Positions 1 through 64,000 of a DNA stretch of 64,000 nt are shown one piece after another. The notes below the pieces were generated by a model. That model made no database searches, was not told the origin of the DNA, and worked only from the letters and a program-made list of their open reading frames with translations. The position numbers were made by a program, and so were the translations under genes. The stretch spans positions 16,374-80,373 of the forward strand of contig JAPPNV010000307.1 in the NCBI GenBank assembly GCA_028818565.1, given 5' to 3'. Positions within the stretch are counted from its first letter, which is position 1, and each line of letters begins with the position of its first letter. Source of the stretch: Rhodospirillales bacterium (GTDB taxonomy: Bacteria > Pseudomonadota > Alphaproteobacteria > UBA828).

Positions 1-258
1 CGTGCCCGCTCCCTCGGGTTCTCGATCGACGAATGCCGGACGCTGCTCTCGCTGTATGAGGACCGCGCGCGCGCCAGCGCCGACGTCAAGACGCTGGCCG
101 CGGCCCATCTGCGCCGCATCGATCGCAAGATCGCCGAGCTCGAAGGACTGCGCGGCACGCTCGCGACTCTTGTGGCGCAATGCCACGGCGACGAGCGGCC
201 GGAGTGCCCGATCCTCGACGACCTCGCCGGCCCGGCCCATGCGGGCGAACGATGCTGA
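1..258 (+). CDS. MerR-family transcriptional regulator, CueR/HmrR-like (C-terminal part; N-terminus is outside the window)
   Basis: Frame 1 reads RARSLGFSIDECRTLLSLYEDRARASADVKTLAAAHLRRIDRKIAELEGLRGTLATLVAQCHGDERPECPILDDLAGPAHAGERC*. This has a MerR dimerisation helix and a C-x7-C metal-binding loop as in copper-responsive CueR. The stop TGA is at 256-258 and overlaps the next start as ATGCTGA. Confidence 0.6.
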   Translation, partial: RARSLGFSIDECRTLLSLYEDRARASADVKTLAAAHLRRIDRKIAELEGLRGTLATLVAQCHGDERPECPILDDLAGPAHAGERC

Positions 259-677
259 AAACCTGGAAGGACAAGCTCTACCTCGTCGCGATCGCGGCCG
301 CGGCGGTCGTGGGCGTGGTCGGATGGCTGCAGTGGTTCGACGACGACCACGAGCATCACGACGAGGCCCAGACGGCCCTGACCATCCCGGCCTTCACGGC
401 CGAGGCGCAAGCGGGCCAGGCGCTCTTCGAGGAAAACTGCGTAACCTGTCACGGCCGCCACGCGACGGGGTCGGACCAGGGGCCGCCGCTGGTCCACAGG
501 ATCTACGAGCCCAATCATCACGGCGACATGTCGTTCCGCCTCGCCGCGCGGCAGGGCGTTCGCGCGCATCACTGGGACTTCGGCAACATGCCGCCGGTCG
601 AGGGCGTCTCGGACGACGACGTGATCAAGATCACCCGCTACGTGCGCGAGCTGCAGAAGGCCAACGGCATCTTCTAA
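252..677 (+). CDS. c-type cytochrome (class I, membrane-anchored)
   Basis: ATG at 252 within track ORF 180..677 gives MLKTWKDKLYLVAIAAAAVVGVVGW..., i.e. an N-terminal TM helix. It carries one CxxCH haem-binding motif (CVTCHG). Confidence 0.7.
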   Translation: MLKTWKDKLYLVAIAAAAVVGVVGWLQWFDDDHEHHDEAQTALTIPAFTAEAQAGQALFEENCVTCHGRHATGSDQGPPLVHRIYEPNHHGDMSFRLAARQGVRAHHWDFGNMPPVEGVSDDDVIKITRYVRELQKANGIF

Positions 678-683
678 CGCGCG

Positions 684-1322
684 TTACGCCGGCTTTGAAA
701 AATCTCCGGTGTCCGGGTCCATGGTCCAGAGATCGCCGTCGGCGATGTCGAACCAGGCGCCGTGCAGGCTGAGCCGGCCGCGCTCCTCGAGGATCGAGAC
801 ACAGGGGAAGGTCCGCAGATTCGCGATCGAATGACGTATCGACACGCGTTCGAGGGCGGTCTGCCGTTCGGCATCCGTCATTGGGTCGCAGGCCGCGATT
901 TCGCTGGCGGTGGGTCCCAGCAGCTTCATCCACCTGCCGATGAAGTCGCCTGGAGAAAGCGGTTCCGCCGTCGGGTGCAGTGCCGCCCGGATGCCACCGC
1001 AGCGGCCGTGGCCGAGCACGACGATGTGCCTGACCTTGAGGCTCTGCACCGCGAATTCGAGCGCGGCGGAGGTGCCGTGAAGGGAGCCGTCGGGCTCATA
1101 GGGCGGCACCAGGTTGGCGACGTTGCGGACCACGAACATTTCGCCAGGCGCGGCGTTGAAGATGGTCTCCGGCGCCGAGCGGGAATCGCAGCAGGCGATG
1201 ACCATGACTTCGGGCTTCTGCCCCTGCTCGGCAAGCGCGTGGTAGCGCGCGTGCTCCCGCGCAAAGCGGTCGCCCTTGAACGAGCGATAGCCATCCAGCA
1301 GTGCTTCAGGGAAATCGGTCAT
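684..1322 (-). CDS. beta-class carbonic anhydrase
   Basis: The internal ATG (residue 80 of track ORF 684..1559) gives MTDFPEALLDGYRSF.... The CCDSR and HGRCGG zinc-ligand motifs are present. The upstream part of the ORF is Arg/Pro-rich frame noise. Confidence 0.8.
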   Translation of the reverse strand: MTDFPEALLDGYRSFKGDRFAREHARYHALAEQGQKPEVMVIACCDSRSAPETIFNAAPGEMFVVRNVANLVPPYEPDGSLHGTSAALEFAVQSLKVRHIVVLGHGRCGGIRAALHPTAEPLSPGDFIGRWMKLLGPTASEIAACDPMTDAERQTALERVSIRHSIANLRTFPCVSILEERGRLSLHGAWFDIADGDLWTMDPDTGDFSKPA

Positions 1323-1518
1323 CGGGGTCCACGCGTGTGTTCTGCGCCGCGGGCGGGTGCGGCATGGCCGGGCATATAAGCGATCTGCGCCGAGAGTGCG
1401 ACTCGCCCGCTGGCTGACGTGCTCGGGCCTGCACCGGCCCGAAAGATCGGTTGCAGGGCCAGACCCGCCCCCGCAGGATGGCGGGCACCATAAGGACGCT
1501 AGCGACGAGGACAGGACA

Positions 1519-2031
1519 ATGACGAAACTGACTGCAGTCACCATTCTTGTAGCCGGCATAGCACTGGCCGCAACGTCTCAGATAGCGAGCGCAGCGGAGC
1601 AGGCGAGCGCCGCGATGATGAACGCGAACGGAGAATCGGTTGGCGCGGTGACGCTGAGAGAGACCCCGCAAGGCACACTGTTGCACGCGAAGCTCGAAAA
1701 CCTCCCGGCCGGCGCCCACGCCTTCCACGTCCATGCGGTCGGCGTATGCGAGCCGCCCTTCAAGTCGGCGGGAGGTCACTTCAATCCGGAGGGCAAGAAG
1801 CACGGGATCGACAGCGCCGAGGGAATGCACGCGGGCGATATGCCCAATATCCATGTCCCGGACTCGGGCGCGCTGGAGATCGAGGTGCTGAACGCGCAGT
1901 TGCGGCTGGATGCATCGCTCTTCGACGAGGACGGTGCGGCGATCGTGATTCACGACGGCCCCGATGACTACGTGTCCGATCCGGCGGGCGCCGCCGGGCC
2001 GCGCATCGCCTGCGGCGTCATCGCTCAGTAG
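1519..2031 (+). CDS. sodC: Cu/Zn superoxide dismutase with signal peptide
   Basis: The start is MTKLTAVTILVAGIALAA..., preceded by the SD-like sequence AGGACAGGACA. Conserved FHVHAVGVC, GGHFNP and IVIHDGPDDY motifs and the C-terminal ACGVI match SodC. Confidence 0.85.
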   Translation: MTKLTAVTILVAGIALAATSQIASAAEQASAAMMNANGESVGAVTLRETPQGTLLHAKLENLPAGAHAFHVHAVGVCEPPFKSAGGHFNPEGKKHGIDSAEGMHAGDMPNIHVPDSGALEIEVLNAQLRLDASLFDEDGAAIVIHDGPDDYVSDPAGAAGPRIACGVIAQ

Positions 2032-2099
2032 CACTGCCCGAGAGTCGCGGCTCTCCGCCCGGCTTGTGGTACACGCGCCGGGTCCGCTAGGAGTCGGGT

Positions 2100-3176
2100 A
2101 TGAGCGAACGTGGCAACCCGGCCTTCGGCTTCACCGTAGGCCCGGTAATGCCGGCGGAGCGGGATGGCGCCGCCGGCGACCGGCAGCGCTACCGCGAGAT
2201 GCTGGACGACTGCCGCTTCGGGCAGGCACTGGGCTTCGGCAGCGTCTGGGTGCTGGAGCACCACTTCACCGACTACTACCCCTCGCCCTCGCCGCTGCTC
2301 TTCCTCAGCCACGTCGCGGCGGCCTGCCCCGGCTTGGGGCTCGGCACCGCGGTCATCGTGCTGCCCTGGTACGAGCCGGTGCGGTTCGCCGAAGACCTGG
2401 CGATGCTGAGCCTGATGACCGATGCCGACCTGCATATCGGCCTCGGGCGCGGCGTGGCTCGGATCGAGTACGACGCGCGCGCCATCGACATGGCGCACTC
2501 GCGCGAGCTCTTCCGCGAAAACTGCGAGATCGCCAAGGGGCTGCTGAGCGGCGCGCCCTTCAGCTACGAGGGCACCCACGCCACCATCCCGCGCGAGGTC
2601 TCGCTCCGGCCGGGGCCGGCGCGCGATCGCATCCACCTCTACGGCGCCTGCAACAACCCCGGCACCGCCGAGCGCATGGCGGAGATGGGGCTCGGTCTGC
2701 TCTGCACCTCGGCCTCGCCCTTCCAGATGAACACCGACGCCATCGCCGCGTGGAAGGCGATCACGGCGTCCAAGGGCGGGCCGGCCGACGCCAATATCCC
2801 GCTCTGGATCCACTGCTTCATCGCGGACAGCGAGGCGGAGGCGCGTGACGAGGCGATCGCCTATCTGGTCGCCTTCTTCCGTGCGGTGGTCCGGCACTAC
2901 GAGACCCACGCCAACCCGTGGAAGGATGTGCCCACCTACGAGCGCAACGTGCAGCAGATGGAACGTATGGAGGCGATGGCGGATCCCGCCAATCTGCCGC
3001 CCTTCCTGAAACACCAGCTGGTCGGCACGCCGGAGCAGGTCGCGGCCCAGGTGCGGCACTACCGGGAGCTCGGGATCACCCAGTTCGCCATCAACACCGC
3101 GCAACCCACCCGGCCCGCCGAAAGCCGCCACCGCTCGATGGAACGCTTCGCCCGCGAGGTGATGCCGCTGGTTTGA
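2100..3176 (+). CDS. LLM-class (luciferase-like) flavin-dependent oxidoreductase
   Basis: 358 aa. It has the typical LLM TIM-barrel features, including a WVLEHHF-type motif, the YEP loop, and a GTPEQVAAQVRHYRELGITQF C-terminal region. Confidence 0.8.
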   Translation: MSERGNPAFGFTVGPVMPAERDGAAGDRQRYREMLDDCRFGQALGFGSVWVLEHHFTDYYPSPSPLLFLSHVAAACPGLGLGTAVIVLPWYEPVRFAEDLAMLSLMTDADLHIGLGRGVARIEYDARAIDMAHSRELFRENCEIAKGLLSGAPFSYEGTHATIPREVSLRPGPARDRIHLYGACNNPGTAERMAEMGLGLLCTSASPFQMNTDAIAAWKAITASKGGPADANIPLWIHCFIADSEAEARDEAIAYLVAFFRAVVRHYETHANPWKDVPTYERNVQQMERMEAMADPANLPPFLKHQLVGTPEQVAAQVRHYRELGITQFAINTAQPTRPAESRHRSMERFAREVMPLV

Positions 3177-3200
3177 CACCTCGGTTTGTGAGGCAAGGCA

Positions 3201-4559
3201 ATGTCGCGACGGGTTGCCATTATCGGTGCGGGAGTGTCGGGACTCGGGGTGGCATGGGCCCTGAATCGCCACCCCGAACAATTCGATTTTCGCGTGTTCG
3301 AGGCGCATTCTCAGGTCGGCGGCAATGCCATAACGGCCGACATGCCGCAAGACGACGGGACGTCGATTCCGTTCGATATTTCCGTCACCGCGTGCATTCC
3401 CACGGTTTACCACCATATCGTTCTGTTCATGAAGCAACACGGTATCGAGCTTGTCGATACCAGGTTCAGCTACAGCGTAAAGTATCGCGGCGACGTCTAT
3501 GCCCACGATTTCGACTCGGAAATCAGGCGGCAATTGCAACCGGAAATCGAGAAATTTCAGAAGATCCTGAGACGATTGAAGTGGTTCGGTCGGCTCAACC
3601 GCTCCAGATCCAGATTGCTCAATGCTCTGAATCCATACAACTACATCAGCATGGGTGCAGTTCTCAACTTTGGCAGGCTCTCCGGAGATTTCAGGTACAA
3701 GATACTGAAGCCCATGTTCGTCAACTTCCTGATGGCGACGAACGTATTCGACATGCCGGCGTCCCTCTTTTCCCGATACCTGGAGTTCTTCGATATCGAA
3801 ACCGCCACGCCGATGCAGACCTGGGACCGGGGCTCGCGTCGTATCTACGAGAACATGTCGGCCGCCTTTCAGGACAGGATTTACCTCGACCGGCCGGCCC
3901 GAAAAGTATATCGGCGCTCATCCGATGTCGTCGTCGAGGACGAAAACGGAGAGACAGAGACCTTCGACGAGGTCGTTTTCGCGTGCAACGCCAATCAAAC
4001 GCTGATGATGCTGGACAGACCGACCTTGCTGGAGAGCTTCATTCTCTCTTCAATCCGTTATGAGAGTGAACTTCACAACCATACGATCGTTCATTCAGAT
4101 GCCTCTGTTCTTCCGGACAACGAAGTCGAACCGCTCGGCACTCGGAGCAACCACATCGAGCAATACGGCATACGGCCTGACAATTATGAAATCACATACA
4201 TCATGCACAATCAGCAGCCGTGGGCGAAACGGTCGGACAAGCCGTGCCTGGTGACCTACAATCCAATTAGCCGCATCGACGAAGAAAAGATCGTCAAGAG
4301 ATGGTGGTTTCAGCACATCGTACACGACGTGCGTCACGTGGCTCTTCTGATCCACTTGTTCCGCTTCATTCAGGGCAAGCGGCGCTCGTGGCACTGCGGT
4401 GCTCATACCCTGGTCAACAGCCAGGAGACCTGTTTCGTCTCCGGCCTGGTTACGGCGAGACAGTTGGGTGCGGACTATCCGTTTCAGGATTCCGAAGCAC
4501 GGAAGTGGTTCAACTTCTACGGGCGCATGATGTACGGCCGGCGCTTGAGGAAGGCGTAA
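3201..4559 (+). CDS. NAD(P)/FAD-binding oxidoreductase (amine-oxidase-like Rossmann protein)
   Basis: It has an N-terminal GxGxxG (IIGAGVSGLGVAW) followed by FEAHSQVGGN. The gene has visibly lower GC (about 53%) than its flanks and uses many A/T-ending codons. Confidence 0.75.
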   Translation: MSRRVAIIGAGVSGLGVAWALNRHPEQFDFRVFEAHSQVGGNAITADMPQDDGTSIPFDISVTACIPTVYHHIVLFMKQHGIELVDTRFSYSVKYRGDVYAHDFDSEIRRQLQPEIEKFQKILRRLKWFGRLNRSRSRLLNALNPYNYISMGAVLNFGRLSGDFRYKILKPMFVNFLMATNVFDMPASLFSRYLEFFDIETATPMQTWDRGSRRIYENMSAAFQDRIYLDRPARKVYRRSSDVVVEDENGETETFDEVVFACNANQTLMMLDRPTLLESFILSSIRYESELHNHTIVHSDASVLPDNEVEPLGTRSNHIEQYGIRPDNYEITYIMHNQQPWAKRSDKPCLVTYNPISRIDEEKIVKRWWFQHIVHDVRHVALLIHLFRFIQGKRRSWHCGAHTLVNSQETCFVSGLVTARQLGADYPFQDSEARKWFNFYGRMMYGRRLRKA

Positions 4560-4574
4560 GCCGGGGCTTGCCCA

Positions 4575-4606
4575 GCGCTTGAGTACCAGCGGCCGCTTTC
4601 AAGCGC
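4575..4606. terminator. inverted repeat between convergent genes (candidate bidirectional terminator hairpin)
   Basis: GCGCTTGA (4575-4582) and TCAAGCGC (4599-4606) form an 8-bp stem with a 16-nt loop. It overlaps the stop codon of the minus-strand oligopeptidase gene. There is no U-tract. Confidence 0.3.
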
Positions 4607-6695
4607 GGCCGGCAATGGCGAGGACGAAGGCGTAGGCCATCGCCACCTCCCTGAGTCGGCGGAAGCGGCCGGAGGCGCCGCCGTGGCCGGCCTCCATGTT
4701 GGTGTGCAGCAGGAGGGGGTTGTCGTCGGTCTTGAGCCGGCGGAGCTTCGCCACCCACTTGGCCGGCTCCCAATAGGTGACGCGCGGGTCGGTGAGCCCG
4801 GCGGTGGCGAAGATCGCGGGATAGGCCCCGGCGGTCACGTTCTCATAGGGCGCGTAGGCCGCGATGGTGCGGTAGGCGTCCTCGTGCTCGATGGGATTGC
4901 CCCACTCCGGCCACTCCGGCGGCGTCAGCGGCAGGCCCTCATCGCACATGGTGTTGAGCACGTCGACGAAGGGCACCTCGGCGACGATGCTGGCGAAGAG
5001 GTCGGGCCGCATGTTGGCGACCGCTCCCATCAGCATGCCGCCGGCGCTGCCGCCGTGGGCCGCAATCCGCCCCTTGGCTGTGTAGCGCTCGGCGATCAGG
5101 TGCTCGGCGGCGACGATGAAGTCGGCGAAGGTGTTGGTCTTCTTCGCGAGCTTGCCGTCGAGGTACCAGCCGTAGCCGCAGTCCGAGCCGCCCCGGATGT
5201 GGGCGATGGCGTAGACGAAGCCGCGATCCACCAGGCTCAGCCGGTTGGTCGAGAACGCGGCCGGGATGGCGTGGCCGTAGGCGCCGTAGCCGTATAGGAG
5301 GAGCGGCGCGGTGCCGTCGAGCGGGGTTGAGCGGCGATGGAGCAGGGAGACCGGCACCTCGGCGCCGTCATGGCTCACGGCGTTGAGCCGGCGGGTGACG
5401 TAGTCGGCGGGGTCGTGCCCGCTCGGCACCTCCTGGGTCTTGCGCAACGTGCGGGCGCGGGTGCGCATGTCGTAGTCGAAGGTCTGCTGCGGCGTGGTCA
5501 TGGAGCTGTAGACGAAGCGAAGCGTCTCGGTCTCGAACTCGTAGCCCGGCAGGAGCGAGAGGTCGTAGGCCTCCTCCTCGAAGGCGATCGTGTGGGCCGC
5601 GCCGGTCTCGAGGTCAGTGATGACGATGCGGGGCAGGCCGCCGACCCGCTCCAGCCGCACGTGGTGGCCGGCGAAGAGGAGTTGCGCGCGCACGTAAGTG
5701 CCGGCCTCGTGGGGCAGCCAGTCGCGCCACGCCGCGCGCTCCGGCGCCTCCAGCGGTGCCGTCATGATCTTGAAATCCACCGCATCGTCGGCGTTGGTGA
5801 GGATGTAGAGACTGTCGCCCCGGAGGGCGACGTCATACTCGATGCCGCGCTCGCGGGCAGCGATGAGGCGGGGGGCGCCCTCGGGCGCTGCGGACTCGAT
5901 CAGATGGACCTCGGAGGTCGTGTGGTCGTGTGCCGAGATCATGACGAAGCGGCGGTTCTCGGACTCGCCGAGGTTGACGAAGAAACCCGGGTCCGACTCC
6001 TCGTAGACCACCGGGTCCGCCTCCGCCGCGCTGCCCACGCGGTGGCGGCGCACCCGGTAGGGGCGGTGGTTCTCGTCGAGCACGGTGTAGAAGACGGTCT
6101 CGCCGTCGGCGGCCCAGATGACGTCGCCGTAGGCGTCCTCGATCGGCCCGTCGATGACGTCTCCGGAGGCGATGTCGCGGACGTAGAGGCGGTAGCGCTC
6201 CGAGCCGTTGAGGTCGAGGGTGTAGGCGAGGCGGCGGTGGTCGTGGCTGTGCTCGCAGTCTCCGATTCTGAAATAGGCCTGGCTCTCGGCTTCGCGGTTG
6301 CCGTCGAGCAGCAGCACCTCCGCTGACTCGTCGGCGCGCGGGGCGCGGCAATAGAGCGGATGCTCGCCACCCTCCACGTAGCGGCGGTAGTAGGCCCAGT
6401 CGCCGTCGGGCGCCGGCACCGACGAATCGTCCTCCTTCATGCGCCCGCGCATCTCGCTCACCAGCGTCTCCCTGAGCGCCTTGTGGGGAGCGAGGACGGC
6501 GTCCGTGTAGGCGTTCTCGGCCTCCAGATAGGCGCGGATGTCGGGGTCGAGCGCCTCGGGCTCGCGCATCACGCACTGCCAGTCTGGATCCTTGAGCCAG
6601 GCGTAGTCGTCGCTGCGCGCGATGCCGTGCAGCGTCGCCGTGACGGGCTTTTGGGGCGCGACGGGGGGCTTGGGATCGGGCGCGGGCATGAACAT
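4599..6695 (-). CDS. ptrB: oligopeptidase B / S9A prolyl-oligopeptidase family serine protease
   Basis: The internal ATG at residue 45 of track ORF 4599..6827 gives MFMPAPDPKPPVAPQKPVTATLHGIARSDDYAWLKD.... There is a beta-propeller N-terminal half and a GGSAGGMLMG nucleophile-elbow motif in the C-terminal hydrolase domain. Confidence 0.85.
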   Translation of the reverse strand: MFMPAPDPKPPVAPQKPVTATLHGIARSDDYAWLKDPDWQCVMREPEALDPDIRAYLEAENAYTDAVLAPHKALRETLVSEMRGRMKEDDSSVPAPDGDWAYYRRYVEGGEHPLYCRAPRADESAEVLLLDGNREAESQAYFRIGDCEHSHDHRRLAYTLDLNGSERYRLYVRDIASGDVIDGPIEDAYGDVIWAADGETVFYTVLDENHRPYRVRRHRVGSAAEADPVVYEESDPGFFVNLGESENRRFVMISAHDHTTSEVHLIESAAPEGAPRLIAARERGIEYDVALRGDSLYILTNADDAVDFKIMTAPLEAPERAAWRDWLPHEAGTYVRAQLLFAGHHVRLERVGGLPRIVITDLETGAAHTIAFEEEAYDLSLLPGYEFETETLRFVYSSMTTPQQTFDYDMRTRARTLRKTQEVPSGHDPADYVTRRLNAVSHDGAEVPVSLLHRRSTPLDGTAPLLLYGYGAYGHAIPAAFSTNRLSLVDRGFVYAIAHIRGGSDCGYGWYLDGKLAKKTNTFADFIVAAEHLIAERYTAKGRIAAHGGSAGGMLMGAVANMRPDLFASIVAEVPFVDVLNTMCDEGLPLTPPEWPEWGNPIEHEDAYRTIAAYAPYENVTAGAYPAIFATAGLTDPRVTYWEPAKWVAKLRRLKTDDNPLLLHTNMEAGHGGASGRFRRLREVAMAYAFVLAIAGRA

Positions 6696-6819
6696 GGCCT
6701 CTTTGGAACAGCGGCAGACTCCTAGCCCAAGTCTCGCGCTTCGCCCACCCCGCAGGACGAGTATGGACATGCGGGGCCCGATCGCGGAGTCATAGCGGGC
6801 AGCGGAAAGGGAGGACGGC

Positions 6820-7830
6820 GTGGCCAAGCCCGACTACGAGCGTATCCACGACGAGGCCATCGTGATCGACGCGGTCTGTCCGCTCATGGTGCGCCGCGAG
6901 TACATCGACTGGTGGATCGAAGGGGGCGTCAGTGCGGCCGGCCCGACCGTCGGCGCCTTCGAGCGCGCCGGCCCCACGCTCCGCGCGCTGGGGGACTGGC
7001 TCCGCGCCATCGACGGGGACCCCAGGCTCGTCCAGATCAAGCGCGCCGCCGACTTCGCGACCGCCAAGGCCGCCGGCAAGTTCGGCCTGTTCTTCCACTT
7101 TCAGGGGACCGAGCCGATCGAGAACGACCTCAACCTGATCGATGCCTACAAGGCTCTTGGCGTCGGCATGATTCAGCTCGCCTACAACGTCAAGAACCGC
7201 GTGGGCGACGGCTGCGAGGAACGGACCGACGCCGGGCTCAGCACCTTCGGCCTCAAGGTGGTCGAGCGCCTCAACGAGGCGCGCGTGGTCGTGGACTGCT
7301 CCCACACCGGCTACCGCACGACCATGGAGGCGATCGAGGCCTCCTCGCGCCCCGTGGACTTCTCGCACGCGAACCCCAAGGCGGTGCGGGACTCGCGCCG
7401 CAACATCACCGACGAGCAGATGAAGGCGGCGGCCGGGACCGGCGGTCTCGTCGGCATGGTCGGCTTCCCGTCCTTCGTCAGCGCCTCGCCGAGGCCCACT
7501 CTCGACGAGTTCGTCGACCACATCGACTACGCCGTCGGGCTCGTCGGCGACGATCACGTCGGCCTCGGCCTCGACTATTTCCAGGGGCAGGTGCCGGTGG
7601 TCGACGACGACGAGGCCCTGCGCATGTACGAGCACCGTGTCGCGATCGGCGACTGGCGGCCCGAGTCCTATCCGCCCCCACCCCATCGCTTCCCCGACGG
7701 GATCGCCACGCCGCGCGACTTTCGCAATCTGACCAGGCGCCTGCTGGAGCGCAGCCACAGCGAACAGACGACGAAGAAGATCCTCGGCGGCAACTGGGTC
7801 AGGGTCTTCCGCGAGGTCTGGGGCGAATAG
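6820..7830 (+). CDS. membrane dipeptidase (peptidase M19, renal-dipeptidase family)
   Basis: GTG start (track) with the SD-like sequence GGAAAGGGAGGA upstream. HFQGTEPIENDLNLIDAYKALGVGMIQLAYN and DCSHTG motifs are characteristic of M19. Confidence 0.8.
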   Translation: MAKPDYERIHDEAIVIDAVCPLMVRREYIDWWIEGGVSAAGPTVGAFERAGPTLRALGDWLRAIDGDPRLVQIKRAADFATAKAAGKFGLFFHFQGTEPIENDLNLIDAYKALGVGMIQLAYNVKNRVGDGCEERTDAGLSTFGLKVVERLNEARVVVDCSHTGYRTTMEAIEASSRPVDFSHANPKAVRDSRRNITDEQMKAAAGTGGLVGMVGFPSFVSASPRPTLDEFVDHIDYAVGLVGDDHVGLGLDYFQGQVPVVDDDEALRMYEHRVAIGDWRPESYPPPPHRFPDGIATPRDFRNLTRRLLERSHSEQTTKKILGGNWVRVFREVWGE

Positions 7831-7912
7831 CCGCCGCTTGCCACATGGGAGATTGCGGCGCTGCGGCGATCGACTAAGGTCTTGCCGCGCGACAACACGG
7901 ATCGATCGAGCC

Positions 7913-9205
7913 TTGAGCGCAGACCAATCCGCCATCGTCATTCCCGAGGGCTACCGTCCGCTCGACGTGGCCACCCTCGCCCCCTATCTCGCGGAGCAGC
8001 CGGAACTGCGCGAGCGCCTCGGCGGCGAGCCCTCGGGCTGGCAGGTGGTCGAGGTGGGCGACGGCAACCTGAACCTGGTCTTCCTGGTGCGCGGGCCGGC
8101 CGGCGGGCTCTGCGTCAAGCAGGCGCTGCCCTACGTGCGGCTGGTGGGCGAGAGCTGGCCGCTGCCGCTGAGCCGCGCCTTCTTCGAGCACGAGGCGCTG
8201 GTGGAGCACGGCCGCCACGCGCCGGGGCTCACGCCCGAGATCTACCGCTTCGACTCGACCCTGATGCTGACGGCGATGGAGCTGCTGGAGCCCCACATCA
8301 TCATGCGGCGGGGCATGATCCAGGGCATCCGCTACCCGCGCGCCGCCACCGACGTGGCCGAATACATGGCGCGGACGCTCTTCTTCACCTCCGACCTCGG
8401 CACGGTCGCGGCCGAGAAGAAGGCGCGCGTCGCGGTATTCTGCGGCAACACGGCGCTCTGCAAGCTCACCGAGGACGTGATCTTCACCGAGCCCTACATG
8501 GTCCACGACAACAACCGCTGGACCTCGCCGCAGCTCGACGACATGGCCGCCGCGTTCCGGGCCGATGCCCCGCTGAAACGCGCCGTCTCCCGCCTCAAGT
8601 GCAAGTTCATGGGGAGCGCCGAGGCACTGATTCACGGCGACCTGCACACCGGCTCGATCATGGTGACGCAGGACGACACCCGGGTGATCGATCCCGAGTT
8701 CGCGTTCTACGGGCCCATGGGGTTCGACACCGGCGCCTTCGTCGGCAACCTGCTGCTCAACTACTTCAGCCAGGACGGCCACGCGACCGAGGCCGACGAC
8801 CGCGCCGCCTACAAGGCGTGGGGGCTGGAGACGGCCGAGACCTTCTGGCACGCCTTCTCGGAGCGCTACGGCGCGCTCTGGGCGGAGCGCGCGGGCGACG
8901 CCTACCCGGCTGCGCTCTTCGGCGGCGACGAGGGTGCTGCTTCGTTGGCACAGGCGCGGGACGACGCCATCGCCACGCTCTTCACCGACACGATTCGGTT
9001 CGGCGCCGCGAAGATGATCCGGCGCATCCTGGGGATCGCCCACAACATCGATTTCGAGTGGATCGAGAATCCCGACCGCCGCGCCGCCTGCGAGCGCCCG
9101 GCCCTCCTCCTCGGCCGCGAGCTGCTCGTGAACGCCGCCGCCTACTCGACGATCGAGGCCGTCACCGATGCGGCGCGCGATTTCCAGGCGCGTGCCGGTG
9201 CGTGA
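7913..9205 (+). CDS. mtnK: S-methyl-5-thioribose kinase
   Basis: The EVGDGNLNLVF, KQALPYVRLVGESWPL, LIHGDLHTGSIMV and DPEFAFYGPMGFD motifs match MtnK end to end. I chose the in-frame TTG at 7913 (MSADQSAIVIPEGY). The upstream ATG at 7838 would add a 25-aa Arg/Cys-rich extension that looks spurious. Confidence 0.7.
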   Translation: MSADQSAIVIPEGYRPLDVATLAPYLAEQPELRERLGGEPSGWQVVEVGDGNLNLVFLVRGPAGGLCVKQALPYVRLVGESWPLPLSRAFFEHEALVEHGRHAPGLTPEIYRFDSTLMLTAMELLEPHIIMRRGMIQGIRYPRAATDVAEYMARTLFFTSDLGTVAAEKKARVAVFCGNTALCKLTEDVIFTEPYMVHDNNRWTSPQLDDMAAAFRADAPLKRAVSRLKCKFMGSAEALIHGDLHTGSIMVTQDDTRVIDPEFAFYGPMGFDTGAFVGNLLLNYFSQDGHATEADDRAAYKAWGLETAETFWHAFSERYGALWAERAGDAYPAALFGGDEGAASLAQARDDAIATLFTDTIRFGAAKMIRRILGIAHNIDFEWIENPDRRAACERPALLLGRELLVNAAAYSTIEAVTDAARDFQARAGA

Positions 9206-9263
9206 AGGGCCTTTGCCCGCTACGATCACCCCGACGACCAACGACAAGGAGTGGAGACCAGCC

Positions 9264-9611
9264 ATGACCATCGAACGCTTCGACAAAGGCCCGCGCATGA
9301 GCCAGGCGGTTGTGCACGGCGATCGCGTGTACCTCGCCGGCCAGGTGGCTGACGACACCAGTGAGGACGTCGCCGGCCAGACCCGGCAGGTCCTCGCCAA
9401 GATCGACGCCCTGCTGGCCAGGGCCGGCTCGTCGAAGGAGCAGATTCTCACCGCCAACGTCTGGCTTTCCGACATCCGGACCTTCAACGAGATGAACAGC
9501 GTATGGGATCCATGGGTCTCCAAGGAGAACCCGCCCTGCCGCGCCTGCGTCGAGAGCAGGCTGGCGACGCCGGATTACACGGTCGAAATCATGATAGTGG
9601 CCGCGCGCTAG
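9264..9611 (+). CDS. RidA/YjgF/L-PSP family protein
   Basis: ATG at residue 33 of track ORF 9168..9611, with AAGGAGTGGAGA SD. The protein is 115 aa (MTIERFDKGPRMSQAVVHGDRVYLAGQVADDT...ENPPCRACVESRLATPDYTVEIMIVAAR), a chorismate-mutase-like fold family. Confidence 0.8.
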   Translation: MTIERFDKGPRMSQAVVHGDRVYLAGQVADDTSEDVAGQTRQVLAKIDALLARAGSSKEQILTANVWLSDIRTFNEMNSVWDPWVSKENPPCRACVESRLATPDYTVEIMIVAAR

Positions 9612-9648
9612 CGGCCACCGTGCCCACTGAAGGGCGCAGGAGGGAGAC

Positions 9649-10974
9649 ATGAGCGAGGCGATGGCAACCGCCGGCGCGAACCGGCGCTACGACATCATTC
9701 CTTGGGCGGCGCAGAACGCGCTCGACCCGGTGATCGAGATGGAGCGCGGCGAGGGCGCCTACATCTATGACACGGGAGGCAAGCGCTATCTCGATTTCTC
9801 GTCGCAGCTGGTGAACGTCAATCTCGGCTACCAGCATCCCAAGGTGATCGCGGCGATCCAGGAACAGGCCGGGAGGCTCTGCTACATCGGCCCGCACCAC
9901 ACCACGGCCGCGCGCGAGAAGCTCGGCCGCAAGCTAGCGGAGATCGCGCCGGGCGACATCCAGACCGCCTTCTTCACCGGGAGCGGCAGCGAGGCCACCG
10001 AGATCGCCATGATGGTCGCGCGCCTCGTCACCGGGCGGCGCAAGATCCTTGCCAAGTACCGCTCGTATCACGGCACCACCTCGGGCTCGATGTCGGCGAG
10101 CGGCGACCCCAGGCGCCTCGCCATCGGCTACGAACACCCCAACATCGTCCGCTTCCTGGACCCCTACTGCCATCGCTGCCCCTTCTCGCTCTCCTACCCC
10201 GGCTGCGGGGTGCAGTGCGCGAAGAGCGTGGAAGAGGTGATCGAGCGCGAGGGGCCGGGGCAGATCGCTGCGGTCATCGTCGAGCCGATGACGGCGGCGA
10301 GCGGCGGGATCAAGCCGCCGCCCGAGTACTTCCCCATGCTGCGCGAGATCTGCGACCGCTACGACATCCTGATGATCGCGGACGAGGTGATCTGCGGCTT
10401 CGGCCGCACCGGGCGCTGGTTCGGCATGGAGCACTGGGGCGTGGTGCCCGACCTGATGGCGGTCTCCAAGGGCATCACGTCTGGCTACATCCCGATGGGG
10501 GCCGTGCTGATGCGGCCGCACGTCGCCGCGCATTTCGACGACGACTGGTTCCCGCTCGGCTCGACCCAGACCGGCAACCCCATCGCCTGCGCCGCAGCCT
10601 GCGCCGCGCTCGACGCCTACGAGAACGACGGGCTGATCGAGAACGCGGCGCGAATGGGCAAGGTGCTGGCGTCGGGGCTGGAGGACCTCAAGGCGCGCCA
10701 CTCGTGCGTCTCGGACGTGCGCTCGCTCGGCCTGCTTGGGGCGATCGAGCTCACCGCCGATGCGGCGACCGACGCGCCCTTCTCGACCGCGCCGAACCAC
10801 GCGGCAGTGAACGACCTCATGAAGCGCCGGATGGTGGAGCACGGGCTGGAGGCCCGGACCTGCCTCAACGGGCTCCTGATCGGCCCGCCGCTCTGTATCG
10901 ACGCCGCGCAGATCGGGGACGCCATCGGCATCCTCGACACGATCCTTGACGAGGTCGACGCCGCGCTCGGCTGA
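9649..10974 (+). CDS. class III PLP-dependent aminotransferase (omega-aminotransferase family)
   Basis: SD AGGAGGGAGA upstream. The FTGSGSEATE, EPMTAASGGI, DEVICGFGRTGRWFG motifs and the SKGITSGYIPMGAV PLP-lysine region are present. Confidence 0.85.
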   Translation: MSEAMATAGANRRYDIIPWAAQNALDPVIEMERGEGAYIYDTGGKRYLDFSSQLVNVNLGYQHPKVIAAIQEQAGRLCYIGPHHTTAAREKLGRKLAEIAPGDIQTAFFTGSGSEATEIAMMVARLVTGRRKILAKYRSYHGTTSGSMSASGDPRRLAIGYEHPNIVRFLDPYCHRCPFSLSYPGCGVQCAKSVEEVIEREGPGQIAAVIVEPMTAASGGIKPPPEYFPMLREICDRYDILMIADEVICGFGRTGRWFGMEHWGVVPDLMAVSKGITSGYIPMGAVLMRPHVAAHFDDDWFPLGSTQTGNPIACAAACAALDAYENDGLIENAARMGKVLASGLEDLKARHSCVSDVRSLGLLGAIELTADAATDAPFSTAPNHAAVNDLMKRRMVEHGLEARTCLNGLLIGPPLCIDAAQIGDAIGILDTILDEVDAALG

Positions 10975-10980
10975 GGCAGC

Positions 10981-11005
10981 GCGAGTCCGTCCCTGACGGA
11001 CTCGC
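10981..11005 (+). terminator. strong stem-loop immediately after the aminotransferase stop (terminator candidate)
   Basis: GCGAGTCCGTC-cct-GACGGACTCGC is a perfect 11-bp inverted repeat with a 3-nt loop, 7 nt after the TGA at 10972-10974. There is no clear U-tract. Confidence 0.45.
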
Positions 11006-11160
11006 GGCAACCCGTCGATTGACGCCGCGTGGATGGCTGCGGCCGGGCACGGCCGCCATGTCCGCGCATTCCGGCCGCGGCGCGGCACGCCCGGCAAAAG
11101 CACAAGTTCAAGCCGCCGACAGTCCCTTATGTTTCCCCGGCATATATGAGTTCTTCCATT

Positions 11161-11347
11161 ATTAATTCTTAGATTTCGTCAACAAAAATTGTATTGGAAA
11201 TCATCTGAAGCTGCATGCAACGGTTTTGCGGGAGACGGGAATTTTCGCTCGCGAAGAAGATGATATCTAATGTTGGCTCCTTCTCGGCGAATTTCCAATG
11301 AAACGCCCGCAAATCTGTCACGATTCGACCGTTGAAGGAGGGAACTC
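11161..11347 (+). promoter_or_regulatory. AT-rich intergenic region (putative promoter/leader) upstream of a small ORF
   Basis: This region has a markedly lower GC stretch (ttcttccattattaattcttagatttcgtcaacaaaaattgtattggaaatcatctgaagctgc...) and ends in the AAGGAGGGAAC SD. Confidence 0.3.
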
Positions 11348-11449
11348 ATGTTCAAATACGGCCTCAATGACCCGGTAGTGCGCAGTGCCTTGGCGGCTTT
11401 TGTCGGCGCCGTCTCGTTCATGGCCTTGCTGTCATTTCTTCTCGACTAA
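11348..11449 (+). CDS. small hydrophobic protein (33 aa), unannotated in the ORF track
   Basis: ATG at 11348 sits 6 nt after a strong SD (GAAGGAGGGAAC). The product is MFKYGLNDPVVRSALAAFVGAVSFMALLSFLLD*, a single predicted TM helix. The stop TAA is at 11447-11449. Confidence 0.45.
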   Translation: MFKYGLNDPVVRSALAAFVGAVSFMALLSFLLD

Positions 11450-11579
11450 CACGTGGCACGGGCAAGGATAATCCCGCGAATTGCGGGCGGAACATGGCCG
11501 CCATTTCGGGAGAACTTTGCTTGCGCCATATCGTTATCTGACGCGGCAAGGGTGCCGGCTTTTCCGCCGGGAAATCCGC

Positions 11580-12418
11580 CTACTGCTTGATCGCGCCGAG
11601 CGTGAAGGCGCGCGCGAGGTGCTTCTGGATCAGGAAGCCGAAGAGGACGATGGGGAGCGCCGCCGCGACCGCGAGCGCCGCCTGCACGCCGTAGACCCCG
11701 GTGTGATGGTGCAGATAGATCGGCACCGTCACGATCAGCTTGTCGCTCAGCGTCACCGTCAGCAGGAACTCGTTCCAGGTGAGGATGAAGATGAAGAGGC
11801 CGGTGACCGCGAGGCCGCCCCGGATCATCGGCACGGTGACGACGAGGTGCGCGCGCAGGCGGCTCATGCCGTCCATCATGCCGGCCTCCTCGATGGCGGG
11901 CGGCACCTCGTCGATGAAGCTCTTCAGCATCCAGAATGAGAAGGGCACGCCGAAGGCGGTGTGGACGAGGATGATGCCGATGTGCGTATCCCGCAGGCCC
12001 ACCGAGGTGAAGAGGAAGAGCGCCGGGATCGCCAGCGTGATCGGCGCGGCACGGCGCGGACGGCGAGGATCCCGATGGCGAGGCGGTCGCTGCCAGCGCG
12101 GTAGCGTGAGAAGCCGATCGCGGCGAGCAGCCCGATGGCGAGCGCGAGCGCCGTGGTGCCGCCGGCGATGATGAAGGAATCGAGAATTGCGCCGAGCCCG
12201 GTCCTGGGCGCCGTGACGTAGCTCTCCGAGTAGCGCTCGAAGAGAGGCGCGTAGTTCCCGAGCGTGAGGTCGCGCGGCACCCAGGGCGGCGGCACCGCCG
12301 CCCATTCGCCGAGCGGCTTGAGCGACGTCGACACCATCCAGAAGACGGGGAAGAGCGCGAAGATGAGCGCGGCCGAGAGGCCGAGCGCGTGGTGGGGCCT
12401 GAAGCGGGGAGAGGTCAC
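11580..12418 (-). pseudogene. carbohydrate-type ABC transporter permease (MalG/UgpE-like), disrupted by a frameshift
   Basis: The N-terminal half is in track ORF 11924..12418 (MTSPRFRPHHALGLSAALIFALFPVFWMVSTSLKP...RYRAGSDRLAIGILAV). The C-terminal half, with the EAA-loop region (...ITLAIPALFLFTSVGLRDTHIGIILVHTAFGVPFSFWMLKSFIDEVP...), is in a different frame (ORF 11580..12485). The frames switch near 12040-12055, where ccgcgccg replaces the expected ccgccg. This is either a real pseudogene or a sequencing indel. No partner SBP, ATPase or second permease is adjacent. Confidence 0.6.
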
Positions 12419-12621
12419 GGGTGTACACCGGGGTTGATCCCGCCCGCCGACTAGGGGGCGTCAAGCAGCTACCGTAACCGTGCACGTCGTCCCTGTATAT
12501 ACTGCTAAACGAGCGATAAATTTGGCCTTACGGTCCAAGAGACTTGCAGAAATGCAGCTGACCAGTGAGCACCCCTGTTGCGAAAAATTACGCTTCCTTC
12601 GGCCGACCTCTACTTTTCTTC

Positions 12622-13701
12622 TTACTCACCGACACTCCATTTGAAATTCGTAATCCAAGGGTTCATGTCTACAATCGTTCCTAAGTCAGAACATATTGCT
12701 CGCGAACTGAGCAGCTTTGGCGCTGATGAAATCAACCAGTATCCTGCGTAAGGGAGCATGTCATCTATGATTGGCACGACTAATTCGTTCCACAGAGGCA
12801 TGGACATACTTTCTCTTAATGTCTCTGCTGCTGCAACTTGTTCATCTGTCATATAAGACCGTATTATACCCTTTTCCTTTCCGCCGTCATCAACTCCTCC
12901 CTTGTCCGAGAGATCGAACCATACATACGCATTCACGAAATCTTGCGAAACTCCCCAGCCAAGAGCATACATGTGCCCCAAGTTGTATTGCGCCCAAGGG
13001 TCTCCTACATTGGCTGCTTTCTTGAAGTACCGTACGGCCTCCTCGTAGTCTTTCTTCACCCCAATACCCGCAGCATAATGCATGCCCAAGTCGAGCGATG
13101 CGGGCGCATAATTCTTTAGGTCAGCGGCAATTAGCCATTCCAACATCAGATTATTGTCAGCCGCGCTACGTTCGGAGTTTTTGTGTGACCATGCGAGGTT
13201 ATATAACGCCGGTGCATAGTTCTCTTTAGAAGCACTTTCGAATAACACCAGTGCTCTTTCACGGTCTTTTTCCGTTCCCAAGGCGTTCCAATACATCGTA
13301 CCCAAATTGTTTTGCGCGGGAGCGTAATTCTGATCCGCAGCCAGAAAAAAATAACCTTTAGCGTTATCGTAGGACGATTGGTCGAGTCCCCAACCGGCAA
13401 CATTGAACGTTCCAAGAATGTTCTGTGCTGGCGCGTATCCAGATTCAGCAGCACTTTTAAATGTGGATATTGCTTCCTGTAAATTTGACGTCTTACCATC
13501 TAACCCGTACAGGCGAACGACGCCATATTGGACTAAGGACTCCAACTCTTCAATATCGCTACTGCCTACAAATTCTTTGACGGAAGCCGCATTCCAATTG
13601 TTTGCCATGCACGCTGTTGGAACATAAGCCCTCGCTATGCCAACAACGAGCACACTACAAGAAAGAGCGATAAGTCCCACGAAGGAGAACACAAATCTCA
13701 C
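12622..13701 (-). CDS. Sel1-repeat (tetratricopeptide-like) protein with N-terminal signal peptide
   Basis: MRFVFSFVGLIALSCSVLVVGIARA is a signal peptide. It is followed by at least six Sel1-type repeats with the recurring pattern A..NLG.MY..G.GV..D...A..W. Confidence 0.75.
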   Translation of the reverse strand: MRFVFSFVGLIALSCSVLVVGIARAYVPTACMANNWNAASVKEFVGSSDIEELESLVQYGVVRLYGLDGKTSNLQEAISTFKSAAESGYAPAQNILGTFNVAGWGLDQSSYDNAKGYFFLAADQNYAPAQNNLGTMYWNALGTEKDRERALVLFESASKENYAPALYNLAWSHKNSERSAADNNLMLEWLIAADLKNYAPASLDLGMHYAAGIGVKKDYEEAVRYFKKAANVGDPWAQYNLGHMYALGWGVSQDFVNAYVWFDLSDKGGVDDGGKEKGIIRSYMTDEQVAAAETLRESMSMPLWNELVVPIIDDMLPYAGYWLISSAPKLLSSRAICSDLGTIVDMNPWITNFKWSVGE

Positions 13702-13712
13702 CTTACACGCTC

Positions 13713-14213
13713 CTAATCTGCGGTTAGCAAAGGAAACGTTTTTGCAGGATCAGCCAGTGTGCCTCCACTATATGGCTGAAGTAATCTTGAGGCGCCTTCT
13801 AGGCGGCCCATAACATACACCACATGTAACATGGTAGACTGGACTACAACAGTTTGCTCTTGGAGAGCTTCATACTCCCTATGGACATGTTTATAGTCGG
13901 CCATGTTGTCATGGGTGTGATCAGAGGAAGCCATAGCGCTGTGCGCGTGGTCGGACGAGGCCATGTTGTCATGGGCGTGATCAGAGGAAGCCATAGCGCT
14001 GTGCGCGTGGTTGGACGAGGCCTTGTCGGCCATATCGTCCGATAGCAAACCAAAGGGAAGGACACCTAGGGCGACTATCACCGCGATAAGAATGGGAGCA
14101 AACCAGCGGTATAAGCGAAGTTCCCTTTCTACCGCCGCAACACGCCCCGATAGACTATTGATATCAATATGGAATTTCTCACTCCCGTTCTCAGGCATGT
14201 CTCGGCCGCTCAT
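13713..14213 (-). CDS. single-pass membrane protein with a histidine-rich tandem-repeat ectodomain
   Basis: There is an N-terminal cytoplasmic segment, then the TM helix FAPILIAVIVALGVLPFGLL, then SSNHAHSAMASSDHAHDNMASSDHAHSAMASSDHTHDNMADYKHVH. The gene is 11 nt upstream of, and co-directional with, the Sel1 gene. A possible alternative start is at 14198. Confidence 0.6.
   Translation of the reverse strand: MSGRDMPENGSEKFHIDINSLSGRVAAVERELRLYRWFAPILIAVIVALGVLPFGLLSDDMADKASSNHAHSAMASSDHAHDNMASSDHAHSAMASSDHTHDNMADYKHVHREYEALQEQTVVVQSTMLHVVYVMGRLEGASRLLQPYSGGTLADPAKTFPLLTAD
13901..14020. repeat. perfect-frame 60-bp tandem direct repeat (2 copies, 58/60 identical) inside the His-rich protein gene
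   Basis: ccatgttgtcatggg[t/c]gtgatcagaggaagccatagcgctgtgcgcgtgg[t]t[c/t]ggacgagg occurs at 13901-13960 and again at 13961-14020. It encodes the duplicated 20-aa unit SSDHAH(S/D)AMASSDH... Confidence 0.8.
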
Positions 14214-14655
14214 CTAGCCATTCACAAAGTACTTCACGGCATGAATCGATTAAACCGTCAATTTCGTCTGCCCCCCACTTAGAATCCATCATGGGCTCGC
14301 TGTCCAAGTGACCGGAAGGCATCAAGCAGCCTCAATCCTCAATAAGAGGCCACATTTGATATATCAGAAAGATGCTAGTCGCAGCGAGTGACGCTGTCAA
14401 TACATTTCAGCGCACAGCATCGGAGGTTCATGGTCTGTTCGCATAGGTTCGGGAGCGCCTAGTCTCGTTCAGGGTCTCGACCATGATAAGTGGAGCGAAC
14501 TGTCGAGCCGCACAGGGTGATCGCTAGGCTTAGCTTCACTGGGCAGAGGTTGAAAGCGCAGAAGAGCTGCCTATGAAGCACGATATTGAGCCATTGAATG
14601 GACACCATTACAGGCGGACCCGCCCACCGGGGCAGTGGCGTGAGGGTGTACGCCC

Positions 14656-15639
14656 TCAGCCTGCGCCACTCTCCTCGATTGCGTCGGCTGCCGCGCAGAG
14701 CGCATCGAGCGCGGCGCGGGCCTCCTGCGCCTCGCGCACCGTGACCGCGCGGAAGCGGAAGATGTCGCCGGGCCGCGCCTGGCCGGGCTTCCAGAGCGAG
14801 CCGGTCGGCACCGTGTAAGGGTTGATGAAGCCGCCGAGGGTGAGGCCGTCGGGCCCGAGCACGATGGGCGTCTGGCCGCAGAGGTTGATCGAGCCCAGGC
14901 CGTAGCCGTGCTCGATGATGTTGGAGGGATGCGTGCCGTTCTCCGGCGACTTGTCGTAGGCGCGGCGGGTGAAGGTCCACTCCGGCCCTTCCAGGCGCAC
15001 GCCCACCCGGTTGCTGTGGGCGGAGACGCGCCAGTCGCTGGTGAGGAAGCGGGCGTGCCCGGCCTGGTCGATCCAGTCCTCCCGGGGCCCCGGCACCGCC
15101 TCGACCGACCAGACCCGGTCTTCGGGGAAGCGCGGCCGGGCATGGGCCGCGGCCCGGCGCCCCGGCGTCCCCGCGCCCTCGCCGAGGTGCAGACGCTGCC
15201 CCGCACTGAGCGCCGTCCCCTCCGCCCCGCCGATCTGGCCCAGGCGATAGGTCGCGCGGGAGCCCAGGAAGGGCGGCACGTCGATGCCGCCCGAGACCGC
15301 GAGATAGGCGCGCGCGCCGCGTGTCGCCGAGCCGAGCGCCAGGGTCTGGCCGGCGCGGACGGCTACGCTGGTCCAGCCTTCGACGGGCACGCCGTCCAGC
15401 GCGGCAGGCATCTCGGCCCCGCATACCGCCACCGCGCGGTCGTCGTGAAAGCGCAGGCTGGGGCCGATGAACTGGCATTCCAGCCCGGCCGCGCTGGCAT
15501 CGTTGCCCACCAGACGGTTCGCGATACGGAAGGACCAGCCGTCCATCGGGCCCGAGATCGGGTAGCCGGTGCTGACCACGCCGACGCGGCCCGGATAGTC
15601 CTGAACCGTGGTCTCCAGGCCGGGCTTCAGCACCTTCAT
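14656..15639 (-). CDS. pxpC: 5-oxoprolinase subunit C (PxpC / KipA; biotin-dependent carboxyltransferase-family protein; allophanate hydrolase subunit 2 homologue)
   Basis: The internal ATG (residue 192 of the track ORF) gives MKVLKPGLETTVQDYPGRVGVVSTGYPISGPMD..., a typical KipA/PxpC N-terminus. The upstream 191 aa of the ORF is Arg/His-rich noise. Confidence 0.8.
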   Translation of the reverse strand: MKVLKPGLETTVQDYPGRVGVVSTGYPISGPMDGWSFRIANRLVGNDASAAGLECQFIGPSLRFHDDRAVAVCGAEMPAALDGVPVEGWTSVAVRAGQTLALGSATRGARAYLAVSGGIDVPPFLGSRATYRLGQIGGAEGTALSAGQRLHLGEGAGTPGRRAAAHARPRFPEDRVWSVEAVPGPREDWIDQAGHARFLTSDWRVSAHSNRVGVRLEGPEWTFTRRAYDKSPENGTHPSNIIEHGYGLGSINLCGQTPIVLGPDGLTLGGFINPYTVPTGSLWKPGQARPGDIFRFRAVTVREAQEARAALDALCAAADAIEESGAG

Positions 15640-15653
15640 GACAGGCGCCGCGC

Positions 15654-16529
15654 TCAGTGCCGTTGCTCCGCGTCGAGCGACGCCACCCAGGCCTCGTAGG
15701 CCGAAAGCGAGAAGCGCTGATACTCGACGATGTTGAAGGGGTAGGTCCCTTCCGCGAGCTTCGCCTCGATGCGGTCGTATTCGCTGCGGTCGACGGGATC
15801 GAACTTGATGCGGTCGCCGACGCGCAGCAGCGCGATGCCGCCGCCGAAGGCCGGGATGCGCCCCTCGGGATCCAGCATGGGGAGCGGCGTGCGGCCGATC
15901 ATGTTGAAGCCGCCCGGCGAGTGCAGGGTCTGGATCGCGCTCTGGCCGCCGGCGCAGACCACCGCGCCCTGCGGCGTCCACATGCGGGGCGGGTCGTACT
16001 TGGGCGCGTAGATGATGCAGCGCGGGTCGAGCGGGCGCATGAGCGGCAGGCCGGGATAGGCGCCGATGATGCCGATCCAGTACTCGGTCGCCGAATGGAG
16101 CGCGACCAGCTCGTCGAGCCCGGAGAGGCCGTTCTCCGCCACGATGAACTCGGGGTCGTAGGGCCGCTCCTTGATGGTGCGGTGGTACTCCTCCATGCAG
16201 GCGCGGGTCCACGGGTCGAGGTAGAGGGTGGGCACGTGGACCAGCCGGCTCTCGATCTCGTCGGGGGTCCCCACCGCGTCGGCCAGCGCCAGCGCCTCGC
16301 GCACCAGGTCGTCGTAGGCGATGCGCTGCCAGTCGTACTCGACGAGCACGGAGTTGAAGCCGGGGTTGGTCTCGATCACGCCGGGAATGCGGGCCTCGTC
16401 CACGGCCTTGGCGAAGCCGCGCGCCTGCAGGTTGAGCCGGAGCCCGCCGTCGTCGCCGAACTCGATCAGCACGAAGCGGTCGCCGTTGGGCGCGACCAGG
16501 GGTTCCTCATAGCGCATGCCGCGCATCAT
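15654..16529 (-). CDS. pxpB: 5-oxoprolinase subunit B (PxpB / KipI; allophanate hydrolase subunit 1 homologue)
   Basis: MMRGMRYEEPLVAPNGDRFVLIEFGDD... is a KipI-type N-terminus. The gene is 14 nt upstream of pxpC. The start is uncertain (16529, 16526 or 16517 are all possible). The 16607 ATG would overlap the divergent gene. Confidence 0.7.
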   Translation of the reverse strand: MMRGMRYEEPLVAPNGDRFVLIEFGDDGGLRLNLQARGFAKAVDEARIPGVIETNPGFNSVLVEYDWQRIAYDDLVREALALADAVGTPDEIESRLVHVPTLYLDPWTRACMEEYHRTIKERPYDPEFIVAENGLSGLDELVALHSATEYWIGIIGAYPGLPLMRPLDPRCIIYAPKYDPPRMWTPQGAVVCAGGQSAIQTLHSPGGFNMIGRTPLPMLDPEGRIPAFGGGIALLRVGDRIKFDPVDRSEYDRIEAKLAEGTYPFNIVEYQRFSLSAYEAWVASLDAEQRH

Positions 16530-16605
16530 AGCGGACGATTCGCCGTTGGCCCGGGCCGGCGCGCGGCGTAAGCATGGGCGACGACTTGGCATGAAGGCAC
16601 CGGTC

Positions 16606-17070
16606 ATGGCGGAGGAACCATCCGACCCTCAGGGCGAGGCGGAGGAGTGGCAGTACCAGCTCCGTGTCGATCTGGCGGAGGATGCCGCCGAGGCGGCGCG
16701 GCGGGGTGCGGAGCATCCGGGGCTCGGGCCGCTGCGCGACATCCTCGCCGCCCACAACGCGCGCCTCATCTGCCAGTACGACGCCTTCGCCGGATACTGT
16801 GCGGAAGCCGAGGAGAACGGCATCGAGCACTATCCCCTCTACGCCTGGACCAAGGCGGTGATCGCCGACTCCGCCAAGCAGGCGAAGTACCAGAAATCGT
16901 TCTCGATCCATGTCGGCGGTGCGGAGGTCTACGCCAGGGACAAGGCGGACGCGCTGGAGGCGGCGCTTGCGCCGCTGGTCGGCGCGGGAGTCGTGACACG
17001 GCTCGCGAAGCACGACACCAATCCGGCCAACAGCCCGCAGATGCCGGAAAAGTACCGCGCCCGCTCGTGA
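16606..17070 (+). CDS. hypothetical protein
   Basis: No family recognised (MAEEPSDPQGEAEEWQYQLRVDLAEDAAEAARRGAEHPGLGPLRDILAAHNARLICQYDAFAGYCAEAEENGIEHYPLYAWTK...). ATG at 16606 has AAGG about 10 nt upstream. The ATG at 16591 is an alternative start. Confidence 0.45.
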   Translation: MAEEPSDPQGEAEEWQYQLRVDLAEDAAEAARRGAEHPGLGPLRDILAAHNARLICQYDAFAGYCAEAEENGIEHYPLYAWTKAVIADSAKQAKYQKSFSIHVGGAEVYARDKADALEAALAPLVGAGVVTRLAKHDTNPANSPQMPEKYRARS

Positions 17071-17076
17071 CGGGGC

Positions 17077-17598
17077 TCAGCCGCTGCCGTCGGCGGCGAG
17101 CTTTTCGCGCAGGTAGGGGATCAGGCCACCGGCCTGCAGCATGCCGCGCTCGGCGGTGGAGTAAGGTGCGGTGGGGAGCGCGCCGCCCCGGCTCAGGTTG
17201 CGGACCTCTGCCGCCTCCCAGTCGATCTCGATCTCGTCCCAGCGCGCGACCAGGCCGGTGATGCCGGGGCAGGCGATCTGCGGGAAGCCCTCGGCGATCT
17301 CCTCCCGCCAGTAGCCGGTGGCGAAGGAGTCCGCGATCACCGCGCGGATGCCTAGGCGGCGCAGCCCGATCATCGGCGCGAAGTGGGGATGGCCGTAGCC
17401 GAAATTCTCGGCGCCGACGACCACGTCGCCGGGCTCGACCTTCTCCGCGAAGCCGGGATCGAAGCGGCGCATGGCGTGAGCCGCGAGCGCGTCGGGGTCG
17501 GTGAGGCGGATGTTCTCGACGCCCACGATCTGGTCCACGTCGAAGTCCGCCTCCTCGAAGACGTAGGCGACGCGGCCGCGCAGCGGGGCCAGACTCAC
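17077..17598 (-). CDS. aconitase-family small subunit (LeuD-like, type 2 3-isopropylmalate/homoaconitate dehydratase small subunit)
   Basis: GTG start (residue 69 of the track ORF) gives VSLAPLRGRVAYVFEEADFDVDQIVGVENI.... The GTGA start overlaps the large-subunit stop. Confidence 0.75.
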   Translation of the reverse strand: MSLAPLRGRVAYVFEEADFDVDQIVGVENIRLTDPDALAAHAMRRFDPGFAEKVEPGDVVVGAENFGYGHPHFAPMIGLRRLGIRAVIADSFATGYWREEIAEGFPQIACPGITGLVARWDEIEIDWEAAEVRNLSRGGALPTAPYSTAERGMLQAGGLIPYLREKLAADGSG

Positions 17599-18878
17599 GC
17601 GCCGGCCTCCGTAGCCTCTGCCAGATACGGGCGCGGGTCGGCGATCCGCCCTTCCAGGGCCGATGCCGCCACCGCCGCAGCGTTGCAGAGGTAGATCTCG
17701 GAGTCCGGGCTTCCCATGCGGCCGGTGACGTTGAGCGTGCCGGTGGAGACTGCGCGCTGGCCCGCGGTCATGGTGGCGATCCGTCCGTAGCAGTAGTCGC
17801 ACGAGGACGAGGTGACGAAGGCGCCGGCCTCGATCAGCGTGGTCAGCAGGCCCTCGCGGGCGGCGTCCGCCATGATCGCCTGGCTGGTGGGCACGACGTG
17901 GAGCTGGAAGCCCGGCGCGACGCGGCGGCCCTTGAGCACCGCCGCGGCGGCGCGCAGGTCCTCGAGCCGGCCGGAGGCGCAGGAGCCGAGATAGCCGGCC
18001 TGGACCTCGAGCCCGGCATGGTCTGCGAGATCGGCGGTGGCGGCCGGGTTAGGCGGCACCACCACGATGGGGGCGAGATCGGTGAGATCGACCTCGTGCA
18101 GGGCGGCGTAGGTGGCGTCCGCGTCGCTCGCCTGCGGCTCGAAGGGCTGGGTTACGTGGGCCTTCGCGTAGTCGAGCGCGAGCCGGTCCGGGTTGCAGAT
18201 CGCGGTGAGCGCGCCGGTGAACATGGCGAGCCCCGTGATGGTCTGGCGCCCTTCGAGCGAGATATCGCCCAGCGCCGGCCCGCCCAGCTCCAGCACCTGA
18301 AAGCGGCAGGAGCGCGGCCCGAGCACGCGCACCAGATGGTGGAACACGTCCCGCGCCATGACGCCGGGCGCGAGCCGGCCGGTGAGGTTGACGCGCGTGG
18401 TCTCCGGCACGGTGAAGTCGATCCGCTCGCGGACGAAGGCCTCCAGGAGCTGCGTGTGGATGCCGATGGCGAGCGTGCCGAAGGCGCCGAGCTGCGCGAT
18501 GTGGCCGTCGAAGTGGACAACGAAGCCACCAGGCACGGCGTAGCCTGCCTCCGCTGCTACCTGATGGCCGATGCCCTCGCGCTCATGGAGCCTGACGCCG
18601 TTCTCCGCGCACCAGGTGCGGGTGACGATGTGCAGCTCCTCCTCCTCGGGCGTGTTGGCGGGCACCATGTGGTCGATGAAGAGGGCGTAACGCTCCGGCT
18701 CGGCGACGCGCTCGATGCCGAACTCCTCCTTCATCTGCTTGAAAATGAGATCGAGGTAGCCGGGGAAGTCGTAGCCCAGCACGTAGTCGGGTTTGACCTC
18801 GACTTCGGTGCCGGCGGGCACCGGCGCGCCCGCCCGGCTCGCGCGCCCCATGATCTTTTCCGCGATCGTGTAGCCCAT
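17595..18878 (-). CDS. aconitase-family large subunit (type-2/archaeal-like LeuC/homoaconitase large subunit, 427 aa)
   Basis: MGYTIAEKIMGRASRAGAPVPAGTEVEVKPDYVLGYD... with the SSCDYCYGR 4Fe-4S cysteine region. The length and N-terminus match the short type-2 LeuC class rather than bacterial LeuC. Confidence 0.8.
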   Translation of the reverse strand: MGYTIAEKIMGRASRAGAPVPAGTEVEVKPDYVLGYDFPGYLDLIFKQMKEEFGIERVAEPERYALFIDHMVPANTPEEEELHIVTRTWCAENGVRLHEREGIGHQVAAEAGYAVPGGFVVHFDGHIAQLGAFGTLAIGIHTQLLEAFVRERIDFTVPETTRVNLTGRLAPGVMARDVFHHLVRVLGPRSCRFQVLELGGPALGDISLEGRQTITGLAMFTGALTAICNPDRLALDYAKAHVTQPFEPQASDADATYAALHEVDLTDLAPIVVVPPNPAATADLADHAGLEVQAGYLGSCASGRLEDLRAAAAVLKGRRVAPGFQLHVVPTSQAIMADAAREGLLTTLIEAGAFVTSSSCDYCYGRIATMTAGQRAVSTGTLNVTGRMGSPDSEIYLCNAAAVAASALEGRIADPRPYLAEATEAGA

Positions 18879-18955
18879 CGCTCTCCGCCCGCGCCTCTAT
18901 GCCTCTTCGCCCGATGTTAGCACCATCGGACCCGCGCCACGCATTACTGCGGCCG

Positions 18956-19948
18956 TCAGGATTGGTCCAGACGGAAGAGGAGCAGGAGCGTGCGCTGGAG
19001 GAAGTGGAAGTTGTCGTCGGAGAGGATGTAGACCAGCGTTGCGCCGTCCGCGTCTCGCGCCACGGCCACGCCCTCGTAGTTGTCCACGGTGAGCGGCGGC
19101 GCGAAGCGGGCGAGGAGCTCGCCCTTCGGCACGGCACCGCCTCCGTTGGCACCGGCGGAAATCCGCTCGAGCCGCGCCTTGAATCCGCCGAGCAGCTTGA
19201 AGTAGCGCGACAGCACGAGCACGTCGCCGTTCGGCAGCACGGCCGCATCGGTCGGCTTGAAGTCCCGCGCGGTGCGATAACCGAAAGCGTCGACCGTGCC
19301 GTCGCCGACGAGCCAGCCGGCACGTGAGCCGCCGGTGCGCTTCAGGCTCTCCGCCAGCATCAGGATGCGGCCGTCGGGGAGCGGCGTCAGCGCTTCCAGC
19401 CCGCCGTTGGGCGGGGCGGCCGCGATGCCCTTCGGCGTCGGGAAGGGCGCGGGGCGGCCCTGCAACCCGCCGGTCTCCGCCGCATAGCGCCAGACCCGGT
19501 GACGCCCCTCGAAGCTCACCAGCCAGTCGCCGCCCGGCAGGCGCTCAAGCGCCTCGGCGTCGCGCCACTCGCCCGCGACCGGGTGGCCCTTCGTGTCGAG
19601 AAGCGGTCCGAGCGCGGCGTCGGCCAAGTCCGTGAGGCGGCCGGTGCGGTCGCGCACGACGCGGGCGCTGAACCAGTGGCCGCGGTCGGTCACGGCGGTG
19701 AGCCGCCCGCCGCCCGTGACGCTGAGGCCGGAGAGGCCGCCGAATGCCGGCTCTGCGCTGCGCAGGTCCAGCCCGCCGAGGTAGTGCAGGCGGCCCACGT
19801 GTTGCACGGCGCGGTCGGTCGGGTCGAGGGCGACCGGGCGCGTGGAAAGCGAGATCGACGCCGCGAACGCGTCGCCGCACGCCACCGCGAGGGCACCGAC
19901 GATGACGAGGGCGACAAGGGCGCGCGCCGGCGAGCGGCCGCCGTTCAT
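18956..19948 (-). CDS. secreted esterase-like-activity-of-phytase family protein (phytase-like beta-propeller)
   Basis: Internal ATG gives MNGGRSPARALVALVIVGALAVACGDAFAASISLSTRPVALDP..., i.e. a signal peptide. The ATG forms an ATGA overlap with the stop of the upstream MFS gene. Confidence 0.6.
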   Translation of the reverse strand: MNGGRSPARALVALVIVGALAVACGDAFAASISLSTRPVALDPTDRAVQHVGRLHYLGGLDLRSAEPAFGGLSGLSVTGGGRLTAVTDRGHWFSARVVRDRTGRLTDLADAALGPLLDTKGHPVAGEWRDAEALERLPGGDWLVSFEGRHRVWRYAAETGGLQGRPAPFPTPKGIAAAPPNGGLEALTPLPDGRILMLAESLKRTGGSRAGWLVGDGTVDAFGYRTARDFKPTDAAVLPNGDVLVLSRYFKLLGGFKARLERISAGANGGGAVPKGELLARFAPPLTVDNYEGVAVARDADGATLVYILSDDNFHFLQRTLLLLFRLDQS

Positions 19949-21156
19949 GCTGCGGCGACCACACGCCCGAGACGCGCGTCGGCCCGCCATACGCCGGCGA
20001 CGACCGCGAGACCGAGAGAGGACCAGACCAGCATGGTCCACCACGCGGCGTCCCACCCGCCCAGAGCCCCGGTCACTGCGGCGAGCAGCGGCGGGCCGAG
20101 CACGGCGCCGAGCGCGGCCCCCTGCGCCACGAAGCCGCCAGCCATCGCCACCTGCGCCTGGCTCGGCGCATGCGCGATGCCGCCTTCGAAGCACACGGCC
20201 GGTAGCGGGCCGCTCACCAGGGCGAAGCAGACGGCGAGCGGGATCTTGGCATCGACGGGCGTGAAGGGCGCGAAGAGCGTGGCCGCGCAGACGCCCATGC
20301 CCGTGAAGGTGAGACCCAACAGCAGCCAGCGCGCAACGCCACGCTGCAAGAGCCAGGCGCTGGTTATGGAGCCCACGGTGGTGGCGAGGACGAAGAGCGC
20401 GGTGAAAAGCGCGGCAGCCTCGACCGAGCGGTCTTGGGTCTCGATCAGGAAGGTGGGCAGCCACGCCATCAGCGCCTGCCACTGCACGGCGAAAATCGCG
20501 AAGGCCGCGCCGAAGAGCCAGGGCCCCGGCCGCGCCAGCGTCGCGCGCACGCCTGCACGATCGAACGTGCTGCCCGCCGCCGGCATTCGCCAGCGCCCCG
20601 GCGCCGCGCCCCAGGCGAAGGCAAGCAGGAAGAGCAGGATGAGCCCGGAGTTGATGAACCAGAGGCCGCGCCAGCCCAGAGGCTCCAGCAGAACCGTCGC
20701 GATCACCAGCGAGAGCGCGATGCCGACCGGCATGTAGGTGCCCCAAATGCCGAGGACGAAGCGGCGCACGCCGGTATCCGTCGCGGCGACGAGCATCTTG
20801 GGCCCGGCAACCGTGAGGGTGGCGAAGCCGAAGCCTTCGACGATGCGGGCCGCCAGCAGCTGAGCCCCGTTCTCCGCGAACCCGCCGGCAAAGCTCGCGA
20901 GCGCCATCACGGCACCGCCCACGAAGACCATCCGCCCGATGCCCGCCCGGTCGACAATCACCCCGCCGGCAACGCCGAGGACCGCGCCCATGCCGTAGAA
21001 CGACGACGCGATCAGCCCGGCGATGACGCGGGGCAGATCAAGCTCCGCCTCCAGCATCGGCAGCGCGGGCGGCACCTTGCCGACCTGCATGCCCACCATG
21101 TAGCCGGCCGTGAAGGCCAGGGCCACGATGTCCCAGCGGGTGCGGGCCTGGGACAC
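19945..21156 (-). CDS. MFS transporter
   Basis: 403 aa with 12 predicted TM segments. GTG start. Its GTG lies 2 nt after the rnr stop. Confidence 0.8.
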   Translation of the reverse strand: MSQARTRWDIVALAFTAGYMVGMQVGKVPPALPMLEAELDLPRVIAGLIASSFYGMGAVLGVAGGVIVDRAGIGRMVFVGGAVMALASFAGGFAENGAQLLAARIVEGFGFATLTVAGPKMLVAATDTGVRRFVLGIWGTYMPVGIALSLVIATVLLEPLGWRGLWFINSGLILLFLLAFAWGAAPGRWRMPAAGSTFDRAGVRATLARPGPWLFGAAFAIFAVQWQALMAWLPTFLIETQDRSVEAAALFTALFVLATTVGSITSAWLLQRGVARWLLLGLTFTGMGVCAATLFAPFTPVDAKIPLAVCFALVSGPLPAVCFEGGIAHAPSQAQVAMAGGFVAQGAALGAVLGPPLLAAVTGALGGWDAAWWTMLVWSSLGLAVVAGVWRADARLGRVVAAA

Positions 21157-21158
21157 GA

Positions 21159-23363
21159 TCAGCGCCGCCGGCGCGGCTTGCCCCGCCGCCTGCCGTTACC
21201 ATCCGCCATCGAGTCCCAGGGCTCGCCGTTTGCGACCGAGAGAGAGAAGACGAGGCCGCCGGCCACGGGGTCGGCCTCCCTGAGCGTCACGACCACGGGA
21301 TCGCCCAGGCGCAGCACGCGCCCATCGACGGCGAGCGAATGCCGGCGGGCGTCGAAGCGCGGGCGGGCGTTACCGAGCGAGCGTCCCGGCACCAGGCCCT
21401 CGGCCCCGGTCTCGTCGAGGGAGACGAAGATACCGAAGCGGGTGACGCCCGCGATGCGGCCGTGGAACTCTGCGTCCACGCGATGAGCCAGATAGGCGGC
21501 GCAGTAGCGGTCCCCGGCATCGCGCTCGGCAGCCTGCGCGCGGCGCTCGGTGGACGAGATGTGCGCGCCGTCGCGTTCCAGCACCTCCGGTTCGATGCGG
21601 CCGGCGCCGCCCGGCCCGAGGCCGTAGGCATCGATCAAGGCGCGATGCACCAGCAGGTCGGCGTAACGGCGGATCGGCGAGGTGAAGTGGGCGTAGCGCA
21701 CGAGGCCGAGCCCGTAGTGGCCGATGTTGCGCGGGCTGTAGGCCGCCTGCGCCTGGGCACGCAGGATCATCAGGCTGGCGATGCCGACATCGCGCGGGTT
21801 CTCGAGCAGGGCGAGGAACCGATTGAAGGCATCGGGTTTGACCGCCCCGCTGCGCGGCAGGGCGATCCCACGCGTGCGCAGGAACTCGCGCAGCACCTCC
21901 AGCTTCGCGGTATCGGGCCGGTCGTGGACGCGGTACATGCAAGGCGAATGCCTGGCTTCGAGCGCGCTGGCGGCGGCGACATTGGCCGCGATCATCAGCT
22001 CCTCGATCAGGCGGTGGCTGTCGTGGCGGCGGACGAAGCCGATGCGCGCTACCGTCCCGTCCTCGGCCAGCGTGACCTCGCGCTCCGGCAGCTCCAGGTC
22101 GAGCGCGCCGCGGCGCTCCCGCGCCGATCGCAACGCGCCAAAGACGCCGTAGAGCGCGGTGATCGTGGCCCGAACCGATGGCGCCAGGCCCGCGCCATCG
22201 CGCTCGGCGGCGGTCTGGACTTGGTCATAGGTGAGCCGCGCGGCCGAGCGCATGAGCGCACGCTCGAAGCGCCAGTCAAGCAGTTCGCCCTCGGCATCGA
22301 TGCGGAGATGCGCGGCGAGGCAGGCACGGTCCACGTCGGGCTTCAGCGAGCAGAGGTCGGCGGAGAGCGCCTCGGGCAGCATCGGCACCACGCGATCGGG
22401 GAAGTAGGCGGAGTTGCCGCGCTCCCGTGCGGCCTTGTCGAGAGCGCCGCCGGGCCTGACGAAATGCGCCACGTCGGCGATGGCGACGACCGCGCGCCAG
22501 CCGCCCTTGTTGTCTGACGCAGGGTCGGCCTCGGCCCAGACCGCATCGTCGAAGTCGCGGGCGTCGGCGCCGTCGATGGTGACCAGGGGCAGCGCCCGCT
22601 GGTCGGTGCGGCCTTCGAGATCCGGCGGTGTCGCACGCTCGGCCTCAGCCAGAGCCGCGTCGGGAAAGCGCATGGGCAGGCCGTGGCCGTGGATCGCGGC
22701 GAGGCTGATTGCGCCGGGCGAGTCCGCGTCGCCCAGCCGCTCGACCACCCTGGCGTCGGTCAGGCCGAGCCGGCCGCCGGGCTCGGTCTCACCCACCACC
22801 AGTTCGCCGGTGTGGGCACCGGCGGTGTCCTCCGCCGGCACGTTGAGGCTGCGGCGAGAGCGGCGCTCTGCCGGCTCGATCACGCCCCCGCCGCTGCCCG
22901 TGGCGCGGAAGACCCCGACCACGCGGCGCGGGCCGGCGTCGAGCACGCGCATGGGCCGCGCCAGATATCCGCCGTCGGGCGCAGGCCGGAGCCGCGCGAG
23001 AACGCGATCGCCCTCCCCCGGTTCGGGAACGCCTCTGGGTGCGGGGTCGAGGGTGATCGGCGGTGGCGGATCGGGCTCTTCCCAGCGCGCGGGCCGGGCG
23101 CTCAGGGCGCCGTCGGGATCCAGCCCCACCACTTCCAGAACGGTGACCGACGGCAGCGTGCCCGCGGGGCGGCGTCGCTTGCGGCGGCCATCCAGCGCGC
23201 CCTCCTCCTCCAGCGTGCGCAGGAGCTCGGTCAGGGCGGCGCGGTCGTTGCCGCGGATGTTGAAGGCGCGGGCGATCTCGCGCCGGCCGACCTTGCCCGG
23301 GCTCTCCCGGACAAAGCGCAGAACCTCATCCCTGGTCGGAAAAGGAGCCGGCTTGCTCGCCAA
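21159..23363 (-). CDS. rnr: ribonuclease R
   Basis: The cold-shock/S1-flanked RNB domain (VTIDGADARDFDDAVWAE, HFTSPIRRYADLLVHR) and the Lys/Arg-rich C-tail are present. I propose a TTG start at 23363 (MASKPAPFPTRDEVLRFV...), 28 nt after the topA TAG. The track's longer ORF would overlap topA. Confidence 0.8.
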   Translation of the reverse strand: MASKPAPFPTRDEVLRFVRESPGKVGRREIARAFNIRGNDRAALTELLRTLEEEGALDGRRKRRRPAGTLPSVTVLEVVGLDPDGALSARPARWEEPDPPPPITLDPAPRGVPEPGEGDRVLARLRPAPDGGYLARPMRVLDAGPRRVVGVFRATGSGGGVIEPAERRSRRSLNVPAEDTAGAHTGELVVGETEPGGRLGLTDARVVERLGDADSPGAISLAAIHGHGLPMRFPDAALAEAERATPPDLEGRTDQRALPLVTIDGADARDFDDAVWAEADPASDNKGGWRAVVAIADVAHFVRPGGALDKAARERGNSAYFPDRVVPMLPEALSADLCSLKPDVDRACLAAHLRIDAEGELLDWRFERALMRSAARLTYDQVQTAAERDGAGLAPSVRATITALYGVFGALRSARERRGALDLELPEREVTLAEDGTVARIGFVRRHDSHRLIEELMIAANVAAASALEARHSPCMYRVHDRPDTAKLEVLREFLRTRGIALPRSGAVKPDAFNRFLALLENPRDVGIASLMILRAQAQAAYSPRNIGHYGLGLVRYAHFTSPIRRYADLLVHRALIDAYGLGPGGAGRIEPEVLERDGAHISSTERRAQAAERDAGDRYCAAYLAHRVDAEFHGRIAGVTRFGIFVSLDETGAEGLVPGRSLGNARPRFDARRHSLAVDGRVLRLGDPVVVTLREADPVAGGLVFSLSVANGEPWDSMADGNGRRRGKPRRRR

Positions 23364-23391
23364 GACCGTCTCAGGGCCGCGCCGCGCGCCG

Positions 23392-25980
23392 CTAGGGCGC
23401 GCCGTCGGCAGGCGCGTCCTGTTGCCGGCGAGATGTACGCTTCGCCTTCGGCCGGCCGCGACCGGCGGCTTTCTTCTTGGCTCCGCCCTTGGCCGCCTTG
23501 GCGGCGAGCAGCTTGACGGCGTCATCCAGGGTGAGCGTGTCGTCGGACGCGCCCTTGGGCAGCGAGGCCCGCAGCCTGCCATGCTGGACGTAGGGCCCGT
23601 AGCGGCCCGTGTGGAGAGTTACGGCCTGCCCGCCGTCGGGATGGGCGCCGAGCTCCCGCAGGAGCCGCGCGCCGCTCTTCTTCTCGGCGATCAGCACCAC
23701 CGCCCGGTTCAGGCCCACGTCCAGCACGTTCTCGCCGCGCGGCAGCGAGCGATAGGTGCCGTCGTGCTTGACGTAGGCGCCGAAGCGGCCGATGCCGGCA
23801 GTGACCGGCTTGCCGGTCTCGGGATGAGTGCCGATCTCCCGCGGCAGCGACAGCAGGCCGAGCGCGGTGTCGAGATCGACCATGTCCGGCGCCAGGTCCT
23901 GGGGTAGGGACACCCGCTTCGGCTTCTCCTTGGAGCCCTCCGCCACGCCGCGCTCAACGTAGAGGCCGTAGGGGCCGCGCTTCAACAGCACCGGCAGGCC
24001 GGTCTCCGGGTCGTTCCCGAGCGTGCGCGGCTCCGACGCATCGCCCCCGTTATCGGCGAGCGGGCGCGTGTACTTGCAATCGGGGTAATTGGCGCAACCG
24101 ACGAAGGGGCCGTAGCGCCCGAGCTTGAGCCCGAGCCGCCCGTCCTCGCAGGAGGGGCAGCGGCGGTCCTCGCCGCCGTCCTCGGCCGGGAACAGGTGCA
24201 GCCCGAGCGTCGCATCGAGGGCATCGAGCACCTGCTTGACCCGGAGCCCCTTGGTCTCCTCCACCGCGCCGGCGAAGTCGCGCCAGAAGTCGCTCAGCAC
24301 CTGCCGCCAGTCGATCTCACCGGCGGAGATGGTATCGAGCTGGCCTTCGAGCGAAGCCGTGAAGTCGTACTCGACGTAGCGGCTGAAGAAGTTCTCGAGG
24401 AACACCGTGACGATGCGTCCGCGATCCTCGGGCACGAAGCGGCGCTTCTCCAGGCGCACGTAGTCGCGGTCCTGCAGCACCGAGATGATCGACGCGTAAG
24501 TGGAGGGACGGCCGATGCCGAGCTCCTCGAGCCGCCTGACCAGGCTCGCTTCGGAGAAGCGCGGCGGCGGCTCGGTCACGTGCTTGTTCGGAGTGACGTC
24601 CGCGACCGCCATCGCCTCGCCCACAGTGACCGCCGGCAACCGGCGCTCGTCGTCTTCGGCGTCGCCGTTGTCGGGCCGGGCGTCGTCCCGGCCCTCCTGA
24701 TAGACACGGAGAAAGCCGTCGAAGGCGACGGTCGACCCGGTGGCGCGGAGCCCGGCGCGGCCGTCGTCGGAGGCGATATCCACGCTCACCCGGTCGATCT
24801 CTGCGCTCGCCATCTGGCTCGCGAGCGCGCGCTTCCAGATCAGCTCGTAAAGCCGCGCCTGATCCTTCTTGAGCACGGCCGAGAGCGATTGGGGCGTGCG
24901 GGCCAGATCGGTGGGGCGGATCGCCTCGTGCGCCTCCTGCGCGTTCTTCGCCTTGGTGCGGTAGCGGCGTGGCTTCTCCGGCACGTAGTTGGGGCCGTAG
25001 CGCTTGCCGATCACGTCCCGCGCCTGGCGCAGCGCCTGCTCCGCGATCTGCACGCCGTCGGTCCGCATGTAGGTGATGAGGCCCACCTGCTCGCCGTTCA
25101 CGGCGATGCCTTCGTAGAGCTGCTGGGCGACCTGCATGGTGCGCCGCGCGGCGAAGCCCAGCTTGCGCGAGGCCTCCTGCTGCAGGGTGGAGGTTGTGAA
25201 GGGCGGCGCCGGATTGCGCTTGACGCGCTTTGGCTCGACCGCGGCGATGCGGTAGCGGCCAGACCGGACAAGCGCGGCCGCCCGCTCGGCCGCTTCCCGG
25301 TCGCCGAGCGCGTACTTGCCGAGTTTTTGACCGTCGAGGGCGGCGAGGCGGGCGATCATGCGCTCGCCCCTGGGCGTATCCAGATCGACCTCGATGGACC
25401 AGTACTCGCGCGGCTTGAAGGCCTCGATCTCGACCTCGCGCGCGCAGATCAGGCGGAGCGCGACGGACTGCACGCGGCCTGCCGAGCGCGAGCCCGGAAG
25501 CTTGCGCCAGAGCACCGGCGAGAGCGTGAAGCCCACCAGATAGTCGAGCGCGCGGCGCGCCTTGTAAGCGTCGATCAGATCGTCGTCGAGATCGCGCGGG
25601 TCGGCCATGGCGTCGAGCACGGCGGACTTGGTGACCTCGGTAAAGACCACGCGCCTGACGGCGACGCCGTCCAGGAGCCCGCGCCGGCCGAGCTCGTCCC
25701 GCACATGCCAGGAGATCGCCTCGCCCTCGCGGTCCGGGTCGGTGGCGAGATAGAGCCGGTTCGCGCCCCGGAGCGCCCTGCCGATGGCGCCGATGTGCTT
25801 CTCGGCGCCGTCGGAGACGGTCCAGTCCATGGCGAAGGCGTCGTCCGGCCGCACCGAGCCGTCCTTGGGCAGGAGGTCGCGGACATGGCCATAGGAGGCC
25901 ACGACCGTGTAGTCCGGTCCCAGGTACCTGCCGATGGTGGACGCCTTGGTAGGCGATTCGACGACGACGACGTTCATCAT
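23392..25980 (-). CDS. topA: DNA topoisomerase I
   Basis: MMNVVVVESPTKASTIGRYLG... is a Toprim N-terminus. Multiple C4 zinc-ribbon motifs and a basic C-tail follow. The second ATG at 25977 is an equally likely start. Confidence 0.9.
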   Translation of the reverse strand: MMNVVVVESPTKASTIGRYLGPDYTVVASYGHVRDLLPKDGSVRPDDAFAMDWTVSDGAEKHIGAIGRALRGANRLYLATDPDREGEAISWHVRDELGRRGLLDGVAVRRVVFTEVTKSAVLDAMADPRDLDDDLIDAYKARRALDYLVGFTLSPVLWRKLPGSRSAGRVQSVALRLICAREVEIEAFKPREYWSIEVDLDTPRGERMIARLAALDGQKLGKYALGDREAAERAAALVRSGRYRIAAVEPKRVKRNPAPPFTTSTLQQEASRKLGFAARRTMQVAQQLYEGIAVNGEQVGLITYMRTDGVQIAEQALRQARDVIGKRYGPNYVPEKPRRYRTKAKNAQEAHEAIRPTDLARTPQSLSAVLKKDQARLYELIWKRALASQMASAEIDRVSVDIASDDGRAGLRATGSTVAFDGFLRVYQEGRDDARPDNGDAEDDERRLPAVTVGEAMAVADVTPNKHVTEPPPRFSEASLVRRLEELGIGRPSTYASIISVLQDRDYVRLEKRRFVPEDRGRIVTVFLENFFSRYVEYDFTASLEGQLDTISAGEIDWRQVLSDFWRDFAGAVEETKGLRVKQVLDALDATLGLHLFPAEDGGEDRRCPSCEDGRLGLKLGRYGPFVGCANYPDCKYTRPLADNGGDASEPRTLGNDPETGLPVLLKRGPYGLYVERGVAEGSKEKPKRVSLPQDLAPDMVDLDTALGLLSLPREIGTHPETGKPVTAGIGRFGAYVKHDGTYRSLPRGENVLDVGLNRAVVLIAEKKSGARLLRELGAHPDGGQAVTLHTGRYGPYVQHGRLRASLPKGASDDTLTLDDAVKLLAAKAAKGGAKKKAAGRGRPKAKRTSRRQQDAPADGAP

Positions 25981-26012
25981 GAAACGATTGCTGGTAGCGT
26001 CATCGGGCGGCG

Positions 26013-27161
26013 CTACGCCGCCGGCCGGGAGAGTGAAACGCGGTTGCCGGGCTGCCGCTCCAGGCGCCCCGCCAACTCAAGCTCAAGCAAAATGGTTGCC
26101 ACCATCGCGGGAGTCAACCGGCTCTGCCTGACCAGCATGTCCACCGGCACCGGGCTCGGGCCGAGCAGCGCGGTCACCGTATCGCGGGCGTTGGCTGGCG
26201 CGTCGTCGTCCTCGGGCGCGCCGGGAGCGGCGTCCTCCGGCCATGGTTTGCGGGGTTCGCCGAGGATTTGGCGGCCGCCTTCGGCGAGCGCTTCGAGCAC
26301 GTGGTCGGCGCTCTCCACCAGCGTAGCACCTTGGCGAATCAGGCGGTTAGGGCCGCTGGCGCGGGGGTCGAGCGGCGAGCCAGGGACCGCCATCACCTCG
26401 CGGCCCTGCTCCAGCGCAAGCCGTGCCGTGATCAGGGAGCCCGAGCGCGCCGCGCCCTCGACGATCACGACGCCGCGGCAGAGCCCGGCGATGATGCGGT
26501 TGCGGCGCGGGAAGTGGCGCCCGATCGGCACGGTGCCGAGCGGCGCCTCCGCGACGACCGTGCCCTCCGCCAGCAGCTTCTCGAAGAGCGCCCGATTCTC
26601 CTTGGGATAGAGGACATCGATTCCGCCCCCCATGATCGCGACCGTGCCGGTAGGCAGCGCGCCGGCGTGGGCGCGGGCATCGATGCCGCGGGCCATGCCG
26701 GAGACCACGGTGAGCCCCGCCGCACCGAGATCTGTTGCCAGCCGCTCGGCGAAGTGAAGCCCGTTCGCGGACGCGTTGCGCGCGCCGACCACGGCGACGC
26801 TGTCGCCCGCGAGCAGGTCCGCGCGTCCGCGCAGGGCGATGACCGGCGGCGGGTCGTCGATGGCGGCGAGCGCCGGCGGATAGGCGGGCTCGCCCAGCGC
26901 GATCAGGTGTCCGCCAAGCCGGTCGAGCGCCTCGGCCTCGCGCTCGGCAGCCGCGCGCGAGCAGACCTTGATGGGACGCCGGCGGCCGCCGCGGCGCGCC
27001 AGCGCCGGCAGCGCGTCGAGCACCGCCGAGGGCGTGCCGAAACGAGCGAGCAGGGCGAAGAATGTGATCGGGCCCACGTTCTCGCTGCGCGCGAGCCGCA
27101 GCCAGTCGAGGCGCTCGGCCTCGGTGAGCGTGCGCGGCTCGTTGGCGTGCAAAACGTTCAC
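26013..27161 (-). CDS. dprA: DNA-processing protein DprA (Smf)
   Basis: The Rossmann-like DprA core (VVSGMARGIDARAHAGAL...GGGIDVLYPKEN...RFPRRNRIIAGLC) and a C-terminal winged-helix are present. The start ATGA-overlaps the plsY stop. Confidence 0.85.
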   Translation of the reverse strand: MNVLHANEPRTLTEAERLDWLRLARSENVGPITFFALLARFGTPSAVLDALPALARRGGRRRPIKVCSRAAAEREAEALDRLGGHLIALGEPAYPPALAAIDDPPPVIALRGRADLLAGDSVAVVGARNASANGLHFAERLATDLGAAGLTVVSGMARGIDARAHAGALPTGTVAIMGGGIDVLYPKENRALFEKLLAEGTVVAEAPLGTVPIGRHFPRRNRIIAGLCRGVVIVEGAARSGSLITARLALEQGREVMAVPGSPLDPRASGPNRLIRQGATLVESADHVLEALAEGGRQILGEPRKPWPEDAAPGAPEDDDAPANARDTVTALLGPSPVPVDMLVRQSRLTPAMVATILLELELAGRLERQPGNRVSLSRPAA

Positions 27162-27808
27162 TGGCCCTCCGGGGATTCGGCCTCAGGCGCGGCCGGGGCG
27201 CTCCGGCCGATCCGGGGCTCGCGCCCGCGCGCGAGGCGCCAAATGTTAGCGCCATGACGCAGCGTCACGATGACCGCCAAGAAACCGGCCAGCCACGATA
27301 TCTGCGGCATGTCGAAAAGGATCGCGAACCCTGGCGAGGCGCAGATCGCGATCAGGGCGGCGAGGGAGGAATAGCGGAAGAGCCCGGCGACCGCGAGCCA
27401 GAGGCCGCAGGCGACGAGCCCCACGGGCCACGCGATCGCGAGCAGGACGCCGAGGGTCGTGGCCACGCCCTTGCCGCCCCTGAAGAGCAGCCAGACCGGC
27501 GCGACGTGACCCACGACCACGCAGCCTGCGGCGATCACCGCCATGTCGGGGCCGAAGCGCTGGGCAATGACCACGGCGACGGCGCCCTTGCCACCGTCGA
27601 GCAGCAGGGTGAGCGCGGCGGCCGCCTTGTTGCCGGTGCGCAGCACATTGGTCGCCCCGATATTGCCGGAGCCGATGCGGCGCAGGTCGCCGAGCCTGAA
27701 GAGGCGGGCCACGATCAGGCCCATGGGGAGCGCGCCGATCAGATAGGCGATGACCCCGCCTGCGTAGAACGGCCAGGTAAAGGCGAAGTTGCCGAGCGGA
27801 TCGGGCAC
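27158..27808 (-). CDS. plsY: glycerol-3-phosphate acyltransferase PlsY
   Basis: Motifs GSGNIGATNVLRTGNK, FRGGKGVAT and the C-terminal GREPRIGR are present. Confidence 0.85.
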   Translation of the reverse strand: MPDPLGNFAFTWPFYAGGVIAYLIGALPMGLIVARLFRLGDLRRIGSGNIGATNVLRTGNKAAAALTLLLDGGKGAVAVVIAQRFGPDMAVIAAGCVVVGHVAPVWLLFRGGKGVATTLGVLLAIAWPVGLVACGLWLAVAGLFRYSSLAALIAICASPGFAILFDMPQISWLAGFLAVIVTLRHGANIWRLARGREPRIGRSAPAAPEAESPEGQ

Positions 27809-27822
27809 CGCGACCGGTCGGG

Positions 27823-28854
27823 CTAGGGCCGCATGATCATGCGGCCGAAGAAGTTGCGGCTCTCCATCAGCGCGTGGGCCGCCGGCGCCTCGCTGAGGGC
27901 GAAAGTCTGGTGGATGACGGGCTTGAGATGGCCTTCCGCCATTAGCCCGAGCACGCGCTCGACATGGGTCTTGGTCGAGCGCCCGCAGCCGTGCACCGCG
28001 ATGTGCTTGCGGAAGAACTCGATGAAGTCGATCTCCACCCGCTCGCCGCCGTGGGCGCCGATGGTGGCGAGCCGGGCGCCGGGCGCGAGCGCGTCGATGG
28101 CGCCCACCAGGATGGCGCCGCCGGTCATCTCAAGCGCCGCATCGACGCCCCGGCCATCGGTGAGCCTGCGCGCGGCACCGCCGATGTCCTGGCGCGTGTA
28201 GTCGATGGCAGCGTCGGCACCGAGGGCGAGGGCCTTCTCCAGCTTCTCCTCGGAGCCCGCGGCGGCGATCACGCGCGCGCCGGCGAGCTTGGCGATCTGG
28301 ACGGCGGCGGAGCCGACGCCGCCGCCCGCCGCGGTGATCAGCACGGTCTCTCCGGCGCGGAGGCCGATCTCCTCGATCAACGCCTCCCAGGCGGTGGCAA
28401 AGGGAATCTGGCCGGCCACGGCATCCTCGTAGGAAAGCGAGTCGGGAATGGGGACGACGTGGTCGTGGCGCACCCGCACATAGTCCGCGTAGCCGCCCCA
28501 ATGGGTGACCCCGAGGACGCCTGCGTTCATGCACAGGTTCTCGCGGCCGTCGCGGCAGTCGCCGCAGATGCCGCAGCTCAGCATGAAGTGCGGCGCGACC
28601 CGGTCGCCCTCGCTGAACCCGCTCACGCCGGCGCCGACGTCGGCGACAGCGCCCGCCGCGTCCACGCCCATGACGTGCGGCATCGGGCTTTCGACGCCGA
28701 AGAGCCCCTTGCGCAGGTCGGTGTCGCAATGGTTCACGCCCGAGGCGTGGACCTTGATGAGGAGCTCGCCGGGGCCAGCGACGGGGGTCTGCACGTCCTC
28801 GTAGACGATCGTGTCGAACGCCTCGCCGTAGCCGTGGATCACTGCCGCCTTCAT
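27823..28854 (-). CDS. zinc-dependent MDR-family alcohol dehydrogenase / quinone oxidoreductase
   Basis: Internal ATG with GGAGGAAGAGC SD gives [44 protein letters not shown].... A GxGxxG segment ([14 protein letters not shown]) is present. The start ATGA-overlaps the upstream stop. Confidence 0.8.
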
Positions 28855-29816
28855 GCTCTTCCTCCGGCAACCCGCATTCGCGCCCGGCCGTCGGCCGAAG
28901 CCGCCACCAGGGCCGCGGCCCGATGGACGCTCGTATGCCGGCGCGCGAGGCGGTCGAGATCGTCGGCATAGCCGCCGCCCACCACGCACGCGGTCGGCAC
29001 GCCGGCCTCGCGGCAGGTCTCGATCACGTAGCGATCGCGCCGGGCGAGACCGCCGTCCCCCAGGGCGAGCCGGCCGAGCTTGTCCTCCACATGGGGATCG
29101 ACGCCGGCATTGTAGAACACGATGTCCGGCCGATGGTCCGCGAGCAGCGCCGGCAGGTGGGTCGCCAGCACCGAGTGATAGACGTCATCGCCGGTGCCGG
29201 GGGGGACGCCGATATCGAGATCGCTTGTTTCCTTCAGGGGCGGGTAGTTGGCCTCGCAGTGGAGCGAGAAGGTGAAGACCTCCGGCTCGTCCTGGAAGAT
29301 CGCGGCCGTGCCGTCGCCCTGATGGACGTCGAGATCGACCACCAGCGCCCGCTCGATCAGCCGCTCGCTGCGCAGCACGCGGATCGCGACGGCGACATCG
29401 TTGAAGAGGCAGAAGCCGGCACCGTGATCGGCGAAGGCATGGTGGCTGCCGCCGGCCGTGTTGCAGGCGAGCCCGTGCTCCAGCGCGAGGCGGCCGGTGA
29501 GTACCGTCCCGCCGACGGCGGCGCGGCCGCGGCGCACCAGGGCGTCGGAGAGCGGAAGCCCGAGCCGGCGAATGGCGCGGCGGTCGAGCGCGAGGTTGAG
29601 CAAGGCGGCGACGTAGGCCTCGTGGTGGGCGAGCGTCAGCCACTCTCGCGACGCGGGCGCGGGCCGGGCGAGGCTCGCCGGCGGAATCACGCCGTCCTGC
29701 AGCAGCACGTCCTTGATTCGGCCGAATTTCCCGATGGGGAAGCGATGGCCGGGCGGCAGCGGGACCGTGTATTCCGGGTGAAAGACGACGGGCAGGACCA
29801 CAGGTACCGGATGCAA
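28851..29816 (-). CDS. histone-deacetylase-family protein (AcuC/acetoin-utilisation-like amidohydrolase)
   Basis: [18 protein letters not shown]...[24 protein letters not shown]...[12 protein letters not shown] matches the HDAC metal-binding signature. I chose a TTG start at 29816 (2 nt after the arsC TAG). A GTG at 29801 is an alternative. The 1041-aa track ORF is mostly frame noise. Confidence 0.7.
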
Positions 29817-29818
29817 GG

Positions 29819-30166
29819 CTAAAGGATCGACAGCACGCTCTCGGGCGGCCGGCCGAGGGCCGCGCGGGCGCCGTTCACGACGATGGGCCGCTCGATGACG
29901 ATGGGATTGGCCACCATGAGGTCGATCAGAGCGTGGCGGGAGAGCTCCTCGTCGGCCATGCCGGCCTCGCGGTAGGCGGCCTCCTTCGTGCGCATCAGCG
30001 CGCGGGGCTCCATTCCGAGCTTGGCGAGCACAGCGTCCATCTCGTCGGCCGAGGGCGGCGTCCTCAGATACTCCACGATCTCCGGCTCGATGCCCCGGTC
30101 CTGCAACAACTGCAATGTTTGACGGGACTTGGAGCAGCGCGGGTTGTGGTAAATAGTCACCGCCAT
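29819..30166 (-). CDS. arsC: ArsC-family (glutaredoxin-type) arsenate reductase / Spx-ArsC fold protein
   Basis: [39 protein letters not shown]...[23 protein letters not shown] is collinear with E. coli ArsC (ITIYHNPACGTSRNTL...RPIVV...RPSE.VLDIL). A strong SD, GGGAGGGACGAC, is upstream. Confidence 0.8.
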
Positions 30167-32603
30167 GTCGTCCCTCCCGGTGCATCGTACGGCGGCGGCA
30201 CTCTGGCACGCGCTCACGCGAGGTGTCCAGCGGCCCGCTAGTCGTGCCCCGCGCGCGTGCGTCGCAGGGGCTGCGGCGCTGCTGCTGGCGACCCTGTGGC
30301 TTGCCGCGAGCGCGCCGGCGCTGGCGCAGGAAAGCGCGCCCGCCGCCGACGCGGCCGACTCTCAGGCCCTCGAGAGCCTGGTCGAGACCCTCGAATCGCC
30401 GGAGCAGCGCGAGCGCTTCATCGCCGACCTGAAGGCCGCGCTCGAGGCTCAACAGGCGACGGAGGCGAGCGAGGATGCCGAAGGCGCGTCGGCCATGCGC
30501 GCGTTCTCTGACGGGATCGCAACCCTCGGCAGGCATATCGTGGATCTCGCGGGCGCGATTGCCGACATCCCGGAGGCCATCGACTGGTTGATCGAGCACT
30601 GGGGCGAGCAGGAGGAGCGCGACGCCTGGCTGGTCTCCTTCGGCAAGCTGGTCGCGATCGTCGTGGCGGGGGTCGTCATCGGCCTGATCGTCTTCCGCGC
30701 GCTCCGGAGACCGCGCCGCTGGGTCGAGGGGCTGGAGCAGCCGTCTCCGTGGCTCCAGCCCGCGCTGCTGCTCTACAACGCGGTGCTGAGGGCCGTGCCC
30801 AATCTGGTCGCGGCCGGCGCCGCCTACGGTGTGCTCACCGTCATCGATCCGGCGGATGCGCTGCGCGTGGTCGCGCTCGCGATCATCAGCGCCCACCTGA
30901 TCGCGAGCGTGGTCAAGGCCGTGGGCACGCTGGTGCTGGCGCCCTACGCGCCGCAGCTCAGGCTTGGGCCGATCACGAACGAGAACGCCGCCTACTGCTC
31001 GATCTGGTGGCGTCGGCTCGTGAACATCGGGGCTTACGGCTACGTCTTCTGCTACGCGGCCCTGCTTCTCGGCCTGCCCGAGAGCGGCCATGCGGCCTTG
31101 ATCCGCCTGCTCGGCATTCTCCTCGTCGGCCTTCTCATCACCTTCATCCTGCAGAATCGCGTGGCGTTCGCGCGCTGGCTGCACGAGACCGGGCGAACCA
31201 GCGGCACGCGGGCGCACCTCCGCGTCTTCGCGTTCCTGGGCAAGCTCGCGGACTTCTGGCACATCCCGGCGATCCTCTACGTCGTCGCAGGCGGTCTGCT
31301 GGCGGCGGCGGAGGGGCTGGAGGGCTTCCTCTTCCTGATCAAGGGGAGCGCGGCGACCGTCGCGATCGCCTGGGCCACGGGCTTCGGCTTTGCCGGCGTC
31401 AGGCGCGGCTTCGAGCGGGGATTCCGAATCCGGGCCGAGCTGCACGAGCGCTATCCGGGGCTGCAGGCGCGGGTCAACCGCTATCTGCCGGTGGCACGCA
31501 GGGCGGCGCAGACGGTGATCCTGCTGCTCGGGCTCTGCCTCATCCTCGAAGCGTGGAGCGCCGATATCTTCACCTGGCTCGCGAGCGAGACGGGCACCGC
31601 CGTGATCGCCACGCTCGCCTCGATCGTCGCCATCGCCCTGATCGCGACCATCGTGCTCGAGGTGGCGACCACGCTGGTCGACCGCTACCTCACCCAGTTC
31701 GACGACAAGGGCGAGCTGGTGGAGCGGAGCCAGCGTGCGCGGACGCTGCTGCCGCTCGCGCGCAACGCGCTCCGGGTCGTCGTGGGGGTGATTGCGGCGC
31801 TGATGATCCTCTCCGAGATTGGCTTGGACATCGCGCCGGTGCTGGCCGGCGTCGGCGTCGCCGGCCTCGCCATCGGCTTCGGCGCGCAGACCCTGGTGAA
31901 GGACATCATCACCGGGCTCTTCATCCTGCTGGAGGACAGCGTCGCCGTGGGCGATGTCGTGACCGCCGGCGGCCATACCGGCACCGTGGAGGCGATCACG
32001 ATCCGCACCATCCGCCTGCGCGATTTACAAGGCCACGTGCACACCGTGCCATTCAGCGGTGTCGACACGATCTCCAACATGACCAAGGAGTTCTCCTACT
32101 ACCTGATCGACATGGGCGTGGCCTACCGCGAGGACTACGACGAGGTGGTGGACGTCATGCGCGAGGTCGGCGCGGAGCTGCAGCAGGACCCCGAGTTCGG
32201 CCCCAACATGCTGGAGCCGCTGGAGATCATGGGCCTCAACAGCTTCGGCGATTCGGCCGTCATCGTCCGCGCCCGCCTCAAGACCAAGCCGCTCACGCAG
32301 TGGGCGACCGGGCGAGAGTACAACCGCAGGTTGAAAGCCGCCTTCGACGACCGCGGCATCGAGATTCCCTTCCCCCACACGCAGATCTACTTCGGCGAGG
32401 ACAAGCAGGGCCGCGCGCCTGCCGCCCGCGTGGTCATCGAGGACGCGCGAGCGGGCGACGACGACGCTCCGCCGCAGACTTCGGCTGATGACGAGAAGGA
32501 GCGCGAGAGACGAGCACAGCAGCGGGAGCGCACGCCGCGCGAGCGGACCGGCGACGGGCCGGAAGACGCAGGCAGCAGTTCAGGCGACGACGCACCGGGT
32601 TAG
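30165..32603 (+). CDS. MscS-family mechanosensitive channel with a large periplasmic N-terminal domain (MscK/KefA-like)
   Basis: There is a signal-peptide-like region, then a long acidic helical domain, then about 11 TM segments. The MscS pore/beta domain ([38 protein letters not shown]) and an acidic C-tail follow. The start is uncertain: the track ATG overlaps the divergent arsC start, and a GTG at 30183 is an alternative. Confidence 0.75.
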
Positions 32604-32907
32604 CGCGCGCTTCCGCAGCAGACTGAACCAGTCCAGCCGCGGTCGGGAGAAATTTAGAGTGGACCACGGTACGGGACGTGACGAGGCGGGGGCCGGCAAT
32701 CATTCCTCGTCGTGCTTAGGCATCGCGCCCGGCTGCACACACCCTTAACTCGGGTCGTAGTAGCCATGTAATGATCCGTAGATCGTGCCGCACCGGAAAA
32801 TTCCGGGACATAGCGGGATATTGCTGTTGTTGAGTGCGGAAGATTGACGACCAACCCGTGCGATAGTGTCGCGAGGCTCACCCCGCGCTGCTGGAGGACC
32901 GCCCCCT

Positions 32908-33489
32908 ATGTCCAGACTACCGCTGACCGACCCGCAAGACCTGCCGCCTTTCCTTGAGAGCATGCACGACGGTGCCGCGGAGAACGACTGGTCGACGCGC
33001 CATTGCGCCCGCGTCTTCGCGGCGCATCCGGATATCCTGGAGCGATATCTCGCCTTCTACTATCCCTTCCACGCGAGCGAGCCGGGAAGCCTGTTGGACA
33101 GCCGCATCAAGGAGCTGGTTCGGCTGCGCATCGCGACCCTCAACGGCTGCAAGACCTGCAAGGCGGCACGGCTCGCACCGGGCGAGGTCAGCGAGCGGGA
33201 GGCCGCGGTGGGGGTCGACGAGCCGGCCGAGGCGGCGTTTTCGGCGCGCGAGCGGGCCGCGCTCGCGCTCGCCGAACAGATGGCGCTCGATCACCACGCC
33301 TTCGACGACGCGGCGATGAGCGCGTTACGTCGGCACTTCTCCGAGGCCGAGACGCTGGAGCTGATGATGATGATCGGCCAGTACATCGGCTTCGGCCGGA
33401 TGCTGGCGATGCTCCAGCTCGAAGAGACGCATTGCCCGATCGAGCCGGCCGTCGAATCTCAGCCCCAGACCGCCGAGTCCTTGAGGTAG
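32908..33489 (+). CDS. carboxymuconolactone-decarboxylase (AhpD-like) family protein
   Basis: ATG at residue 15 of the track ORF has GGAGGA about 10 nt upstream. The CMD motif context (RIATLNGCKTCKAA...) is present. Confidence 0.7.
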   Translation: MSRLPLTDPQDLPPFLESMHDGAAENDWSTRHCARVFAAHPDILERYLAFYYPFHASEPGSLLDSRIKELVRLRIATLNGCKTCKAARLAPGEVSEREAAVGVDEPAEAAFSARERAALALAEQMALDHHAFDDAAMSALRRHFSEAETLELMMMIGQYIGFGRMLAMLQLEETHCPIEPAVESQPQTAESLR

Positions 33490-34247
33490 TCATGCACCAC
33501 GCGTCCGAAGTCGAGGTCGAAGTCCACCACGGCGAAGAATCCGCCGAGGATGCGCACGGGTGCCAGTTGATGCCATGAATCGGCGGCGGTGCTTGCGAGC
33601 GTGAGCGCGGCGCGGCCGGCGTAGAGCTCTGGGCTGCCGTCCCCGCTCTTGCGCAGCGCGCCTGTCACGTCGAGGCGCACCAGCTCCGAGACGCTCGGCC
33701 GCACCGCGGTCTCCGCGCTCGGGATATGGCGGTAGGACAGCACCGGCGATTCGGCGAGTTCGTCGGGCGAGGCCTTGCGGTCGCACACCATCGAGGCGGT
33801 CATCAGGCGCTGCCCGCGCGGCCGCTCCACAGTGAGCAGGAGCTGCTCCATATAGGGCATGGTGTCGCCGCCCCAGTTGTGCTCGATCACGGCGATCTTC
33901 TTGGCGTAGCCCCAGATCTCGCGGCCCGCGCCGAGCGGGATGTCGTTATCCACCAGGATCGAGGGCTGATACATGTAGCGCGTACCGTCCAGCATCACGT
34001 CGACCATGACGAAGGCCTCGTGATAGGGGCCGAAGGCCGAGAACGGGACCCAGCGCGCCCACGAGGTGCAGATTACCGGATCGTCCGCCGGCTCCAGATG
34101 GGGCGGCAGCAGCTCCATCACCGCAGCGCTGTCGGCCTCGTAGCGGATCATGAGGTCCTGCACGCCGCGGAAGGGATAAGGCGGGGCGGCGTACATCGGG
34201 CCGCCGAGCGGCATGCTGAAGTGGCGCTTGAAGGTAGCGATGTCCAT
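33459..34247 (-). CDS. acetoacetate decarboxylase (ADC) family protein
   Basis: 262 aa. MDIATFKRHFSMPLGGPMYAAPPYPFRGVQDLMIRYEAD... is a typical ADC-family double-beta-barrel N-terminus. Its 3' end overlaps the convergent CMD gene by 31 nt. Confidence 0.65.
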   Translation of the reverse strand: MDIATFKRHFSMPLGGPMYAAPPYPFRGVQDLMIRYEADSAAVMELLPPHLEPADDPVICTSWARWVPFSAFGPYHEAFVMVDVMLDGTRYMYQPSILVDNDIPLGAGREIWGYAKKIAVIEHNWGGDTMPYMEQLLLTVERPRGQRLMTASMVCDRKASPDELAESPVLSYRHIPSAETAVRPSVSELVRLDVTGALRKSGDGSPELYAGRAALTLASTAADSWHQLAPVRILGGFFAVVDFDLDFGRVVHDYLKDSAVWG

Positions 34248-34271
34248 GGTGGGTCTCCCTGGCGCGCGGGC

Positions 34272-35045
34272 CTAGCCGTTCTCCGTGTCGAGCGCGGACC
34301 AATCGTCGAGCCGGCCGTAGAGGTAGGGCACGAATTCTTCGGCCGGGAGCCGGGCCAGCGGGCGGCAGGTGGAGAGCAGATCGCCCTCGATGTAGGAGGC
34401 GCCGCGCAACTCGCAGATCTCGATGTCGGCCAGCGGATCGTGCACTGTCGAGCGCAGCGCGAGCGTGCCGGTCCCCTCCCGCCGCACGGTCAGATGGTTG
34501 TCGAACTCGGCCAGCGTGAGGACAGGGTCGTCCTCAAGGCCGACACCGGTGCATGACGGTAGCGCCTTGATGTTGAAGTTGGCGCCCTTCTCGCGGCCGG
34601 GCTCCCGCTCGTGGGGCAGCGTCGCCTCGATCTCGATCACACGCGTGCCGAGCCGCTCGATGTAGCCGTGCATGGCATCCCCGCGCCGCTGCAGGCGCGT
34701 CGTGGCCTGCTTCTTGGGCTCGCCGAAGAGATCTCGCCCGAAGATGATCGCGTGGTCCTGATCCATGAACATGGCGAGCACGTAGGGCGCCTCGATTTCC
34801 CCGTGCCGGGCCATGACGTAGATGGCGCCGCCGGCGAAGTCGGCCACGCAGTTGGAGCGCCAGCGGCCCACCATCGCCGTCACCAGCGGCTCCGCCACGG
34901 GCTCGAGCCTGGGCGGCAGAATCTCGGCGACGATCTCCGGCCGCGTGAGAAAATCGACCATCAGCATCTCGGCGCCGACGAAGCGGGGCCGCTTCAGCAC
35001 CGCCTCGATGCGCTTCACTTCCTCCGGCGTTTTCACGAAGCCCAT
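34272..35045 (-). CDS. acetoacetate decarboxylase (ADC) family protein, paralogue
   Basis: 257 aa. It is distantly similar to the downstream ADC-family gene and is the same length class. It lies directly after the ABC ATPase genes. Confidence 0.65.
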   Translation of the reverse strand: MGFVKTPEEVKRIEAVLKRPRFVGAEMLMVDFLTRPEIVAEILPPRLEPVAEPLVTAMVGRWRSNCVADFAGGAIYVMARHGEIEAPYVLAMFMDQDHAIIFGRDLFGEPKKQATTRLQRRGDAMHGYIERLGTRVIEIEATLPHEREPGREKGANFNIKALPSCTGVGLEDDPVLTLAEFDNHLTVRREGTGTLALRSTVHDPLADIEICELRGASYIEGDLLSTCRPLARLPAEEFVPYLYGRLDDWSALDTENG

Positions 35046-35080
35046 GACACGACCCTCCTCGTGTAAATGGCGCGATCCGA

Positions 35081-35788
35081 TCAGGCGCCCAGATAGGCGC
35101 GGCGCAGCCGCTCGGAATCTCGAAGCGCGTCGACGGTGCCGCTGAAGCTCACTTCGCCGCCGGAGATAACGGTCCCATTGTCGGCGACCCGAAGCGCGAA
35201 CTCGGCGTTTTGCTCGGCGACGATGATGGTGAGCCCCAGCGACTTCAGCGCGCGGAACGTGTCGGCGAGCGTGTTGATGATGGCGGGTGCGAGGCCCAGC
35301 GTCGGCTCGTCCACCATGAGCAGCCGGGGCTGCGCCATCAGGCCGCGCGCGATGGTGAGCTGCTGCTGCTCGCCGCCCGAGAGCGTGCCACCCGCCTGCC
35401 GGGCGCGCTCCTTGAGGATCGGAAACATCGCGTAGTTGCGCTCGATCAGCTCGCGCGTCTTCGTCCGTTCGCGAATGTGAACGCTCGCACCCACCAGCAG
35501 ATTGTCGAGCACGCTCATCTCCGGAAAGATGCGCCGCCCTTCGGGCACGTGGGCGATGCCGTCCAGCACGATCCTGTCGGGCGCGCGACGGATGAGCGAC
35601 TTCCCTTCGAAATTGATCTGCCCGGCAAGCGGGCGCATGAGGCCGCTGATCGCGCGCAGGATCGAGGTCTTGCCTGCGCCGTTTGGGCCAAGCAGCGCGC
35701 AGACCTCGCCCTGATCCACCGACAGGTTGAAACCGCGCACCACGCGGTTCACCCCGTACGCGAGCGTCAGATCGTCGATCTCCAGCAT
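35081..35788 (-). CDS. branched-chain-amino-acid-type ABC transporter ATP-binding protein (LivF-like)
   Basis: Walker A (GPNGAGKTS), LSGGEQQ signature and Walker B (LLMVDEP) are present. Confidence 0.85.
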   Translation of the reverse strand: MLEIDDLTLAYGVNRVVRGFNLSVDQGEVCALLGPNGAGKTSILRAISGLMRPLAGQINFEGKSLIRRAPDRIVLDGIAHVPEGRRIFPEMSVLDNLLVGASVHIRERTKTRELIERNYAMFPILKERARQAGGTLSGGEQQQLTIARGLMAQPRLLMVDEPTLGLAPAIINTLADTFRALKSLGLTIIVAEQNAEFALRVADNGTVISGGEVSFSGTVDALRDSERLRRAYLGA

Positions 35789-35789
35789 C

Positions 35790-36539
35790 TCAGTGCTCGC
35801 CGCCGAGGTAGATGCTGACCACCTGTTCGTTCGCCCGGATCTCGTCGGGGGTGCCGGAGACCAGCAGCGCGCCGTGATGCATGACGAACAGGTACTCGCA
35901 GACGTCCATGACCACTTCCATGTTGTGGTCGATCAGGAGCATGGTGAGCCCGCCCCGCTGGCATTCGCGCAGGTGCTCGATCAGATCGAAGGACTCCTCC
36001 CGGCTGAAGCCGGCGAAGGGCTCGTCGAGCAGGAGCACCTTGGGGCCGAGAGCCAGCGCCTGGGCGATCTCGGCGCGCCGTCGCATCAGGTGGCTGAGAT
36101 CGGTCGGCAGGTCGGCGCGCACAGCCTCCAGCTCGAAGAATTCGAGGAGCGCGTCGCATCGCGCGTCCTCGTCGCCGACACAGCCTGGGTAGCTGAGATC
36201 GCGGCCGCCGTGCCGGCCTCCCCAGATCATCGCCGTCCTGATGTTTTCCTCCACCGACTCTTCGGTGAAGAGACGGTTCTTCTGGTAGGTACGGCTGAGG
36301 CCGCTGCGCGCGACCTTGTAGGACGGCAGGCGGTGGATCGGCTTCGAGTCCAGCATTACCGTGCCCGCATCGGGCGTCGCATGCTTGGTCACGAGGTTGA
36401 CGAAGGTGGTCTTGCCGGCGCCGTTCGGCCCGATCAGGCCGACCAGCGCCCCGCGCGGCACGTCGAAGCTCACGTCGCGCACGGCTTCGACGCCGCCGAA
36501 GCGCTTGCTCAGATCGCGCACCTCCAGAATGGCGTCCAT
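35790..36539 (-). CDS. branched-chain-amino-acid-type ABC transporter ATP-binding protein (LivG-like)
   Basis: GPNGAGKTT, the LSHLMRRRAEIAQAL region and LLLDEPFAG are present. The stop is 2 nt from the LivF-like start. Confidence 0.85.
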   Translation of the reverse strand: MDAILEVRDLSKRFGGVEAVRDVSFDVPRGALVGLIGPNGAGKTTFVNLVTKHATPDAGTVMLDSKPIHRLPSYKVARSGLSRTYQKNRLFTEESVEENIRTAMIWGGRHGGRDLSYPGCVGDEDARCDALLEFFELEAVRADLPTDLSHLMRRRAEIAQALALGPKVLLLDEPFAGFSREESFDLIEHLRECQRGGLTMLLIDHNMEVVMDVCEYLFVMHHGALLVSGTPDEIRANEQVVSIYLGGEH

Positions 36540-36545
36540 CGGCGC

Positions 36546-37583
36546 CTACTTTCCCCGCGTCGCGGCGCCGAGCGCCTGCGCCACGATCTGCCTGATGCCG
36601 ACGGACTCGAGGGCGAAGTGCCAGAGCAAATTGGCGCCGCCCCAGAGCCCACCGCGGAAGAACAGGACCGTGACCACGATCAGGCCGCCGAGGACGATCT
36701 GGTTCCACTTGCCGAAGTCCTGGATGAACTGATCGAGAACCACCAGGAAGACGACGCCGATGGCGGGCCCCAAAAGTGTGCCCGAGCCGCCGATGATGAC
36801 GTAGATCACATATTGGAAGGAGCTCCAGATCGTGAACGAGCTCGGGTCGATGGCGATCTGCATCGAGGCGTAGAGCGCGCCGGAGAGGCCCGCGAAGCCG
36901 GCGGCAAAGACGAAGACAAGCTGCTTGTAGCGGAAGACGTCGAGGCCGCGCGCGGCCGCGAGATCCTCGTCCTGCCGGATCGCGCTCAAGGCGCGCCCCA
37001 CGTGGCCACGCGCGAGCCACCAGGAGGCAAACGCCGCGATCACGAGGAAGAAGAGCACCACGATGAGGAAGCGCTGGTTGGTGACGAAGGCGTAGTCGCC
37101 AAGCGCGGGCCTGGGGATGCCGGCGGTGCCGTGCGGGCCGCCGGTGAACCACTCCCAGCTGTCGAACATGATGTAGAGGAGCTGGCCGACGGCCAGCGTG
37201 CCGATGGCGAAGTGGTAGCCGCGCAGCCGGAACAGCGGATAGCTCAGCAGGTACGCGAGCGCGCTGGTGATGATGATGGCGCAGGGCAGCGCGGCCCAGA
37301 AGTCGAACTCGAACTGCTGCACCGTGAGCACGCCGACCACGTAGGCGCCGACGCCGACGAATCCGCCCTGCCCCATTGCGAGGTAGCCCATGTGGCCCAT
37401 GAGCAGCCCGAAGGGGATGACCGCGATCATCGCCGTGCCCGCGCCCACCAGCAGACGCAGGTGATAGTTGTTGTCGACCACAGCCCACAGGATGCCGAGG
37501 AAGGCGAGCAGGACGAGCCAGCCGATCACGGCCCGCGTGCGGCGATCCCGAAGCGATATCCGGTGGGCCGGGAGGAGCGTCAT
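36546..37583 (-). CDS. branched-chain-amino-acid-type ABC transporter permease (LivM-like)
   Basis: 345 aa polytopic permease. The start overlaps the upstream permease stop by 4 nt. Confidence 0.8.
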   Translation of the reverse strand: MTLLPAHRISLRDRRTRAVIGWLVLLAFLGILWAVVDNNYHLRLLVGAGTAMIAVIPFGLLMGHMGYLAMGQGGFVGVGAYVVGVLTVQQFEFDFWAALPCAIIITSALAYLLSYPLFRLRGYHFAIGTLAVGQLLYIMFDSWEWFTGGPHGTAGIPRPALGDYAFVTNQRFLIVVLFFLVIAAFASWWLARGHVGRALSAIRQDEDLAAARGLDVFRYKQLVFVFAAGFAGLSGALYASMQIAIDPSSFTIWSSFQYVIYVIIGGSGTLLGPAIGVVFLVVLDQFIQDFGKWNQIVLGGLIVVTVLFFRGGLWGGANLLWHFALESVGIRQIVAQALGAATRGK

Positions 37584-38455
37584 GCGTTGCGATCCGGCAA
37601 GCCGAAGAGCCCTTGCGGGCGGATCATCAGAATCGCCAGGAGCACCAGGAAGGGCACCAGATCGCCGAGCTTGGAGCCGACGTAGAAGACCGTGAGGTTG
37701 TACAGAATGCCGAGGATGAGGCCGGCGACGATGGAGCCCGCGATGCTGCCCATCCCGCCGAAGATGATGATGACCAGCGCCATCAGCAGCGGCTGGAAGC
37801 CCATGTCCGGCCGCACGTTGAAAAGCGCGCCGAGCATGGCCCCGGCGGCGCCGCCGAGCGCGCCGCCGAGGAAGAACACGATTGCCGCCACCCGGCGCTT
37901 CTTGATGCCCATCAGCGCGGCGGTTTCCTCCCCCTGCGCGGTGGCGCGCATGGTGCGCCCGAGATGGGTGCGGTAGACGACGAAATAGAGCGATGCGAAC
38001 AGGACAAGAGTGATGGCGATGGTGACCAGCCGCGCTCCGTCGATACGGATTTCCCCGGCCGTCAGCGCCCAGTCCTCACCCGGCATGGCGATCGGCCGCG
38101 CCTCGAAGTCTCCCCAGATACGGAGCGCCGTGGTGCCGAGAACCATGTAGAGGCCGAGCGAGGCCAGAAGCTGGTCGGTGAGCGGGCGGCGCTGGAGGAA
38201 GCGGAAGACGGCGTTCTCCAGCACGATGCTGAGCAGCCCCATGACGATCATGGCGGCGAAGAAGCCGACGAAGAAATGTGTGCCGAGCTGCGTCGCGACC
38301 ACGTAGGCCACGAATCCGCCAAGCATGATGAGCTGCCCGTGGGCGAGGTTGATGACCCTGTAGACGCCGAAGATGAGGGCGAGCCCCGCGGCCGCCACGG
38401 CAAGGTTCATGCCGTACGAGGCGCCGTAAATCAGTTGTTGGGCGAACGCGGTCAC
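37580..38455 (-). CDS. branched-chain-amino-acid-type ABC transporter permease (LivH-like)
   Basis: MTAFAQQLIYGASYGMNLAVAAAGLALIFG... is a LivH-type N-terminus. Confidence 0.8.
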   Translation of the reverse strand: MTAFAQQLIYGASYGMNLAVAAAGLALIFGVYRVINLAHGQLIMLGGFVAYVVATQLGTHFFVGFFAAMIVMGLLSIVLENAVFRFLQRRPLTDQLLASLGLYMVLGTTALRIWGDFEARPIAMPGEDWALTAGEIRIDGARLVTIAITLVLFASLYFVVYRTHLGRTMRATAQGEETAALMGIKKRRVAAIVFFLGGALGGAAGAMLGALFNVRPDMGFQPLLMALVIIIFGGMGSIAGSIVAGLILGILYNLTVFYVGSKLGDLVPFLVLLAILMIRPQGLFGLPDRNA

Positions 38456-38552
38456 GAGATCACGCCCTTGCCGGCGGGGGACAGAATATGGACGTCAGAC
38501 AAACCGAGCCGCGAAGCGGTCCAGCCGGCGCGACCGCCCGGCGATTGAGGGC

Positions 38553-38595
38553 AAAAAAAGAGGCGGCGCACACCCTCTCGCGGGCAGGCGCCGCC
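38553..38595 (-). terminator. rho-independent terminator/attenuator between the SBP gene and the permease genes
   Basis: On the minus strand the sequence reads GGCGGCGC-ctgcccgcgagagggtgt-GCGCCGCC followed by TCTTTTTTT. That is an 8-bp GC stem plus a 7-U tract, about 50 nt after the SBP stop. Confidence 0.6.
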
Positions 38596-38647
38596 CCGGC
38601 GTCTTCTCAACCTGCGGAATCCGGCCTGGACCGTCCCCGCTACAGGG

Positions 38648-40027
38648 CTACTTCGGCAGCTTGTCGCCGTACACGTACGGGCCGTAGAAGAGCTCGTCCC
38701 GATAGCTGATGCCGGTATAGAAGACCTTCTCGTCCGCCACGCCGATGATGTACTCGGTCGCGAAGAGCTGGCCGGTCTTCTCGCCGGTATCGGGCCGGGT
38801 GAAGAACTCGTTTGTCGGCCCGCGCAGGCCGTTGATCTTCAGGTTGCGCCAGGCTTCCACGATCTTGTCGTTGTCGGTGTGGTCGCCCGAGGCCTGCACG
38901 CCGTAGAGGAACCAGATGGCGGCGTCGTAGGCGCCGCGATCGAAGGGGCTGGAGTTCCCGACCTCGGTGTCGCCGTACTTCGCGTTGTAGATGGGCACGT
39001 ACTTCTCGACGCGTGCGAGGGTCGCCTCGTCCTGCGCCGGGTTGTGCTCCTGCCAGCCCCAGACGTAGCCGGACGACATGTTGATGCCCTGGTCCTTGGC
39101 CACGTCGACGAAGATCTGCAGCATCAGCACGTCGTTGCCGAGCAGGATGATCTCGCCGGTCTCGTAGTTGAGGCCCTGCTTCTTCATCTCGTTCATGATC
39201 GCCAGCATGTCGGGGAAGATGTAGGCGTCCATGAGCACGATGTCGGGGTCCTGCTCGGCGAGCTTGGCGACGTGGGGCGCGAAGTCGGTGGTGCCGAAGG
39301 GATAGAGCACCGCCCAGTCGTGCTGGTACTCGTACCGGCCGCCGCCCTTCTCCACCGCTTCCTGCCAGCCGATGGAGCCGTGCACGGTGTAAAGCTCGTT
39401 GCGGCCGATGAAGCCGAGCTTCTTGCGCCCGTCGAAGAGGGCGGGGTCGATGCCGTGCTCCGCCAGCCTCTCGGGCGTTTCGTGGATGAACTCGCCCATG
39501 CCGTGCTTCTCGATCACGCCGGTGTCGGTGATGTCGTGGCCATACTTGCGGCCCACGGTCATCGCCGGGCTCGAGCAGATCGCGCAGATGCTGATGATGC
39601 CCTGCGGATCGAGGATCGAGGCGGCGGACAGCAACGCCGAATTCATCCGGGGGCCCCAGATCGCGCGGGCTTCATCCTGCTCGACCAGGCGGATGACGGC
39701 GTCGATCGACTTCTTGTCTTCCGAGACGTCGTCATAGGCCGTCCATTCGATGGGGATGACCTTGTCGCCGATCTTGAGCCCACCGCCTTCGCAGGGCTGC
39801 GGCGGTACGGCCTCGACGATGCAATCGCCCTTCATGAACTGCTCGACGGCGAGCCTCACGGCCGCTTCCTCGAAGAGGCCCAGGAACGAGGCCGGGCCCG
39901 ACAGCGTGAAGACGCCGCCGAACTTGAAGGTGTCTTCCGCCTTGGCCAGTTGCGGGCCGGCCACAAGCCCCGCACAGAGCGCCGCACCCAGCAGCCCTGC
40001 TCGAATTACTCCAAAGGATGATGCCAT
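38648..40027 (-). CDS. ABC transporter periplasmic substrate-binding protein (family 4 / Leu-Ile-Val-binding-protein type)
   Basis: The signal peptide is MASSFGVIRAGLLGAALCAGLVAGPQLAKA. It is a 459-aa type-I periplasmic binding fold, first gene of the operon. Confidence 0.8.
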   Translation of the reverse strand: MASSFGVIRAGLLGAALCAGLVAGPQLAKAEDTFKFGGVFTLSGPASFLGLFEEAAVRLAVEQFMKGDCIVEAVPPQPCEGGGLKIGDKVIPIEWTAYDDVSEDKKSIDAVIRLVEQDEARAIWGPRMNSALLSAASILDPQGIISICAICSSPAMTVGRKYGHDITDTGVIEKHGMGEFIHETPERLAEHGIDPALFDGRKKLGFIGRNELYTVHGSIGWQEAVEKGGGRYEYQHDWAVLYPFGTTDFAPHVAKLAEQDPDIVLMDAYIFPDMLAIMNEMKKQGLNYETGEIILLGNDVLMLQIFVDVAKDQGINMSSGYVWGWQEHNPAQDEATLARVEKYVPIYNAKYGDTEVGNSSPFDRGAYDAAIWFLYGVQASGDHTDNDKIVEAWRNLKINGLRGPTNEFFTRPDTGEKTGQLFATEYIIGVADEKVFYTGISYRDELFYGPYVYGDKLPK

Positions 40028-40127
40028 CTCTCTCTCCCTGAGTTCCGCGCCGTGCGCGCTACAAAACCACTCAAATTCGGCTCGGAGTATGGGTTAGCGC
40101 CCCAAATGGTGTCAAACGACGCTCCGG

Positions 40128-40916
40128 TCACGAGCCGAACGCCTCGGTCAGGCGACCGCGCCACCCGTGATTGGTCATGTCCAGCTGGATCGGCGTGACC
40201 GAAATCGCGTTCTCGTGGATCGCATGGAGATCGGTTCCGGGGTGTTTGCCACCGTCCTTGTAGCTGATCTCCACCCAGAAGTAGGGCACGTGGCGCGTGT
40301 CGATGCGCCCGTCGATGGTGAAGGAACCCGGCGGCCGCTGCCCCTGGGCGGTGATGCGGACGCCGCTCACCGATTCCGGCAGCGCATCCGGGAAGTTGAC
40401 GTTGACCAGCGTGCCCGAGGGCCAGTCCGGCAGGCGCATGAGGGTCTCGATCACGTCCGGTGCGAAGGCTTCCGCCGTGGCCCAGAGCGCCTCGCCGCCC
40501 ATGGTGAACACCTGGCTGAGCGCGATCGAGCGGATGCCGAGCAGGGTTCCCTCCATCGCTGCGGCGATGGTGCCGGAATAGGTCATGTCCTCCGCGAGGT
40601 TCGCGCCGCGATTGATGCCGGAGAGGAGGACCGTAGGCGGGCTCTCGGTCATCAGCTCGTGGATCGCCATCAGCGCGCAGTCGGTGGGCGTGCCGTCCAC
40701 CGCGTAGCGCCTCTCGCCCATCTGGCGCAGGCGGATCGGCGTATGCATCGAGATCGAATGGCCGGCACCGCTCCGCTCGTGATCCGGCGCGACGACCCAG
40801 ACGTCGTCTGACAGGCTCCGCGCGATCGCCTCGAGAATCTTCAGCCCCCTGGCGTGGATGCCGTCGTCATTGGTGACCAGGATGCGGTGGTGGGAGAGAT
40901 CGCTCTCCGCTGGCAT
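40128..40916 (-). CDS. surE: 5'/3'-nucleotidase SurE
   Basis: Internal ATG with AAAGGA SD gives MPAESDLSHHRILVTNDDGIHARGL..., the SurE signature. The upstream part of the track ORF is noise. Confidence 0.85.
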   Translation of the reverse strand: MPAESDLSHHRILVTNDDGIHARGLKILEAIARSLSDDVWVVAPDHERSGAGHSISMHTPIRLRQMGERRYAVDGTPTDCALMAIHELMTESPPTVLLSGINRGANLAEDMTYSGTIAAAMEGTLLGIRSIALSQVFTMGGEALWATAEAFAPDVIETLMRLPDWPSGTLVNVNFPDALPESVSGVRITAQGQRPPGSFTIDGRIDTRHVPYFWVEISYKDGGKHPGTDLHAIHENAISVTPIQLDMTNHGWRGRLTEAFGS

Positions 40917-41103
40917 GGCGGGGATCCTTTCGGGCGCGCTCGGCGGAGGCGGCAGTCTCTTCGCCGTGCCAGCCGAGCGCAAGGATGCCTCCAGGCGCCG
41001 CCGGATTGCGATGGCTGGCCTTGCGGTGTGACGGCATTGACAGCCCAAAGGCCGATCCGCATGTTGGCGCCTCCGTTCCGGCGAGCCTGCCCTGGGGGAG
41101 AGT

Positions 41104-41856
41104 GTGGCGAAGCTCTACGTGGACTCGGACAAGTACGGCGATCAGGCCCACTCGCCCACCGTCGAGGCGTTCCATAGCGCGATCAAGGACCTCGTCCGGC
41201 GCCGCCTCGACGAGAGCGGGGTCGACTGGAACAGCTTCGTCTTCGACAAGTCCTACGATCTGATTACCGCGGCCGATTTCGAGGAGATCGAGAGGAAACT
41301 CCTCGACGCCGGGCACCGCTACGACTTCTCGGCCGTGATTTCGGTGAACGAACGGCCCGAGGCCTACAAGCCCGCCGAAGGCATCTTGGGCGACGACCCC
41401 GACTGGACCATGGAGCACCCCGACGCGCCCTCAGGCGACGCAGACGCGGAGGGCCGGGCGCTCTGCGGCGTCGGCGACAACGTGATGCGCGTCTCCGAAA
41501 ACACCGTGGGCACCGCGCACTACGTCCGCTCCAGCAGCCAGGTCATGCGCTACCTCGGCGATGGCGTGCCGCCCGGGACCATCGCCATCATCGACGATTC
41601 CGGCGGGACCCTGACGGCGCCGATCCTGGAGCGGTTCGCCGGAATTATCTGCATGGGCGGCACCGTACGCTCCCATCTCGGCATCCTCTCGCGGGAGTAC
41701 GGCATTCCCTGCTTCATGAACGCCAAGATCACCGGGATCAGGGAAGGCGAGCGGCTGGAGATGGAGACCGCCGCGGCGGCGAAGACGGCGGAGGCCTACC
41801 AGAAGGGCGAGGAAATGACCGCCAACATCTGGAAGCTGGTCCAGGAGGCTCCGTGA
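41104..41856 (+). CDS. protein with a C-terminal PEP-utilising-enzyme mobile (phosphohistidine) domain
   Basis: GTG start with GGGGGAGAG SD. The C-terminal approximately 90 aa, GTIAIIDDSGGTLTAPILERFAGIICMGGTVRSHLGILSREYGIPCFMN, fits the swivelling phosphohistidine domain of PEP synthase/PPDK (GG-T-SH-AI-ARE-GIP). The N-terminal approximately 140 aa is unassigned. Confidence 0.6.
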   Translation: MAKLYVDSDKYGDQAHSPTVEAFHSAIKDLVRRRLDESGVDWNSFVFDKSYDLITAADFEEIERKLLDAGHRYDFSAVISVNERPEAYKPAEGILGDDPDWTMEHPDAPSGDADAEGRALCGVGDNVMRVSENTVGTAHYVRSSSQVMRYLGDGVPPGTIAIIDDSGGTLTAPILERFAGIICMGGTVRSHLGILSREYGIPCFMNAKITGIREGERLEMETAAAAKTAEAYQKGEEMTANIWKLVQEAP

Positions 41857-43409
41857 TGGTCGGCGCGCCGCGACTTTCATACGCCCAGCTGCTGGAGACC
41901 AACAACCTCCTTCAGACCTTCACCGACGAGACCTACTGGCTCTGCGTCACGCGGACGGTGCAGGAGTCGAAGCTCTTTCCTGTGCCGCCCTACATGCTGC
42001 TCTCGTACCTCAACGCCTTCTACCGCTATCCCTCGCTCTTGCGGAAGGTGGAGAGCGTGATGACGGCGGAAGAGATCGGCGACCGCGCCCGCGAGGGGCG
42101 CCCGCCCGGCAAAAGCGCCATGGGCTGGGGGATGCCGGGCTTTTACCTGCTCGGCCGCGAGTGGCTCATCAACATGGGGCTGCTGCGGCCACAGGACGCC
42201 GCCGAAGACGTCGTCTACCTGATGGATTTCTGGAAGCGCCTGCAGCTCTCCTGGCACAGGAACGACGGGCACATCACGAACAAGGAATTCGGCCACCGCT
42301 GCCAGATCCTGCCCGAACGCAGGCTCCAGGTCTTCGAGTCCGACGCCTACGGCTGCGAGACCGGCGATCCGCTGCACAGCGCGGCGACCCAGTTCATGGC
42401 GTCTGCGGCCCAATACGGCTTCCTGGTGAGCTGCGAGAGCCGCATCAGCCTGCTCAACACCGGGCCCTACAAGCTTGCCGACGGCAACGAGATGATCGTC
42501 CGCGAATTCATGGACCTCGGCGAGGGCGACTTCCCCTGGCTCGACGACGTGGCTGCGGACATTCCCTACAACAACCTCACCGTCCCGATGCTGGTGAAGG
42601 ACTGCCACTTCTACCTGGTCGACGACTGGGGCAGCTTCGAATCCGAGCCCGAGTTCCGGGCAGAGAGCATCGTCGGCGTCGGCCTCTACACCTCCGACCC
42701 GCTCACCGAGGGGCACGTTCCGGTGGGGATGGAGAGCCGCGAGGCCCTGACCGAGACCTTCCGCACGCTGGACGGGCTCTTCAAGGAGGCGACGGCGCGG
42801 CTCTGGAAGCGCATCGCCGGCTGGAGCCGCGACCAGATGCTCGATGCCGGCGCGCTCACCTACTTCGGCATCTGCAAGGATCTCGCCCATGTCGCCGGCG
42901 TCTACGCCCACGAGGACTGGATGCTGATCGACGAGCGGGCCGAGCGCTTCCGCCCGCTGCTCAACGACGAGTTCAGCCGCGACTGCCTGGGCGAGCTGGT
43001 GGGGCTGCTGACGCTGCCGAGCCATCGCCTCTCGTCCTACAGCATGATGCAGCACGGCAACGGCCCGACGCGCATGTACACGCCGATCCCCTACGCGATC
43101 CTGGACGGCGAGGGTTACGTGCCCACCTGCGGCCCGGTCTACCCCGGCGCCACCACGCTCCCGGCCAAGGCCGACCGCTACCGCACCAGCCAGGGTGTGC
43201 TGACGCTGGAGGAGTACAACCTACGGGTCCGTGACTTCGCGCCGCAGTCGGATCGGTATCGTTTCCTGGACGAGACCTGGCTCAAGTACAACCACGACAC
43301 GCCGCGTGCCGACAAGATGTACCGGCACGAGCAGGAGCGGGCGCGCAAGATCCAGGATTGCGGCGCATCGCTCGGCGCTGCGGAGCTGGCGGCGCTTCCC
43401 CGCGACTAG
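41856..43409 (+). CDS. hypothetical protein (517 aa), translationally coupled to the upstream phosphohistidine-domain protein
   Basis: ATG at 41856 overlaps the upstream TGA (GTGATGG), with AGGAGG 8 nt upstream. I recognise no family (MVGAPRLSYAQLLETNNLLQTFTDETYWLCVTRTVQESKLFPVPPYMLLSYLNAFYRYPSLL...). Confidence 0.55.
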   Translation: MVGAPRLSYAQLLETNNLLQTFTDETYWLCVTRTVQESKLFPVPPYMLLSYLNAFYRYPSLLRKVESVMTAEEIGDRAREGRPPGKSAMGWGMPGFYLLGREWLINMGLLRPQDAAEDVVYLMDFWKRLQLSWHRNDGHITNKEFGHRCQILPERRLQVFESDAYGCETGDPLHSAATQFMASAAQYGFLVSCESRISLLNTGPYKLADGNEMIVREFMDLGEGDFPWLDDVAADIPYNNLTVPMLVKDCHFYLVDDWGSFESEPEFRAESIVGVGLYTSDPLTEGHVPVGMESREALTETFRTLDGLFKEATARLWKRIAGWSRDQMLDAGALTYFGICKDLAHVAGVYAHEDWMLIDERAERFRPLLNDEFSRDCLGELVGLLTLPSHRLSSYSMMQHGNGPTRMYTPIPYAILDGEGYVPTCGPVYPGATTLPAKADRYRTSQGVLTLEEYNLRVRDFAPQSDRYRFLDETWLKYNHDTPRADKMYRHEQERARKIQDCGASLGAAELAALPRD

Positions 43410-43450
43410 GGGCGCGCGCCTCTCCCCACGCGTCCGAGCAGCCTGGCCCA

Positions 43451-44947
43451 ATGCAGATCGGCGAATACATCCGGCGCGCGGGCGCCATGTTCGGCGAGGC
43501 GCCAGCGCTGACCGAGGGCGCGCGCACGCTGAGCTTCCGCGCACTCGACGAAGCGACGGACCGGCTCGGCAACGCGCTGCTGGTGGAAGGCTTCGAGCCG
43601 GGCGATCGCGTCGGCGTGCTGCTGCCCAACGGGATCGACTGCCTGATCGCCTACTACGCGCTTGCCAAGTGCGGCCTCGTGCGGGTCTCGCTCAACGTGC
43701 GCGAGACCGCGGCGGACCATCGCTACAAGTTGGGCGATAGCGGCGCGCGTGGACTCATCCACGACGGCTCTGGCAGTGCCGACGGCATCGATGTGGAACT
43801 CGTCTACGACCTCGACGCTCTGCGCCGGCTCATCGACGACGGCCCGCCCGGCGCCTGCCGCGTGGACCGCGACCTTGAGGCGCCCTTTCGCCTGGGCTTC
43901 ACCGGCGGGACCACCGGCGCGCCCAAGGCGGTCACGCTCACCACGCTGGGCGAGACTGCGGAGCTCTCGGCCTTTCTCATGGACCTGGTGCCGGACCTCG
44001 CGCCGGGCGACCGCTTTCTCCACGCCGCCCCCATCGCACACGCATCGGGCGCCTTCTTCCTGCCCTCGCTGGTGCGGGGCGTGCACCAATGGATCATGCC
44101 GCACTTCGACGCGGCCGGCTTCATCGCCATGGCCGCGCAGGGGCAGGCGACCCATACCTTTCTCGTGCCGACCATGCTGGCCATGATCATGGAGGAGCCC
44201 GCGCTGGAGACGGCGACGCTCCGCTTCAAGCGCATCTGCTACGGCGCTTCGCCCATCGCGCCGAGCCTCTTGGAGCGCGCCATGGACCGCTTCGGGCCGG
44301 TCTTCGCCCAGACCTACGGCCAGGCTGAATCGCCGATGGTTATCACCTGTCTCGGGCCGGAGGATCACGACCGCGTGGGCTCGTGCGGGCGGCCCTATAC
44401 CACCGTGGACGTGGCGATCTTCAACGATGACGACATGCCCGTGCCCACCGGCGAGCGGGGCGAGATCGTCTGCCGCGGCACCCAGCTCATGGCCCGTTAC
44501 TGGAACCGCCCGGAGGAGACGGCCAAGGCCTTCCGCAACGGCTGGCTCCATACCGGCGACATCGGCCGCATGGACGAGGACGGCTTCTTCTACATCCTCG
44601 ACCGAAAGAACGACATGCTCATCAGCGGTGGCTACAACGTCTATCCCCGGGAGATCGAAGACGTGCTGCTTGCGTACGAGGGCGTTGTCGAGGCCGCGGT
44701 CGTGGGCTTGCCCGACGAGAAGTGGGGCGACCGCGTTCATGCGGTGGTCGCCGGGCGGCCCGGCCTGGACCCGGAGGCCGTGCGGCTGTTCTGCCGCGAG
44801 CGGCTAGCGGGCTACAAGTGCCCGAAGAGCGTCGAGATCTGGGACACGCTGCCCAAGAGCGGGGCCGGCAAGCTCCTGCGCCGCGCCGTGCGCGACCGCG
44901 TTATCGCGGCGGCAGCCACCGAGGCGCCCGTGCAGCCGGGCAACTGA
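43451..44947 (+). CDS. AMP-dependent synthetase/ligase (acyl-CoA synthetase family)
   Basis: AMP-binding motifs FTGGTTGAPKAV, YGQAESP, GWLHTGDIG and the lysine-containing C-terminal KSGAGKLLRR are present. Confidence 0.85.
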   Translation: MQIGEYIRRAGAMFGEAPALTEGARTLSFRALDEATDRLGNALLVEGFEPGDRVGVLLPNGIDCLIAYYALAKCGLVRVSLNVRETAADHRYKLGDSGARGLIHDGSGSADGIDVELVYDLDALRRLIDDGPPGACRVDRDLEAPFRLGFTGGTTGAPKAVTLTTLGETAELSAFLMDLVPDLAPGDRFLHAAPIAHASGAFFLPSLVRGVHQWIMPHFDAAGFIAMAAQGQATHTFLVPTMLAMIMEEPALETATLRFKRICYGASPIAPSLLERAMDRFGPVFAQTYGQAESPMVITCLGPEDHDRVGSCGRPYTTVDVAIFNDDDMPVPTGERGEIVCRGTQLMARYWNRPEETAKAFRNGWLHTGDIGRMDEDGFFYILDRKNDMLISGGYNVYPREIEDVLLAYEGVVEAAVVGLPDEKWGDRVHAVVAGRPGLDPEAVRLFCRERLAGYKCPKSVEIWDTLPKSGAGKLLRRAVRDRVIAAAATEAPVQPGN

Positions 44948-44950
44948 GCC

Positions 44951-45553
44951 ATGAGCGACACCTACCTCGTCCTCCACGGGCTTGCGATCAAGAAGCACGC
45001 GGACGCTGGCGCGGTTGCCGCTGCGCTCGGACTCGCCGAGGACGAGGTGCGCGCCGTGCTGGACGATGCGGTGGCGAAAGGCCGCGCAGCGCGCGCAGGC
45101 GAGGCATATTCGCTGACTCCCGTCGCCCGTGTGGCGCTCGACGGCGCCTATTCCCGGCTCTTCGCCGCGCAACGGGCCGATGAGGCCTTCGCCGCCGCCC
45201 ACGAGCGCTTCGAGGCGATCAACATAGAGCTAAAGCAGCTGATGACCGCGTGGCAGACCATCGAGATCGATGGCGAGAACGTGCTGAACGACCACACCAA
45301 CAAGGACTACGACGACAGGCTGATCGACCGCCTCGGCGCCCTGCACGAGCGGGCGGAGACGACCCTCCAGCAACTGAGCGCCGGGCTGCCACGCCTCGCA
45401 ATTTATTCGGAAAAGCTCGAAGCGGCGCTGGAGAAGGCCGAGGACGGCGCCATCGAGTGGGTCAGCGGCGCGCGGATCGAGTCCTACCACACGGTCTGGT
45501 TCGAGCTTCACGAGGACCTGCTGCGGATCCTCGGCCGCACGCGGCAGGAATAG
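44951..45553 (+). CDS. hypothetical protein (200 aa; possible winged-helix-like N-terminal region)
   Basis: It starts 4 nt after the ligase stop. Its stop TAG overlaps the next start region (TAGGCATG). No confident family assignment. Confidence 0.5.
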   Translation: MSDTYLVLHGLAIKKHADAGAVAAALGLAEDEVRAVLDDAVAKGRAARAGEAYSLTPVARVALDGAYSRLFAAQRADEAFAAAHERFEAINIELKQLMTAWQTIEIDGENVLNDHTNKDYDDRLIDRLGALHERAETTLQQLSAGLPRLAIYSEKLEAALEKAEDGAIEWVSGARIESYHTVWFELHEDLLRILGRTRQE

Positions 45554-45555
45554 GC

Positions 45556-47316
45556 ATGGGTGCCGTCGGCCGCTGGGTCCTTTCCCTTGACGGCGCTGCG
45601 TTGCCCGACGGTGCGCTTGTCGGGGGCAAGGCGTGGGGCATCGCCTTCATGCGCCACGCGGGCCTCCCGGTGCCGCCCGCCTTCGTGGTGACGACAGAGG
45701 CCTGCCGCGCCTACCTCGCCGAGGGCCAGTTGCCGGATGGCCTCACCGACGAGCTTCACGCCGGCATCGCCATGCTGGAGGCGGAGACCGGGCGCCGCTT
45801 CGGCGTGCCCGAGCGCCCGTTGCTGCTGGCGGTCCGCTCCGGCGCCGCCATCAGCATGCCGGGCATGCTGGATACGGTGCTCAATCTCGGGATCGACGAA
45901 GAGATTGAGGCGGCTCTGGCGCGAGAAAGCGGCGACGTGGCCTTCGCCCGCGACACCCACCGGCGCTTCCACGAGATGTACGCGCGCATCGTGCTCAAGG
46001 CGGGGATCGACGGGCTTCCGCCCGAGGGATCCGTCGAGGAATGGCGGGCGGCCGTGGCGGAGGCGGGGGCCGCAGCCAGGGTGCCGGAGGCGCCGGTCGA
46101 TCAGCTTCTCGGCGCGGTTCGTGCCGTCTTCGACTCATGGAACGGGCGGCGCGCGAAGCGTTATCGCCGGCATCACGGGCTCGCGGATGACGCGGGCACC
46201 GCCGTCACGGTGCAGGCCATGGTGTTTGGCAACCTCGGCGCGAACAGCGGGACGGGCGTGCTTTTCAGCCGCAATCCGCTCACCGGTGCGCCTGTGCCTT
46301 ACGGCGAGTATCTTGCCTGCGCCCAGGGGGAGGACGTGGTCTCCGGCCAGCGGACGCCGCAGGGACTCGATGCGCTGTCGTCGTCCCTGCCGGAGGCGCA
46401 CGCCGCCCTGATCGACGCCGCGGGCCGGCTGGAGGCGCTGAACCGGGATGTGCAGGACATCGAGTTCTCGGTACAAAATGGCGCGCTCTACCTGTTGCAG
46501 ACCCGCACCGCCGCCCGGGCTCCCGCAGCGGCCATGCGCATCGCCGTCGATCTGGTGAACGAGGGAACCATCTCCTCCGACGAAGCGCTCGCCCGCGTCA
46601 GCGCGGCCCAGGTCCGGACGCTGCTCATGCCCCGCCTCGATGAGGGCGCCGGAGAGGACGCCGCCCTGCTCGCGGAAGGCGAGGGCGCGAGTCCTGGTGT
46701 CGGCATCGGCAAAGTCGTGCTGGATGCCGACGCGGCCGAGGCGAGCGGCGCGGCCGGCGAGGACGTGGTGCTGGTGCGCCCGACCACCAGCCCGGAGGAC
46801 GTGCACGGCATGGTCGCCGCCCGCGCGGTCGTGACGGCGACCGGGGGTGCGACCTCGCACGCCGCCGTGGTAAGCCGCTCCCTCGGCGTTCCCTGCGTCG
46901 TCGGCTGCGGCGAAGGCGTGGGCGCGGCGCTTGCGGGCAGGGAGGTGACGGTGGATGGCAAGGCCGGGCAGGTGTTCGATGGTGTCCTGCCGGTGAGCAT
47001 TCCCGCGGAGACGGACGATCCGTACCTGCGCCGGATTGCGGCATGGGCCCGCGCGGCCGCGCCCATCGCGGTCTATCGCGCCGAAGATTCGGCGCCCAAC
47101 GGCGCGGTCGATCTCGACCGCTTGCCCGGCGGTGAGGAACCGGAGCGAATGCCCGCGCTGCTCGCGGGGGCTCCCGGCGCAAAGGGCGGCGCGCTCGCCA
47201 GCGATGCGGGTGTCGCGGCCGCCGTTGCCGCCGGCCTCGACTTCATCGTTGTTCGCCACGCTCTGCCGGCCCTGCTCGCGGCCTGTGCCGCCGCGCGCGC
47301 CGAGGCTGCCACATGA
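45556..47316 (+). CDS. pyruvate-phosphate-dikinase-like protein: PPDK_N nucleotide-binding domain plus central phosphohistidine domain, lacking the C-terminal PEP/pyruvate TIM barrel
   Basis: MGAVGRWVLSLDGAALPDGALVGGKAWGIAFMRHAGLPVPPAFVVTTEACRAYLAEG...LLLAVRSGAAISMPGMLDTVLNLG...RRFHEMYARIV...VFDSWNGRRAKRYRRHHGLADDAGTAVTVQAMVFGNLGANSGTGVLFSRNPLTG...YGEYLACAQGEDVVSGQRTP is collinear with the PPDK N-terminal domain. ATGGATSHAAVVSRSLGVPCVVGC is the catalytic His swivel domain. The protein ends about 80 aa later, so there is no room for the roughly 300-aa PEP-utilizers C domain. Confidence 0.8.
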   Translation: MGAVGRWVLSLDGAALPDGALVGGKAWGIAFMRHAGLPVPPAFVVTTEACRAYLAEGQLPDGLTDELHAGIAMLEAETGRRFGVPERPLLLAVRSGAAISMPGMLDTVLNLGIDEEIEAALARESGDVAFARDTHRRFHEMYARIVLKAGIDGLPPEGSVEEWRAAVAEAGAAARVPEAPVDQLLGAVRAVFDSWNGRRAKRYRRHHGLADDAGTAVTVQAMVFGNLGANSGTGVLFSRNPLTGAPVPYGEYLACAQGEDVVSGQRTPQGLDALSSSLPEAHAALIDAAGRLEALNRDVQDIEFSVQNGALYLLQTRTAARAPAAAMRIAVDLVNEGTISSDEALARVSAAQVRTLLMPRLDEGAGEDAALLAEGEGASPGVGIGKVVLDADAAEASGAAGEDVVLVRPTTSPEDVHGMVAARAVVTATGGATSHAAVVSRSLGVPCVVGCGEGVGAALAGREVTVDGKAGQVFDGVLPVSIPAETDDPYLRRIAAWARAAAPIAVYRAEDSAPNGAVDLDRLPGGEEPERMPALLAGAPGAKGGALASDAGVAAAVAAGLDFIVVRHALPALLAACAAARAEAAT

Positions 47317-47792
47317 CCATCGACCGCAAGGAGGTCGAGGCGCTGATCCGCCTCTTCGAGCGGTCGGACTGGCACGAGCTCCGGCTCGAGACCGACGGGC
47401 TGAAGCTGGTGCTCTCGAAGGACGCGGATGCGGCAGCGCTCGGGTCGGAAGCCGAGGCTGCCGCAGCCTCGGCAGAGAAGGCTCCCCTGGAAACCACACG
47501 CGCCCAGGACGACGTGGCGCCGGTGGACGGGCTGGTCCCGATCACGGCGCCCAACCTCGGCACCTTCTATCGCGCGCCGAAGCCGGGGGTCGCGCCCTAC
47601 GTGGAGGTCGGCCAGCAGGTCGGCGAGGCAACCGAGGTATGCCTGATCGAGGTCATGAAGCTGTTCACGCCGGTTCGGGCCGGGATCAACGGCCGGATCG
47701 CCAAGGCCTGCGTCGAGGACGGCGAGATGGTGGAGTTCGGCGCGCCGCTCTTTCTGGTCGAGCCGGAGGCCGAAGCGGCCGAGAAGGCGTGA
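47313..47792 (+). CDS. biotin carboxyl carrier protein (biotinyl/lipoyl domain protein)
   Basis: ATGA overlap with the upstream stop. The C-terminal biotinyl domain carries the CLIEVMKLFTPV lysine motif (AMKM-type) within a GxxVxxGxxL hammerhead context. Confidence 0.8.
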   Translation: MTIDRKEVEALIRLFERSDWHELRLETDGLKLVLSKDADAAALGSEAEAAAASAEKAPLETTRAQDDVAPVDGLVPITAPNLGTFYRAPKPGVAPYVEVGQQVGEATEVCLIEVMKLFTPVRAGINGRIAKACVEDGEMVEFGAPLFLVEPEAEAAEKA

Positions 47793-49150
47793 TGGCCCTC
47801 TCGCGCGTCTTCGTCGCCAACCGGGGGGAGATCGCCGTGCGCATCGTCCGCGCCTGCCGCTCCCTCGGGCTCGAGAGCGTCGTCGGGGTCTCCGACGCCG
47901 ACCGCGAGGGCCTGGCGGCGGAGCTTGCGGACCGCGCCGTGGTGCTGGGGCCGGCGCCGGCGCGCGAGAGCTACCTCAACGCCAATCTCGTGGTTCATGC
48001 GGCGAAGGCGACCGCATGCGACGCGCTGCATCCGGGCTACGGCTTCCTCTCCGAATCTTCGGCCCTCGCCGGGCTGTGCGAGCGGGAGGAGATCGTGTTC
48101 GTGGGGCCGCGGGCCGAGACCATCGAGCGGCTCGGCGACAAGCTCACCGCCCGCGCCATCGCAGCCGAGGCGGACGTGCCCATTGTCCCTGGTTCCGGCG
48201 AGATCCGCGCGGCAGCGGAGGCACGCACGTTTGCCGCGCGGGTCGGCTATCCGGTGCTGATGAAGGCCAGCGCCGGCGGCGGCGGGCGCGGCATGTTCGT
48301 TGCGCGAACGGACGCGGACATCGACGACGGTTTCGAGCGCGCATCGGCGGAAGCCGAAGCCGCCTTCGGCGACGGGGCGCTCTTCGTCGAGCGCTTCGTC
48401 GAGGACGCGCGTCACGTCGAGGTCCAGATCATGGGGGACGGTGCAGGCGCGGTCGTCCACTTCGGCGAGCGGGATTGCTCGGTGCAGCGGCGCTTCCAGA
48501 AGGTGGTGGAGGAAGCGCCGGCGGCGGCGCTGTCGGCCGAGGCGCGCGCGCAGATCCACGACGCCGCCTGCCGTCTCGCCCGGCACCTCGACTATCAGAG
48601 CGCCGGCACGGTCGAGTTCCTCTACGACGTGGCACGCGGCGAGGCCTATTTCATCGAGGCCAACGTGCGTATTCAGGTTGAGCATCCGGTGACGGAGGAA
48701 GTCACCGGCATCGACCTGATCGAGGAGCAGTTGCGCATCGCTGGAGGTGGCGGGCTCAGCGTCGCGCAGGGGGACATCGCCCTTGCCGGCCACGCCATCG
48801 AATGCCGGATCAACGCCGAGGCGCCGGAGCGGGACTTCGCGCCGTCGCCCGGTTTGATCGACGCCTGGCGCGCACCGGAGGGCCAGGGCATCCGCATCGA
48901 CAGCCACTGCCGCGCGGGCGCCTTCGTGTCTCCCTTCTACGACAGCATGATCGCCAAGCTGATCGTGCGCGCCGGCGACCGCACGCAAGCGGTGGAGCGC
49001 ATGAGCGGCGCGCTGGACGCGTTTCGGATCGGTGGCATCGACACCAACCTCGCGTTCCAGGCGCGCCTCGTGCGGCACCCTGACTTCGCAGCCAACAGTC
49101 TCAACACGCGCTGGCTGGAGGATGTCTTCATGCCCTCGCTCATGCACTAG
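47792..49150 (+). CDS. biotin carboxylase (ATP-grasp; AccC-like subunit)
   Basis: TGATG overlap with the BCCP stop. MALSRVFVANRGEIAVRIVRACRSLG..., YPVLMKASAGGGGRGM and EANVRIQVEHPVTE are present. It runs the full length of AccC (452 aa). Confidence 0.85.
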   Translation: MALSRVFVANRGEIAVRIVRACRSLGLESVVGVSDADREGLAAELADRAVVLGPAPARESYLNANLVVHAAKATACDALHPGYGFLSESSALAGLCEREEIVFVGPRAETIERLGDKLTARAIAAEADVPIVPGSGEIRAAAEARTFAARVGYPVLMKASAGGGGRGMFVARTDADIDDGFERASAEAEAAFGDGALFVERFVEDARHVEVQIMGDGAGAVVHFGERDCSVQRRFQKVVEEAPAAALSAEARAQIHDAACRLARHLDYQSAGTVEFLYDVARGEAYFIEANVRIQVEHPVTEEVTGIDLIEEQLRIAGGGGLSVAQGDIALAGHAIECRINAEAPERDFAPSPGLIDAWRAPEGQGIRIDSHCRAGAFVSPFYDSMIAKLIVRAGDRTQAVERMSGALDAFRIGGIDTNLAFQARLVRHPDFAANSLNTRWLEDVFMPSLMH

Positions 49151-49166
49151 GCCGAGGAGAGCGACG

Positions 49167-50627
49167 ATGGCGCATATCGAATTCCTCGACGAGACCATGC
49201 GGGACGGGCAGCAGAGCCTTTGGGGCATGCGCATGCAGGCCGGCATGGCGCTCCCCATTGCGCCGGTCATCGATCGGGTGGGCTACCGCGTGGTGGACCT
49301 CACGGGCTCCAGCCTCTTCGAGGTGCTGATCCGCCACTGCCGCGAGAACCCGTGGGAAGGGCTCGACCTCCTGGTCGACGCCATGCCGAACAGCACGATC
49401 CGCGGCGGCATGCGCAGCAACGCGAGCGTTACCTTCGGCGTCACACCCGATGCGCTGATGGACGTCTGGATGCGGCAGCTTTGCGTCCACGGCTGCCGCA
49501 GCTTCTGGATCTACGACGTTCTCTTCAATATCGACAAGACGCACCGCCTCGCCAAGGTGGCCAAGGAGTTCGGCGCGGAGGTGGCGGGCGCCATCATGTT
49601 CACGCTGAGCCCGGTTCACACCGACGACTATTACGCCGACAAGGCGGACAGGCTCTCCGCCTCGCCGGATATCGACACGCTCCTGCTTTACGACACGGGC
49701 GGCGTGCTGGAGCCCGACCGCATGCGCACGCTGGTTCCGGCGATCATGGCGAAGGCGCGCGGCAAGCCCATCGAGTTCCACTCGAATAACCTCCTCGGCG
49801 CCTCCGGTCGCGCCTACGTCGAGGCGATCAAGCTCGGCATCCGCATCCTGCACACCGCCTGCGGACCCATGGCGAACGGCCCCTCGGTGCCCTCGGTCGA
49901 GGTGATGACGCGGAACGTCGAGCACCTGGGCCATACCCACAACATCGACCGCTCGCTGTTGCCGCAGATCGCGGAGCACTTCGAGAGCGTGGCCGCGGCG
50001 GCCGGGTTCCCCATCGGCGTGCCGCAGGAATACGACCTCTTCTCCGTGCGGCATCAGGTGCCGGGCGGGATGATGGGCACGCTCAAGGCGCAGCTCGTCC
50101 AGCACGAGATGGCGGACCGGCTCGACGACGTGCTGGAGGAAACCGGCCACGTGCGCCGCGAGCTCGGCTACCCCGGCATGGCGACACCGTTCTCCCAACT
50201 GGTCGGCACGCTGGCTGTGCTCAACATCGTCACCGGCGAGCGCTATTCCGTTATCCCGGACGAGGTGATCCAATACGCCGGTGGGCACTACGGCGAGCCG
50301 GTCGCGCCCATCGATGAGGACGTGCTGGACCGGATTATGGCCGCACCTCGCGCCAGGGAGGTGCTGGCCGAGCCGCCGGAGCAGCCTGCGCTGGCCGAGC
50401 TGCGCAAGCGCCACGGCACCGATGACGACGACGAGCTGATCCTGCGTGCCCTGGTCCCGGCGGCGGACCTCGACAGGATGCGCGCCGCGGGCCCGGTGAA
50501 GCGGGACTTCCCGATTCTCTCCACGCCGGAGCTCGAGCACGTGCGCAAGCTGATGGCGCTCTCCACCTCGAAGTACGTCGAGGTGGAGACCGCGAACCTC
50601 TCGGTCTCGTTGCGCCGCGCCGGCTAG
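49167..50627 (+). CDS. carboxyltransferase subunit of a biotin-dependent oxo-acid carboxylase (HMGL-like TIM barrel plus PYC/OadA-type domain; no biotinyl domain)
   Basis: AGGAGAGCGACG SD. FLDETMRDGQQSLWGMRM...IDRVGYRVVDLTGSS...LIRHCRENPWEGL...FWIYDVLFNIDK...MFTLSPVHTDDYY...LLLYDTGGVL...IEFHSNNLLGASGRAYVEAIKLG is collinear with the pyruvate carboxylase B-subunit / oxaloacetate decarboxylase alpha carboxyltransferase domain. Confidence 0.8.
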   Translation: MAHIEFLDETMRDGQQSLWGMRMQAGMALPIAPVIDRVGYRVVDLTGSSLFEVLIRHCRENPWEGLDLLVDAMPNSTIRGGMRSNASVTFGVTPDALMDVWMRQLCVHGCRSFWIYDVLFNIDKTHRLAKVAKEFGAEVAGAIMFTLSPVHTDDYYADKADRLSASPDIDTLLLYDTGGVLEPDRMRTLVPAIMAKARGKPIEFHSNNLLGASGRAYVEAIKLGIRILHTACGPMANGPSVPSVEVMTRNVEHLGHTHNIDRSLLPQIAEHFESVAAAAGFPIGVPQEYDLFSVRHQVPGGMMGTLKAQLVQHEMADRLDDVLEETGHVRRELGYPGMATPFSQLVGTLAVLNIVTGERYSVIPDEVIQYAGGHYGEPVAPIDEDVLDRIMAAPRAREVLAEPPEQPALAELRKRHGTDDDDELILRALVPAADLDRMRAAGPVKRDFPILSTPELEHVRKLMALSTSKYVEVETANLSVSLRRAG

Positions 50628-50634
50628 GATCGGC

Positions 50635-51804
50635 ATGCGCCGCGCCTGCATCGTCGATGTCGTCCGCACGCCCTTCGCCAGGGGGCGGGAGGGCGGTGCG
50701 CTGAGCGCGGTTCACCCGGTCGACCTGCTCGCGAAGACGCTCGAGGGCCTGGTCGCGCGCACCGGCATCGACCCCGGCGCGGTCGACGACGTGATCGCGG
50801 GCTGCGTCATCCAGGTGGGCGAGCAGGCCGCCAACATCGGCCGCCAAGCCTGGCTCGCGGCGGGCTTTCCCGAGACCGTCCCCGCCGTCACCATCGATCG
50901 CAAGTGCGGCTCGGCGCAGCAGGCGATGGACTTCGCGGCCCAGGGCGTGATGGCGGGGGCCTACGACCTCGCCATCGCCTGCGGGGTCGAGATGATGAGC
51001 CGCGTGCCCATGGGCAGCAACCGGCGCGGTAAGGACCATCTGGGTCCGATGTTGCGCCGGCGCTATGCGGAAGGCCTGGTGCACCAGGGCATCTCCGCCG
51101 AGCTGATCGCCGCACGCTGGGGCCTCTCGCGCGAAGCACTCGACGCCTATGCGCTGCGCTCGCACCGGCGCGCCGCGGCTGCCGAGGACAAGGGCCTCTT
51201 TGCGCGCGATATCGTACCCATCGACAGCGCTGCCAGGGACGAAGGCATCCGCCGCAACACGAGCGCCGAGAGGCTGGCCGCGCTGGAGCCGGCGTTCGTG
51301 GACGCCGGTACGGCCGAGCGCTTTCCCGAGATCGGCTGGGTGGTGACGGCGGGGAATTCAAGCCAGGTTTCCGATGGCGCATCGGCGCTGCTGATCGCTT
51401 CGGAAGAGGCGGCGCGGCGGTTGAAACTCGCCCCGCGCGCCGCCATCACCCACTTTGCGGTCTGCGGCGACGACCCCGTGCTCATGCTGACCGGAATCAT
51501 CCCGGCGACACGGAAACTGCTGGCGCGGAGCGGCCGGACCTTCGACGACATCGACTGCTTTGAGGTCAACGAAGCCTTCGCGTCCGTGGTGCTGGCGTGG
51601 GCGGAGACGCTGGGTGCGGACCTCGACCGGGTCAACGTCAACGGCGGCGCCATCGCCTTCGGCCACCCCGTCGGCGCGTCGGGCGGACGGCTCACGGCCA
51701 ACCTGATCGGCAGCCTGGAGGAGAACGGCGGGCGCCTCGGCCTTCAGACCATGTGCGAGAGCGGCGGCATGGCCAACGCAACGCTGATCGAGCGGCTGGG
51801 TTGA
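50635..51804 (+). CDS. thiolase (acetyl-CoA C-acyltransferase family)
   Basis: RKCGSAQQA holds the active-site Cys. NVNGGAIAFGHPVGASG and the CESGGMANA C-terminal motifs are present. Confidence 0.85.
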   Translation: MRRACIVDVVRTPFARGREGGALSAVHPVDLLAKTLEGLVARTGIDPGAVDDVIAGCVIQVGEQAANIGRQAWLAAGFPETVPAVTIDRKCGSAQQAMDFAAQGVMAGAYDLAIACGVEMMSRVPMGSNRRGKDHLGPMLRRRYAEGLVHQGISAELIAARWGLSREALDAYALRSHRRAAAAEDKGLFARDIVPIDSAARDEGIRRNTSAERLAALEPAFVDAGTAERFPEIGWVVTAGNSSQVSDGASALLIASEEAARRLKLAPRAAITHFAVCGDDPVLMLTGIIPATRKLLARSGRTFDDIDCFEVNEAFASVVLAWAETLGADLDRVNVNGGAIAFGHPVGASGGRLTANLIGSLEENGGRLGLQTMCESGGMANATLIERLG

Positions 51805-51813
51805 GGGCGCCGC

Positions 51814-52554
51814 CTACGCCGCCAGGTAGTGGCCGCCGTTGACGAAGATGGTCTGCCCCTGGACGAACTCGGCTTCGGGGCTCGCGAGGAAACGGATCAC
51901 GCTGGTGTAGTCCTCGTCCCGCACGCCGCGCCCGCTCGGGTTGGTCTCGGCGGCGTGCTTCACGATCTCGCTTGCCTGGTCGCCGAACAGCGCCCGCACG
52001 GCATCCGTGTCCACCACGCCGGGGGCGACGCTGTTGATCCGCACGCCACGCGGCGCGAGCTCGCTCGCGAGATAGCGCACCAGAGATTCCGCCAGCGCCT
52101 TGGCGACGCCGATGGCGGCGTAGTTGGGGACCACGGTGCGCCCGCCCCGGCTGGTGAGGAAGAACACCGTGCTGCCGCGCCGGAGCAGCGGATCGGCCGC
52201 CTGCACGAGGTAGAGCAGCGCCGTGCCGTTGAGATTGACCGCGGCGGCGAAGTCGTCCGCATCGCAGTCCAGCGCGGGCCTCGGAATGGCGCGGACGGCG
52301 CAGTGCACGAGCTGGTCGAGCCTGTCGACTCGCTCCGCCACCTCGGCGAGCACAGCGCGCGCGCCTTCCGGCGTGCCGACATCCTGCTTGATCACGTGGC
52401 AGCGTGCGCCCCTGGCCTCGACCAAGGAATTTGCCTCGCGCGCGGCCGCGTCGTCGCCCGCATAATTGAGAAACACGTCGACGCCGGATTCGGCAAAGGC
52501 AAGCGCGATGGCGCGTCCGATGCCCTTGGTGCCGCCCGTTATCAAGATCGACAT
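51814..52554 (-). CDS. SDR-family oxidoreductase
   Basis: MSILITGGTKGIGRAIA holds the TGxxxGxG motif. The YAAIGVAKAL catalytic Y-x3-K and the PGVVDTD motif are present. Confidence 0.8.
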   Translation of the reverse strand: MSILITGGTKGIGRAIALAFAESGVDVFLNYAGDDAAAREANSLVEARGARCHVIKQDVGTPEGARAVLAEVAERVDRLDQLVHCAVRAIPRPALDCDADDFAAAVNLNGTALLYLVQAADPLLRRGSTVFFLTSRGGRTVVPNYAAIGVAKALAESLVRYLASELAPRGVRINSVAPGVVDTDAVRALFGDQASEIVKHAAETNPSGRGVRDEDYTSVIRFLASPEAEFVQGQTIFVNGGHYLAA

Positions 52555-52727
52555 GACGCCCTCGCTCTACGCTGCACCATCGGGCAGTCTGCCCATAAGT
52601 GCTTGATGCTACCACGCAATACCATCGACTGCGCTGCTTGACGGCGGTCCTTGCGTCGATAGACTTCCGCCCTCTCGGCAGTCGCGCGGGCGACGCGCCG
52701 CTTTACCAGACGAAGAGGAATCGGACC

Positions 52728-52847
52728 ATGACGCGGGAGATCGTTCTCGCCGGCGGCATGCGCACGCCGTTCGGCGACTTCGGCAAGTCGCTCAAGAACA
52801 TCCCGCTGGCGGCGCTGGCCAATCTGATGGAGCGCGTCGTGCATTAG
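52728..52847 (+). pseudogene. thiolase N-terminal remnant (39 codons) left by an internal deletion
   Basis: GAGGAA SD then MTREIVLAGGMRTPFGDFGKSLKNIPLAALANLMERVVH*, a canonical thiolase N-terminus that stops after 39 aa. It is followed 28 nt later by the hbd-like gene. Confidence 0.5.
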
Positions 52848-52875
52848 CACGCGACCGCGCCGGGAGGTTTCAAAG

Positions 52876-53736
52876 ATGACCGTGAACACCATCGGCGTGG
52901 TGGGCGCCGGCATGATGGGCTCGGAAATCGCGCTGGTGATGGCGCTCGCCGGCAAGGCGGTGCTGCTGAGCGACCGCGATCAGGCGCTGCTCGACAAGGC
53001 CGTGGCCAAGCTCGACGGCGTGCTCGAGAAGGGCATCGCCCGCGACTTCTACAGCGACGACGACAAGGACAGGGTGCAGGACAACCTGCGCACGACCCTC
53101 GACCTCGGCGACTTCGCACCTTGCGACATGGTGATCGAGGCCGTGTTCGAGGACGAGGAGGTAAAGGCCGGCGTCTATCGGGCGCTCGGCGAGGTTCTGG
53201 CCCCGGCGTGCCTGATCGCGAGCAACACGTCGAGCATCTCGATCAGCGTGCTCGCCTCCTACCTGGAGGAGGCCCGCCGGCCCTTCTTCCTCGGCACCCA
53301 TTTCTTCTCGCCGGTCTCGCGCATGAAGCTGGTCGAGGTGATCCCGGGGCTGGAGACCGCGGAAGAGACCGTCGCCTCCGTGACCGCGGTCTGCGAGGAG
53401 GCGGGCAAGACGCCGGTGCCGATCAAGGATGTCGTCGGCTTCGCGGTCAACCGCCTGATCCACATCTTCTGGATCGAGGCGATCCGCCTGGTGGAAGAAG
53501 GGGTGGCTACGCCCGAGGATATCGACACCGCCTGCAAGCTCGGCATGGGGCTCCCGGTCGGGCCGTTCCGCCTGATGGACGCGGTGACCAACAACCTCAG
53601 CCTTGACGTGCAGGAGATCCTGCACGAGGCCTACGGGCCCCGGTTCATGCCGCGCCCCCTGCTGAAGCAGATGGTGAAGGCGGGCTACAATGGGCGGAGC
53701 GCCGGCAAGGGCTGGTATCGCTACGACGAAGGCTGA
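52876..53736 (+). CDS. 3-hydroxyacyl-CoA (3-hydroxybutyryl-CoA) dehydrogenase
   Basis: GGGAGG SD. IGVVGAGMMGSEIA is the NAD-binding motif. The NTSSISI and HFFSPVSRMKLVEV motifs are present. Confidence 0.85.
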   Translation: MTVNTIGVVGAGMMGSEIALVMALAGKAVLLSDRDQALLDKAVAKLDGVLEKGIARDFYSDDDKDRVQDNLRTTLDLGDFAPCDMVIEAVFEDEEVKAGVYRALGEVLAPACLIASNTSSISISVLASYLEEARRPFFLGTHFFSPVSRMKLVEVIPGLETAEETVASVTAVCEEAGKTPVPIKDVVGFAVNRLIHIFWIEAIRLVEEGVATPEDIDTACKLGMGLPVGPFRLMDAVTNNLSLDVQEILHEAYGPRFMPRPLLKQMVKAGYNGRSAGKGWYRYDEG

Positions 53737-53780
53737 GCCGGGGCAGCGTTCGCGCTCGACCGGATCGAGGAGGGAGAGAG

Positions 53781-54812
53781 ATGGAAGCAGCAGTGTTCAG
53801 GGGTGTCGGCAATCCCTTGTCGGTCGAGCAGGTAGACGAGCCGTCAGTGCGGCCGGGCGATCTCCTGATCAAGGTCGAGTATTGCGGAATCTGCGGCTCG
53901 GATCTGCACGCGACCGAGGCTGGCGCGCTGGTGGTGCCGGACGGCCAGATCCTGGGCCACGAGTTCACCGGGACCGTCGTGGAGATGGGCACGGAAGTAG
54001 GCGGGGACTGGAACGTAGGCGATCATGTGACCGCCGTGCCGGTCAACGCCTGTGCGGAGTGTGGACGCCAGTGCAAGCTCGGCATGGGCATCCACTGCCC
54101 CAACAACATCATCACTGGCTTCGGCGCGCCGGGGGCATACGCCGAGTACATTCGCGTCGATGCGGGCAACGCGCTGCGCCTGCCGAAGGGCTTGAGTTTC
54201 CGCGAGGGCGCGACGGCAGAGCCGCTCTCCGTCGGCCATCACGTGATCGACAAGGCGGGCATGCGGCCGGGTACCAACGTGCTGGTGATCGGCGCCGGCC
54301 CCATCGGCCTCTCGTGCACGACCTTCGCCCGCTTCTCCGGCGCCCGCCACGTCGTGGTGAGCGAGTTTGCCGAGAACCGCCGCGAGCGCGCTCTGGCAAT
54401 GGGGGCCACCGCAGTCATCGACCCCAACGCCGGCGATGTGGCCGAGCAGTACGCGGCGATCGCCGGCGGCCCGCCCGATCTCGTGATCGAGTGCGTGGGC
54501 GTCCCCGGAATGCTCGGGCTCTGCATCGACCTGGTGAAGCACCAGGGCAAGGTCATGGTCTGCGGCGTCTGCACCAACGAGGAGAGCTTCATCCCGCTCG
54601 CCGCGCTGGCGAAGGAGGTCTGCCTGCAGTGGGCGCTCGGTTACAAGCCGAGAGACTTCGAGGTGGTGCTCGATCTGCTTGCGAGCGGGCGGATCGACCC
54701 GGCGCCGCTCATCACCCACGTGATCGGCTTCGACGATCTCGCCGCGCGCTTCGAGAAGCTCAGAACGCCGACCGACGAGTGCAAGGTGCTGTTGCGCCCC
54801 CAGCGGGACTGA
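53781..54812 (+). CDS. zinc-dependent MDR alcohol dehydrogenase (threonine/sorbitol-dehydrogenase-like; candidate secondary-alcohol dehydrogenase)
   Basis: GAGGGAGAGAG SD. CGICGSDLH is the catalytic Zn site. CAECGRQCKLGMGIHC is the structural Zn site. VIGAGPIGL binds NAD. Confidence 0.85.
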   Translation: MEAAVFRGVGNPLSVEQVDEPSVRPGDLLIKVEYCGICGSDLHATEAGALVVPDGQILGHEFTGTVVEMGTEVGGDWNVGDHVTAVPVNACAECGRQCKLGMGIHCPNNIITGFGAPGAYAEYIRVDAGNALRLPKGLSFREGATAEPLSVGHHVIDKAGMRPGTNVLVIGAGPIGLSCTTFARFSGARHVVVSEFAENRRERALAMGATAVIDPNAGDVAEQYAAIAGGPPDLVIECVGVPGMLGLCIDLVKHQGKVMVCGVCTNEESFIPLAALAKEVCLQWALGYKPRDFEVVLDLLASGRIDPAPLITHVIGFDDLAARFEKLRTPTDECKVLLRPQRD

Positions 54813-54825
54813 CGGGAGGGATTCG

Positions 54826-55611
54826 ATGACCGGACGGGTCGACGGCAAGATCGCGCTCATCTCGGGCGCCGGCACGGGCGTCGGGCGCGCCTGCATGGTT
54901 CTGTTCGGACGGGAGGGCGCCAAGGTGGTCGGCTGCTCGCGTACCCAGGCGAACCTTGACGAGACGCTGCGGCTGACGAAGAAGGCGGGCGGCGACGGTG
55001 TCGTGGTCGCGCACGACCTTGCGCGGCCCGAAGGGGCGGAGGCGTTGATCCAGGCCGCCATGGATGTTTACGGGCGCATCGACATCCTCGTGAACTGCGC
55101 GAGCGTCGGCTACAGCTGGCTGGAGAAAAGCCCCGATTCCATGGGCGACGTGGTCAACACCACGCCCGAGAAGTGGCAGGAGGTGATGGGGATCAACCTC
55201 GATTCCTATTTCTATCTCTGCCGCGGCGTCGTTCCCATCATGCAGAAGCAGGGCGGCGGCGCGATCGTCAACGTGGCCAGCATCTCGGGCTTCCAGGGCC
55301 TTCCCGTCGCGCACACCTACACGGCGGCGAAAGGCGCTGCGATCAACCTGACGCGCTCGCTCTGCGTGACCTATGCCAAGGACAATATTCGGGCCAATTG
55401 CGTCGCACCGGGCTTCATCGACACGCCGATGGTGGCGCCCGTCCTCAATCTCTTCGACGATCCGGACATGGCGGACCGCCTCACGCCGATGCTGCGCCCC
55501 GGCACGCCTGAGGAGATGGCCTACGGCTGCCTCTATCTCGGCTCCGACGAGGCGACCTACTGTAACGGCACCGTGCTGACCATCGACGGCGGGACCACGG
55601 CTCGGCAGTAG
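54826..55611 (+). CDS. SDR-family oxidoreductase
   Basis: GGGAGGG SD. ISGAGTGVGRA, NCASVG and YTAAKGA (Y-x3-K) are present. Confidence 0.85.
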   Translation: MTGRVDGKIALISGAGTGVGRACMVLFGREGAKVVGCSRTQANLDETLRLTKKAGGDGVVVAHDLARPEGAEALIQAAMDVYGRIDILVNCASVGYSWLEKSPDSMGDVVNTTPEKWQEVMGINLDSYFYLCRGVVPIMQKQGGGAIVNVASISGFQGLPVAHTYTAAKGAAINLTRSLCVTYAKDNIRANCVAPGFIDTPMVAPVLNLFDDPDMADRLTPMLRPGTPEEMAYGCLYLGSDEATYCNGTVLTIDGGTTARQ

Positions 55612-55690
55612 GCCCGCCGACGCGGCGCTTCGATCCGCGCACGGGTCAAGACCAAGCCGCTCACGCAATGGTCGACGGGGCGGGTTAGGC
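55612..55690 (+). pseudogene. remnant of an MscS-family C-terminal coding region (no start codon)
   Basis: Reads ...[19 protein letters not shown].... A 22-nt identical core (tcaagaccaagccgctcacgca) and roughly 80% identity over about 50 nt match 32278-32330 inside the intact MscS-family gene ([23 protein letters not shown]). Confidence 0.45.
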
Positions 55691-55724
55691 GCCGCTACAG
55701 CACGAGAGATGGAGGTTCGGGAAT

Positions 55725-55901
55725 ATGAGCACAACACGCGTCAGGATTGACCCGGACAATCCGCGCAGCCTTCCTTCGGGACGGGTCGATCATGCGGTGC
55801 TGGACGCGACGAGCGAGGAAGATATCGCGCGGCAGGCGCGCGATGACGACGCCGAGGCGATGCAGGATACGGCCCGGTTTGCCCTGCGTGTGCTCGACTG
55901 A
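55725..55901 (+). CDS. small acidic protein (58 aa), possibly BrnA/DUF4415-like
   Basis: GGAGG 9 nt upstream. MSTTRVRIDPDNPRSLPSGRVDHAVLDATSEEDIARQARDDDAEAMQDTARFALRVLD*. Not in the ORF track because it is shorter than 60 aa. The family assignment is tentative. Confidence 0.4.
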   Translation: MSTTRVRIDPDNPRSLPSGRVDHAVLDATSEEDIARQARDDDAEAMQDTARFALRVLD

Positions 55902-56116
55902 CTTCGGGAAATCGCGCCCCGCCCCACCTCGTTATTCCGGCAAGGCTCACGCCGCGCTGGACGTGCAGGCCTTGGAGCCGGCACGATCCTTCAACAATTC
56001 AAACAGTGATGTGAACCGCACCGCGGACGCGTTGACTCGGTCGCGGCCCGGCCGCATCGTGCGCCGCGAACTTGAGCTGGCGCGGCGGCGGAACAGGAAC
56101 CGCGTACGGGGGTTGC

Positions 56117-57784
56117 ATGAAAGCGTCCGATCTTCTGGTCAAGTGCCTCGAAACCGAGGGCGTGACCCACATCTTCGGCATTCCCGGCGAGGAGAACGCC
56201 GACGTGATGATGTCGCTGATGGAGAGCGACATCGACTTCGTCCTCTGCCGCCACGAGCAGGCAGCCGCCTTCATGGCCGACGTCTACGGCCGGCTCACGG
56301 GCAAGGCCGGCGTCTGCCTCGGCACACTGGGCCCGGGCGCCACCAACCTCGTGACCGGCGTCGCCGACGCCAACATGGACCGCGCGCCGCTGGTCTGCCT
56401 CATCGGCCAGGCCGGCACCCAGCGCCTCCACAAGGAGAGCCACCAGAACATGGACTCGGTCTCCATGTTCCGCCCCATCACCAAGTGGGCGCAGACGGTG
56501 CACCAGCCGGACAACATCCCCGAGATCGTGCGCAAGGCCTTCAAGGTCGCCGAGGCCGAGAAGCCGGGCGCGGTGCTGATCGAGCTGCCGGAGGATATCG
56601 CCGAGCACGAGGCGGCTGGCGCACCGATTGCCCCGATCAAGACGCGGCGCCCCGGCGCCGACTACAAGGCGGTAGCGCGGGCGGTGGACGCGATCATGGG
56701 CGCCAGGAACCCGCTGATCCTGGCCGGCAACGGCGCCATCCGCAAGCGCGCGTCCACGCAGCTCAGGCGCCTCGCGGACCTCACCGGCATCGGCGTCGTC
56801 AACACCTTCATGGGCAAAGGGGCCGTTCCCAGGAGCGACGAGCACTGCCTCTACACCGTGGGCCTGCAGGGCAAGGACCACATCATCGCAGCGCTGCGCG
56901 AGGCGGACGTGATCGTCTCCGTCGGCTACGACCTGGTGGAGTATTCGCCCGCCTTCTGGAACCGGGGCGCGGAGAAGACCATCGTCCATATCGACTTCTG
57001 GCCGGCCGAGGTGGACGGCGACTACCAGGTAGAGGTCGACGTCGCCGGCGACATCGCCGATGCGCTCTGGCAGATCAACGAGGAGATCGAGCGGCGCAGC
57101 GCGGACGGCGGCGACGGCCTGCCGCTCTTCGATATCGGTAACCGGCAGGCGCTCCGCACCACCATCCACGACGACCTCACGGCGGAACGGGGCAGCAGCC
57201 ACTTCCCCATGCGCCCGCAGAAGGTGCTCTACGACGTGCGCAGCGTCATGGGGCCGGAGGACGTGCTGCTCTCGGACGTGGGCGCCCACAAGATGTGGAT
57301 CGCCCGCTACTACCAGTGCGACGAGGCGAACACCTGCCTGATCTCCAACGGCTTTTGCACCATGGGCTTCGCCTTCCCCGGCTCCCTCGGGGCGAAGATA
57401 GCCATGCCGGAGCGGCGCATCCTCTCGATCAACGGCGATGCCGGGTTCTTCATGAACGCGCAGGACATGGAGACCGCAGTCAGGCGCAGGCTCAACGTGG
57501 TCGCCATGATCTGGATGGACGGCGCCTACGGGCTGATCGAGTGGAAGCAGCGGAACGCCTTCGACGGCCGGCACTTCGACCTCTCGTTCACCAACCCCGA
57601 TCTCGCGCTCTGGGCCCAGTCCTACGGCGCCTGGGGCCGCACCATCGAGAAGGCCGGCGAGCTCGTGCCGGCGCTGGAGGAGGCGTTCCAGCAGCCGGGG
57701 CCGGCGGTGATCGGCGTGCCCATCGACTACGGCGAGAACATGAAGCTGTCTGCGCGCCTCGGGAAGATCGAATACCCGATCTGA
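56117..57784 (+). CDS. acetolactate synthase large subunit-type thiamine-diphosphate enzyme
   Basis: MKASDLLVKCLETEGVTHIFGIPGEEN... is a TPP-enzyme N-terminus. The central domain and the C-terminal TPP-binding motif (INGDAGFFMNAQDMETAVR...) are present. Confidence 0.85.
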   Translation: MKASDLLVKCLETEGVTHIFGIPGEENADVMMSLMESDIDFVLCRHEQAAAFMADVYGRLTGKAGVCLGTLGPGATNLVTGVADANMDRAPLVCLIGQAGTQRLHKESHQNMDSVSMFRPITKWAQTVHQPDNIPEIVRKAFKVAEAEKPGAVLIELPEDIAEHEAAGAPIAPIKTRRPGADYKAVARAVDAIMGARNPLILAGNGAIRKRASTQLRRLADLTGIGVVNTFMGKGAVPRSDEHCLYTVGLQGKDHIIAALREADVIVSVGYDLVEYSPAFWNRGAEKTIVHIDFWPAEVDGDYQVEVDVAGDIADALWQINEEIERRSADGGDGLPLFDIGNRQALRTTIHDDLTAERGSSHFPMRPQKVLYDVRSVMGPEDVLLSDVGAHKMWIARYYQCDEANTCLISNGFCTMGFAFPGSLGAKIAMPERRILSINGDAGFFMNAQDMETAVRRRLNVVAMIWMDGAYGLIEWKQRNAFDGRHFDLSFTNPDLALWAQSYGAWGRTIEKAGELVPALEEAFQQPGPAVIGVPIDYGENMKLSARLGKIEYPI

Positions 57785-57881
57785 TTTCGCCGAGGTCCCT
57801 GGCCCGAAGCGCCCGCTCACGTTGACTTGGAGGCGCCGTGAACGGATAGTGCGCGCTTTCCAAATCCCGGGAGGCGCTGCC

Positions 57882-59051
57882 GTGTCCACCTCATTGATGG
57901 CCAACTATGGCCGCTTCGACCTTACCTTCGAGCGGGGCGAGGGGTCGTATCTCTATACGGCTGACGGCGAGCGCTACCTGGATTTCGGCTGCGGCATCGG
58001 CGTGACCAGCCTGGGCCACGCGCATCCGCACGTGATCGCGGCGCTGGAGGCCCAGAGCAAGGAGCTCTGGCACGTCTCGAACCTCTACCATATTCCGCCG
58101 CAGGCGCGCTTGGCCGAGCGGCTCACCGCCGCGTCCTTCGCCGACCGTGTGCTCTTCTGCAATTCCGGCGCGGAAGCGATGGAGTGCGCGATCAAGCTCG
58201 CGCGCATCTATCAGACCAGCCGCGGCGAGCCCGAGCGCTACCGCGTGGTCACCTTCCGCAACGCCTTCCACGGGCGGACGCTCGCGACCATCGCGGCCGG
58301 CGCTCAGGCCAAGCACCTCAAGGGCTTCGAGCCGGCCGTCGACGCCTTCGATCAGGTCGATCTCAACGATCTCGATGCGACCCGCGCCGCCATCGGCGAC
58401 GAGACCGCAGCACTGCTGGTCGAGCCGATCCAGGGCGAGGGCGGCGTCCATCCGGCGACCGACGCGTTCCTGCAGGGCCTGCGCGCGCTCGCCGACGAGG
58501 CCGGGCTCGTGCTGATCTTCGACGAGGTGCAGTGCGGCGTCGGCCGCACCGGCCGGCTTTTCGCCCACGAGTGGGCAGGCGTGACGCCCGACATCATGGC
58601 GGTCGCCAAGGCGCTCGGGAACGGCTTCCCCATCGGCGCCTGCCTCGCGCGGGAGGAGGTCGCGGCGGCGATGGTTCCCGGCAGCCACGGCACCACCTTC
58701 GGCGGCAACCCGCTGGCGACCGCAGTGGCCAACGCCGTGCTCGACGTGGTGCTCGCCGACGGCTTCCTCGACACCGTGCAGAAGAACGCCGCGCTGCTGG
58801 CCGAGCGGCTGACCGCGCTCGCCGGCAACAAGAGCGTCTACACCGGCGTGCGCGGCCGGGGAATGATGCTGGGGCTGGAGTGCGTCGTGCCCAACATGGA
58901 GCTGCTCGGCGCGCTGCGCGAGAACAAGGTGCTGGCGCTGCCGGCGGACAGCAACATCCTGCGCATGCTGCCCCCGCTCAACATCGGCGAGACCGAGATC
59001 GACGAAGCCTGCGATGCGTTGGAGCGGGCCCTCTCCCAGGTGGGGTCGTGA
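57882..59051 (+). CDS. argD: acetylornithine aminotransferase
   Basis: GTG at 57882 has GGGAGG 8 nt upstream (MSTSLMANYGRFDL...). The ATG at 57897 is an alternative start. Class III aminotransferase motifs DEVQCGVGRTG and AKALGNGFPIGA are present. Confidence 0.85.
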   Translation: MSTSLMANYGRFDLTFERGEGSYLYTADGERYLDFGCGIGVTSLGHAHPHVIAALEAQSKELWHVSNLYHIPPQARLAERLTAASFADRVLFCNSGAEAMECAIKLARIYQTSRGEPERYRVVTFRNAFHGRTLATIAAGAQAKHLKGFEPAVDAFDQVDLNDLDATRAAIGDETAALLVEPIQGEGGVHPATDAFLQGLRALADEAGLVLIFDEVQCGVGRTGRLFAHEWAGVTPDIMAVAKALGNGFPIGACLAREEVAAAMVPGSHGTTFGGNPLATAVANAVLDVVLADGFLDTVQKNAALLAERLTALAGNKSVYTGVRGRGMMLGLECVVPNMELLGALRENKVLALPADSNILRMLPPLNIGETEIDEACDALERALSQVGS

Positions 59052-59953
59052 CGCAGCCCCGCCACTTTCTCGATTTCGACGGGATCGACGCCGCCACGCT
59101 GCGCGCGACCATCGACCGGGCACGCACGCTCAAGGGGCGGAACGGCGCCGCGCCGCTCGTCGGCAAGACGCTGGCCGCGATCTTCGAGAGCCCGTCGACG
59201 CGGACGCGGGTCTCGTTCGAGGTCGCCATGGACGAGCTCGGCGGCAAGACCATCACCATGACGGCGGCCGACATGCAGCTCGGGCGCGGCGAGACCATCG
59301 AGGACACCGCGCGCGTGCTCTCGCGCTACGTCGATGCCATCGCGCTGCGCACGCGCTCCCACGAGACACTGCTGGCGCTCGCCGATGGCGCGAGCGTGCC
59401 GGTCATCAACGCGCTCTCCGACCGCAGCCACCCCTGCCAGCTGGTGGCTGACGTGATGACCTATGAGGAGTACCGGGGCCCCATCGAGGGTCGCACGGTG
59501 GCCTGGCTGGGCGACGGCAACAACATGGCCGCCACCTGGGTGCAGACCGCCGCGCACTGCGGCTTCAGCCTGCGCCTCGCCTGCCCGGCTGCCTACCCGC
59601 CGCCGCGCGAGATCGTCGCCTGGGCGAAGGAGCGGGGCGCCGATATCGAGGTGGGTACCGACGTGGCCAGCGCGGTGACCGGCGCCGACTGCGTGGTGAC
59701 CGACACCTGGGTGTCGTTGCACGACGACCCCGCGCGCAAGGGCAACGTGTCGTTCGAGCCTTTCCGGGTCGACGAAGCGGTGATGGCGATGGCAGCGCCC
59801 GACGCAATCTTCATGCACTGCCTGCCGGCGAAGCGCGGCTGCGAGGTGACCGACGCGGTGCTCGACGGCCCGCAGTCCGTGGTGCTCGACGAGGCGGCCA
59901 ACCGCGTGCCCGCGCAGAAGGCAATCCTGCTCTGGTGCCTCGAGGGCGGGTGA
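59048..59953 (+). CDS. argF: ornithine carbamoyltransferase
   Basis: GTGA overlap with the argD stop. The STRTR carbamoyl-phosphate motif, the HPCQ ornithine motif and HCLP are present. Confidence 0.85.
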   Translation: MTQPRHFLDFDGIDAATLRATIDRARTLKGRNGAAPLVGKTLAAIFESPSTRTRVSFEVAMDELGGKTITMTAADMQLGRGETIEDTARVLSRYVDAIALRTRSHETLLALADGASVPVINALSDRSHPCQLVADVMTYEEYRGPIEGRTVAWLGDGNNMAATWVQTAAHCGFSLRLACPAAYPPPREIVAWAKERGADIEVGTDVASAVTGADCVVTDTWVSLHDDPARKGNVSFEPFRVDEAVMAMAAPDAIFMHCLPAKRGCEVTDAVLDGPQSVVLDEAANRVPAQKAILLWCLEGG

Positions 59954-60014
59954 GCATTTCGGCCCCGCCGCCCATCCTCTGACGGACCATGCCGACCGTT
60001 GCTGAATTATGTCA

Positions 60015-60059
60015 TTGACACTTTAGCCTTTTTGTTGCATTGTTACGAACGAATAGAAT
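60015..60059 (+). promoter_or_regulatory. sigma70-like promoter candidate upstream of the wHTH-VapC pair
   Basis: The region is AT-rich. TTGACA is at 60015-60020. TAGAAT is at 60054-60059, with a TTTGTT/TTGTTG -35-like element 17 nt upstream. The SD GGGGAA and the GTG start are about 30 nt downstream. Confidence 0.35.
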
Positions 60060-60087
60060 CACATCGTCGCGATCGGGGAATGGTGCC

Positions 60088-60638
60088 GTGCCGACAATCC
60101 GAATTTCTGACGAATCGATGCAGCGACTGAAGGCGTGGGCGGAACCGCTCGTGGACTCGGCAGACTCGGCCCTTGCGAAGGCGCTGGACGCCGCCGAACG
60201 CTATCGTGAGACGCACGCCCCATCGGCCATCGGCCCCGGCGATCATGCTCCGGGGCTACCGGAGAAGACCGTTAGAGAGCCCCTCATGGATGTCATCTAT
60301 GAGCGAGGTGGCAGCGCGAGCGGGCGCGATGTTTATCCGGCCCTGAGAGAGCGCATGAAGCACTACATGACGCCCGGCGATTTCGACCGAATCAACTCGG
60401 GCGACAATAGATGGAGAAGTACCGTGAAGTCGGCACGCGAAGACCTGGTTCAAGAGGGATATCTCCGCGACGATTCGCCGCGCGGCGTCTGGGCGCTGTC
60501 CGACGCAGGCGTCGCGTTGGTCGAGAGCCGGCGTGTGGCGTCCTCGGGGAGCTTCGTTGACCACCTCCTCGCGTTTCCGGATGTGGGCGAAGATTCCGAC
60601 TTCGATCAGCCGCGCTCGGGCCCGCGGCCGGTGGACCT

Positions 60639-60642
<4 letters not shown>
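60088..60642 (+). CDS. winged-helix protein (Mrr-N-terminal-domain-like), putative antitoxin/partner of VapC
   Basis: GTG start with GGGGAA SD gives MPTIRISDESMQRLKAWAEPLVDSADSALAKALDAAERYRE.... The C-terminal half (VYPALRERMKHYMTPGDFDRINSGDNRWRSTVKSAREDLVQEGYLRDDSPRGVWALSDAGVALVE) resembles the Mrr_N winged-helix domain. The stop overlaps the VapC GTG (GTGA). Confidence 0.5.
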
Positions 60643-62571
<1,929 letters not shown>

Positions 62572-62594
62572 AAGAGACGACGGGAGGCAGAACG

Positions 62595-63137
62595 ATGAGC
62601 GACGACATCATCAGCGTAGACGAGTTCGAGAAGACGCGGGTGGCGCGCTTCGACCAGCTCCATGGCAGCACGCTGCCCATGCTGGACGCGGTGATCCCCG
62701 GCTGCGAGCGCGAGATCTTCCACATCATCGGGCGCGGCGTCGGCGAGGACGCGACTCAGAAGGCCGCGATCACCGACAACCGGGACTTCAACGTCGCCGT
62801 GGTGCGCTGCGAAGCCGGCAAGGGCACGCTGCACCACGACCACGAGACCAACGAGGTCTTCATGCCGCTCAAGGGCCGCTGGAAGATCTTCTGGGGGGAC
62901 GACGAGGACACCCGCTGCGTCTTCCTCGACCCGTGGGACGTGGCCTCCTGCCCGCCCCACGTGATGCGGGGTTTCCGCAACGTGAGCGACGAGGAAGGCC
63001 TGCTCTTCGTCATCGTCGGCGCCACCGACCCCGGCCGGGTGACCTGGCGCGACGACGTGCTGGAGGAGGCCGAGCGCCGCGGCCACAAGCTGACCGAGAG
63101 CGGCAGCATCGAGCAGGTGCCGGCGGCAGCCGAATAG
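62595..63137 (+). CDS. cupin-domain protein
   Basis: ATG at 62595 has GGGAGG 8 nt upstream. GKGTLHHDHETNEVFMPLKGRWKIFWG is a cupin two-His/Glu motif. An alternative start at 62568 would ATGA-overlap the hydantoinase stop. Confidence 0.7.
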   Translation: MSDDIISVDEFEKTRVARFDQLHGSTLPMLDAVIPGCEREIFHIIGRGVGEDATQKAAITDNRDFNVAVVRCEAGKGTLHHDHETNEVFMPLKGRWKIFWGDDEDTRCVFLDPWDVASCPPHVMRGFRNVSDEEGLLFVIVGATDPGRVTWRDDVLEEAERRGHKLTESGSIEQVPAAAE

Positions 63138-63176
63138 CCGCGCTCGGCGCCGCCTCTAACTGCCGGCGGCGAACCG

Positions 63177-64000
63177 TTACGAGACGAGGGTCGGCCAGCG
63201 GTCGCGCCAAGGCCGTGCGGCCTCGAAGGCCGCCGCAGCCCGCAACACCATCGGGTCGTCTAGGTGGCGGCCCACGATCTGGAGCCCCACCGGCAGCCCG
63301 TCCGCCGTCCAGCCGGCCGGCACGCTGGCGGCGGGCTGGCCGGTCATGTTGAGCGGGAAGGTGAAGGCGAGCCAAGCGAAGGGCGGCACCAGGCGCCCCT
63401 CGATGATCTCCGGCCCCTGCATGTAGAGCCCGAAGGGCGGGCACGCCAGCGTCGGCGTCAGCAGGACGTCGTAGTTCCGCATGAAGCGCCACATCTTGTT
63501 GACCACCGCCTTCCGCCCGATCACGGAATTCGTGAGGTCTTCGGCGGTCCAGGGGCGAGTGATGAAATCCACCAGATGCGGCGTCATCTGCGCGCCGTGC
63601 TCGGCCACCAGCCGGCGCATCCCGGCGAGGTCGGTCTCCGCCGCCACCAGGCCCCAGAAGGTGAAGTAGGGGTCGTCCCAGCCGGGGTCGGCCTCCTCCA
63701 CGGTGCAGCCGAGGTCGCTCTCGAACACCTTCACCGCTTCGCCCACGATCCGGCGCACCTCGGGATCGACCGCGGCGTAGCCCCAGTCGGCGCTGTAGGC
63801 GACGCGGCAGCCCCTGAGATCGCCGCCCACGTCCGTCCAGTCGAAATCGGCGGCGGGCAGTGAGTGGCGGTCGCGATCGTCCGGCCCGGCCATGACCGAG
63901 AGCATGAGGCTTGAGTCCGCCACCGTCCGCGACAGGGGGCCGATGTGCTCGACCCCCTCCCAGCTGGAGACTCCGGGGTAGCGCTCGTCCCGGCACCCGG
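63177..64000 (-). CDS. amidase-signature family amidase (C-terminal part; N-terminus lies beyond the window)
   Basis: The frame stays open to the window edge. The upstream translation ...GCPDERYPGVSSWEGVEHIGPLSRTVADSSLMLSVMAGPDD... matches the amidase-signature region (GGSSGG...GPLARTVEDAA..LL.V.AG). Confidence 0.75.
   Translation of the reverse strand, partial: GCRDERYPGVSSWEGVEHIGPLSRTVADSSLMLSVMAGPDDRDRHSLPAADFDWTDVGGDLRGCRVAYSADWGYAAVDPEVRRIVGEAVKVFESDLGCTVEEADPGWDDPYFTFWGLVAAETDLAGMRRLVAEHGAQMTPHLVDFITRPWTAEDLTNSVIGRKAVVNKMWRFMRNYDVLLTPTLACPPFGLYMQGPEIIEGRLVPPFAWLAFTFPLNMTGQPAASVPAGWTADGLPVGLQIVGRHLDDPMVLRAAAAFEAARPWRDRWPTLVS

Follow-up and report, generated by a model that had tools for sequence, protein, structure and literature searches.

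A conserved pair of Sel1-repeat and small membrane protein genes in a low-GC islet at a hotspot of gene-content turnover in a Rhodospirillales bacterium

The low-GC islet and its limits

Analysis of the 64-kb window (the whole stretch of DNA under study) revealed a low-GC islet with two minus-strand genes, 11 nt apart, located between a solitary ABC permease gene and a PxpC-like gene. The locus comprises the following features:

11580..12418, minus strand: solitary ABC permease gene (CUT1-type, MalG/GlcU-like), inactivated by a frameshift, in the flank outside the islet
12434..14632, no strand: low-GC islet of about 2.2 kb, delimited by the GC profile, the drop in identity to relative L001 and the relatives with an empty site
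12622..13701, minus strand: Sel1-repeat (SLR) solenoid gene, 359 aa, product predicted to be Sec-exported (Pfam Sel1, E = 8e-26)
13713..14198, minus strand: small membrane-protein gene, 161 aa; an ORF covered by a family alignment, with its start backed by L001 and the NCBI annotation
13899..14033, minus strand: tandem DNA repeat, 60-nt unit x 2.1 with a 30-nt sub-period, encoding MASSDHAH(S/D)x units
14372..14400, minus strand: predicted sigma-70-like promoter, TTGACA, 17-nt spacer, TAGCAT (10/12 consensus matches)
14656..15639, minus strand: PxpC-like (CT_A_B) gene in the right flank; in empty-site relatives, 38 bp separate its stop codon from the start of the permease

The original prediction had described a low-GC block of roughly 2.2 kb in high-GC DNA, encoding a 166-aa protein with a single TM segment and a tandemly duplicated His-rich unit and, 11 nt downstream, a 359-aa signal-peptide Sel1-repeat protein, the block adjoining a frameshifted permease and being devoid of integrase or transposase. 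This description was borne out in all points except the length of the first protein, given below.

The GC content of the 12434–14632 segment was about 50% (0.50) versus 69% for the flanking genes, and no other segment of the whole 64 kb was as low. In the GC profile, values of 0.69–0.73 dropped to 0.45–0.52 within about 12,450–14,600. The two islet genes had a GC3 of 0.478 (Sel1) and 0.531 (His-rich), compared with 0.92–0.97 in six flanking genes, and the non-coding portions of the islet were likewise low in GC (0.52–0.54). An effect of amino-acid composition alone, raised in the original prediction as a possible source of the low GC, was thus discounted because GC3 was low in both genes and the GC of the non-coding portions was low as well. 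As in genomic islands, the base composition and codon usage were atypical for the host. The identity between the window and L001 followed the same limits, with 0.90–0.98 outside and 0.65–0.80 exactly inside 12434–14632. The block is an insertion of foreign composition.

The islet was flanked by a 6-bp direct repeat, CCGGGG on the plus strand, at 12428–12433 and 14627–14632, of which a single copy is counted in the limits 12434..14632. At the junctions this short direct repeat reads CCCCGG in the window and CGCCCCGG/CGCACCGG in L001; GC-rich repeats of 6–8 bp at such junctions can occur by chance. A search of the islet ends for terminal inverted repeats gave none that was convincing, neither a tRNA nor an Rfam match was found and no integrase or transposase was detected in the islet or among the neighboring ORFs scanned; the only repeat seen at the junctions was the direct one of 6–8 bp. 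Neither a mobility gene nor clear terminal repeats thus point to an insertion mechanism. Two independent assemblies, L001 and L004, carried the islet at the identical site with the same junctions, so it is not an assembly artefact.

The putative promoter at 14372..14400, recognized as a consensus match, precedes the first gene, that of the small membrane protein, by about 175 nt. Both of its hexamers were kept in L001 (TTGACA-17-TATCAT) in DNA that is only about 68% identical around them. A 43-aa ORF upstream, overlapping the start of the small gene, was dismissed as a gene since stop codons interrupt it in L001.

The insertion site in related genomes

Comparison of the orthologous loci, as recommended in the original prediction, defined the endpoints. 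In five close relatives (L007, L008, L010, L015 and L023) the site was empty, with 38 bp between the pxpC-like stop codon and the permease start, and neither islet gene was present in any of the 18 islet-free relatives (L007–L024); absence of a segment from the corresponding site in close relatives is a further property of genomic islands. Both genes were also present at this site in L001 and L004, a situation that the original prediction had regarded as damaging if their composition were native-like; their composition was equally non-native.

At this position, relatives among L009–L024 had an OsmC gene, a PDC-S13 cassette (PADLOC, 7.5e-92) or further ORFs of low GC, or else no insert. L012 and L017 were the genomes with the PDC-S13 defence candidate at the site; in L001, an adjacent variable spot contained a DndB gene. 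Nearly identical flanks enclosed at least six alternative contents and every variant stopped at a conserved CCCGGTGxCCGCC motif before the permease start. The site is a hotspot of gene-content turnover.

The tree of the flanks was star-like, the window showing 93.6% identity to the empty-site L023 and 93.4% to the islet-bearing L001. The divergence between the window and L001 was about 25% for the islet and about 6.6% for the flanks, i.e., about four times more in the islet. In the amelioration test the W>S and S>W counts were nearly balanced, with L004 as an outgroup that is too distant for a firm conclusion. Such a difference in divergence without clear amelioration indicates that a simple history of a single insertion is insufficient.

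The original prediction had further read the locus as consistent with truncation of a sugar ABC operon by the insertion, leaving a broken permease without partners. The permease does adjoin the islet and is frameshifted in the window by a 2-nt insertion at about 12046–12047, which is specific to this genome, and the same gene is frameshifted independently, by 1 nt, in L004, which also bears the islet. However, in all 18 islet-free relatives the permease was solitary and intact between the same neighbors, in the order LeuC-LeuD-orf154-[PxpB-PxpC]-permease-aminotransferase, with pxpC, orf154 or OsmC upstream and a convergent aminotransferase gene downstream. No partner genes (SBP, second permease or ATPase) were found beside it in these 18 genomes and no remnants of further ABC genes flanked the islet. 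Moreover, L001 combines the islet with an intact permease. The dN/dS of the permease was 0.03–0.16, pointing to purifying selection. Polar effects of the separation from the upstream pxpBC genes could account for the frameshifts, but relatives entirely without pxpBC also retain an intact permease. Because the solitary intact permease is present in 18/18 islet-free relatives, the loss of its partners came before the islet and has no connection with it; the islet truncated no operon, and the destruction of one by the insertion is scarcely credible.

The two genes and their products

The full His-rich ORF spans 13713..14213 on the minus strand (166 aa). Translation almost certainly begins at the ATG at 14198, giving 161 aa, because the NCBI annotation agrees with this start and the upstream ATG is ATA in L001. 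The 161-aa protein is predicted to be bitopic, N-in/C-out, with a short cytoplasmic N-terminus and one TM helix, as read directly from its Arg-rich N-flank and acidic C-flank. The cytoplasmic portion comprises about 35 residues without a signalling domain. The TM helix is followed by five HxH units and then by a long periplasmic helix. The AlphaFold2 (AF2) model contains helices at 13–63 and 93–143 with the repeat between them at low confidence (pLDDT < 50); the overall pLDDT was low as well (56.8), and as a monomer model it does not extend to oligomerization.

The HxH units are encoded in a tandem duplication of a 60-nt unit (x 2.1, 95% matches, spanning 13899–14026). In L001, three 60-nt units encode seven HxH, and the remaining family members have one; the number of MAxS(D)HxH(D) units thus ranges from 1 to 7 across the family, with five in the window. 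The dN/dS of the small gene was 0.69 between the window and L001.

Relatives of the small protein are rare, only about eight among 5.8e9 proteins. The word-indexed search returned the protein itself only, exhaustive phmmer against 1.8e9 proteins gave no full-length relatives and a profile built on seven family members added one further member. No family of any kind was matched in Pfam (E ≤ 0.01) or NCBIfam (E ≤ 0.001), which includes those of metal-binding proteins (CopB, PcoE/SilE and similar), no PHROGs family, the tail-fibre families included, and no PDB sequence at E ≤ 10.

The second gene is separated by the 11-nt spacer at 13702–13712, in which an AGGAG sequence overlaps the stop codon of the first. 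Its product scored 90 bits with Pfam PF08238 (Sel1; gathering cut-off 30.7, E = 8e-26) over three stretches and has an AxA signal-peptide cleavage site, again read from the residues themselves. The AF2 model (mean pLDDT 80.5) contains about seven helix pairs forming an alpha/alpha solenoid, and the top 13 Foldseek matches in the PDB were all SLR proteins (13/13), the best being c5321 (4bwr), LceB, LpnE and HcpC. In Pfam and NCBIfam only generic Sel1-type matches were obtained, the NCBIfam SLR equivalogs staying below their cut-offs (MerG, 56 vs 350; MotX, 41.5 vs 330; AlgK, 36.5 vs 700; ExoR, 24.6 vs 450). In the family alignment, about 60 aa at the C-terminus form a tail specific to this family, and two cysteines are invariant (C31 and C337). 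The gene is under purifying selection (dN/dS 0.175 vs L001, at dS of about 1).

The original prediction had suggested a search for the His-rich/Sel1 pair as a conserved module elsewhere, and the pair does recur. In all nine loci with a family member (window, L001–L006, L132 and L133), the small TM gene was immediately upstream of a Sel1 gene of about 360 aa, with an intergenic spacing of -4 to 85 nt and 34–70% identity among the loci. The two genes constitute a rare conserved module. Its GC was 0.476–0.489 in every locus versus 0.60–0.65 in the surrounding DNA. At other loci it was often next to genes of mobile elements, its neighbors including an IS66 TnpB, a DDE transposase with a serine recombinase, and an integrase, and in L002 it adjoined two ankyrin-repeat proteins; no metal-resistance or regulator genes were next to it in any of the nine. 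Searches of PADLOC-DB 2.0 gave no family for either protein, and the Sel1 family profile run against viral and JGI metagenome contigs yielded nothing but generic Sel1 proteins lacking the C-terminal tail and no new loci. Comparison of the window with L001 showed conservation of the two reading frames, of their order, of the promoter hexamers and of the Shine–Dalgarno (SD)-stop overlap. The Sel1 gene of L004 was frameshifted and degraded; together with the dN/dS of 0.69 of the small gene, this suggests that the module may be dispensable or decaying in some hosts.

In each of its high-GC hosts the module retains a GC of about 48%, and it evolves at about four times the rate of the flanks.

The HxH repeat and possible roles of the module

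In the exhaustive phmmer search of 1.8e9 proteins, the matches other than the protein itself covered only residues ~55–120 of the small protein, and three of the five top matches scanned against PHROGs were phage tail-fibre or tail proteins. In BLASTP, the repeat aligned in register at period 10 with the tail-fibre proteins P0126 and P0130 (41–54% identity), both of which match PHROG tail-fibre families, the alignment extending to the lead-in DxxxKAxSNHxH. The repeat has its 10-residue period and the consensus (Y/M)A(A/S)SDH(T/A)H(D/S/T)x in common with the metal-binding HxH repeats of fibre and spike proteins of phage (T4 gp37, PDB 2XGF; R1/R2 pyocin fibres; P2 gpV), the comparison proteins being metagenomic tail fibres. 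The amplified array, with five units in the window, cannot be told apart from tail-fibre HxH repeats by period or consensus in this genome or in L001. In tail fibres, HxH motifs of three chains build an octahedral Fe(II) site (PMC6116203, PMC11705849), i.e., a homotrimer with six histidines octahedrally coordinating Fe(II)/Zn on its axis (PMC6116203). Unlike in phage, the repeat is found here in a 161-aa cellular single-pass membrane protein and not in a virion fibre, this protein has no PHROG family or PDB sequence match, and most members of its family have one unit only. Tail-fibre similarity was not detectable in the single-unit members, and the likeness could therefore be a convergence of a short His-rich unit.

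The favored explanation, to which we give a probability only a little above even, is an acquired accessory islet with a two-gene envelope module, proposed to combine a metal-stapled stalk with a Sel1 scaffold. The islet would have been acquired horizontally and inserted in the 38-bp spacer between the pxpB/pxpC-like pair and the solitary permease gene, in a clade of uncultured Alphaproteobacteria/Rhodospirillales represented by MAGs alone. The module would be transcribed from its own predicted promoter and its genes are probably translationally coupled. The first would encode an inner-membrane N-in/C-out protein with the HxH units just outside the membrane and a long helix after them, the unit having been amplified by 60-nt tandem duplication in the window genome and L001. 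By analogy with phage fibres, a buried Fe(II) (or Zn) on the trimer axis would be bound by six histidines from three chains, and the product may thus be a homotrimeric, metal-stapled stalk with its anchor in the inner membrane. The second would encode a Sec-exported Sel1 solenoid, with a protein–protein adaptor fold and the family-specific Cys-containing tail, which might dock on the stalk and form a membrane-tethered periplasmic scaffold. Trimer formation, metal binding and complex formation with the Sel1 protein are what we infer. Host contact, envelope assembly or phage interference are proposed as candidate outputs. A bolder version, in our estimate rather unlikely, is that a cellular inner-membrane family adopted the phage-fibre HxH trimer motif, amplified it in two genomes and, with the Sel1 adaptor, makes an undescribed mobile envelope module, serving as a fibre mimic or decoy that disturbs the tail fibres or the injection of phage, or as a host-contact structure in animal symbionts.

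The suggestion of metal binding or sensing made in the original prediction is narrowed by the repeat matches to a structural HxH likeness of the tail-fibre type, and no Pfam or NCBIfam model supports it directly. In its stronger form, the His/Met-rich ectodomain would be a periplasmic Cu/Zn/Ni buffer or sensor with SilE/PcoE/CopB-like chemistry and the Sel1 protein its partner or relay. The periplasmic stretch is dense in His, Asp and Met with HxxM spacing and the unit copy number differs by strain (5, 7 or 1), as in metal-binding repeats. However, neither Pfam nor NCBIfam gave a match, the nine loci have no metal-resistance or regulator genes by the module, buffering would require more than the single HxH of most family members, the cytoplasmic part of about 35 residues has no signalling domain and the only significant sequence matches were tail-fibre repeats. 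For the His repeat, metal sensing is not the reading with the most support, and a buffer or sensor is unlikely while retaining some plausibility. The tail-fibre-like repeat could also belong to an anti-phage or superinfection-exclusion device, in which a membrane-anchored fibre mimic with a periplasmic adaptor would interfere with phage adsorption or DNA entry. The PDC-S13 candidate in the same hotspot (L012, L017), DndB in the adjacent variable spot of L001, the fast evolution, the varying repeat number, the association with mobile elements and the patchy distribution of the module are consistent with such a role; neither protein matched a PADLOC model, no family member was found on viral contigs and the single-unit members have no similarity to fibres; all that favors this device is contextual, and we regard it as quite improbable.

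Fast divergence of the islet would also fit a horizontally acquired "eukaryotic-like" host-interaction factor, namely the Sel1 protein of an animal (probably sponge) symbiont with the small protein as an accessory or export helper. The clade is known from MAGs alone, some of them named RHO1_bin and RHO3_bin, the L002 module lies beside two ankyrin-repeat proteins and among the closest structural matches are two effectors of Legionella, LpnE and LceB, and an antigen of E. coli, c5321 (4bwr). Repeated reports of an enrichment of Sel1 and ankyrin proteins in symbionts of sponges (e.g., PMC6372511, PMC5765558) also favor this role. On the other hand, a Sec signal only, with no linked secretion system, makes the periplasm the default location, the strict linkage to a membrane protein favors an envelope complex over a free effector and a literature search for a sponge origin of the MAGs of the clade found none. 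Such a host factor is rather doubtful. The islet might finally be junk in decay, left over from a larger mobile element and with non-functional genes, as could be argued from the lack of a mobility gene, the frameshifted Sel1 gene of L004, the dN/dS of 0.69 of the small gene and the absence of the islet from most relatives. Decay is difficult to reconcile with a dN/dS of 0.175 over dS of about 1 in the Sel1 gene, with the frames, gene order, promoter hexamers and SD-stop overlap kept between the window and L001 and with a pair conserved in nine loci at 34–70% identity, and it is considered very improbable.

Among known systems, the SLR proteins c5321 of E. coli (PDB 4bwr), LpnE and LceB of Legionella and HcpC of Helicobacter have the same solenoid of about seven pairs (Foldseek E of 4e-12 to 1e-8) and share the Pfam Sel1 match and Sec export with the islet protein, but the identity is only 21–27%. 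Members of the family described here have a conserved tail of about 60 aa at the C-terminus, in which one Cys is invariant and is paired with another invariant one in the N-terminal part, and an obligatory upstream membrane-protein partner; to our knowledge, these features have not been reported for c5321, LpnE, LceB or HcpC. In the ExoR-ExoS system, also of Alphaproteobacteria, a periplasmic SLR protein is likewise paired with an inner-membrane partner, whose periplasmic domain it binds. Unlike in that system, the Sel1 protein scored 24.6 with the ExoR model of NCBIfam (cut-off 450), the membrane partner has no kinase or output domain and the pairing is one of adjacent genes in a mobile islet. 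With genomic islets in hotspots that lie between core genes, the locus shares the atypical composition, presence or absence in close relatives, alternative cargo and a defence-candidate cassette; it differs from them in having no integrase, tRNA or long att repeat, in its very small size (2.2 kb) and in a divergence four times that of the flanks without clear amelioration.

In practical terms, the main outcome is to correct two points: no operon was broken by the islet, and "metal sensing" is not the reading of the His repeat with the best support. If the proposed explanation is true, the HxH metal-stapled trimer motif would be used by a bacterial membrane protein; we know of no earlier HxH metal-stapled trimer outside phage and tailocin fibres or spikes. 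The mechanism, if true, would also mean a new two-gene envelope module moving between high-GC symbiont genomes. The locus itself is a clean natural case of a very small recombination hotspot, useful for the study of accessory-cassette turnover in uncultured symbionts.

In a second low-GC segment, an 80-aa ORF (11179..11421, minus strand) was rejected as the real gene, which is instead a conserved 33-aa ORF on the opposite strand.

Composition and limits of the islet

The GC content (300-nt windows) fell from 0.69–0.73 to 0.45–0.52 across about 12,450–14,600, and this islet was the lowest-GC stretch of the 64-kb window, the remainder lying at 0.65–0.75, in line with the low-GC block of the original prediction. 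The Sel1 gene had a GC3 of 0.478 and the His-rich gene one of 0.531, vs 0.92–0.97 for six flanking genes, and the two non-coding parts of the islet had a GC of 0.52 and 0.54. The low GC is thus neither confined to the coding regions nor an effect of amino-acid composition, a possibility raised earlier.

Features of the islet and its borders
11580–12418, minus strand, solitary ABC permease gene (left flank)
12622–13701, minus strand, Sel1 gene, 359 aa (Pfam Sel1, 90 bits, E = 8e-26)
13713–14213, minus strand, ORF of the His-rich protein
14,372–14,400, promoter-like site TTGACA-17-TAGCAT (consensus match)
14656–15639, minus strand, pxpC-like gene (right flank)

Nucleotide comparison placed the insertion after '...CCGG' of the pxpC–permease spacer. 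The islet is bounded by short direct repeats, which read CCCCGG on either side in the window and CGCCCCGG/CGCACCGG in the related contig L001 and set its limits at about 12,434–14,632. No tRNA was found, no Rfam family was matched and, as had been predicted, no integrase or transposase was found in the islet neighbourhood. A hairpin with a 6-bp stem (TGAGGG-CGTACA-CCCTCA, minus strand; 14641–14658) overlapped the pxpC-like stop codon and was due to about 10 extra nt absent from L001 and the empty-site relatives. L001 (11190–11245) had three copies of GGAATGGTGTGTACA in tandem, and the contig L004 (3650–3700) GTGTACAG-like copies, directly after the 3' end of the Sel1 gene and close to where the islet ends on the permease side; the window counterpart was weak (TATATACAGGGA, about 12,493–12,504).

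The predicted 11-nt gap between the two genes was found (TAG-GAGCGTGTAAG-GTG), and an AGGAG in it shares bases with the first gene's stop codon, which suggests translational coupling. The His-rich ORF was also present; its product is most likely 161 aa long and not 166 aa as first proposed, starting at the ATG at 14198, which is the NCBI call; the upstream ATG reads ATA in L001, with 'ATGCCTGAG' conserved. The tandem duplication claimed for the His-rich unit was seen in the DNA as a 60-nt unit in 2.1 copies with 95% matches (13899–14026). Both hexamers of the promoter-like site were kept in L001 amid poorly conserved DNA.

The insertion site in related genomes

The window derives from an NCBI MAG named Rhodospirillales bacterium (locus tag OXP75_13380). 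L001, a long-read metagenome contig, was colinear with window 5,717–21,890 at 88–93% nucleotide identity and carried both islet genes at the same position, the small one missed by the annotator yet intact as a 179-aa ORF with seven HxH units (the His repeat). In L004 the pair lay ahead of the permease, with the Sel1 gene degraded. As three independent assemblies carry the islet, an assembly chimera was ruled out.

A search with the permease over 185,579 species genomes gave 18 same-clade loci (L007–L024), and neither islet gene was found anywhere in them by tblastn. In the tblastn panel the core genes ran LeuC-LeuD-orf154-[PxpB-PxpC]-permease, and a convergent aminotransferase gene came next. 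The content directly upstream of the permease varied among these close relatives, and all variants were terminated by one conserved motif about 10 nt ahead of the permease start.

Content of the site upstream of the permease in islet-free relatives
pxpBC only, 38 bp from pxpC-like stop to permease start: L007, L008, L010, L015, L023
OsmC-like gene: L009, L016, L018, L024
Low-GC cassette with a 316-aa Bro-N protein matching the PADLOC defence candidate PDC-S13 (7.5e-92): L012 (8744–9691), L017 (7759–8622; also OsmC)
Low-GC (0.44) 334-aa ORF, putative membrane protein: L011 (8884–9888)
OsmC and a low-GC 154-aa ORF: L022 (ORF at 9328–9792)
Nothing: L013, L014, L021

The 334-aa and 154-aa ORFs had no Pfam or PADLOC match. 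The PDC-S13 cassettes additionally encode a divergent 166–172-aa coiled-coil protein. The NJ tree built from 3,939 columns of four flanking genes was star-like, and the window flanks were 93.6% identical to the empty-site L023, 93.4% to the islet-bearing L001 and 93.3% to the OsmC-site L009. The turnover of site content is therefore no slower than the divergence of these species.

Between the window and L001, identity was 0.90–0.98 in the flanks and 0.65–0.80 over the whole islet, non-coding DNA included, and the identity steps coincided with the GC boundaries. The Sel1 gene was under purifying selection (dN 0.18, dS about 1.0, dN/dS 0.175); dS of the flanking genes was 0.16–0.32, and dN/dS of the small gene was 0.69. 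When Sel1-gene substitutions were polarised with L004, a distant outgroup, they were near balance in each lineage (W>S 41–46, S>W 32–38), with no clear drift toward host composition. Candidate histories are an old cassette that recombination in the conserved flanks has spread within the clade, repeated insertion at one site, and fast evolution in place.

Several other differences were noted around the islet. About 223 bp of the window (7725–7947) had no L001 counterpart, the flanking alignments joining at L001 position 15192. The colinearity stopped at window 5717, beyond which L001 has rve and AAA_22 transposition-type genes; window 3000–5000 had a moderately lower GC (0.57–0.61) and an ORF with flavin amine-oxidase domains (3201–4559). 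The aminotransferase gene, intact in the window (9649–10974), was seemingly frameshifted in L001 (12159–13485), being split into a 436-aa ORF that leaves the frame and a C-terminal ORF of 283 aa. L001 also carried a 1.76-kb lower-GC insertion (0.49–0.56; 4841–6560) between the LeuD-like gene and orf154, encoding a DndB-like protein (PADLOC 7.6e-113) and a 105-aa ORF, which was absent from the window (junction 17070/17077).

The gene pair and its products

Full-length matches to the Sel1 protein were limited to about seven among 5.8 billion proteins (34–70% identity). The family has two invariant cysteines (C31, C337), and its members end in about 60 aa of non-Sel1 sequence. In every locus found, nine in total (the window, L001–L006, L132 and L133), a gene for a small single-pass membrane protein lay directly upstream at a spacing of -4 to 85 nt, so the search for the pair elsewhere revealed a conserved module. 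Occurrence of the same genes at the same site with native composition had been named as evidence against an insertion; the pair was indeed at this site in L001 and L004, but module GC was 0.476–0.489 in every locus vs 0.60–0.65 in the surrounding DNA. Module neighbours included IS66 TnpB (L005), a DDE transposase and a serine recombinase (L003), and ankyrin-repeat proteins and an integrase (L002). In L002 (4037–7578), the module was preceded on its strand by genes for two ankyrin-repeat proteins and for a coiled-coil protein of 384 aa with many ERERLALE repeats, and by a 204-aa ORF having a 4-nt overlap with the start of the small gene; these surroundings could be a larger host-interaction island.

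The Sel1 protein carries a Sec signal peptide (AxA cleavage site), and its AF2 model is a solenoid of about seven Sel1-like repeat (SLR) helix pairs (mean pLDDT 80.5, the tail less confident). Its top PDB matches were c5321 (4bwr), LceB, LpnE, Oxalobacter SLR proteins and HcpC, and it was far under the cut-offs for MerG, MotX, AlgK and ExoR.

The small proteins begin with a short Arg-rich stretch, followed by one TM helix, the motif 'DD(I/M)xxMAxSxHxHD' and a long helix; HxH units number five in the window, seven in L001 and one in most members. For the window protein, no match was obtained in Pfam, PHROG, PADLOC, NCBIfam or PDB. Run exhaustively against 1.84 billion representatives, phmmer returned the protein itself and 33 proteins matching only residues about 55–120. 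Three of five top matches examined (P0126, P0130, P0134) hit PHROG tail-fibre or tail families, with repeats of the form YA(A/S)SDH(T/S)H(S/T/D)G; by BLASTP, the window repeat aligned with P0130 in register, with period 10 and 41–54% identity, the lead-in DxxxKAxSNHxH included. T4 gp37, P2 gpV and the fibres of R-type pyocins bind Fe(II) on the axis of the trimer, where one HxH from each of the three chains makes up an octahedral site; its presumed role is to nucleate the trimer or make it stiffer (PMC6116203, PMC11705849). The AF2 monomer (helices 13–63 and 93–143, an unconfident repeat in between) is compatible with a stalk and proves nothing. The single-unit family members had no detectable similarity to tail fibres.

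The best-supported reading takes the islet as an envelope module of two genes that was acquired horizontally and has its own promoter. The insertion, the base composition, the pairing of the genes in nine loci, the purifying selection on the Sel1 gene and the repeat similarity are shown directly. The small protein, bitopic judging by its charge distribution, would trimerise via HxH–metal sites and its periplasmic helix, and the trimer would tie the Sel1 adaptor in the periplasm to the inner membrane; the trimer, metal binding, complex formation and the module's biological role are speculative.

Four rival readings were weighed, each facing specific counter-evidence. The module could be a metal buffer or sensor, against which the single HxH of most members counts. 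It could be a phage-exclusion device, against which the missing fibre similarity of the single-unit members counts. The Sel1 protein could be a host-interaction factor that an animal symbiont secretes. Lastly, the islet could be decaying junk, against which stands the purifying selection on its Sel1 gene. The islet as such is ordinary; the two genes make up a very rare, undescribed family, and a phage-fibre-type HxH array within a cellular membrane protein is unusual.

The solitary permease gene

Contrary to the earlier proposal, the insertion did not truncate an operon. The permease was solitary and intact in 18/18 islet-free relatives (a single full-length tblastn segment), and its dN/dS between the window and L001 was 0.03–0.16; the missing partners are therefore an old, clade-wide, apparently functional state. 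The predicted frameshift was located to a 2-nt insertion at about 12046–12047. The L004 permease has an independent 1-nt insertion and that of L001 is intact; broken permeases in 2/3 islet-bearing genomes (n = 3, L004 being low-coverage) may hint that separation from pxpBC has a polar effect on the permease.

The gap between the aminotransferase and permease genes held a second low-GC segment of about 600 bp (10975–11579, GC down to 0.47). This segment was missing from L001 and L007, where 10–17 bp separate the two genes. An 80-aa ORF in the segment is probably spurious; opposite lies a hydrophobic 33-aa ORF (11348–11449, plus strand; MFKYGLNDPVVRSALAAFVGAVSFMALLSFLLD) with a strong Shine-Dalgarno sequence (GAAGGAGG), conserved in L004, L017, L018 and L024, which could be a small membrane peptide or type I toxin-like gene.

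Follow-up and report, generated by a model that had tools for sequence, protein, structure and literature searches.

The window, a 64,000-nucleotide stretch of a Rhodospirillales contig (JAPPNV010000307.1), carries seven open reading frames on its minus strand between 33459 and 40027. They encode the binding protein, two permeases (LivH, LivM) and two ATPases (LivG, LivF) of a Liv-type ABC importer, followed by two paralogues of the acetoacetate decarboxylase (ADC) superfamily, ADC_A and ADC_B (Table 1). All seven have coding-type GC3 values (0.87-0.93), and the same seven genes came out when the source contig was called independently; the preliminary description of a Liv-type operon ending in two ADC-family genes therefore holds, with Pfam support for every frame.

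Table 1. Genes and other features at the locus (positions in the window)
Feature	Position	Strand	Support
CMD/AhpD-like protein	32907..33489	+	Pfam CMD, E 2e-6
ADC_B, ADC-superfamily protein, 262 aa	33459..34247	-	PF06314, E 9e-48; PDB 3bgt, E 5e-19
ADC_A, divergent ADC-superfamily protein, 257 aa	34272..35045	-	PF06314, E 9e-41
LivF/UrtE-like ATPase, 235 aa	35081..35788	-	Pfam ABC_tran; NCBIfam UrtE 222 bits, LivF 212 bits, both under cut-off
LivG-like ATPase, 249 aa	35790..36539	-	Pfam ABC_tran + BCA_ABC_TP_C
LivM/UrtC-like permease, 345 aa	36546..37583	-	Pfam BPD_transp_2, E 2e-44; NCBIfam LivM and UrtC both under cut-off
LivH/UrtB-like permease, 291 aa	37580..38455	-	Pfam BPD_transp_2, E 5e-38; top NCBIfam UrtB 181 bits, under cut-off
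Terminator-like hairpin + T7	38553..38597	-	RNAfold dG -31.1 kcal/mol; inner stem found by consensus scan
Binding protein of HAAT (Liv-type) ABC importer, periplasmic, 459 aa, signal peptide	38648..40027	-	Pfam Peripla_BP_6, E 1.9e-30; signal-peptide-like N-terminus; PDB matches weak, top 4evs, E 1e-5
Sigma-70-like promoter match upstream of binding-protein gene	40086..40115	-	TTGACA-18-CATACT, 10/12 positions; consensus match only
SurE-family phosphatase	40128..40915	-	Pfam SurE; NCBIfam NF001490 335 bits, over cut-off; start from independent gene call
Small PEP-utilizers swivel-domain protein, phospho-His motif kept	41104..41856	+	Pfam PEP-utilizers, E 4e-7; GGTVRSHLG motif
unk518, highly conserved protein	41853..43409	+	
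AMP-forming acyl-CoA ligase	43451..44947	+	Pfam AMP-binding; all NCBIfam matches under cut-off
unk200, conserved 200-aa protein	44951..45553	+	
Truncated pyruvate-phosphate-dikinase-like protein, ATP-grasp + phospho-His domain	45556..47316	+	Pfam PPDK_N + PEP-utilizers; TSHAAVV motif; start codon
Biotin carboxyl carrier protein (BCCP)	47313..47792	+	Pfam Biotin_lipoyl; NCBIfam BCCP 108 bits
Biotin carboxylase (BC)	47792..49150	+	NCBIfam PRK08591 606 bits, over cut-off; start codon
Carboxyltransferase (CT), pyruvate-carboxylase-B / oxaloacetate-decarboxylase-alpha type	49167..50627	+	Pfam PYC_OADA; start codon
Thiolase	50635..51804	+	Pfam Thiolase_N + Thiolase_C; NCBIfam TIGR01930, over cut-off

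The genes are tightly packed: LivH and LivM overlap by 4 nt, and gaps of 6 nt and 1 nt separate LivM from LivG and LivG from LivF. The gaps before ADC_A (35 nt) and ADC_B (24 nt) hold Shine-Dalgarno sequences, GAGGAGG and GGGAGA respectively, and a scan of them found no convincing terminator between the transporter and ADC genes, in agreement with the earlier view that these form one unit. The binding-protein gene is set apart from LivH by 192 nt containing the terminator-like hairpin, a possible partial terminator that could uncouple expression to some degree; it is strain-specific, since most sister genomes lack it and three have a weaker version. The SurE gene lies on the same strand 100 nt upstream of the operon, and at the other end the CMD-like gene is convergent with ADC_B and overlaps its 3' end by 31 nt.

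When the two paralogues are aligned by profile to the true ADCs 3bgt, 3c8w and 3bh2, it is apparent that the Lys-Lys pair is present in both (K111 and K112 in ADC_A, K116 and K117 in ADC_B). The equivalents of Lys115 and Lys116 are also found throughout about 85 ADC_B and 21 ADC_A relatives, save for one ADC_A relative in which Lys116 is replaced by Arg. The preliminary description had pointed to the Lys and Glu/Arg residues as the ones to look for; the lysine, whose loss would have told against the idea, is thus retained across both clades, whereas the acidic residues are kept only in part and Arg29 in neither paralogue. ADC_A lacks equivalents of Arg29, Glu61 and Glu76; ADC_B lacks Arg29 and Glu61 and has E77 in the place of Glu76, a residue kept in the ADC_B clade only, together with a clade-invariant Arg at position 27, shifted upstream by two residues relative to the canonical Arg29. 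Since neither protein has Arg29 and only ADC_B has Glu76, these are, judged by sequence, not canonical acetoacetate decarboxylases. Decarboxylase activity is likewise not assured, because Arg29 and Glu61 are absent and the scores against the NCBIfam true-ADC model (54 bits for ADC_A, 96 bits for ADC_B) fall well under its cut-off of 150.

To our knowledge, the superfamily members characterised beyond family I act as cyclases or hydratase-aldolases (MppR, Sbi00515, Swit_4259), and so it is conceivable, if unlikely, that neither paralogue is a decarboxylase. The lysine would then serve hydration, retro-aldol, aldol-dehydration or isomerisation of enones or 2-oxo acids, akin to family V, and would yield a methyl ketone (and an aldehyde) for the carboxylase pathway described below. 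The missing Arg29 and Glu61, and in ADC_A also Glu76, fit this, as does the company kept by ADC_A relatives in our comparison set of about 90 related loci (given here as L numbers), where enone-reducing enzymes adjoin them: L088 has a PRISE together with a reductase of OYE type, and the Xanthobacter locus L087 a PIG3-type reductase (zinc-ADH/MDR family). SDR, ADH and AKR genes are the most frequent neighbours, and non-decarboxylase enzymes of the superfamily are known, with 4zbo, 5upb and 4jm3 among the weak matches. However, both paralogues are far nearer to the true ADCs 3bgt, 3c8w and 3bh2, with E-values of 1e-16 to 1e-21 as against 1e-3 to 1e-4 for 5upb, 3cmb and MppR; ADC_B has Glu76 and the nearby invariant Arg; and a ligase of the acetoacetyl-CoA-synthetase type lies directly upstream of ADC_B in L014, which points to beta-keto acids as a shared substrate class.

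Divergently transcribed from the importer operon is a plus-strand cluster with the makings of a ketone carboxylation pathway. Its dikinase-like protein scores 704 bits against NCBIfam PRK05878, over the cut-off of 456, with no PEP/pyruvate barrel, and the carboxyltransferase reaches 310 bits against PRK09282, under the cut-off of 402. Orthologues of the acyl-CoA ligase (55-57% identity) are located in ADC operons of Nanopelagicales. Neither unk518 nor unk200 matched a Pfam or NCBIfam family, and no fold relative of unk518 was found. The unk200 gene is invariably near unk518, either directly after it or with a ligase gene between them, and some unk518 homologues of 717-723 aa, about the summed length of the two proteins, may be fusions of them. 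Phosphorylation, biotin-dependent carboxylation, a phosphatase, a ligase and cleavage have been demonstrated experimentally for HpeHI/HpeCBA/HpeD, with aroylacetate-type intermediates formed (PMC9618137). The cluster follows the same logic of dikinase, biotin carboxylase, phosphatase, ligase and thiolase as the Hpe/Acv pathway, with SurE as the candidate phosphatase, but differs in having its own kinase module and in including the conserved unk518; it apparently represents a CO2-adding route of ketone breakdown that has so far gone undescribed.

The association of ADC genes with both importers and carboxylases recurs across phyla. In 10 of 12 sister loci, which extend down to 81% ADC_B identity, the order from binding protein to the second ADC gene is intact; the exceptions are L011, which ends upstream of LivM, and L012, in which ADC_A was not picked up. 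Among the related loci, ADC_B and ADC_A are recurrently accompanied by a CMD-like gene; they either close ABC-importer operons, of the HAAT type or the unrelated CUT2 type (L077, L061/L063, L090), or lie within biotin carboxylase/CoA ligase/thiolase operons. Linkage was counted over those ADC_B loci that are independent and span 15 kb or more. Of these 45 loci, 33 have an AMP-ligase, 22 a PYC_OADA carboxyltransferase within 10 kb and 15 Liv-type ATPases; ten have two ADC genes, and of those 8 include a Liv-type system and 8 a carboxyltransferase, against a Liv-type system in 7 of the 35 single-ADC loci. SurE accompanies the cluster in L030, L077, L078, L079 and L085, and in L077 a CUT2-type operon with ADC_B adjoins SurE and the unk518 cluster.

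It is accordingly very hard to credit, and to us the least probable account, that the importer is an ordinary amino-acid or urea-type system with unrelated ADC passengers. Its subunits do score about equally against Liv and Urt models, the binding proteins of the actinobacterial and Xanthobacter loci show no orthology to that of the window, and the strong hairpin behind the binding-protein gene is peculiar to the strain. Against this, every transporter subunit falls under all equivalog cut-offs, Liv-type genes are enriched where two ADC genes occur, and the same ADC pair keeps company with importers in Alphaproteobacteria, Solirubrobacteraceae, Nanopelagicales, Xanthobacter and CUT2-bearing loci. 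The co-occurrence of ADC genes and importers that had been proposed is thus found even with non-orthologous transporters, although the lack of orthology means that the imported ligand may differ by lineage.

The proposed link to the carboxylase genes is strongly borne out, since, besides the linkage within 10 kb in 22 of 45 loci, in three loci ADC_B shares an operon with a PYC_OADA-type carboxyltransferase. L091 has, on a single strand, unk518, unk200, PPDK, BCCP, BC, CT, thiolase, ADC_B, ADC_A, SDR, CMD, SDR and AKR (identities to the window: CT 75%, thiolase 67%, ADC_B 45%, ADC_A 64%, CMD 61%); L083 has PEP-utilizers, unk518, unk200, BCCP, CT and ADC_B; and L075 (Nanopelagicales) has overlapping genes for BCCP, (BC), CT, ligase, thiolase, SDR, ADC and ADC', with a convergent operon of binding protein, LivHMGF, ADH, SDR and phosphatase.

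We therefore tentatively favour, at somewhat short of even confidence, a reading in which the minus-strand unit from SurE to ADC_B, with the convergent CMD-like gene, serves uptake and conversion at the front end of an island that degrades a ketone by carboxylation. The importer would take up a compound with a carbonyl group, or the alcohol from which it derives; in the cytosol ADC_B would form a lysine Schiff base with the beta-keto acid form of the compound and decarboxylate it to a ketone; and ADC_A would either catalyse another Schiff-base reaction, probably one without decarboxylation (for instance hydration, retro-aldol cleavage or isomerisation), or work on a second substrate. The plus-strand genes would then process the ketone in the Hpe/Acv manner, through ATP-dependent phosphorylation by the dikinase module, carboxylation by the three-subunit biotin carboxylase, dephosphorylation by SurE, CoA ligation and thiolysis. 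Which genes are present, which catalytic residues are kept and how the genes are linked across phyla has been shown directly, whereas the sequence of steps, the decarboxylase activity, SurE as the phosphatase and the kind of substrate are inferred. In its simple form, the earlier suggestion that beta-keto acid decarboxylation supplies a ketone to the carboxylase is not supported: decarboxylation followed by re-carboxylation at the same carbon would be futile and circular, which counts against the favoured reading too unless the carboxyl removed and the one later added are on different carbons, or the ADC substrate and carboxylase product are distinct compounds. Nor is the heteromeric pair that had been envisaged likely to be obligate, because ADC_A and ADC_B each occur without the other.

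The ADCs might instead serve as a valve at the node between ketone and beta-keto acid, taking as substrate the acid that the pathway itself makes by carboxylation and dephosphorylation, and either returning an excess or mis-made acid to ketone or letting external beta-keto acids and ketones enter one pathway. In L075, L083 and L091, ADC_B follows directly on the thiolase or carboxyltransferase genes; this position, the beta-keto-acid-type ligase of L014 and the aroylacetate-type Hpe intermediates (PMC9618137) are all consistent with this, but the ATP of carboxylation would be wasted, selective retention across phyla would be hard to explain, and the Glu76-less second paralogue and repeated fusion to importer operons would be left unexplained; we regard it as rather improbable.

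Nanopelagicales and Solirubrobacteraceae pair ADCs with BCCP, BC and CT, with no dikinase within 10 kb, and Chachezhania-type clusters have a dikinase without ADC. Such a pattern could arise if the ADCs worked in the carboxylating direction, holding the ketone as a lysine enamine that accepts CO2 from the biotin carboxylase, as ketone-activating subunits replacing or assisting the dikinase. This is highly improbable, given that dikinase and ADC genes coexist in the window, L083 and L091, that HpeCBA carboxylates without any ADC protein (PMC9618137), and that L090 and L061 have ADC genes and importers with no carboxylase nearby. No kinase is visible in the Nanopelagicales clusters, though a phosphatase-family gene is present, and an Hpe-like scheme may therefore not hold everywhere.

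For the favoured role as a front end, the core dikinase-carboxylase cluster is informative: in Chachezhania and one gammaproteobacterial MAG it occurs without ADC or Liv genes, so that the ADC and importer genes are an addition to it, which is what one would expect of a feeder module. Orthologues of the CMD-like gene (55-68% identity) lie a few kb from ADC_A or ADC_B in L030, L068, L088 and L091, with two genes intervening in L068 and one in L091.

The seven minus-strand open reading frames (ORFs) at 33459-40027 form the operon that the preliminary description had proposed, a Liv-type importer ending in two acetoacetate decarboxylase (ADC)-family paralogues, here ADC_A and ADC_B. All seven have coding-type GC3 values (0.87-0.93) in a window of GC ~0.68, their Pfam families agree with that description, and gene calls on the source contig, a metagenome scaffold in ENA, return the same seven genes. 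The LivH and LivM genes overlap by 4 nt, the subsequent gaps through ADC_B measure 6, 1, 35 and 24 nt, each ADC gene is preceded by a Shine-Dalgarno sequence, and the binding protein has a signal peptide. The window is closely related to MAGs of Alphaproteobacteria or Rhodospirillales, and 10 of 12 sister loci, with ADC_B identity down to 81%, preserve the gene order; of the two exceptions, L011 is truncated upstream of LivM and in L012 ADC_A was not picked up. The 192-nt spacer between the binding-protein gene and LivH holds a GC-rich hairpin (dG -31 kcal/mol) followed by a run of seven T. Most sister MAGs lack this hairpin and T-run, and we therefore rejected a conserved attenuator 3' of the binding-protein gene; at most, the hairpin would be a strain-level device for excess binding protein.

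Features of the importer operon, the divergent carboxylase cluster and the flanking regions (window positions)
Feature	Position	Strand	Length	Family or remark
APH-family kinase	7838-9205	+	455 aa	
Class-III aminotransferase	9649-10974	+		
Low-GC segment	12001-14000			GC 0.53
Sel1-repeat protein	12622-13701	-		
CMD/AhpD-like gene	32907-33489	+		
ADC_B	33459-34247	-	262 aa	Pfam PF06314 (ADC)
ADC_A	34272-35045	-	257 aa	Pfam PF06314 (ADC)
LivF-like ATPase		-		Pfam
LivG-like ATPase		-		Pfam, BCA_ABC_TP_C tail
Two permeases (LivH-, LivM-like)		-		Pfam BPD_transp_2
Hairpin and T7	38597-38553	-		
Binding protein		-	459 aa	Pfam Peripla_BP_6
SurE-family phosphatase	40128-40915	-		
PEP-utilizers swivel-domain protein		+	250 aa	His motif kept
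unk518	41853-43409	+	518 aa	No family
AMP-forming CoA ligase	43451-44947	+		AMP-binding
unk200	44951-45553	+	200 aa	No family
Truncated pyruvate-phosphate dikinase (PPDK)		+		PRK05878 above cut-off, TSHAAVV motif
BCCP, BC, CT	47313-50627	+		CT of PYC_OADA type
Thiolase	50635-51804	+		
Acetolactate-synthase-like TPP enzyme	56072-57784	+		NCBIfam PRK08322, 740 bits against a cut-off of 509

By architecture, the importer can be assigned to the HAAT (LIV-I type) family: it shares the five-component arrangement of LivJ/K-HMGF and UrtABCDE, with a Peripla_BP_6 protein, two BPD_transp_2 permeases and two ATPases, one of them with BCA_ABC_TP_C, and a terminator-like hairpin after the binding-protein gene is likewise found in that family. 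It is not a LivJ/K equivalog. With the NCBIfam LivJ/K model the binding protein reaches 25.7 bits, the cut-off being 477, and no transporter subunit reaches an NCBIfam equivalog cut-off; for the permeases and ATPases, Urt models score equal to or above Liv models, all below cut-off. The binding protein is also long, and its matches among PDB sequences are remote (best 4evs, E 1e-5). Aromatic-acid-binding Peripla_BP_6 proteins of Rhodopseudomonas palustris are grouped with LIV-I/HAAT importers as well.

ADC_A and ADC_B are clear members of the ADC superfamily (Pfam E 9e-41 and 9e-48, respectively), and the closest solved relatives of both are the true ADCs 3bgt, 3c8w and 3bh2 (E 5e-19 for ADC_B and 9e-21 for the ADC_A profile). 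The two share just 28% identity over 112 residues and are therefore not the product of a recent duplication. For 113 ADC-family members of related loci, aligned together with the three solved ADCs, columns were numbered after the C. acetobutylicum enzyme; the ADC_B clade comprises about 85 of these sequences together with the second Nanopelagicales paralogue, and the ADC_A clade 21. True ADCs, such as those of Clostridium acetobutylicum and Chromobacterium violaceum (PDB 3bh2, 3bgt), carry R29, E61, E76, K115 and K116, and have the fold family and the Lys115-Lys116 pair in common with both window proteins. The preliminary description had made enzymatic activity hinge on the catalytic lysine, and this expectation stands because the Schiff-base lysine is present in both (K116/K117 in ADC_B, K111/K112 in ADC_A). 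The remaining positions diverge. All members of the ADC_B clade keep K115, K116 and E76, but R29 is replaced by Val, Ala or Met, E61 is missing, and an invariant Arg occupies column 27. The ADC_A clade keeps both lysines, except for one K116R, whereas column 76 is Gly or Leu, column 61 Met or Cys and column 29 Ala, Gly, Ser or Val, with an invariant Arg in column 25. In the window itself, the carboxylate-binding Arg29 is Val in ADC_B and Ala in ADC_A, and both proteins miss the 150-bit cut-off of the NCBIfam true-ADC model NF002614 (96.3 bits for ADC_B, 54.3 for ADC_A). These patterns suggest that neither is a canonical acetoacetate decarboxylase: both fall short on three defining features (Arg29, Glu61 and the family cut-off), and ADC_A, also devoid of Glu76, has lost the acidic residue associated with decarboxylation. 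The setting differs too, being catabolic in the window and solventogenic for true ADCs.

With its lysines, Glu76 and relocated invariant Arg, ADC_B would most likely decarboxylate a beta-keto acid other than acetoacetate; ADC_A, without Glu76, more likely performs a non-decarboxylative Schiff-base step or acts on a second compound. The ADC fold and Schiff-base lysine are also kept in MppR, Sbi00515 and Swit_4259, whose genes lie in catabolic or biosynthetic clusters and whose function has diverged from decarboxylation. ADC_A and ADC_B share that fold and lysine, but their similarity to these proteins (E 1e-3 to 1e-5) is far weaker than to true ADCs, and we consider it unlikely that both act on enones or 2-oxo acids by non-decarboxylative chemistry alone.

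The operon is closely framed by other genes. Upstream and in the same orientation lies the SurE gene; a gap of 100 nt, with a promoter-like match in it, separates it from the binding-protein gene. Downstream, the CMD/AhpD-like gene converges on ADC_B with a 31-nt overlap of the 3' ends (33459-33489), leaving no space for a terminator between them; its identification as PcaC is unsupported, as the Pfam match is weak (E 2e-6) and NCBIfam favours peroxidase-related or YciW-like models, below cut-off. Diverging from SurE, a plus-strand cluster encodes, in order, the swivel-domain protein, unk518, the ligase, unk200, PPDK, a biotin carboxyl carrier protein (BCCP), biotin carboxylase (BC), carboxyltransferase (CT) and thiolase, with SDR, 3-hydroxyacyl-CoA dehydrogenase and Zn-ADH genes farther downstream. 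The stand-alone acetolactate-synthase-like gene is found 4 kb downstream of the thiolase, past SDR, 3-hydroxyacyl-CoA dehydrogenase, Zn-ADH and SDR genes.

This cluster invites comparison with the Hpe pathway, established by experiment in Rhodococcus rhodochrous GD02 (HpeHICBADEF), in which a hydroxyphenyl methyl ketone receives a phosphate from a PEP-synthase-type kinase, a three-subunit biotin enzyme accepts only this phosphorylated form for carboxylation, a phosphatase then strips the phosphate, and a CoA ligase and C-C cleaving enzyme end the pathway, giving acetyl-CoA; AcvABCDEF with VceAB in Sphingobium SYK-6 and XccBCA in Aromatoleum are related (PMC9618137). The window follows the logic common to Hpe and Acv and shares several of their domain types: ATP-dependent phosphorylation through a PPDK/PEP-synthase-type kinase, carboxylation by a three-subunit biotin enzyme, and CoA activation by an AMP-forming ligase before cleavage, with a candidate for the phosphatase step. 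It encodes a biotin carboxylase with PYC_OADA-type CT, a CoA ligase and a C-C cleaving enzyme, and when compared by size and domain type, the Hpe carboxylase subunits of 57, 49 and 17 kDa match window proteins of 486, 452 and 159 aa. The kinase is built differently: the two-subunit, PpsA/PpsB-like HpeH/HpeI is replaced by the truncated PPDK, swivel-domain protein, unk518 and unk200. The Hpe phosphatase is a NagD-type HAD protein, whereas the window cluster has no HAD/NagD-type phosphatase gene and its candidate is SurE; the ligase is FadD/MenE-like rather than AcsA-like, and a true thiolase takes the place of HpeF. Hpe and Acv as described lack ADC-family genes, a CMD gene and an ABC importer, and the window has all three. 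The plus-strand cluster would work like Hpe/Acv, but by kinase type it falls outside that group.

The conservation of this arrangement was assessed in a scan with one genome per species, which gave 80 loci with ADC_B relatives; window proteins were mapped onto them and all their ORFs clustered de novo. Linkage was counted within 10 kb of ADC_B in loci of at least 15 kb, with the window lineage counted once (n=45). An AMP-ligase gene is present in 33/45, a PYC_OADA CT in 22/45, Liv-type ATPases in 15/45 and a second ADC-family gene in 10/45. The link to the carboxylase cluster, previously a guess, is borne out by the CT count, and so is the association of ADC pairs with importers: Liv-type genes occur in 8 of the 10 two-ADC loci (as does CT) and in 7 of the 35 single-ADC loci. 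With these frequencies, a coincidental adjacency of importer and ADC genes is very improbable. The suggested heteromer fared less well: ADC_A is found without ADC_B in L087, L088 and L089, ADC_B is alone in most loci, and since each paralogue occurs without the other, an obligate heteromer is unlikely and was rejected as a necessity.

Across phyla, the ADC_B, ADC_A and CMD genes are linked to importers and to biotin carboxylase, ligase and thiolase genes. Solirubrobacteraceae loci have the layout ADC_A, LivFGMH with binding protein, ADC_B, then CT, BC and BCCP. A Nanopelagicales locus (L075) has an operon of overlapping genes (BCCP, (BC), CT, ligase, thiolase, SDR, ADC and ADC') and, convergent to it, a second of binding protein, LivHMGF, ADH, SDR and Y_phosphatase3. 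L083 combines the swivel-domain protein, unk518, unk200, BCCP, CT (67% identical) and ADC_B. The most telling locus is L091, where the window components stand in a single string, the importer excepted: unk518, unk200, PPDK, BCCP, BC, CT (75%), thiolase (67%), ADC_B (45%) and ADC_A (64%), continued on the same strand by SDR, CMD (61%), SDR and AKR. ADC_B is also the final gene of CUT2 (sugar-type, Peripla_BP_4) importer operons in L077, L061/L063 and L090; in L077 this operon is next to SurE and the unk518 cluster, and in L090 ADC_A lies divergently beside it. In Xanthobacter autotrophicus, the genes on either side of ADC_A relatives encode two Peripla_BP_6 binding proteins, an ADH-family reductase, an SDR and a distant ADC protein. 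No orthology between the window binding protein and those of other lineages was detectable, and importers have therefore been recruited repeatedly. The core cluster also exists on its own, with neither ADC nor Liv genes, in Chachezhania sediminis and one gammaproteobacterial MAG (SurE, thiolase-like protein, ligase, swivel-domain protein, unk518, unk200, PPDK, BCCP, BC, CT and thiolase).

Two further patterns concern the phosphatase and the CT. SurE stays with the dikinase-carboxylase cluster in the alpha- and gammaproteobacterial loci L030, L077-L079 and L085, outside its usual housekeeping neighbourhood; other lineages have in this slot Y_phosphatase3 or a histidine-phosphatase-like gene (assigned by eye from sequence), the latter in Solirubrobacteraceae loci, which suggests that non-homologous proteins have replaced each other as the pathway phosphatase. 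Two paralogous CT types can be told apart among L052, L069 and L091 versus L054-L075: one shares 62-75% identity with the window CT and accompanies unk518 and the dikinase, and the other, at 41-49%, accompanies ADC_B where there is no dikinase. Both are adjacent in L069.

Gene content, residue patterns and cross-phylum linkage are observations; to interpret them, we tentatively propose for the minus-strand unit the role of an accessory front end, for uptake and conversion, of the plus-strand ketone-carboxylation pathway, a reading that is possible but falls somewhat short of probable. The ketone produced would be phosphorylated, carboxylated, dephosphorylated by SurE, ligated to CoA and cleaved. 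Acetone and acetophenone carboxylases (Acx, Apc; hydantoinase-type) likewise use ATP to carboxylate a ketone, and the resulting beta-keto acid is then activated with CoA and undergoes thiolysis; the overall task is that proposed for the window, but the enzyme family is unrelated, the window using biotin chemistry. The weak point of the front-end model is that removing and re-adding a carboxyl at one carbon is futile, and hence either the two carboxyl positions differ or the compound that the ADC proteins act on is not the one that the carboxylase makes. The ADC proteins could instead be a valve at the node between ketone and beta-keto acid, which we regard as distinctly unlikely. It is very unlikely that they are ketone activators, in which a lysine enamine, by the reverse of the ADC reaction, would take up CO2 from carboxybiotin; this would account for the kinase-less operons of ADC and carboxylase genes in Nanopelagicales and Solirubrobacteraceae, and if true would constitute a third, undescribed ketone carboxylation route beside hydantoinase-type Acx/Apc and the phospho-handle of Hpe.

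As for the substrate of the proposed front end, recurrent neighbours include SDR, ADH and AKR oxidoreductases and enone reductases, and the former three, with the CUT2 importers, fit aliphatic hydroxy-ketones as well as hydroxyphenyl methyl ketone. Recurrent acyl-CoA dehydrogenase and APH-type kinase genes resemble lva genes, L014 has an acetoacetyl-CoA-synthetase-type ligase immediately upstream of ADC_B, and hydrophobic-substrate uptake genes are neighbours in Kineobactrum. Candidates considered on the basis of lva-like genes (Solirubrobacterales), an AlsS-like gene, BudC-like SDRs, Tdh-like ADHs and enone reductases were levulinate/3-oxoadipate, acetoin/alpha-acetolactate, threonine/aminoacetone, acetone/3-hydroxybutyrate and ionone-type enones; none was adopted because all SDR and ADH matches are generic and below cut-off. 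In many Solirubrobacterales/Thermoleophilia loci (L015-L053, L082), ADC_B is terminal in an operon of SDR, AMP-ligase, SDR and ADC, flanked by genes for an APH-type kinase, acyl-CoA dehydrogenase, TetR, nitroreductase and a 112-aa protein without Pfam match (EthD-like by eye), a set reminiscent of the levulinate (lva) operon. Some Thermoleophilia loci have an 816-aa neighbour of ADC_B, by eye of the hydantoinase-B (acetone-carboxylase-like) type.

In full-text literature searches, we found neither these ADC clades nor the carboxylase cluster with truncated PPDK and unk518 described. The module is not categorically new, because each proposed chemical step has precedent, yet it is coherent, widespread and experimentally accessible. 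If the front-end model is true, two large uncharacterised clades of the ADC superfamily would be front-end enzymes of ketone catabolism coupled to uptake, and a ketone-carboxylation pathway absent from the searched literature would be widespread, occurring in Actinomycetota (among them soil Solirubrobacterales and the abundant freshwater Nanopelagicales) as well as in Alpha- and Gammaproteobacteria, with a kinase module that includes a conserved protein family without known fold relative. These genes would then be testable candidates for bacterial use of small ketones, hydroxy-ketones and lignin- or isoprenoid-derived methyl ketones, and biotin-dependent ketone carboxylases are of interest for CO2-fixing biocatalysis. 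Experiments are feasible in the cultured carriers Kineobactrum sediminis, Xanthobacter autotrophicus and Chachezhania sediminis.

Elsewhere in the window, the APH-family kinase gene followed by the class-III aminotransferase gene recalls amino-alcohol kinase/phospho-lyase systems. The low-GC segment (~0.68 elsewhere), which has no Rfam match, contains the Sel1-repeat gene and a 166-aa ORF without family. Sel1-repeat proteins are typical of host-associated bacteria, and the segment may be acquired DNA.

Follow-up and report, generated by a model that had tools for sequence, protein, structure and literature searches.

A conserved bacterial operon joining a PPDK-derived dikinase to a biotin-dependent carboxylase: a candidate third version of the ketone phosphorylation and carboxylation route

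Described systems for ketone activation and carboxylation

In the Hpe system of Rhodococcus rhodochrous GD02 (hpeHICBADEF), the Acv system of Sphingobium SYK-6 (acvABCDEF), and the Xcc system of Aromatoleum aromaticum EbN1, the kinase places a phosphate, as a handle, on the remote phenolic hydroxyl of a hydroxy-aryl methyl ketone rather than on the enol oxygen, and after carboxylation a phosphatase acts, then a CoA ligase, and then a hydrolase or thiolase (PMC9618137; bioRxiv 10.1101/2022.04.28.489975; PMC12167813; PMC12624787). HpeCBA and AcvCDE accept only the phosphorylated ketone for carboxylation, and dephosphorylation is performed by HpeD and AcvF (PMC9618137; bioRxiv 10.1101/2022.04.28.489975). 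The kinase of Hpe-like clusters is interchangeable, being either HpeHI or MarK, a single-protein enzyme that forms ADP (PMC12624787). The MarK-type clusters for acetovanillone and 4-hydroxyacetophenone comprise a UPF0261/Tm-1-like kinase, a BCCP (biotin carboxyl carrier protein), a biotin carboxylase (BC), a carboxyltransferase (CT), and a HAD enzyme, with the exchangeable kinase placed ahead of the same carboxylase family.

The operon analyzed here lies in a 64,000-nucleotide stretch of Rhodospirillales DNA (the window). It has in common with Hpe, Acv, and Xcc an ATP-dependent His-swivel dikinase, a BCCP, a BC, and a PycB-like CT without the pyruvate-binding Arg, as well as a phosphatase and the predicted later steps, in which CoA ligation precedes the release of acetyl-CoA by C-C cleavage. 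Acetone and acetophenone carboxylases also convert methyl ketones to beta-keto acids by ATP-dependent carboxylation, and acetone carboxylase is proposed to act via a phosphoenol intermediate. However, these enzymes are biotin-independent and of the hydantoinase/oxoprolinase type, whereas the operon is biotin-dependent and has no homology to them; a domain search of the proteins of the cluster found no hydantoinase domains.

The nine-gene operon and its conservation

A sequence-only reading of the window had proposed nine closely spaced plus-strand genes (g1 to g9), and the ORF coordinates and the sequence read-out bore out these genes and every junction listed for them: GTGATG for g1/g2 (41853-41858), TGAgccATG for g3/g4 (44945-44953), TAGGCATG for g4/g5 (45551-45558), ATGA for g5/g6 (47313-47316), TGATG for g6/g7 (47790-47794), and gaps of 16 nt for g7/g8 (49150/49167) and 7 nt for g8/g9 (50627/50635). 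The order is g1-g2-g3 (ligase)-g4-g5 (PPDK)-g6 (BCCP)-g7 (BC)-g8 (CT)-g9 (thiolase). Profile searches upheld the domain assignments, apart from the HMGL-like match of g8, which fell under the Pfam cut-off (22.8 vs 29). The 3HCDH, MDR-ADH, and SDR genes noted downstream and the two ADC-family genes noted upstream were all found. A divergent SurE-family phosphatase gene upstream of the operon (40128..41048, minus strand; Pfam SurE, 2.5e-58) had been overlooked; its ORF opens with TTG, but the domain begins only at residue 56, and translation probably starts further downstream than that TTG.

An SDR oxidoreductase gene convergent with the operon (51814..52554, minus strand; adh_short_C2, 2e-57) is a candidate alcohol-to-ketone dehydrogenase that may supply the pathway, and SDRs of one cluster adjoin the thiolase in 26 locus groups. 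Loosely associated on the minus strand, assigned by Pfam matches and of uncertain membership in the system, are the ADC-family pair (33459-35045), with ADC-family genes present in 7 locus groups, and an ABC transporter of branched-chain type (35081-40027), which is kept in the closest lineages only (4 locus groups).

The gene order g1-g2-(g3)-g4-g5-g6-g7-g8-g9 recurs in approximately 40 dereplicated loci from four classes or phyla, namely Alpha-, Beta-, and Gammaproteobacteria and Actinobacteria, which upholds the tight operon proposed earlier and shows that its genes are co-conserved. Together, g2, the PPDK, and the CT occur in conserved order in at least 27 dereplicated locus groups, and thus the operon is more than a chance arrangement. 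The operon is real and widely conserved in bacteria, with the cluster found in 192 of 185,579 species genomes; cultured carriers include N. resinovorum SA1 and R. oxybenzonivorans S2-17.

A probable four-protein dikinase derived from PPDK

On sequence criteria, g5 (45556..47316, plus strand) is the front half of a genuine PPDK minus its barrel. The protein, which matches PPDK_N and PEP-utilizers, passes the cut-off of NF004531 (PRK05878), the 534-position NCBIfam model for pyruvate, phosphate dikinase, with 704 bits. Its best-scoring stretch against the C. symbiosum PPDK (E = 3e-115) stops at residue 534 of 874, and the domain search returned no PEP-utilizers_C, i.e., no PEP/pyruvate barrel. 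The TSH catalytic motif is present, and 62 homologues share the surrounding GGxTSHAAVVxR essentially without variation. Unlike PPDK, g5 is accompanied by g1, g2, and g4 and stands away from the PEP-pyruvate node.

The 250-aa g1 protein (41104..41856, plus strand) combines an N-terminal part without an assigned family with a C-terminal phosphohistidine swivel domain (PF00391, PEP-utilizers; 29.9 bits, cut-off 23.1), whose motif GG[TS][VT]RSHLGIL.REY is invariant across 72 homologues. Among the loci compared, g1 is always directly upstream of g2 (41853..43409, plus strand), a signature protein of 517/518 aa that belongs to no Pfam family. Comparison of this protein with solved structures gave no relative, rifampin phosphotransferase included. 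In these comparisons g2 was not a TIM barrel and did not resemble the phenol site of HpeH, which is of the rifampin-binding type; it is presumed to be the substrate-binding and phosphotransfer subunit. The g4 product (44951..45553, plus strand; 200 aa), with a winged helix and a four-helix bundle and no family match, is a probable structural subunit. Gene fusions link the dikinase parts to one another: g2 is fused to g4 in some relatives, and actinobacterial paralogues carry a swivel domain and a g2-like domain in a single fused protein.

The kinase is a predicted four-protein dikinase derived from PPDK, without a described counterpart. It has two His domains, whereas the two-protein kinases of Hpe, Acv, and Xcc share no homology with it other than generic ATP-grasp and swivel motifs and carry a substrate domain of the rifampin-binding type. 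In contrast to MarK, it would be a PPDK-type His-relay enzyme that presumably forms AMP. The combination of ATP-grasp and swivel-His domains with a separate substrate-binding module is shared with rifampin phosphotransferase, phenylphosphate synthase PpsAB, and CreHI (PMC12167813). However, the substrate module of the operon is of a different, unmatched structure, its ATP-grasp subunit retains a swivel domain of its own, and the downstream enzyme is biotin-dependent rather than UbiD-type.

Automatic annotation labels g5 as 'pyruvate, phosphate dikinase' and some g8 relatives as 'pyruvate carboxylase subunit B', as would suit a central-metabolism module in which a split PPDK works with a two-subunit-type pyruvate (or 2-oxoglutarate) carboxylase at the PEP-pyruvate-oxaloacetate node. 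This explanation is highly improbable given that the whole cluster lacks the PEP/pyruvate barrel and g2 is no TIM barrel, that neither the pyruvate-binding Arg nor two of the metal ligands are kept in the CT, and that the cluster is rare among species genomes and its linkage to CoA ligase and thiolase genes is obligate.

The carboxylase, the phosphatases, and the proposed pathway

The carboxylase is encoded on the plus strand by g6 (47313..47792), a BCCP with a Biotin_lipoyl domain (TIGR00531, 108 bits) and an EVMKL biotinylation motif; g7 (47792..49150), a BC with Biotin_carb_N, CPSase_L_D2, and Biotin_carb_C domains (NF006367, 608 bits); and g8 (49167..50627), a PycB/OadA-like CT with an altered active site (PYC_OADA, 3e-27). 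The g8 protein is 31% identical to OadA and PycB, whereas its full-length identity to a CT from a bona fide Acv/Hpe-type cluster is 41% and its identity to the MarK-type CTs 37-41%. In a neighbor-joining tree of 13 sequences, the g8 clade (100% bootstrap) was sister to the Acv/MarK CTs with only 70% bootstrap, a value that counts against the Hpe/Acv-like pathway proposed below, while the g8 clade and all other non-pyruvate CTs split from OadA/PycB with 100%. As judged from these comparisons, g8 is kin to the Acv/Hpe CTs and forms its own clade. The gene combination had been regarded as undescribed, but with these nearest CTs the Hpe/Acv/Xcc systems (2022) and the MarK-type clusters provide a described analogue.

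Throughout the g8 family, Trp stands in place of the Arg that contacts the carboxylate of pyruvate (R118W, OadA numbering), which sets g8 apart from the subunits of ordinary pyruvate or 2-oxoglutarate carboxylases, as the sequence-only reading had assumed. The proteobacterial g8-type CTs additionally carry K178Y, at the carbamyl-Lys, and H209N, at a His metal ligand, whereas the Acv, Hpe, and MarK CTs retain both residues. The metal in PC and OadA stabilizes the enolate. The loss of these ligands, which speaks against the Hpe/Acv-like pathway proposed below, suggests that the chemistry of g8 may differ from that of the Acv/Hpe/MarK CTs. The Rhodococcus CT has Asp/Glu/His/His at the metal-ligand positions, and therefore the site may persist there.

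We propose, with a probability of roughly 55%, that the operon encodes the ATP-driven activation and carboxylation of a carbonyl compound and the cleavage of the product, following the Hpe/Acv logic although the kinase is not homologous and the CT has diverged. This proposal draws on the conserved synteny, the fusions of dikinase parts, the invariant His motifs of g1 and g5, and the barrel-less PPDK front half that g5 represents; on the kinship of the CT to the Acv/Hpe type, the replaced pyruvate Arg, and the linked phosphatases; and on the published Hpe/Acv precedent with its interchangeable kinase. The operon seems to be a third form of the 'phosphorylate, then carboxylate' route for ketones, the substrate most likely being a ketone made by the adjacent SDR. 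In the order that we infer, the multi-subunit dikinase would phosphorylate the substrate, with g5 as the ATP-grasp and His-domain subunit, g1 as a second His-swivel carrier, g2 as the substrate and phosphotransfer subunit, and g4 as a scaffold, and the phosphoryl group would pass from the g5 His to the g1 His to the substrate. The g6-g8 carboxylase would then act on the carbon beside the carbonyl of the phosphorylated compound, a linked phosphatase (SurE here, PTP in some other lineages) would take off the phosphate, g3 would form the beta-ketoacyl-CoA, and thiolysis by g9 would yield acetyl-CoA and a shortened acyl-CoA. The earlier logic, in which a ketone-like compound is phosphorylated, carboxylated by a biotin-dependent enzyme, ligated to CoA, and cleaved by thiolysis, is retained, whereas its enol phosphate becomes a rival; as the phosphorylation site we slightly favor a remote hydroxyl over the enol oxygen.

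In that rival, which we consider possible but clearly less probable, the substrate is a methyl ketone that is not activated and is probably aliphatic or isoprenoid; the dikinase phosphorylates its enol oxygen, in the manner of PPDK acting on pyruvate, and the CT carboxylates the enol phosphate, with Pi released during carboxylation or the phospho-enol beta-keto acid hydrolyzed later by a phosphatase. The idea is kept alive by the true-PPDK ancestry of g5, the PPDK reaction being an enol phosphorylation, by the loss of two enolate-metal ligands in the proteobacterial CTs, and by lipid-type neighbors. A dikinase (ATP to AMP) also suits a high-energy enol or aryl phosphate, and we count this in its favor. 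Flanking genes across the loci are lipid- or beta-oxidation-like (ECH, ACAD, CoA-transferases, and an SCP2-type thiolase suited to branched acyl-CoAs) rather than aromatic, an observation unfavorable to the Hpe/Acv-like proposal. These genes, the FadD-like ligase, and the presence of the cluster in the rubber degrader Gordonia polyisoprenivorans VH2 speak for the enol phosphate. Against the enol phosphate, we know of no biotin enzyme that carboxylates such a compound, and the metal site may persist in Rhodococcus. Moreover, ketones with a remote phosphate are the substrates of the nearest characterized CTs (PMC9618137).

The phosphatases bear on the same choice. Of 42 locus groups, 17 (Alpha-, Beta-, and Gammaproteobacteria) have SurE as a neighbor of the cluster, a tyrosine-phosphatase-family protein (PTP) is present in 7 locus groups and within the Rhodococcus operon, and Gordonia has SurE together with a His_Phos_1 phosphatase. 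Where the upstream sequence extended for 5 kb or more, SurE and/or PTP adjoins the cluster in 16 of 32 locus groups. The linkage of three unrelated families, superfluous if Pi leaves during carboxylation, favors the handle logic. Conversely, approximately half of the loci, mostly from gammaproteobacterial MAGs, had no phosphatase within the sequence in view, which fits an enol phosphate better than a handle.

An ordinary hydroxyphenylethanone pathway with only the kinase exchanged, acting on 4-hydroxyacetophenone, acetovanillone, or acetosyringone as in Hpe/Acv/Xcc, would account for the closeness of g8 to the Acv/Hpe/MarK CTs and for the PTP, a family presumably acting on aryl phosphates; the adjacent SDR would have a role like that of Hped in the p-ethylphenol pathway. 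We regard this as unlikely, since CT identity is only approximately 40% with a different active-site signature, the ligase is not of the AcsA type, g2 is unlike the phenol site of HpeH, the neighbors examined include no aromatic-acid catabolic genes, and most carriers are marine, lake, or sponge-associated MAGs and not known lignin degraders. The Hpe/Acv/Xcc phosphatase is a HAD enzyme, in contrast to SurE or PTP here. The ligase g3 (43451..44947, plus strand; Pfam AMP-binding, 6e-66), found in most but not all loci (32 locus groups), is an AMP-forming acyl-CoA ligase of the FadD/feruloyl/OSB-ligase type, not the AcsA type, with FadD8 and a feruloyl-CoA synthetase as its nearest PDB entries; its start is most likely ATG 43451 (498 aa), 41 nt past the g2 stop. 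Unlike in Hpe/Acv/Xcc, the last step of the pathway that we propose would be catalyzed by a true thiolase, g9 (50635..51804, plus strand; Thiolase_N and Thiolase_C; TIGR01930, 436 bits), a degradative enzyme present in 26 locus groups and replaced in one locus by two family-III CoA-transferases. In Rhodococcus, its place is taken by a DUF35 protein and an SCP2-type thiolase, a pair that would suit a hydroxyphenylethanone pathway and that we take to resemble the benzoylsuccinyl-CoA thiolase BbsAB.

Gene content and distribution of the cluster

All nine genes proposed in the sequence-only reading were found on the plus strand between positions 41104 and 51804, together with the overlaps and short gaps listed for them, and the assigned domains were borne out by Pfam and NCBIfam. 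The first product, g1, carries a C-terminal swivel domain (PEP-utilizers, Pfam), g3 is an AMP-forming ligase (Pfam/NCBIfam), and g5 combines PPDK_N with a swivel domain without PEP-utilizers_C (Pfam). The products g6, g7, g8, and g9 are a BCCP with the biotinylation motif EVMKL, a biotin carboxylase (BC; Pfam/NCBIfam), a PYC_OADA carboxyltransferase (CT; Pfam), and a thiolase (Pfam/NCBIfam), respectively. The ligase gene was present as described, but its start was moved to ATG 43451, the most plausible position, 41 nt past the g2 stop. A SurE phosphatase gene that is divergent from g1 (40128-41048) had been missed. In a consensus scan, the plus strand of the operon showed no promoter-like or terminator-like sites within it, and Rfam detected no RNA elements in the window, which is GC-rich (about 0.65-0.72).

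The nearest relatives of the window are metagenome-assembled genomes (MAGs) of uncultured Rhodospirillales and other Alphaproteobacteria, in which the signature protein g2 is 96% identical. Clustered at 90% identity, homologues of g2 fall into about a thousand clusters with identities of 63-96%, none of which has a name or a Pfam domain. Only 517 clusters were recovered when 1.84 billion representatives were searched with a profile, and the family is therefore small and tight. When one genome per species was scanned, relatives were present in 192 of 185,579 species. To quantify gene content, the window proteins were compared by tblastn with 84 fetched loci, all flanking ORFs were clustered, and occurrences were counted over 47 dereplicated locus groups. 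The g1, g2, and CT genes were each present in 37 of the 47 groups, followed by the PPDK-like g5 (33), the ligase (32), BC (31), BCCP (28), the 200-aa protein g4 (27), and the thiolase and the adjoining oxidoreductase SDR (26 each); gene order was nearly constant across the groups.

Carriers include Rhodobacteraceae (Chachezhania, Pseudooceanicola), Roseiarcus, Sphingopyxis, Marinibaculum, Novosphingobium resinovorum (on pSA1), and MAGs of Sterolibacterium, Hydrogenophaga, and many gammaproteobacteria. A slightly different form of the cluster is found on Rhodococcus plasmids and in Gordonia polyisoprenivorans VH2 and Pseudonocardia. The habitats are marine, freshwater, sponge-associated, and soil, and some carriers are cultured (Rhodococcus, Gordonia, Novosphingobium, Roseiarcus, and Rhodobacteraceae). 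The conserved genes, their order, and the range of carriers establish the cluster as a real, horizontally mobile functional unit, and the original observation is thus confirmed far beyond chance.

A proposed split dikinase module

The g5 protein aligned with the pyruvate phosphate dikinase (PPDK) of Clostridium symbiosum at E 3e-115, the best-scoring stretch stopping at residue 534 of 874. Against the 534-position NCBIfam model NF004531 ('pyruvate, phosphate dikinase') its score was 704 bits. Judged from these alignments, g5 is the front half of a genuine PPDK, with the N-terminal ATP-grasp nucleotide domain and the central phosphohistidine domain. The PPDK TIM barrel (PF02896) had no match in g5 or in the other cluster genes. 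The g5 motif GGxTSHAAVVxR is essentially invariant among 62 homologues, and the g1 motif GG[TS][VT]RSHLGIL.REY is invariant among 72; both catalytic histidines are therefore presumably functional.

Neither g2 (518 aa) nor g4 (200 aa) matches a family in Pfam or NCBIfam, and no relatives of g2 turned up in Pfam, NCBIfam, or the PDB, whether searched by sequence or by profile. The AlphaFold model of g2 is confident (pLDDT 85, pTM 0.87), is not a barrel, and had no Foldseek match among solved structures below E=1. A rifampin-binding domain is used by HpeH, PpsA, and rifampin phosphotransferase (PMC12167813); g2 is neither such a domain nor the PPDK barrel. The model of g4 consists of a MarR-like winged helix and a four-helix bundle (pLDDT 93). 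A role as operon repressor was nevertheless judged unlikely for g4, because some genomes carry it as a fusion with g2 and its gene is invariably located among the enzyme genes.

Gene fusions tie the parts of the dikinase together. Some genomes encode g2 and g4 as a single protein of ~720 aa, and in actinobacterial paralogues a swivel domain is fused ahead of a g2-like domain, with stand-alone swivel, g2-like, and g4-like proteins alongside. By analogy with PPDK and the ketone kinase HpeHI, the ATP-grasp domain of g5 would pyrophosphorylate a swivel histidine, and the phosphoryl group would then pass, probably via g1, to a substrate held on g2.

In Actinobacteria, a second, paralogous four-gene set was observed beside the main cluster, in Rhodococcus oxybenzonivorans pRB98 (locus L094, 12812-17182; locus L086, 58-2855), G. 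polyisoprenivorans VH2 (locus L095, 8434-12917), and Pseudonocardia endophytica (locus L096, 8425-12801). Its members are a stand-alone swivel protein of ~125 aa, a g2-like protein of ~397 aa, a swivel and g2-like fusion of ~545-577 aa, and an uncharacterized protein of ~380 aa.

Carboxyltransferase active site and relation to known ketone carboxylases

The CT encoded by g8 is ~31% identical to OadA and PycB and falls below the NCBIfam cut-offs for both. It keeps Arg16, Asp17, and Gln20 (OadA numbering), but has Trp where the FR(V/I)FD motif carries the Arg that binds the pyruvate carboxylate. Tyr stands in place of the carbamylated Lys178 (Glu in Rhodococcus) and Asn in place of His209, so that g8 reads FWIYD, LYD, and HSN at the substrate-Arg, Lys, and HxH positions. 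These substitutions are invariant in the proteobacterial family except at two loci (L073 and L077), which keep His209. The substrate Arg, carbamylated Lys, and HxH ligands that characterize PycB, OadA, and transcarboxylase 5S are thus not found in g8. With these residues altered and the PPDK barrel absent, a central-metabolism pairing of PPDK with pyruvate carboxylase is highly improbable.

A phosphorylation-dependent route of ketone carboxylation has been described in Rhodococcus rhodochrous GD02, where HpeHI phosphorylates 4-hydroxyacetophenone or acetovanillone, HpeCBA carboxylates the phosphorylated ketone only, HpeD dephosphorylates, and HpeE and HpeF complete the pathway (PMC9618137). 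The AcvABCDEF system of Sphingobium SYK-6 is homologous to Hpe and has a PycB-like CT (bioRxiv 10.1101/2022.04.28.489975), and MarK is an unrelated kinase able to serve the Hpe pathway (PMC12624787). The window system shares with Hpe/Acv/Xcc three separate subunits, BCCP, BC, and a PycB-like CT, homologous to HpeCBA and AcvCDE, and the pyruvate Arg is lost in both g8 and the Hpe/Acv-type CT. The g8 protein aligned over its full length with the CT of an authentic Acv/Hpe-type cluster (locus L091) at 41% identity (E 6e-123). However, the CTs of L091 and two further loci (L087 and L088) keep the K/H/H metal ligands that g8 does not.

The kinases also differ. HpeI and AcvB are ATP-grasp proteins alone, and HpeH and AcvA join a rifampin-binding-type domain to a C-terminal swivel His, unlike the kinase of the window. 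The g5 protein scored only 33 bits against the HpeI-like protein of L091, g2 matched the HpeH-like protein at E 0.29, and g1 had only a 52-aa swivel motif in common with L091; beyond generic ATP-grasp and swivel motifs, we found no homology to HpeHI. The window ligase is FadD-type, unlike that of Hpe/Acv/Xcc. No HAD-family (NagD-like) phosphatase of the HpeD/AcvF type was found with the window operon, and the divergent SurE upstream is not orthologous to HpeD/AcvF. An ordinary hydroxyphenylethanone pathway in which only the kinase has been exchanged is unlikely.

In a bootstrapped neighbor-joining tree, the PPDK-associated CTs formed one clade and the Acv/MarK CTs another (100% each), the two clades grouped together at 70%, and all non-pyruvate CTs split from OadA/PycB at 100%. 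Related CTs recovered by tblastn against plasmids occurred in three other contexts: MarK-type clusters on plasmids of bisphenol degraders (Tm-1-like kinase, BCCP, BC, CT, and HAD phosphatase); an Acv/Hpe-type cluster in Rhizobium leguminosarum (HpeH-like and HpeI-like proteins, BCCP, BC, CT, HAD phosphatase, and acetoacetate-CoA ligase); and kinase-less clusters.

Two of the kinase-less clusters were inspected as a side observation. The cluster on a Cnuibacter physcomitrellae plasmid (L090, 8926-15610) encodes CT, BCCP, BC, BioY, 3-oxoacid CoA-transferase A/B, and thiolase, and its CT has kept the K/H/H metal ligands and lost the pyruvate Arg. On a Burkholderia sp. THE68 plasmid (L092, 3064-19338), CT (57% identical to that of L090), BCCP, and BC adjoin acetoacetate decarboxylase, an acetate symporter, carbonic anhydrase, and bioAFDB. 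Both may be biotin-dependent carboxylases of small ketones giving 3-oxoacids.

Two other known systems were rejected. Acetone and acetophenone carboxylases are hydantoinase/oxoprolinase-type and biotin-independent, whereas the window cluster has BCCP and BC, and its nine genes contain no hydantoinase/oxoprolinase-type domains or homologous subunits. For phenylphosphate synthase and carboxylase, no UbiD-family gene was present in the cluster or its flanks, and the kinase is not PpsAB-like.

The sequence-only reading had called the combination undescribed, which does not hold for its logic: the Hpe, Acv, and MarK literature describes exactly this. Full-text searches found no description of a cluster of truncated PPDK and biotin carboxylase, and no mention of the Gordonia locus tags. 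The system is thus not categorically new, as a phosphorylation-dependent biotin ketone carboxylase pathway is already known. It nevertheless stands clearly apart as a variant, marked by a multi-subunit dikinase that has not been described before, by g2, which lacks relatives among solved structures, and by a remodelled CT active site.

Phosphatases, neighboring genes, and the proposed pathway

Among the locus groups, 17 have SurE and 7 have a phosphatase of the Y_phosphatase3 family (PTP); where enough upstream sequence was available (32 groups), at least one of the two adjoins the cluster in 16. PTP sits within the Rhodococcus operon, and Gordonia has SurE and a histidine phosphatase (His_Phos_1) nearby. 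The recurrence of non-orthologous phosphatases at the same place argues that a phosphate ester must be removed, as in Hpe. The best-supported reading, to which we assign a probability of roughly 0.55, is that a ketone would be phosphorylated, carboxylated in a biotin-dependent step, dephosphorylated, ligated to CoA, and thiolysed, in this order.

The interpretation offered from the sequence alone was supported in part. Its specific proposal, an enol phosphate as the product of the dikinase, is less likely than the preferred reading, although several observations speak for it: the ancestor of g5 made an enol phosphate, the proteobacterial CT is without two ligands of the enolate-stabilizing metal that Hpe-type CTs retain, no phosphatase was seen at half of the loci, and the recurrent neighbors are of the beta-oxidation type (ECH, ACAD, SCP2-type thiolase, and CoA-transferases). 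Both this proposal and the preferred ketone phosphorylation rank ahead of the hydroxyphenylethanone and central-metabolism alternatives. As a speculation, the two would both fit if an enol phosphate outlasted carboxylation and shielded the labile beta-keto acid until the phosphatase acts. Taken further, the four-protein module may represent a new dikinase class whose two-histidine relay yields the enol phosphate of an unactivated ketone. That would make the divergent CT, with its altered metal site, the first known case of a biotin enzyme carboxylating an enol phosphate, and the system a third, mechanistically new ketone carboxylase family beside the hydantoinase-type and Hpe-type enzymes; substrates may include methyl ketones of aliphatic or isoprenoid origin, for example phytone and products of polyisoprene cleavage.

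If the preferred sequence of ketone phosphorylation and carboxylation holds, the module would be a third kinase, unrelated in structure, that primes ketones for biotin-dependent carboxylation. Its use of two phosphohistidine swivel domains would be without precedent, and it would bring in the g2 family, which is without a Pfam model or a solved structural relative. Roughly a thousand g2 clusters now called 'hypothetical protein' would gain a function, as would truncated 'pyruvate, phosphate dikinases' like g5 that pipelines annotate as ordinary PPDK, and the cluster would point to an oxygen-independent route of ketone breakdown. Possible uses are as a catalyst for mild ketone carboxylation and as a module for strains valorising lignin or terpenoids. 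With several cultured carriers, the system is directly testable.

The closest PDB entries were generic for both the SDR (FabL or carbonyl reductases) and the ligase (FadD8 or feruloyl-CoA synthetase), and the transporter binding protein had no PDB relative. Transporters vary by lineage: the window has a branched-chain-amino-acid type, a Rhizobiaceae MAG locus and probably the Rhodobacteraceae loci a sugar type (Peripla_BP_4 binding protein), and the gammaproteobacterial loci MacB/FtsX permeases. Given this variation and the generic relatives of the SDR and ligase, no common substrate could be inferred.

A JGI metagenome contig (L004, 1162-9249) encodes a g2-g4 fusion and has two family-III CoA-transferases in place of the ligase and thiolase; its neighbors, two P450s, a methylmalonyl-CoA-mutase-like pair, an enoyl-CoA hydratase, and a luciferase-like monooxygenase, hint at a branched or terpenoid-like substrate. 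In the rubber degrader G. polyisoprenivorans VH2 (L095, 13009-20208), phosphotransfer genes are densely packed beside the cluster: the His_Phos_1 phosphatase, two APH-type kinases, a luciferase-like monooxygenase, SurE, a g4-like protein, and an RPH/HpeH-like protein of 577 aa (Rph_4th and PEP-utilizers). Downstream of the operon, the window encodes a TPP-dependent enzyme together with a class-III aminotransferase (56072-59051), and upstream a second class-III aminotransferase (9649-10974) beside an APH-type kinase (7733-9205); the TPP enzyme and aminotransferases did not recur beside the cluster outside the closest relatives of the window.

The MAGs closest to the window carry the names APA_bin_60 and RHO3_bin_58 and may be host-associated (perhaps sponge) bins. 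A Sel1-repeat protein is encoded on the minus strand (12622-13701) in the sole low-GC stretch of the window (12001-14000; GC 0.53, compared with 0.64-0.73 in the rest), which could be an island with a eukaryote-like repeat protein. Also on the minus strand, 15654-16607 encodes an apparently unrelated CT_C_D-domain protein (KipI/PxpB-like, of the 5-oxoprolinase or allophanate-hydrolase subunit type).
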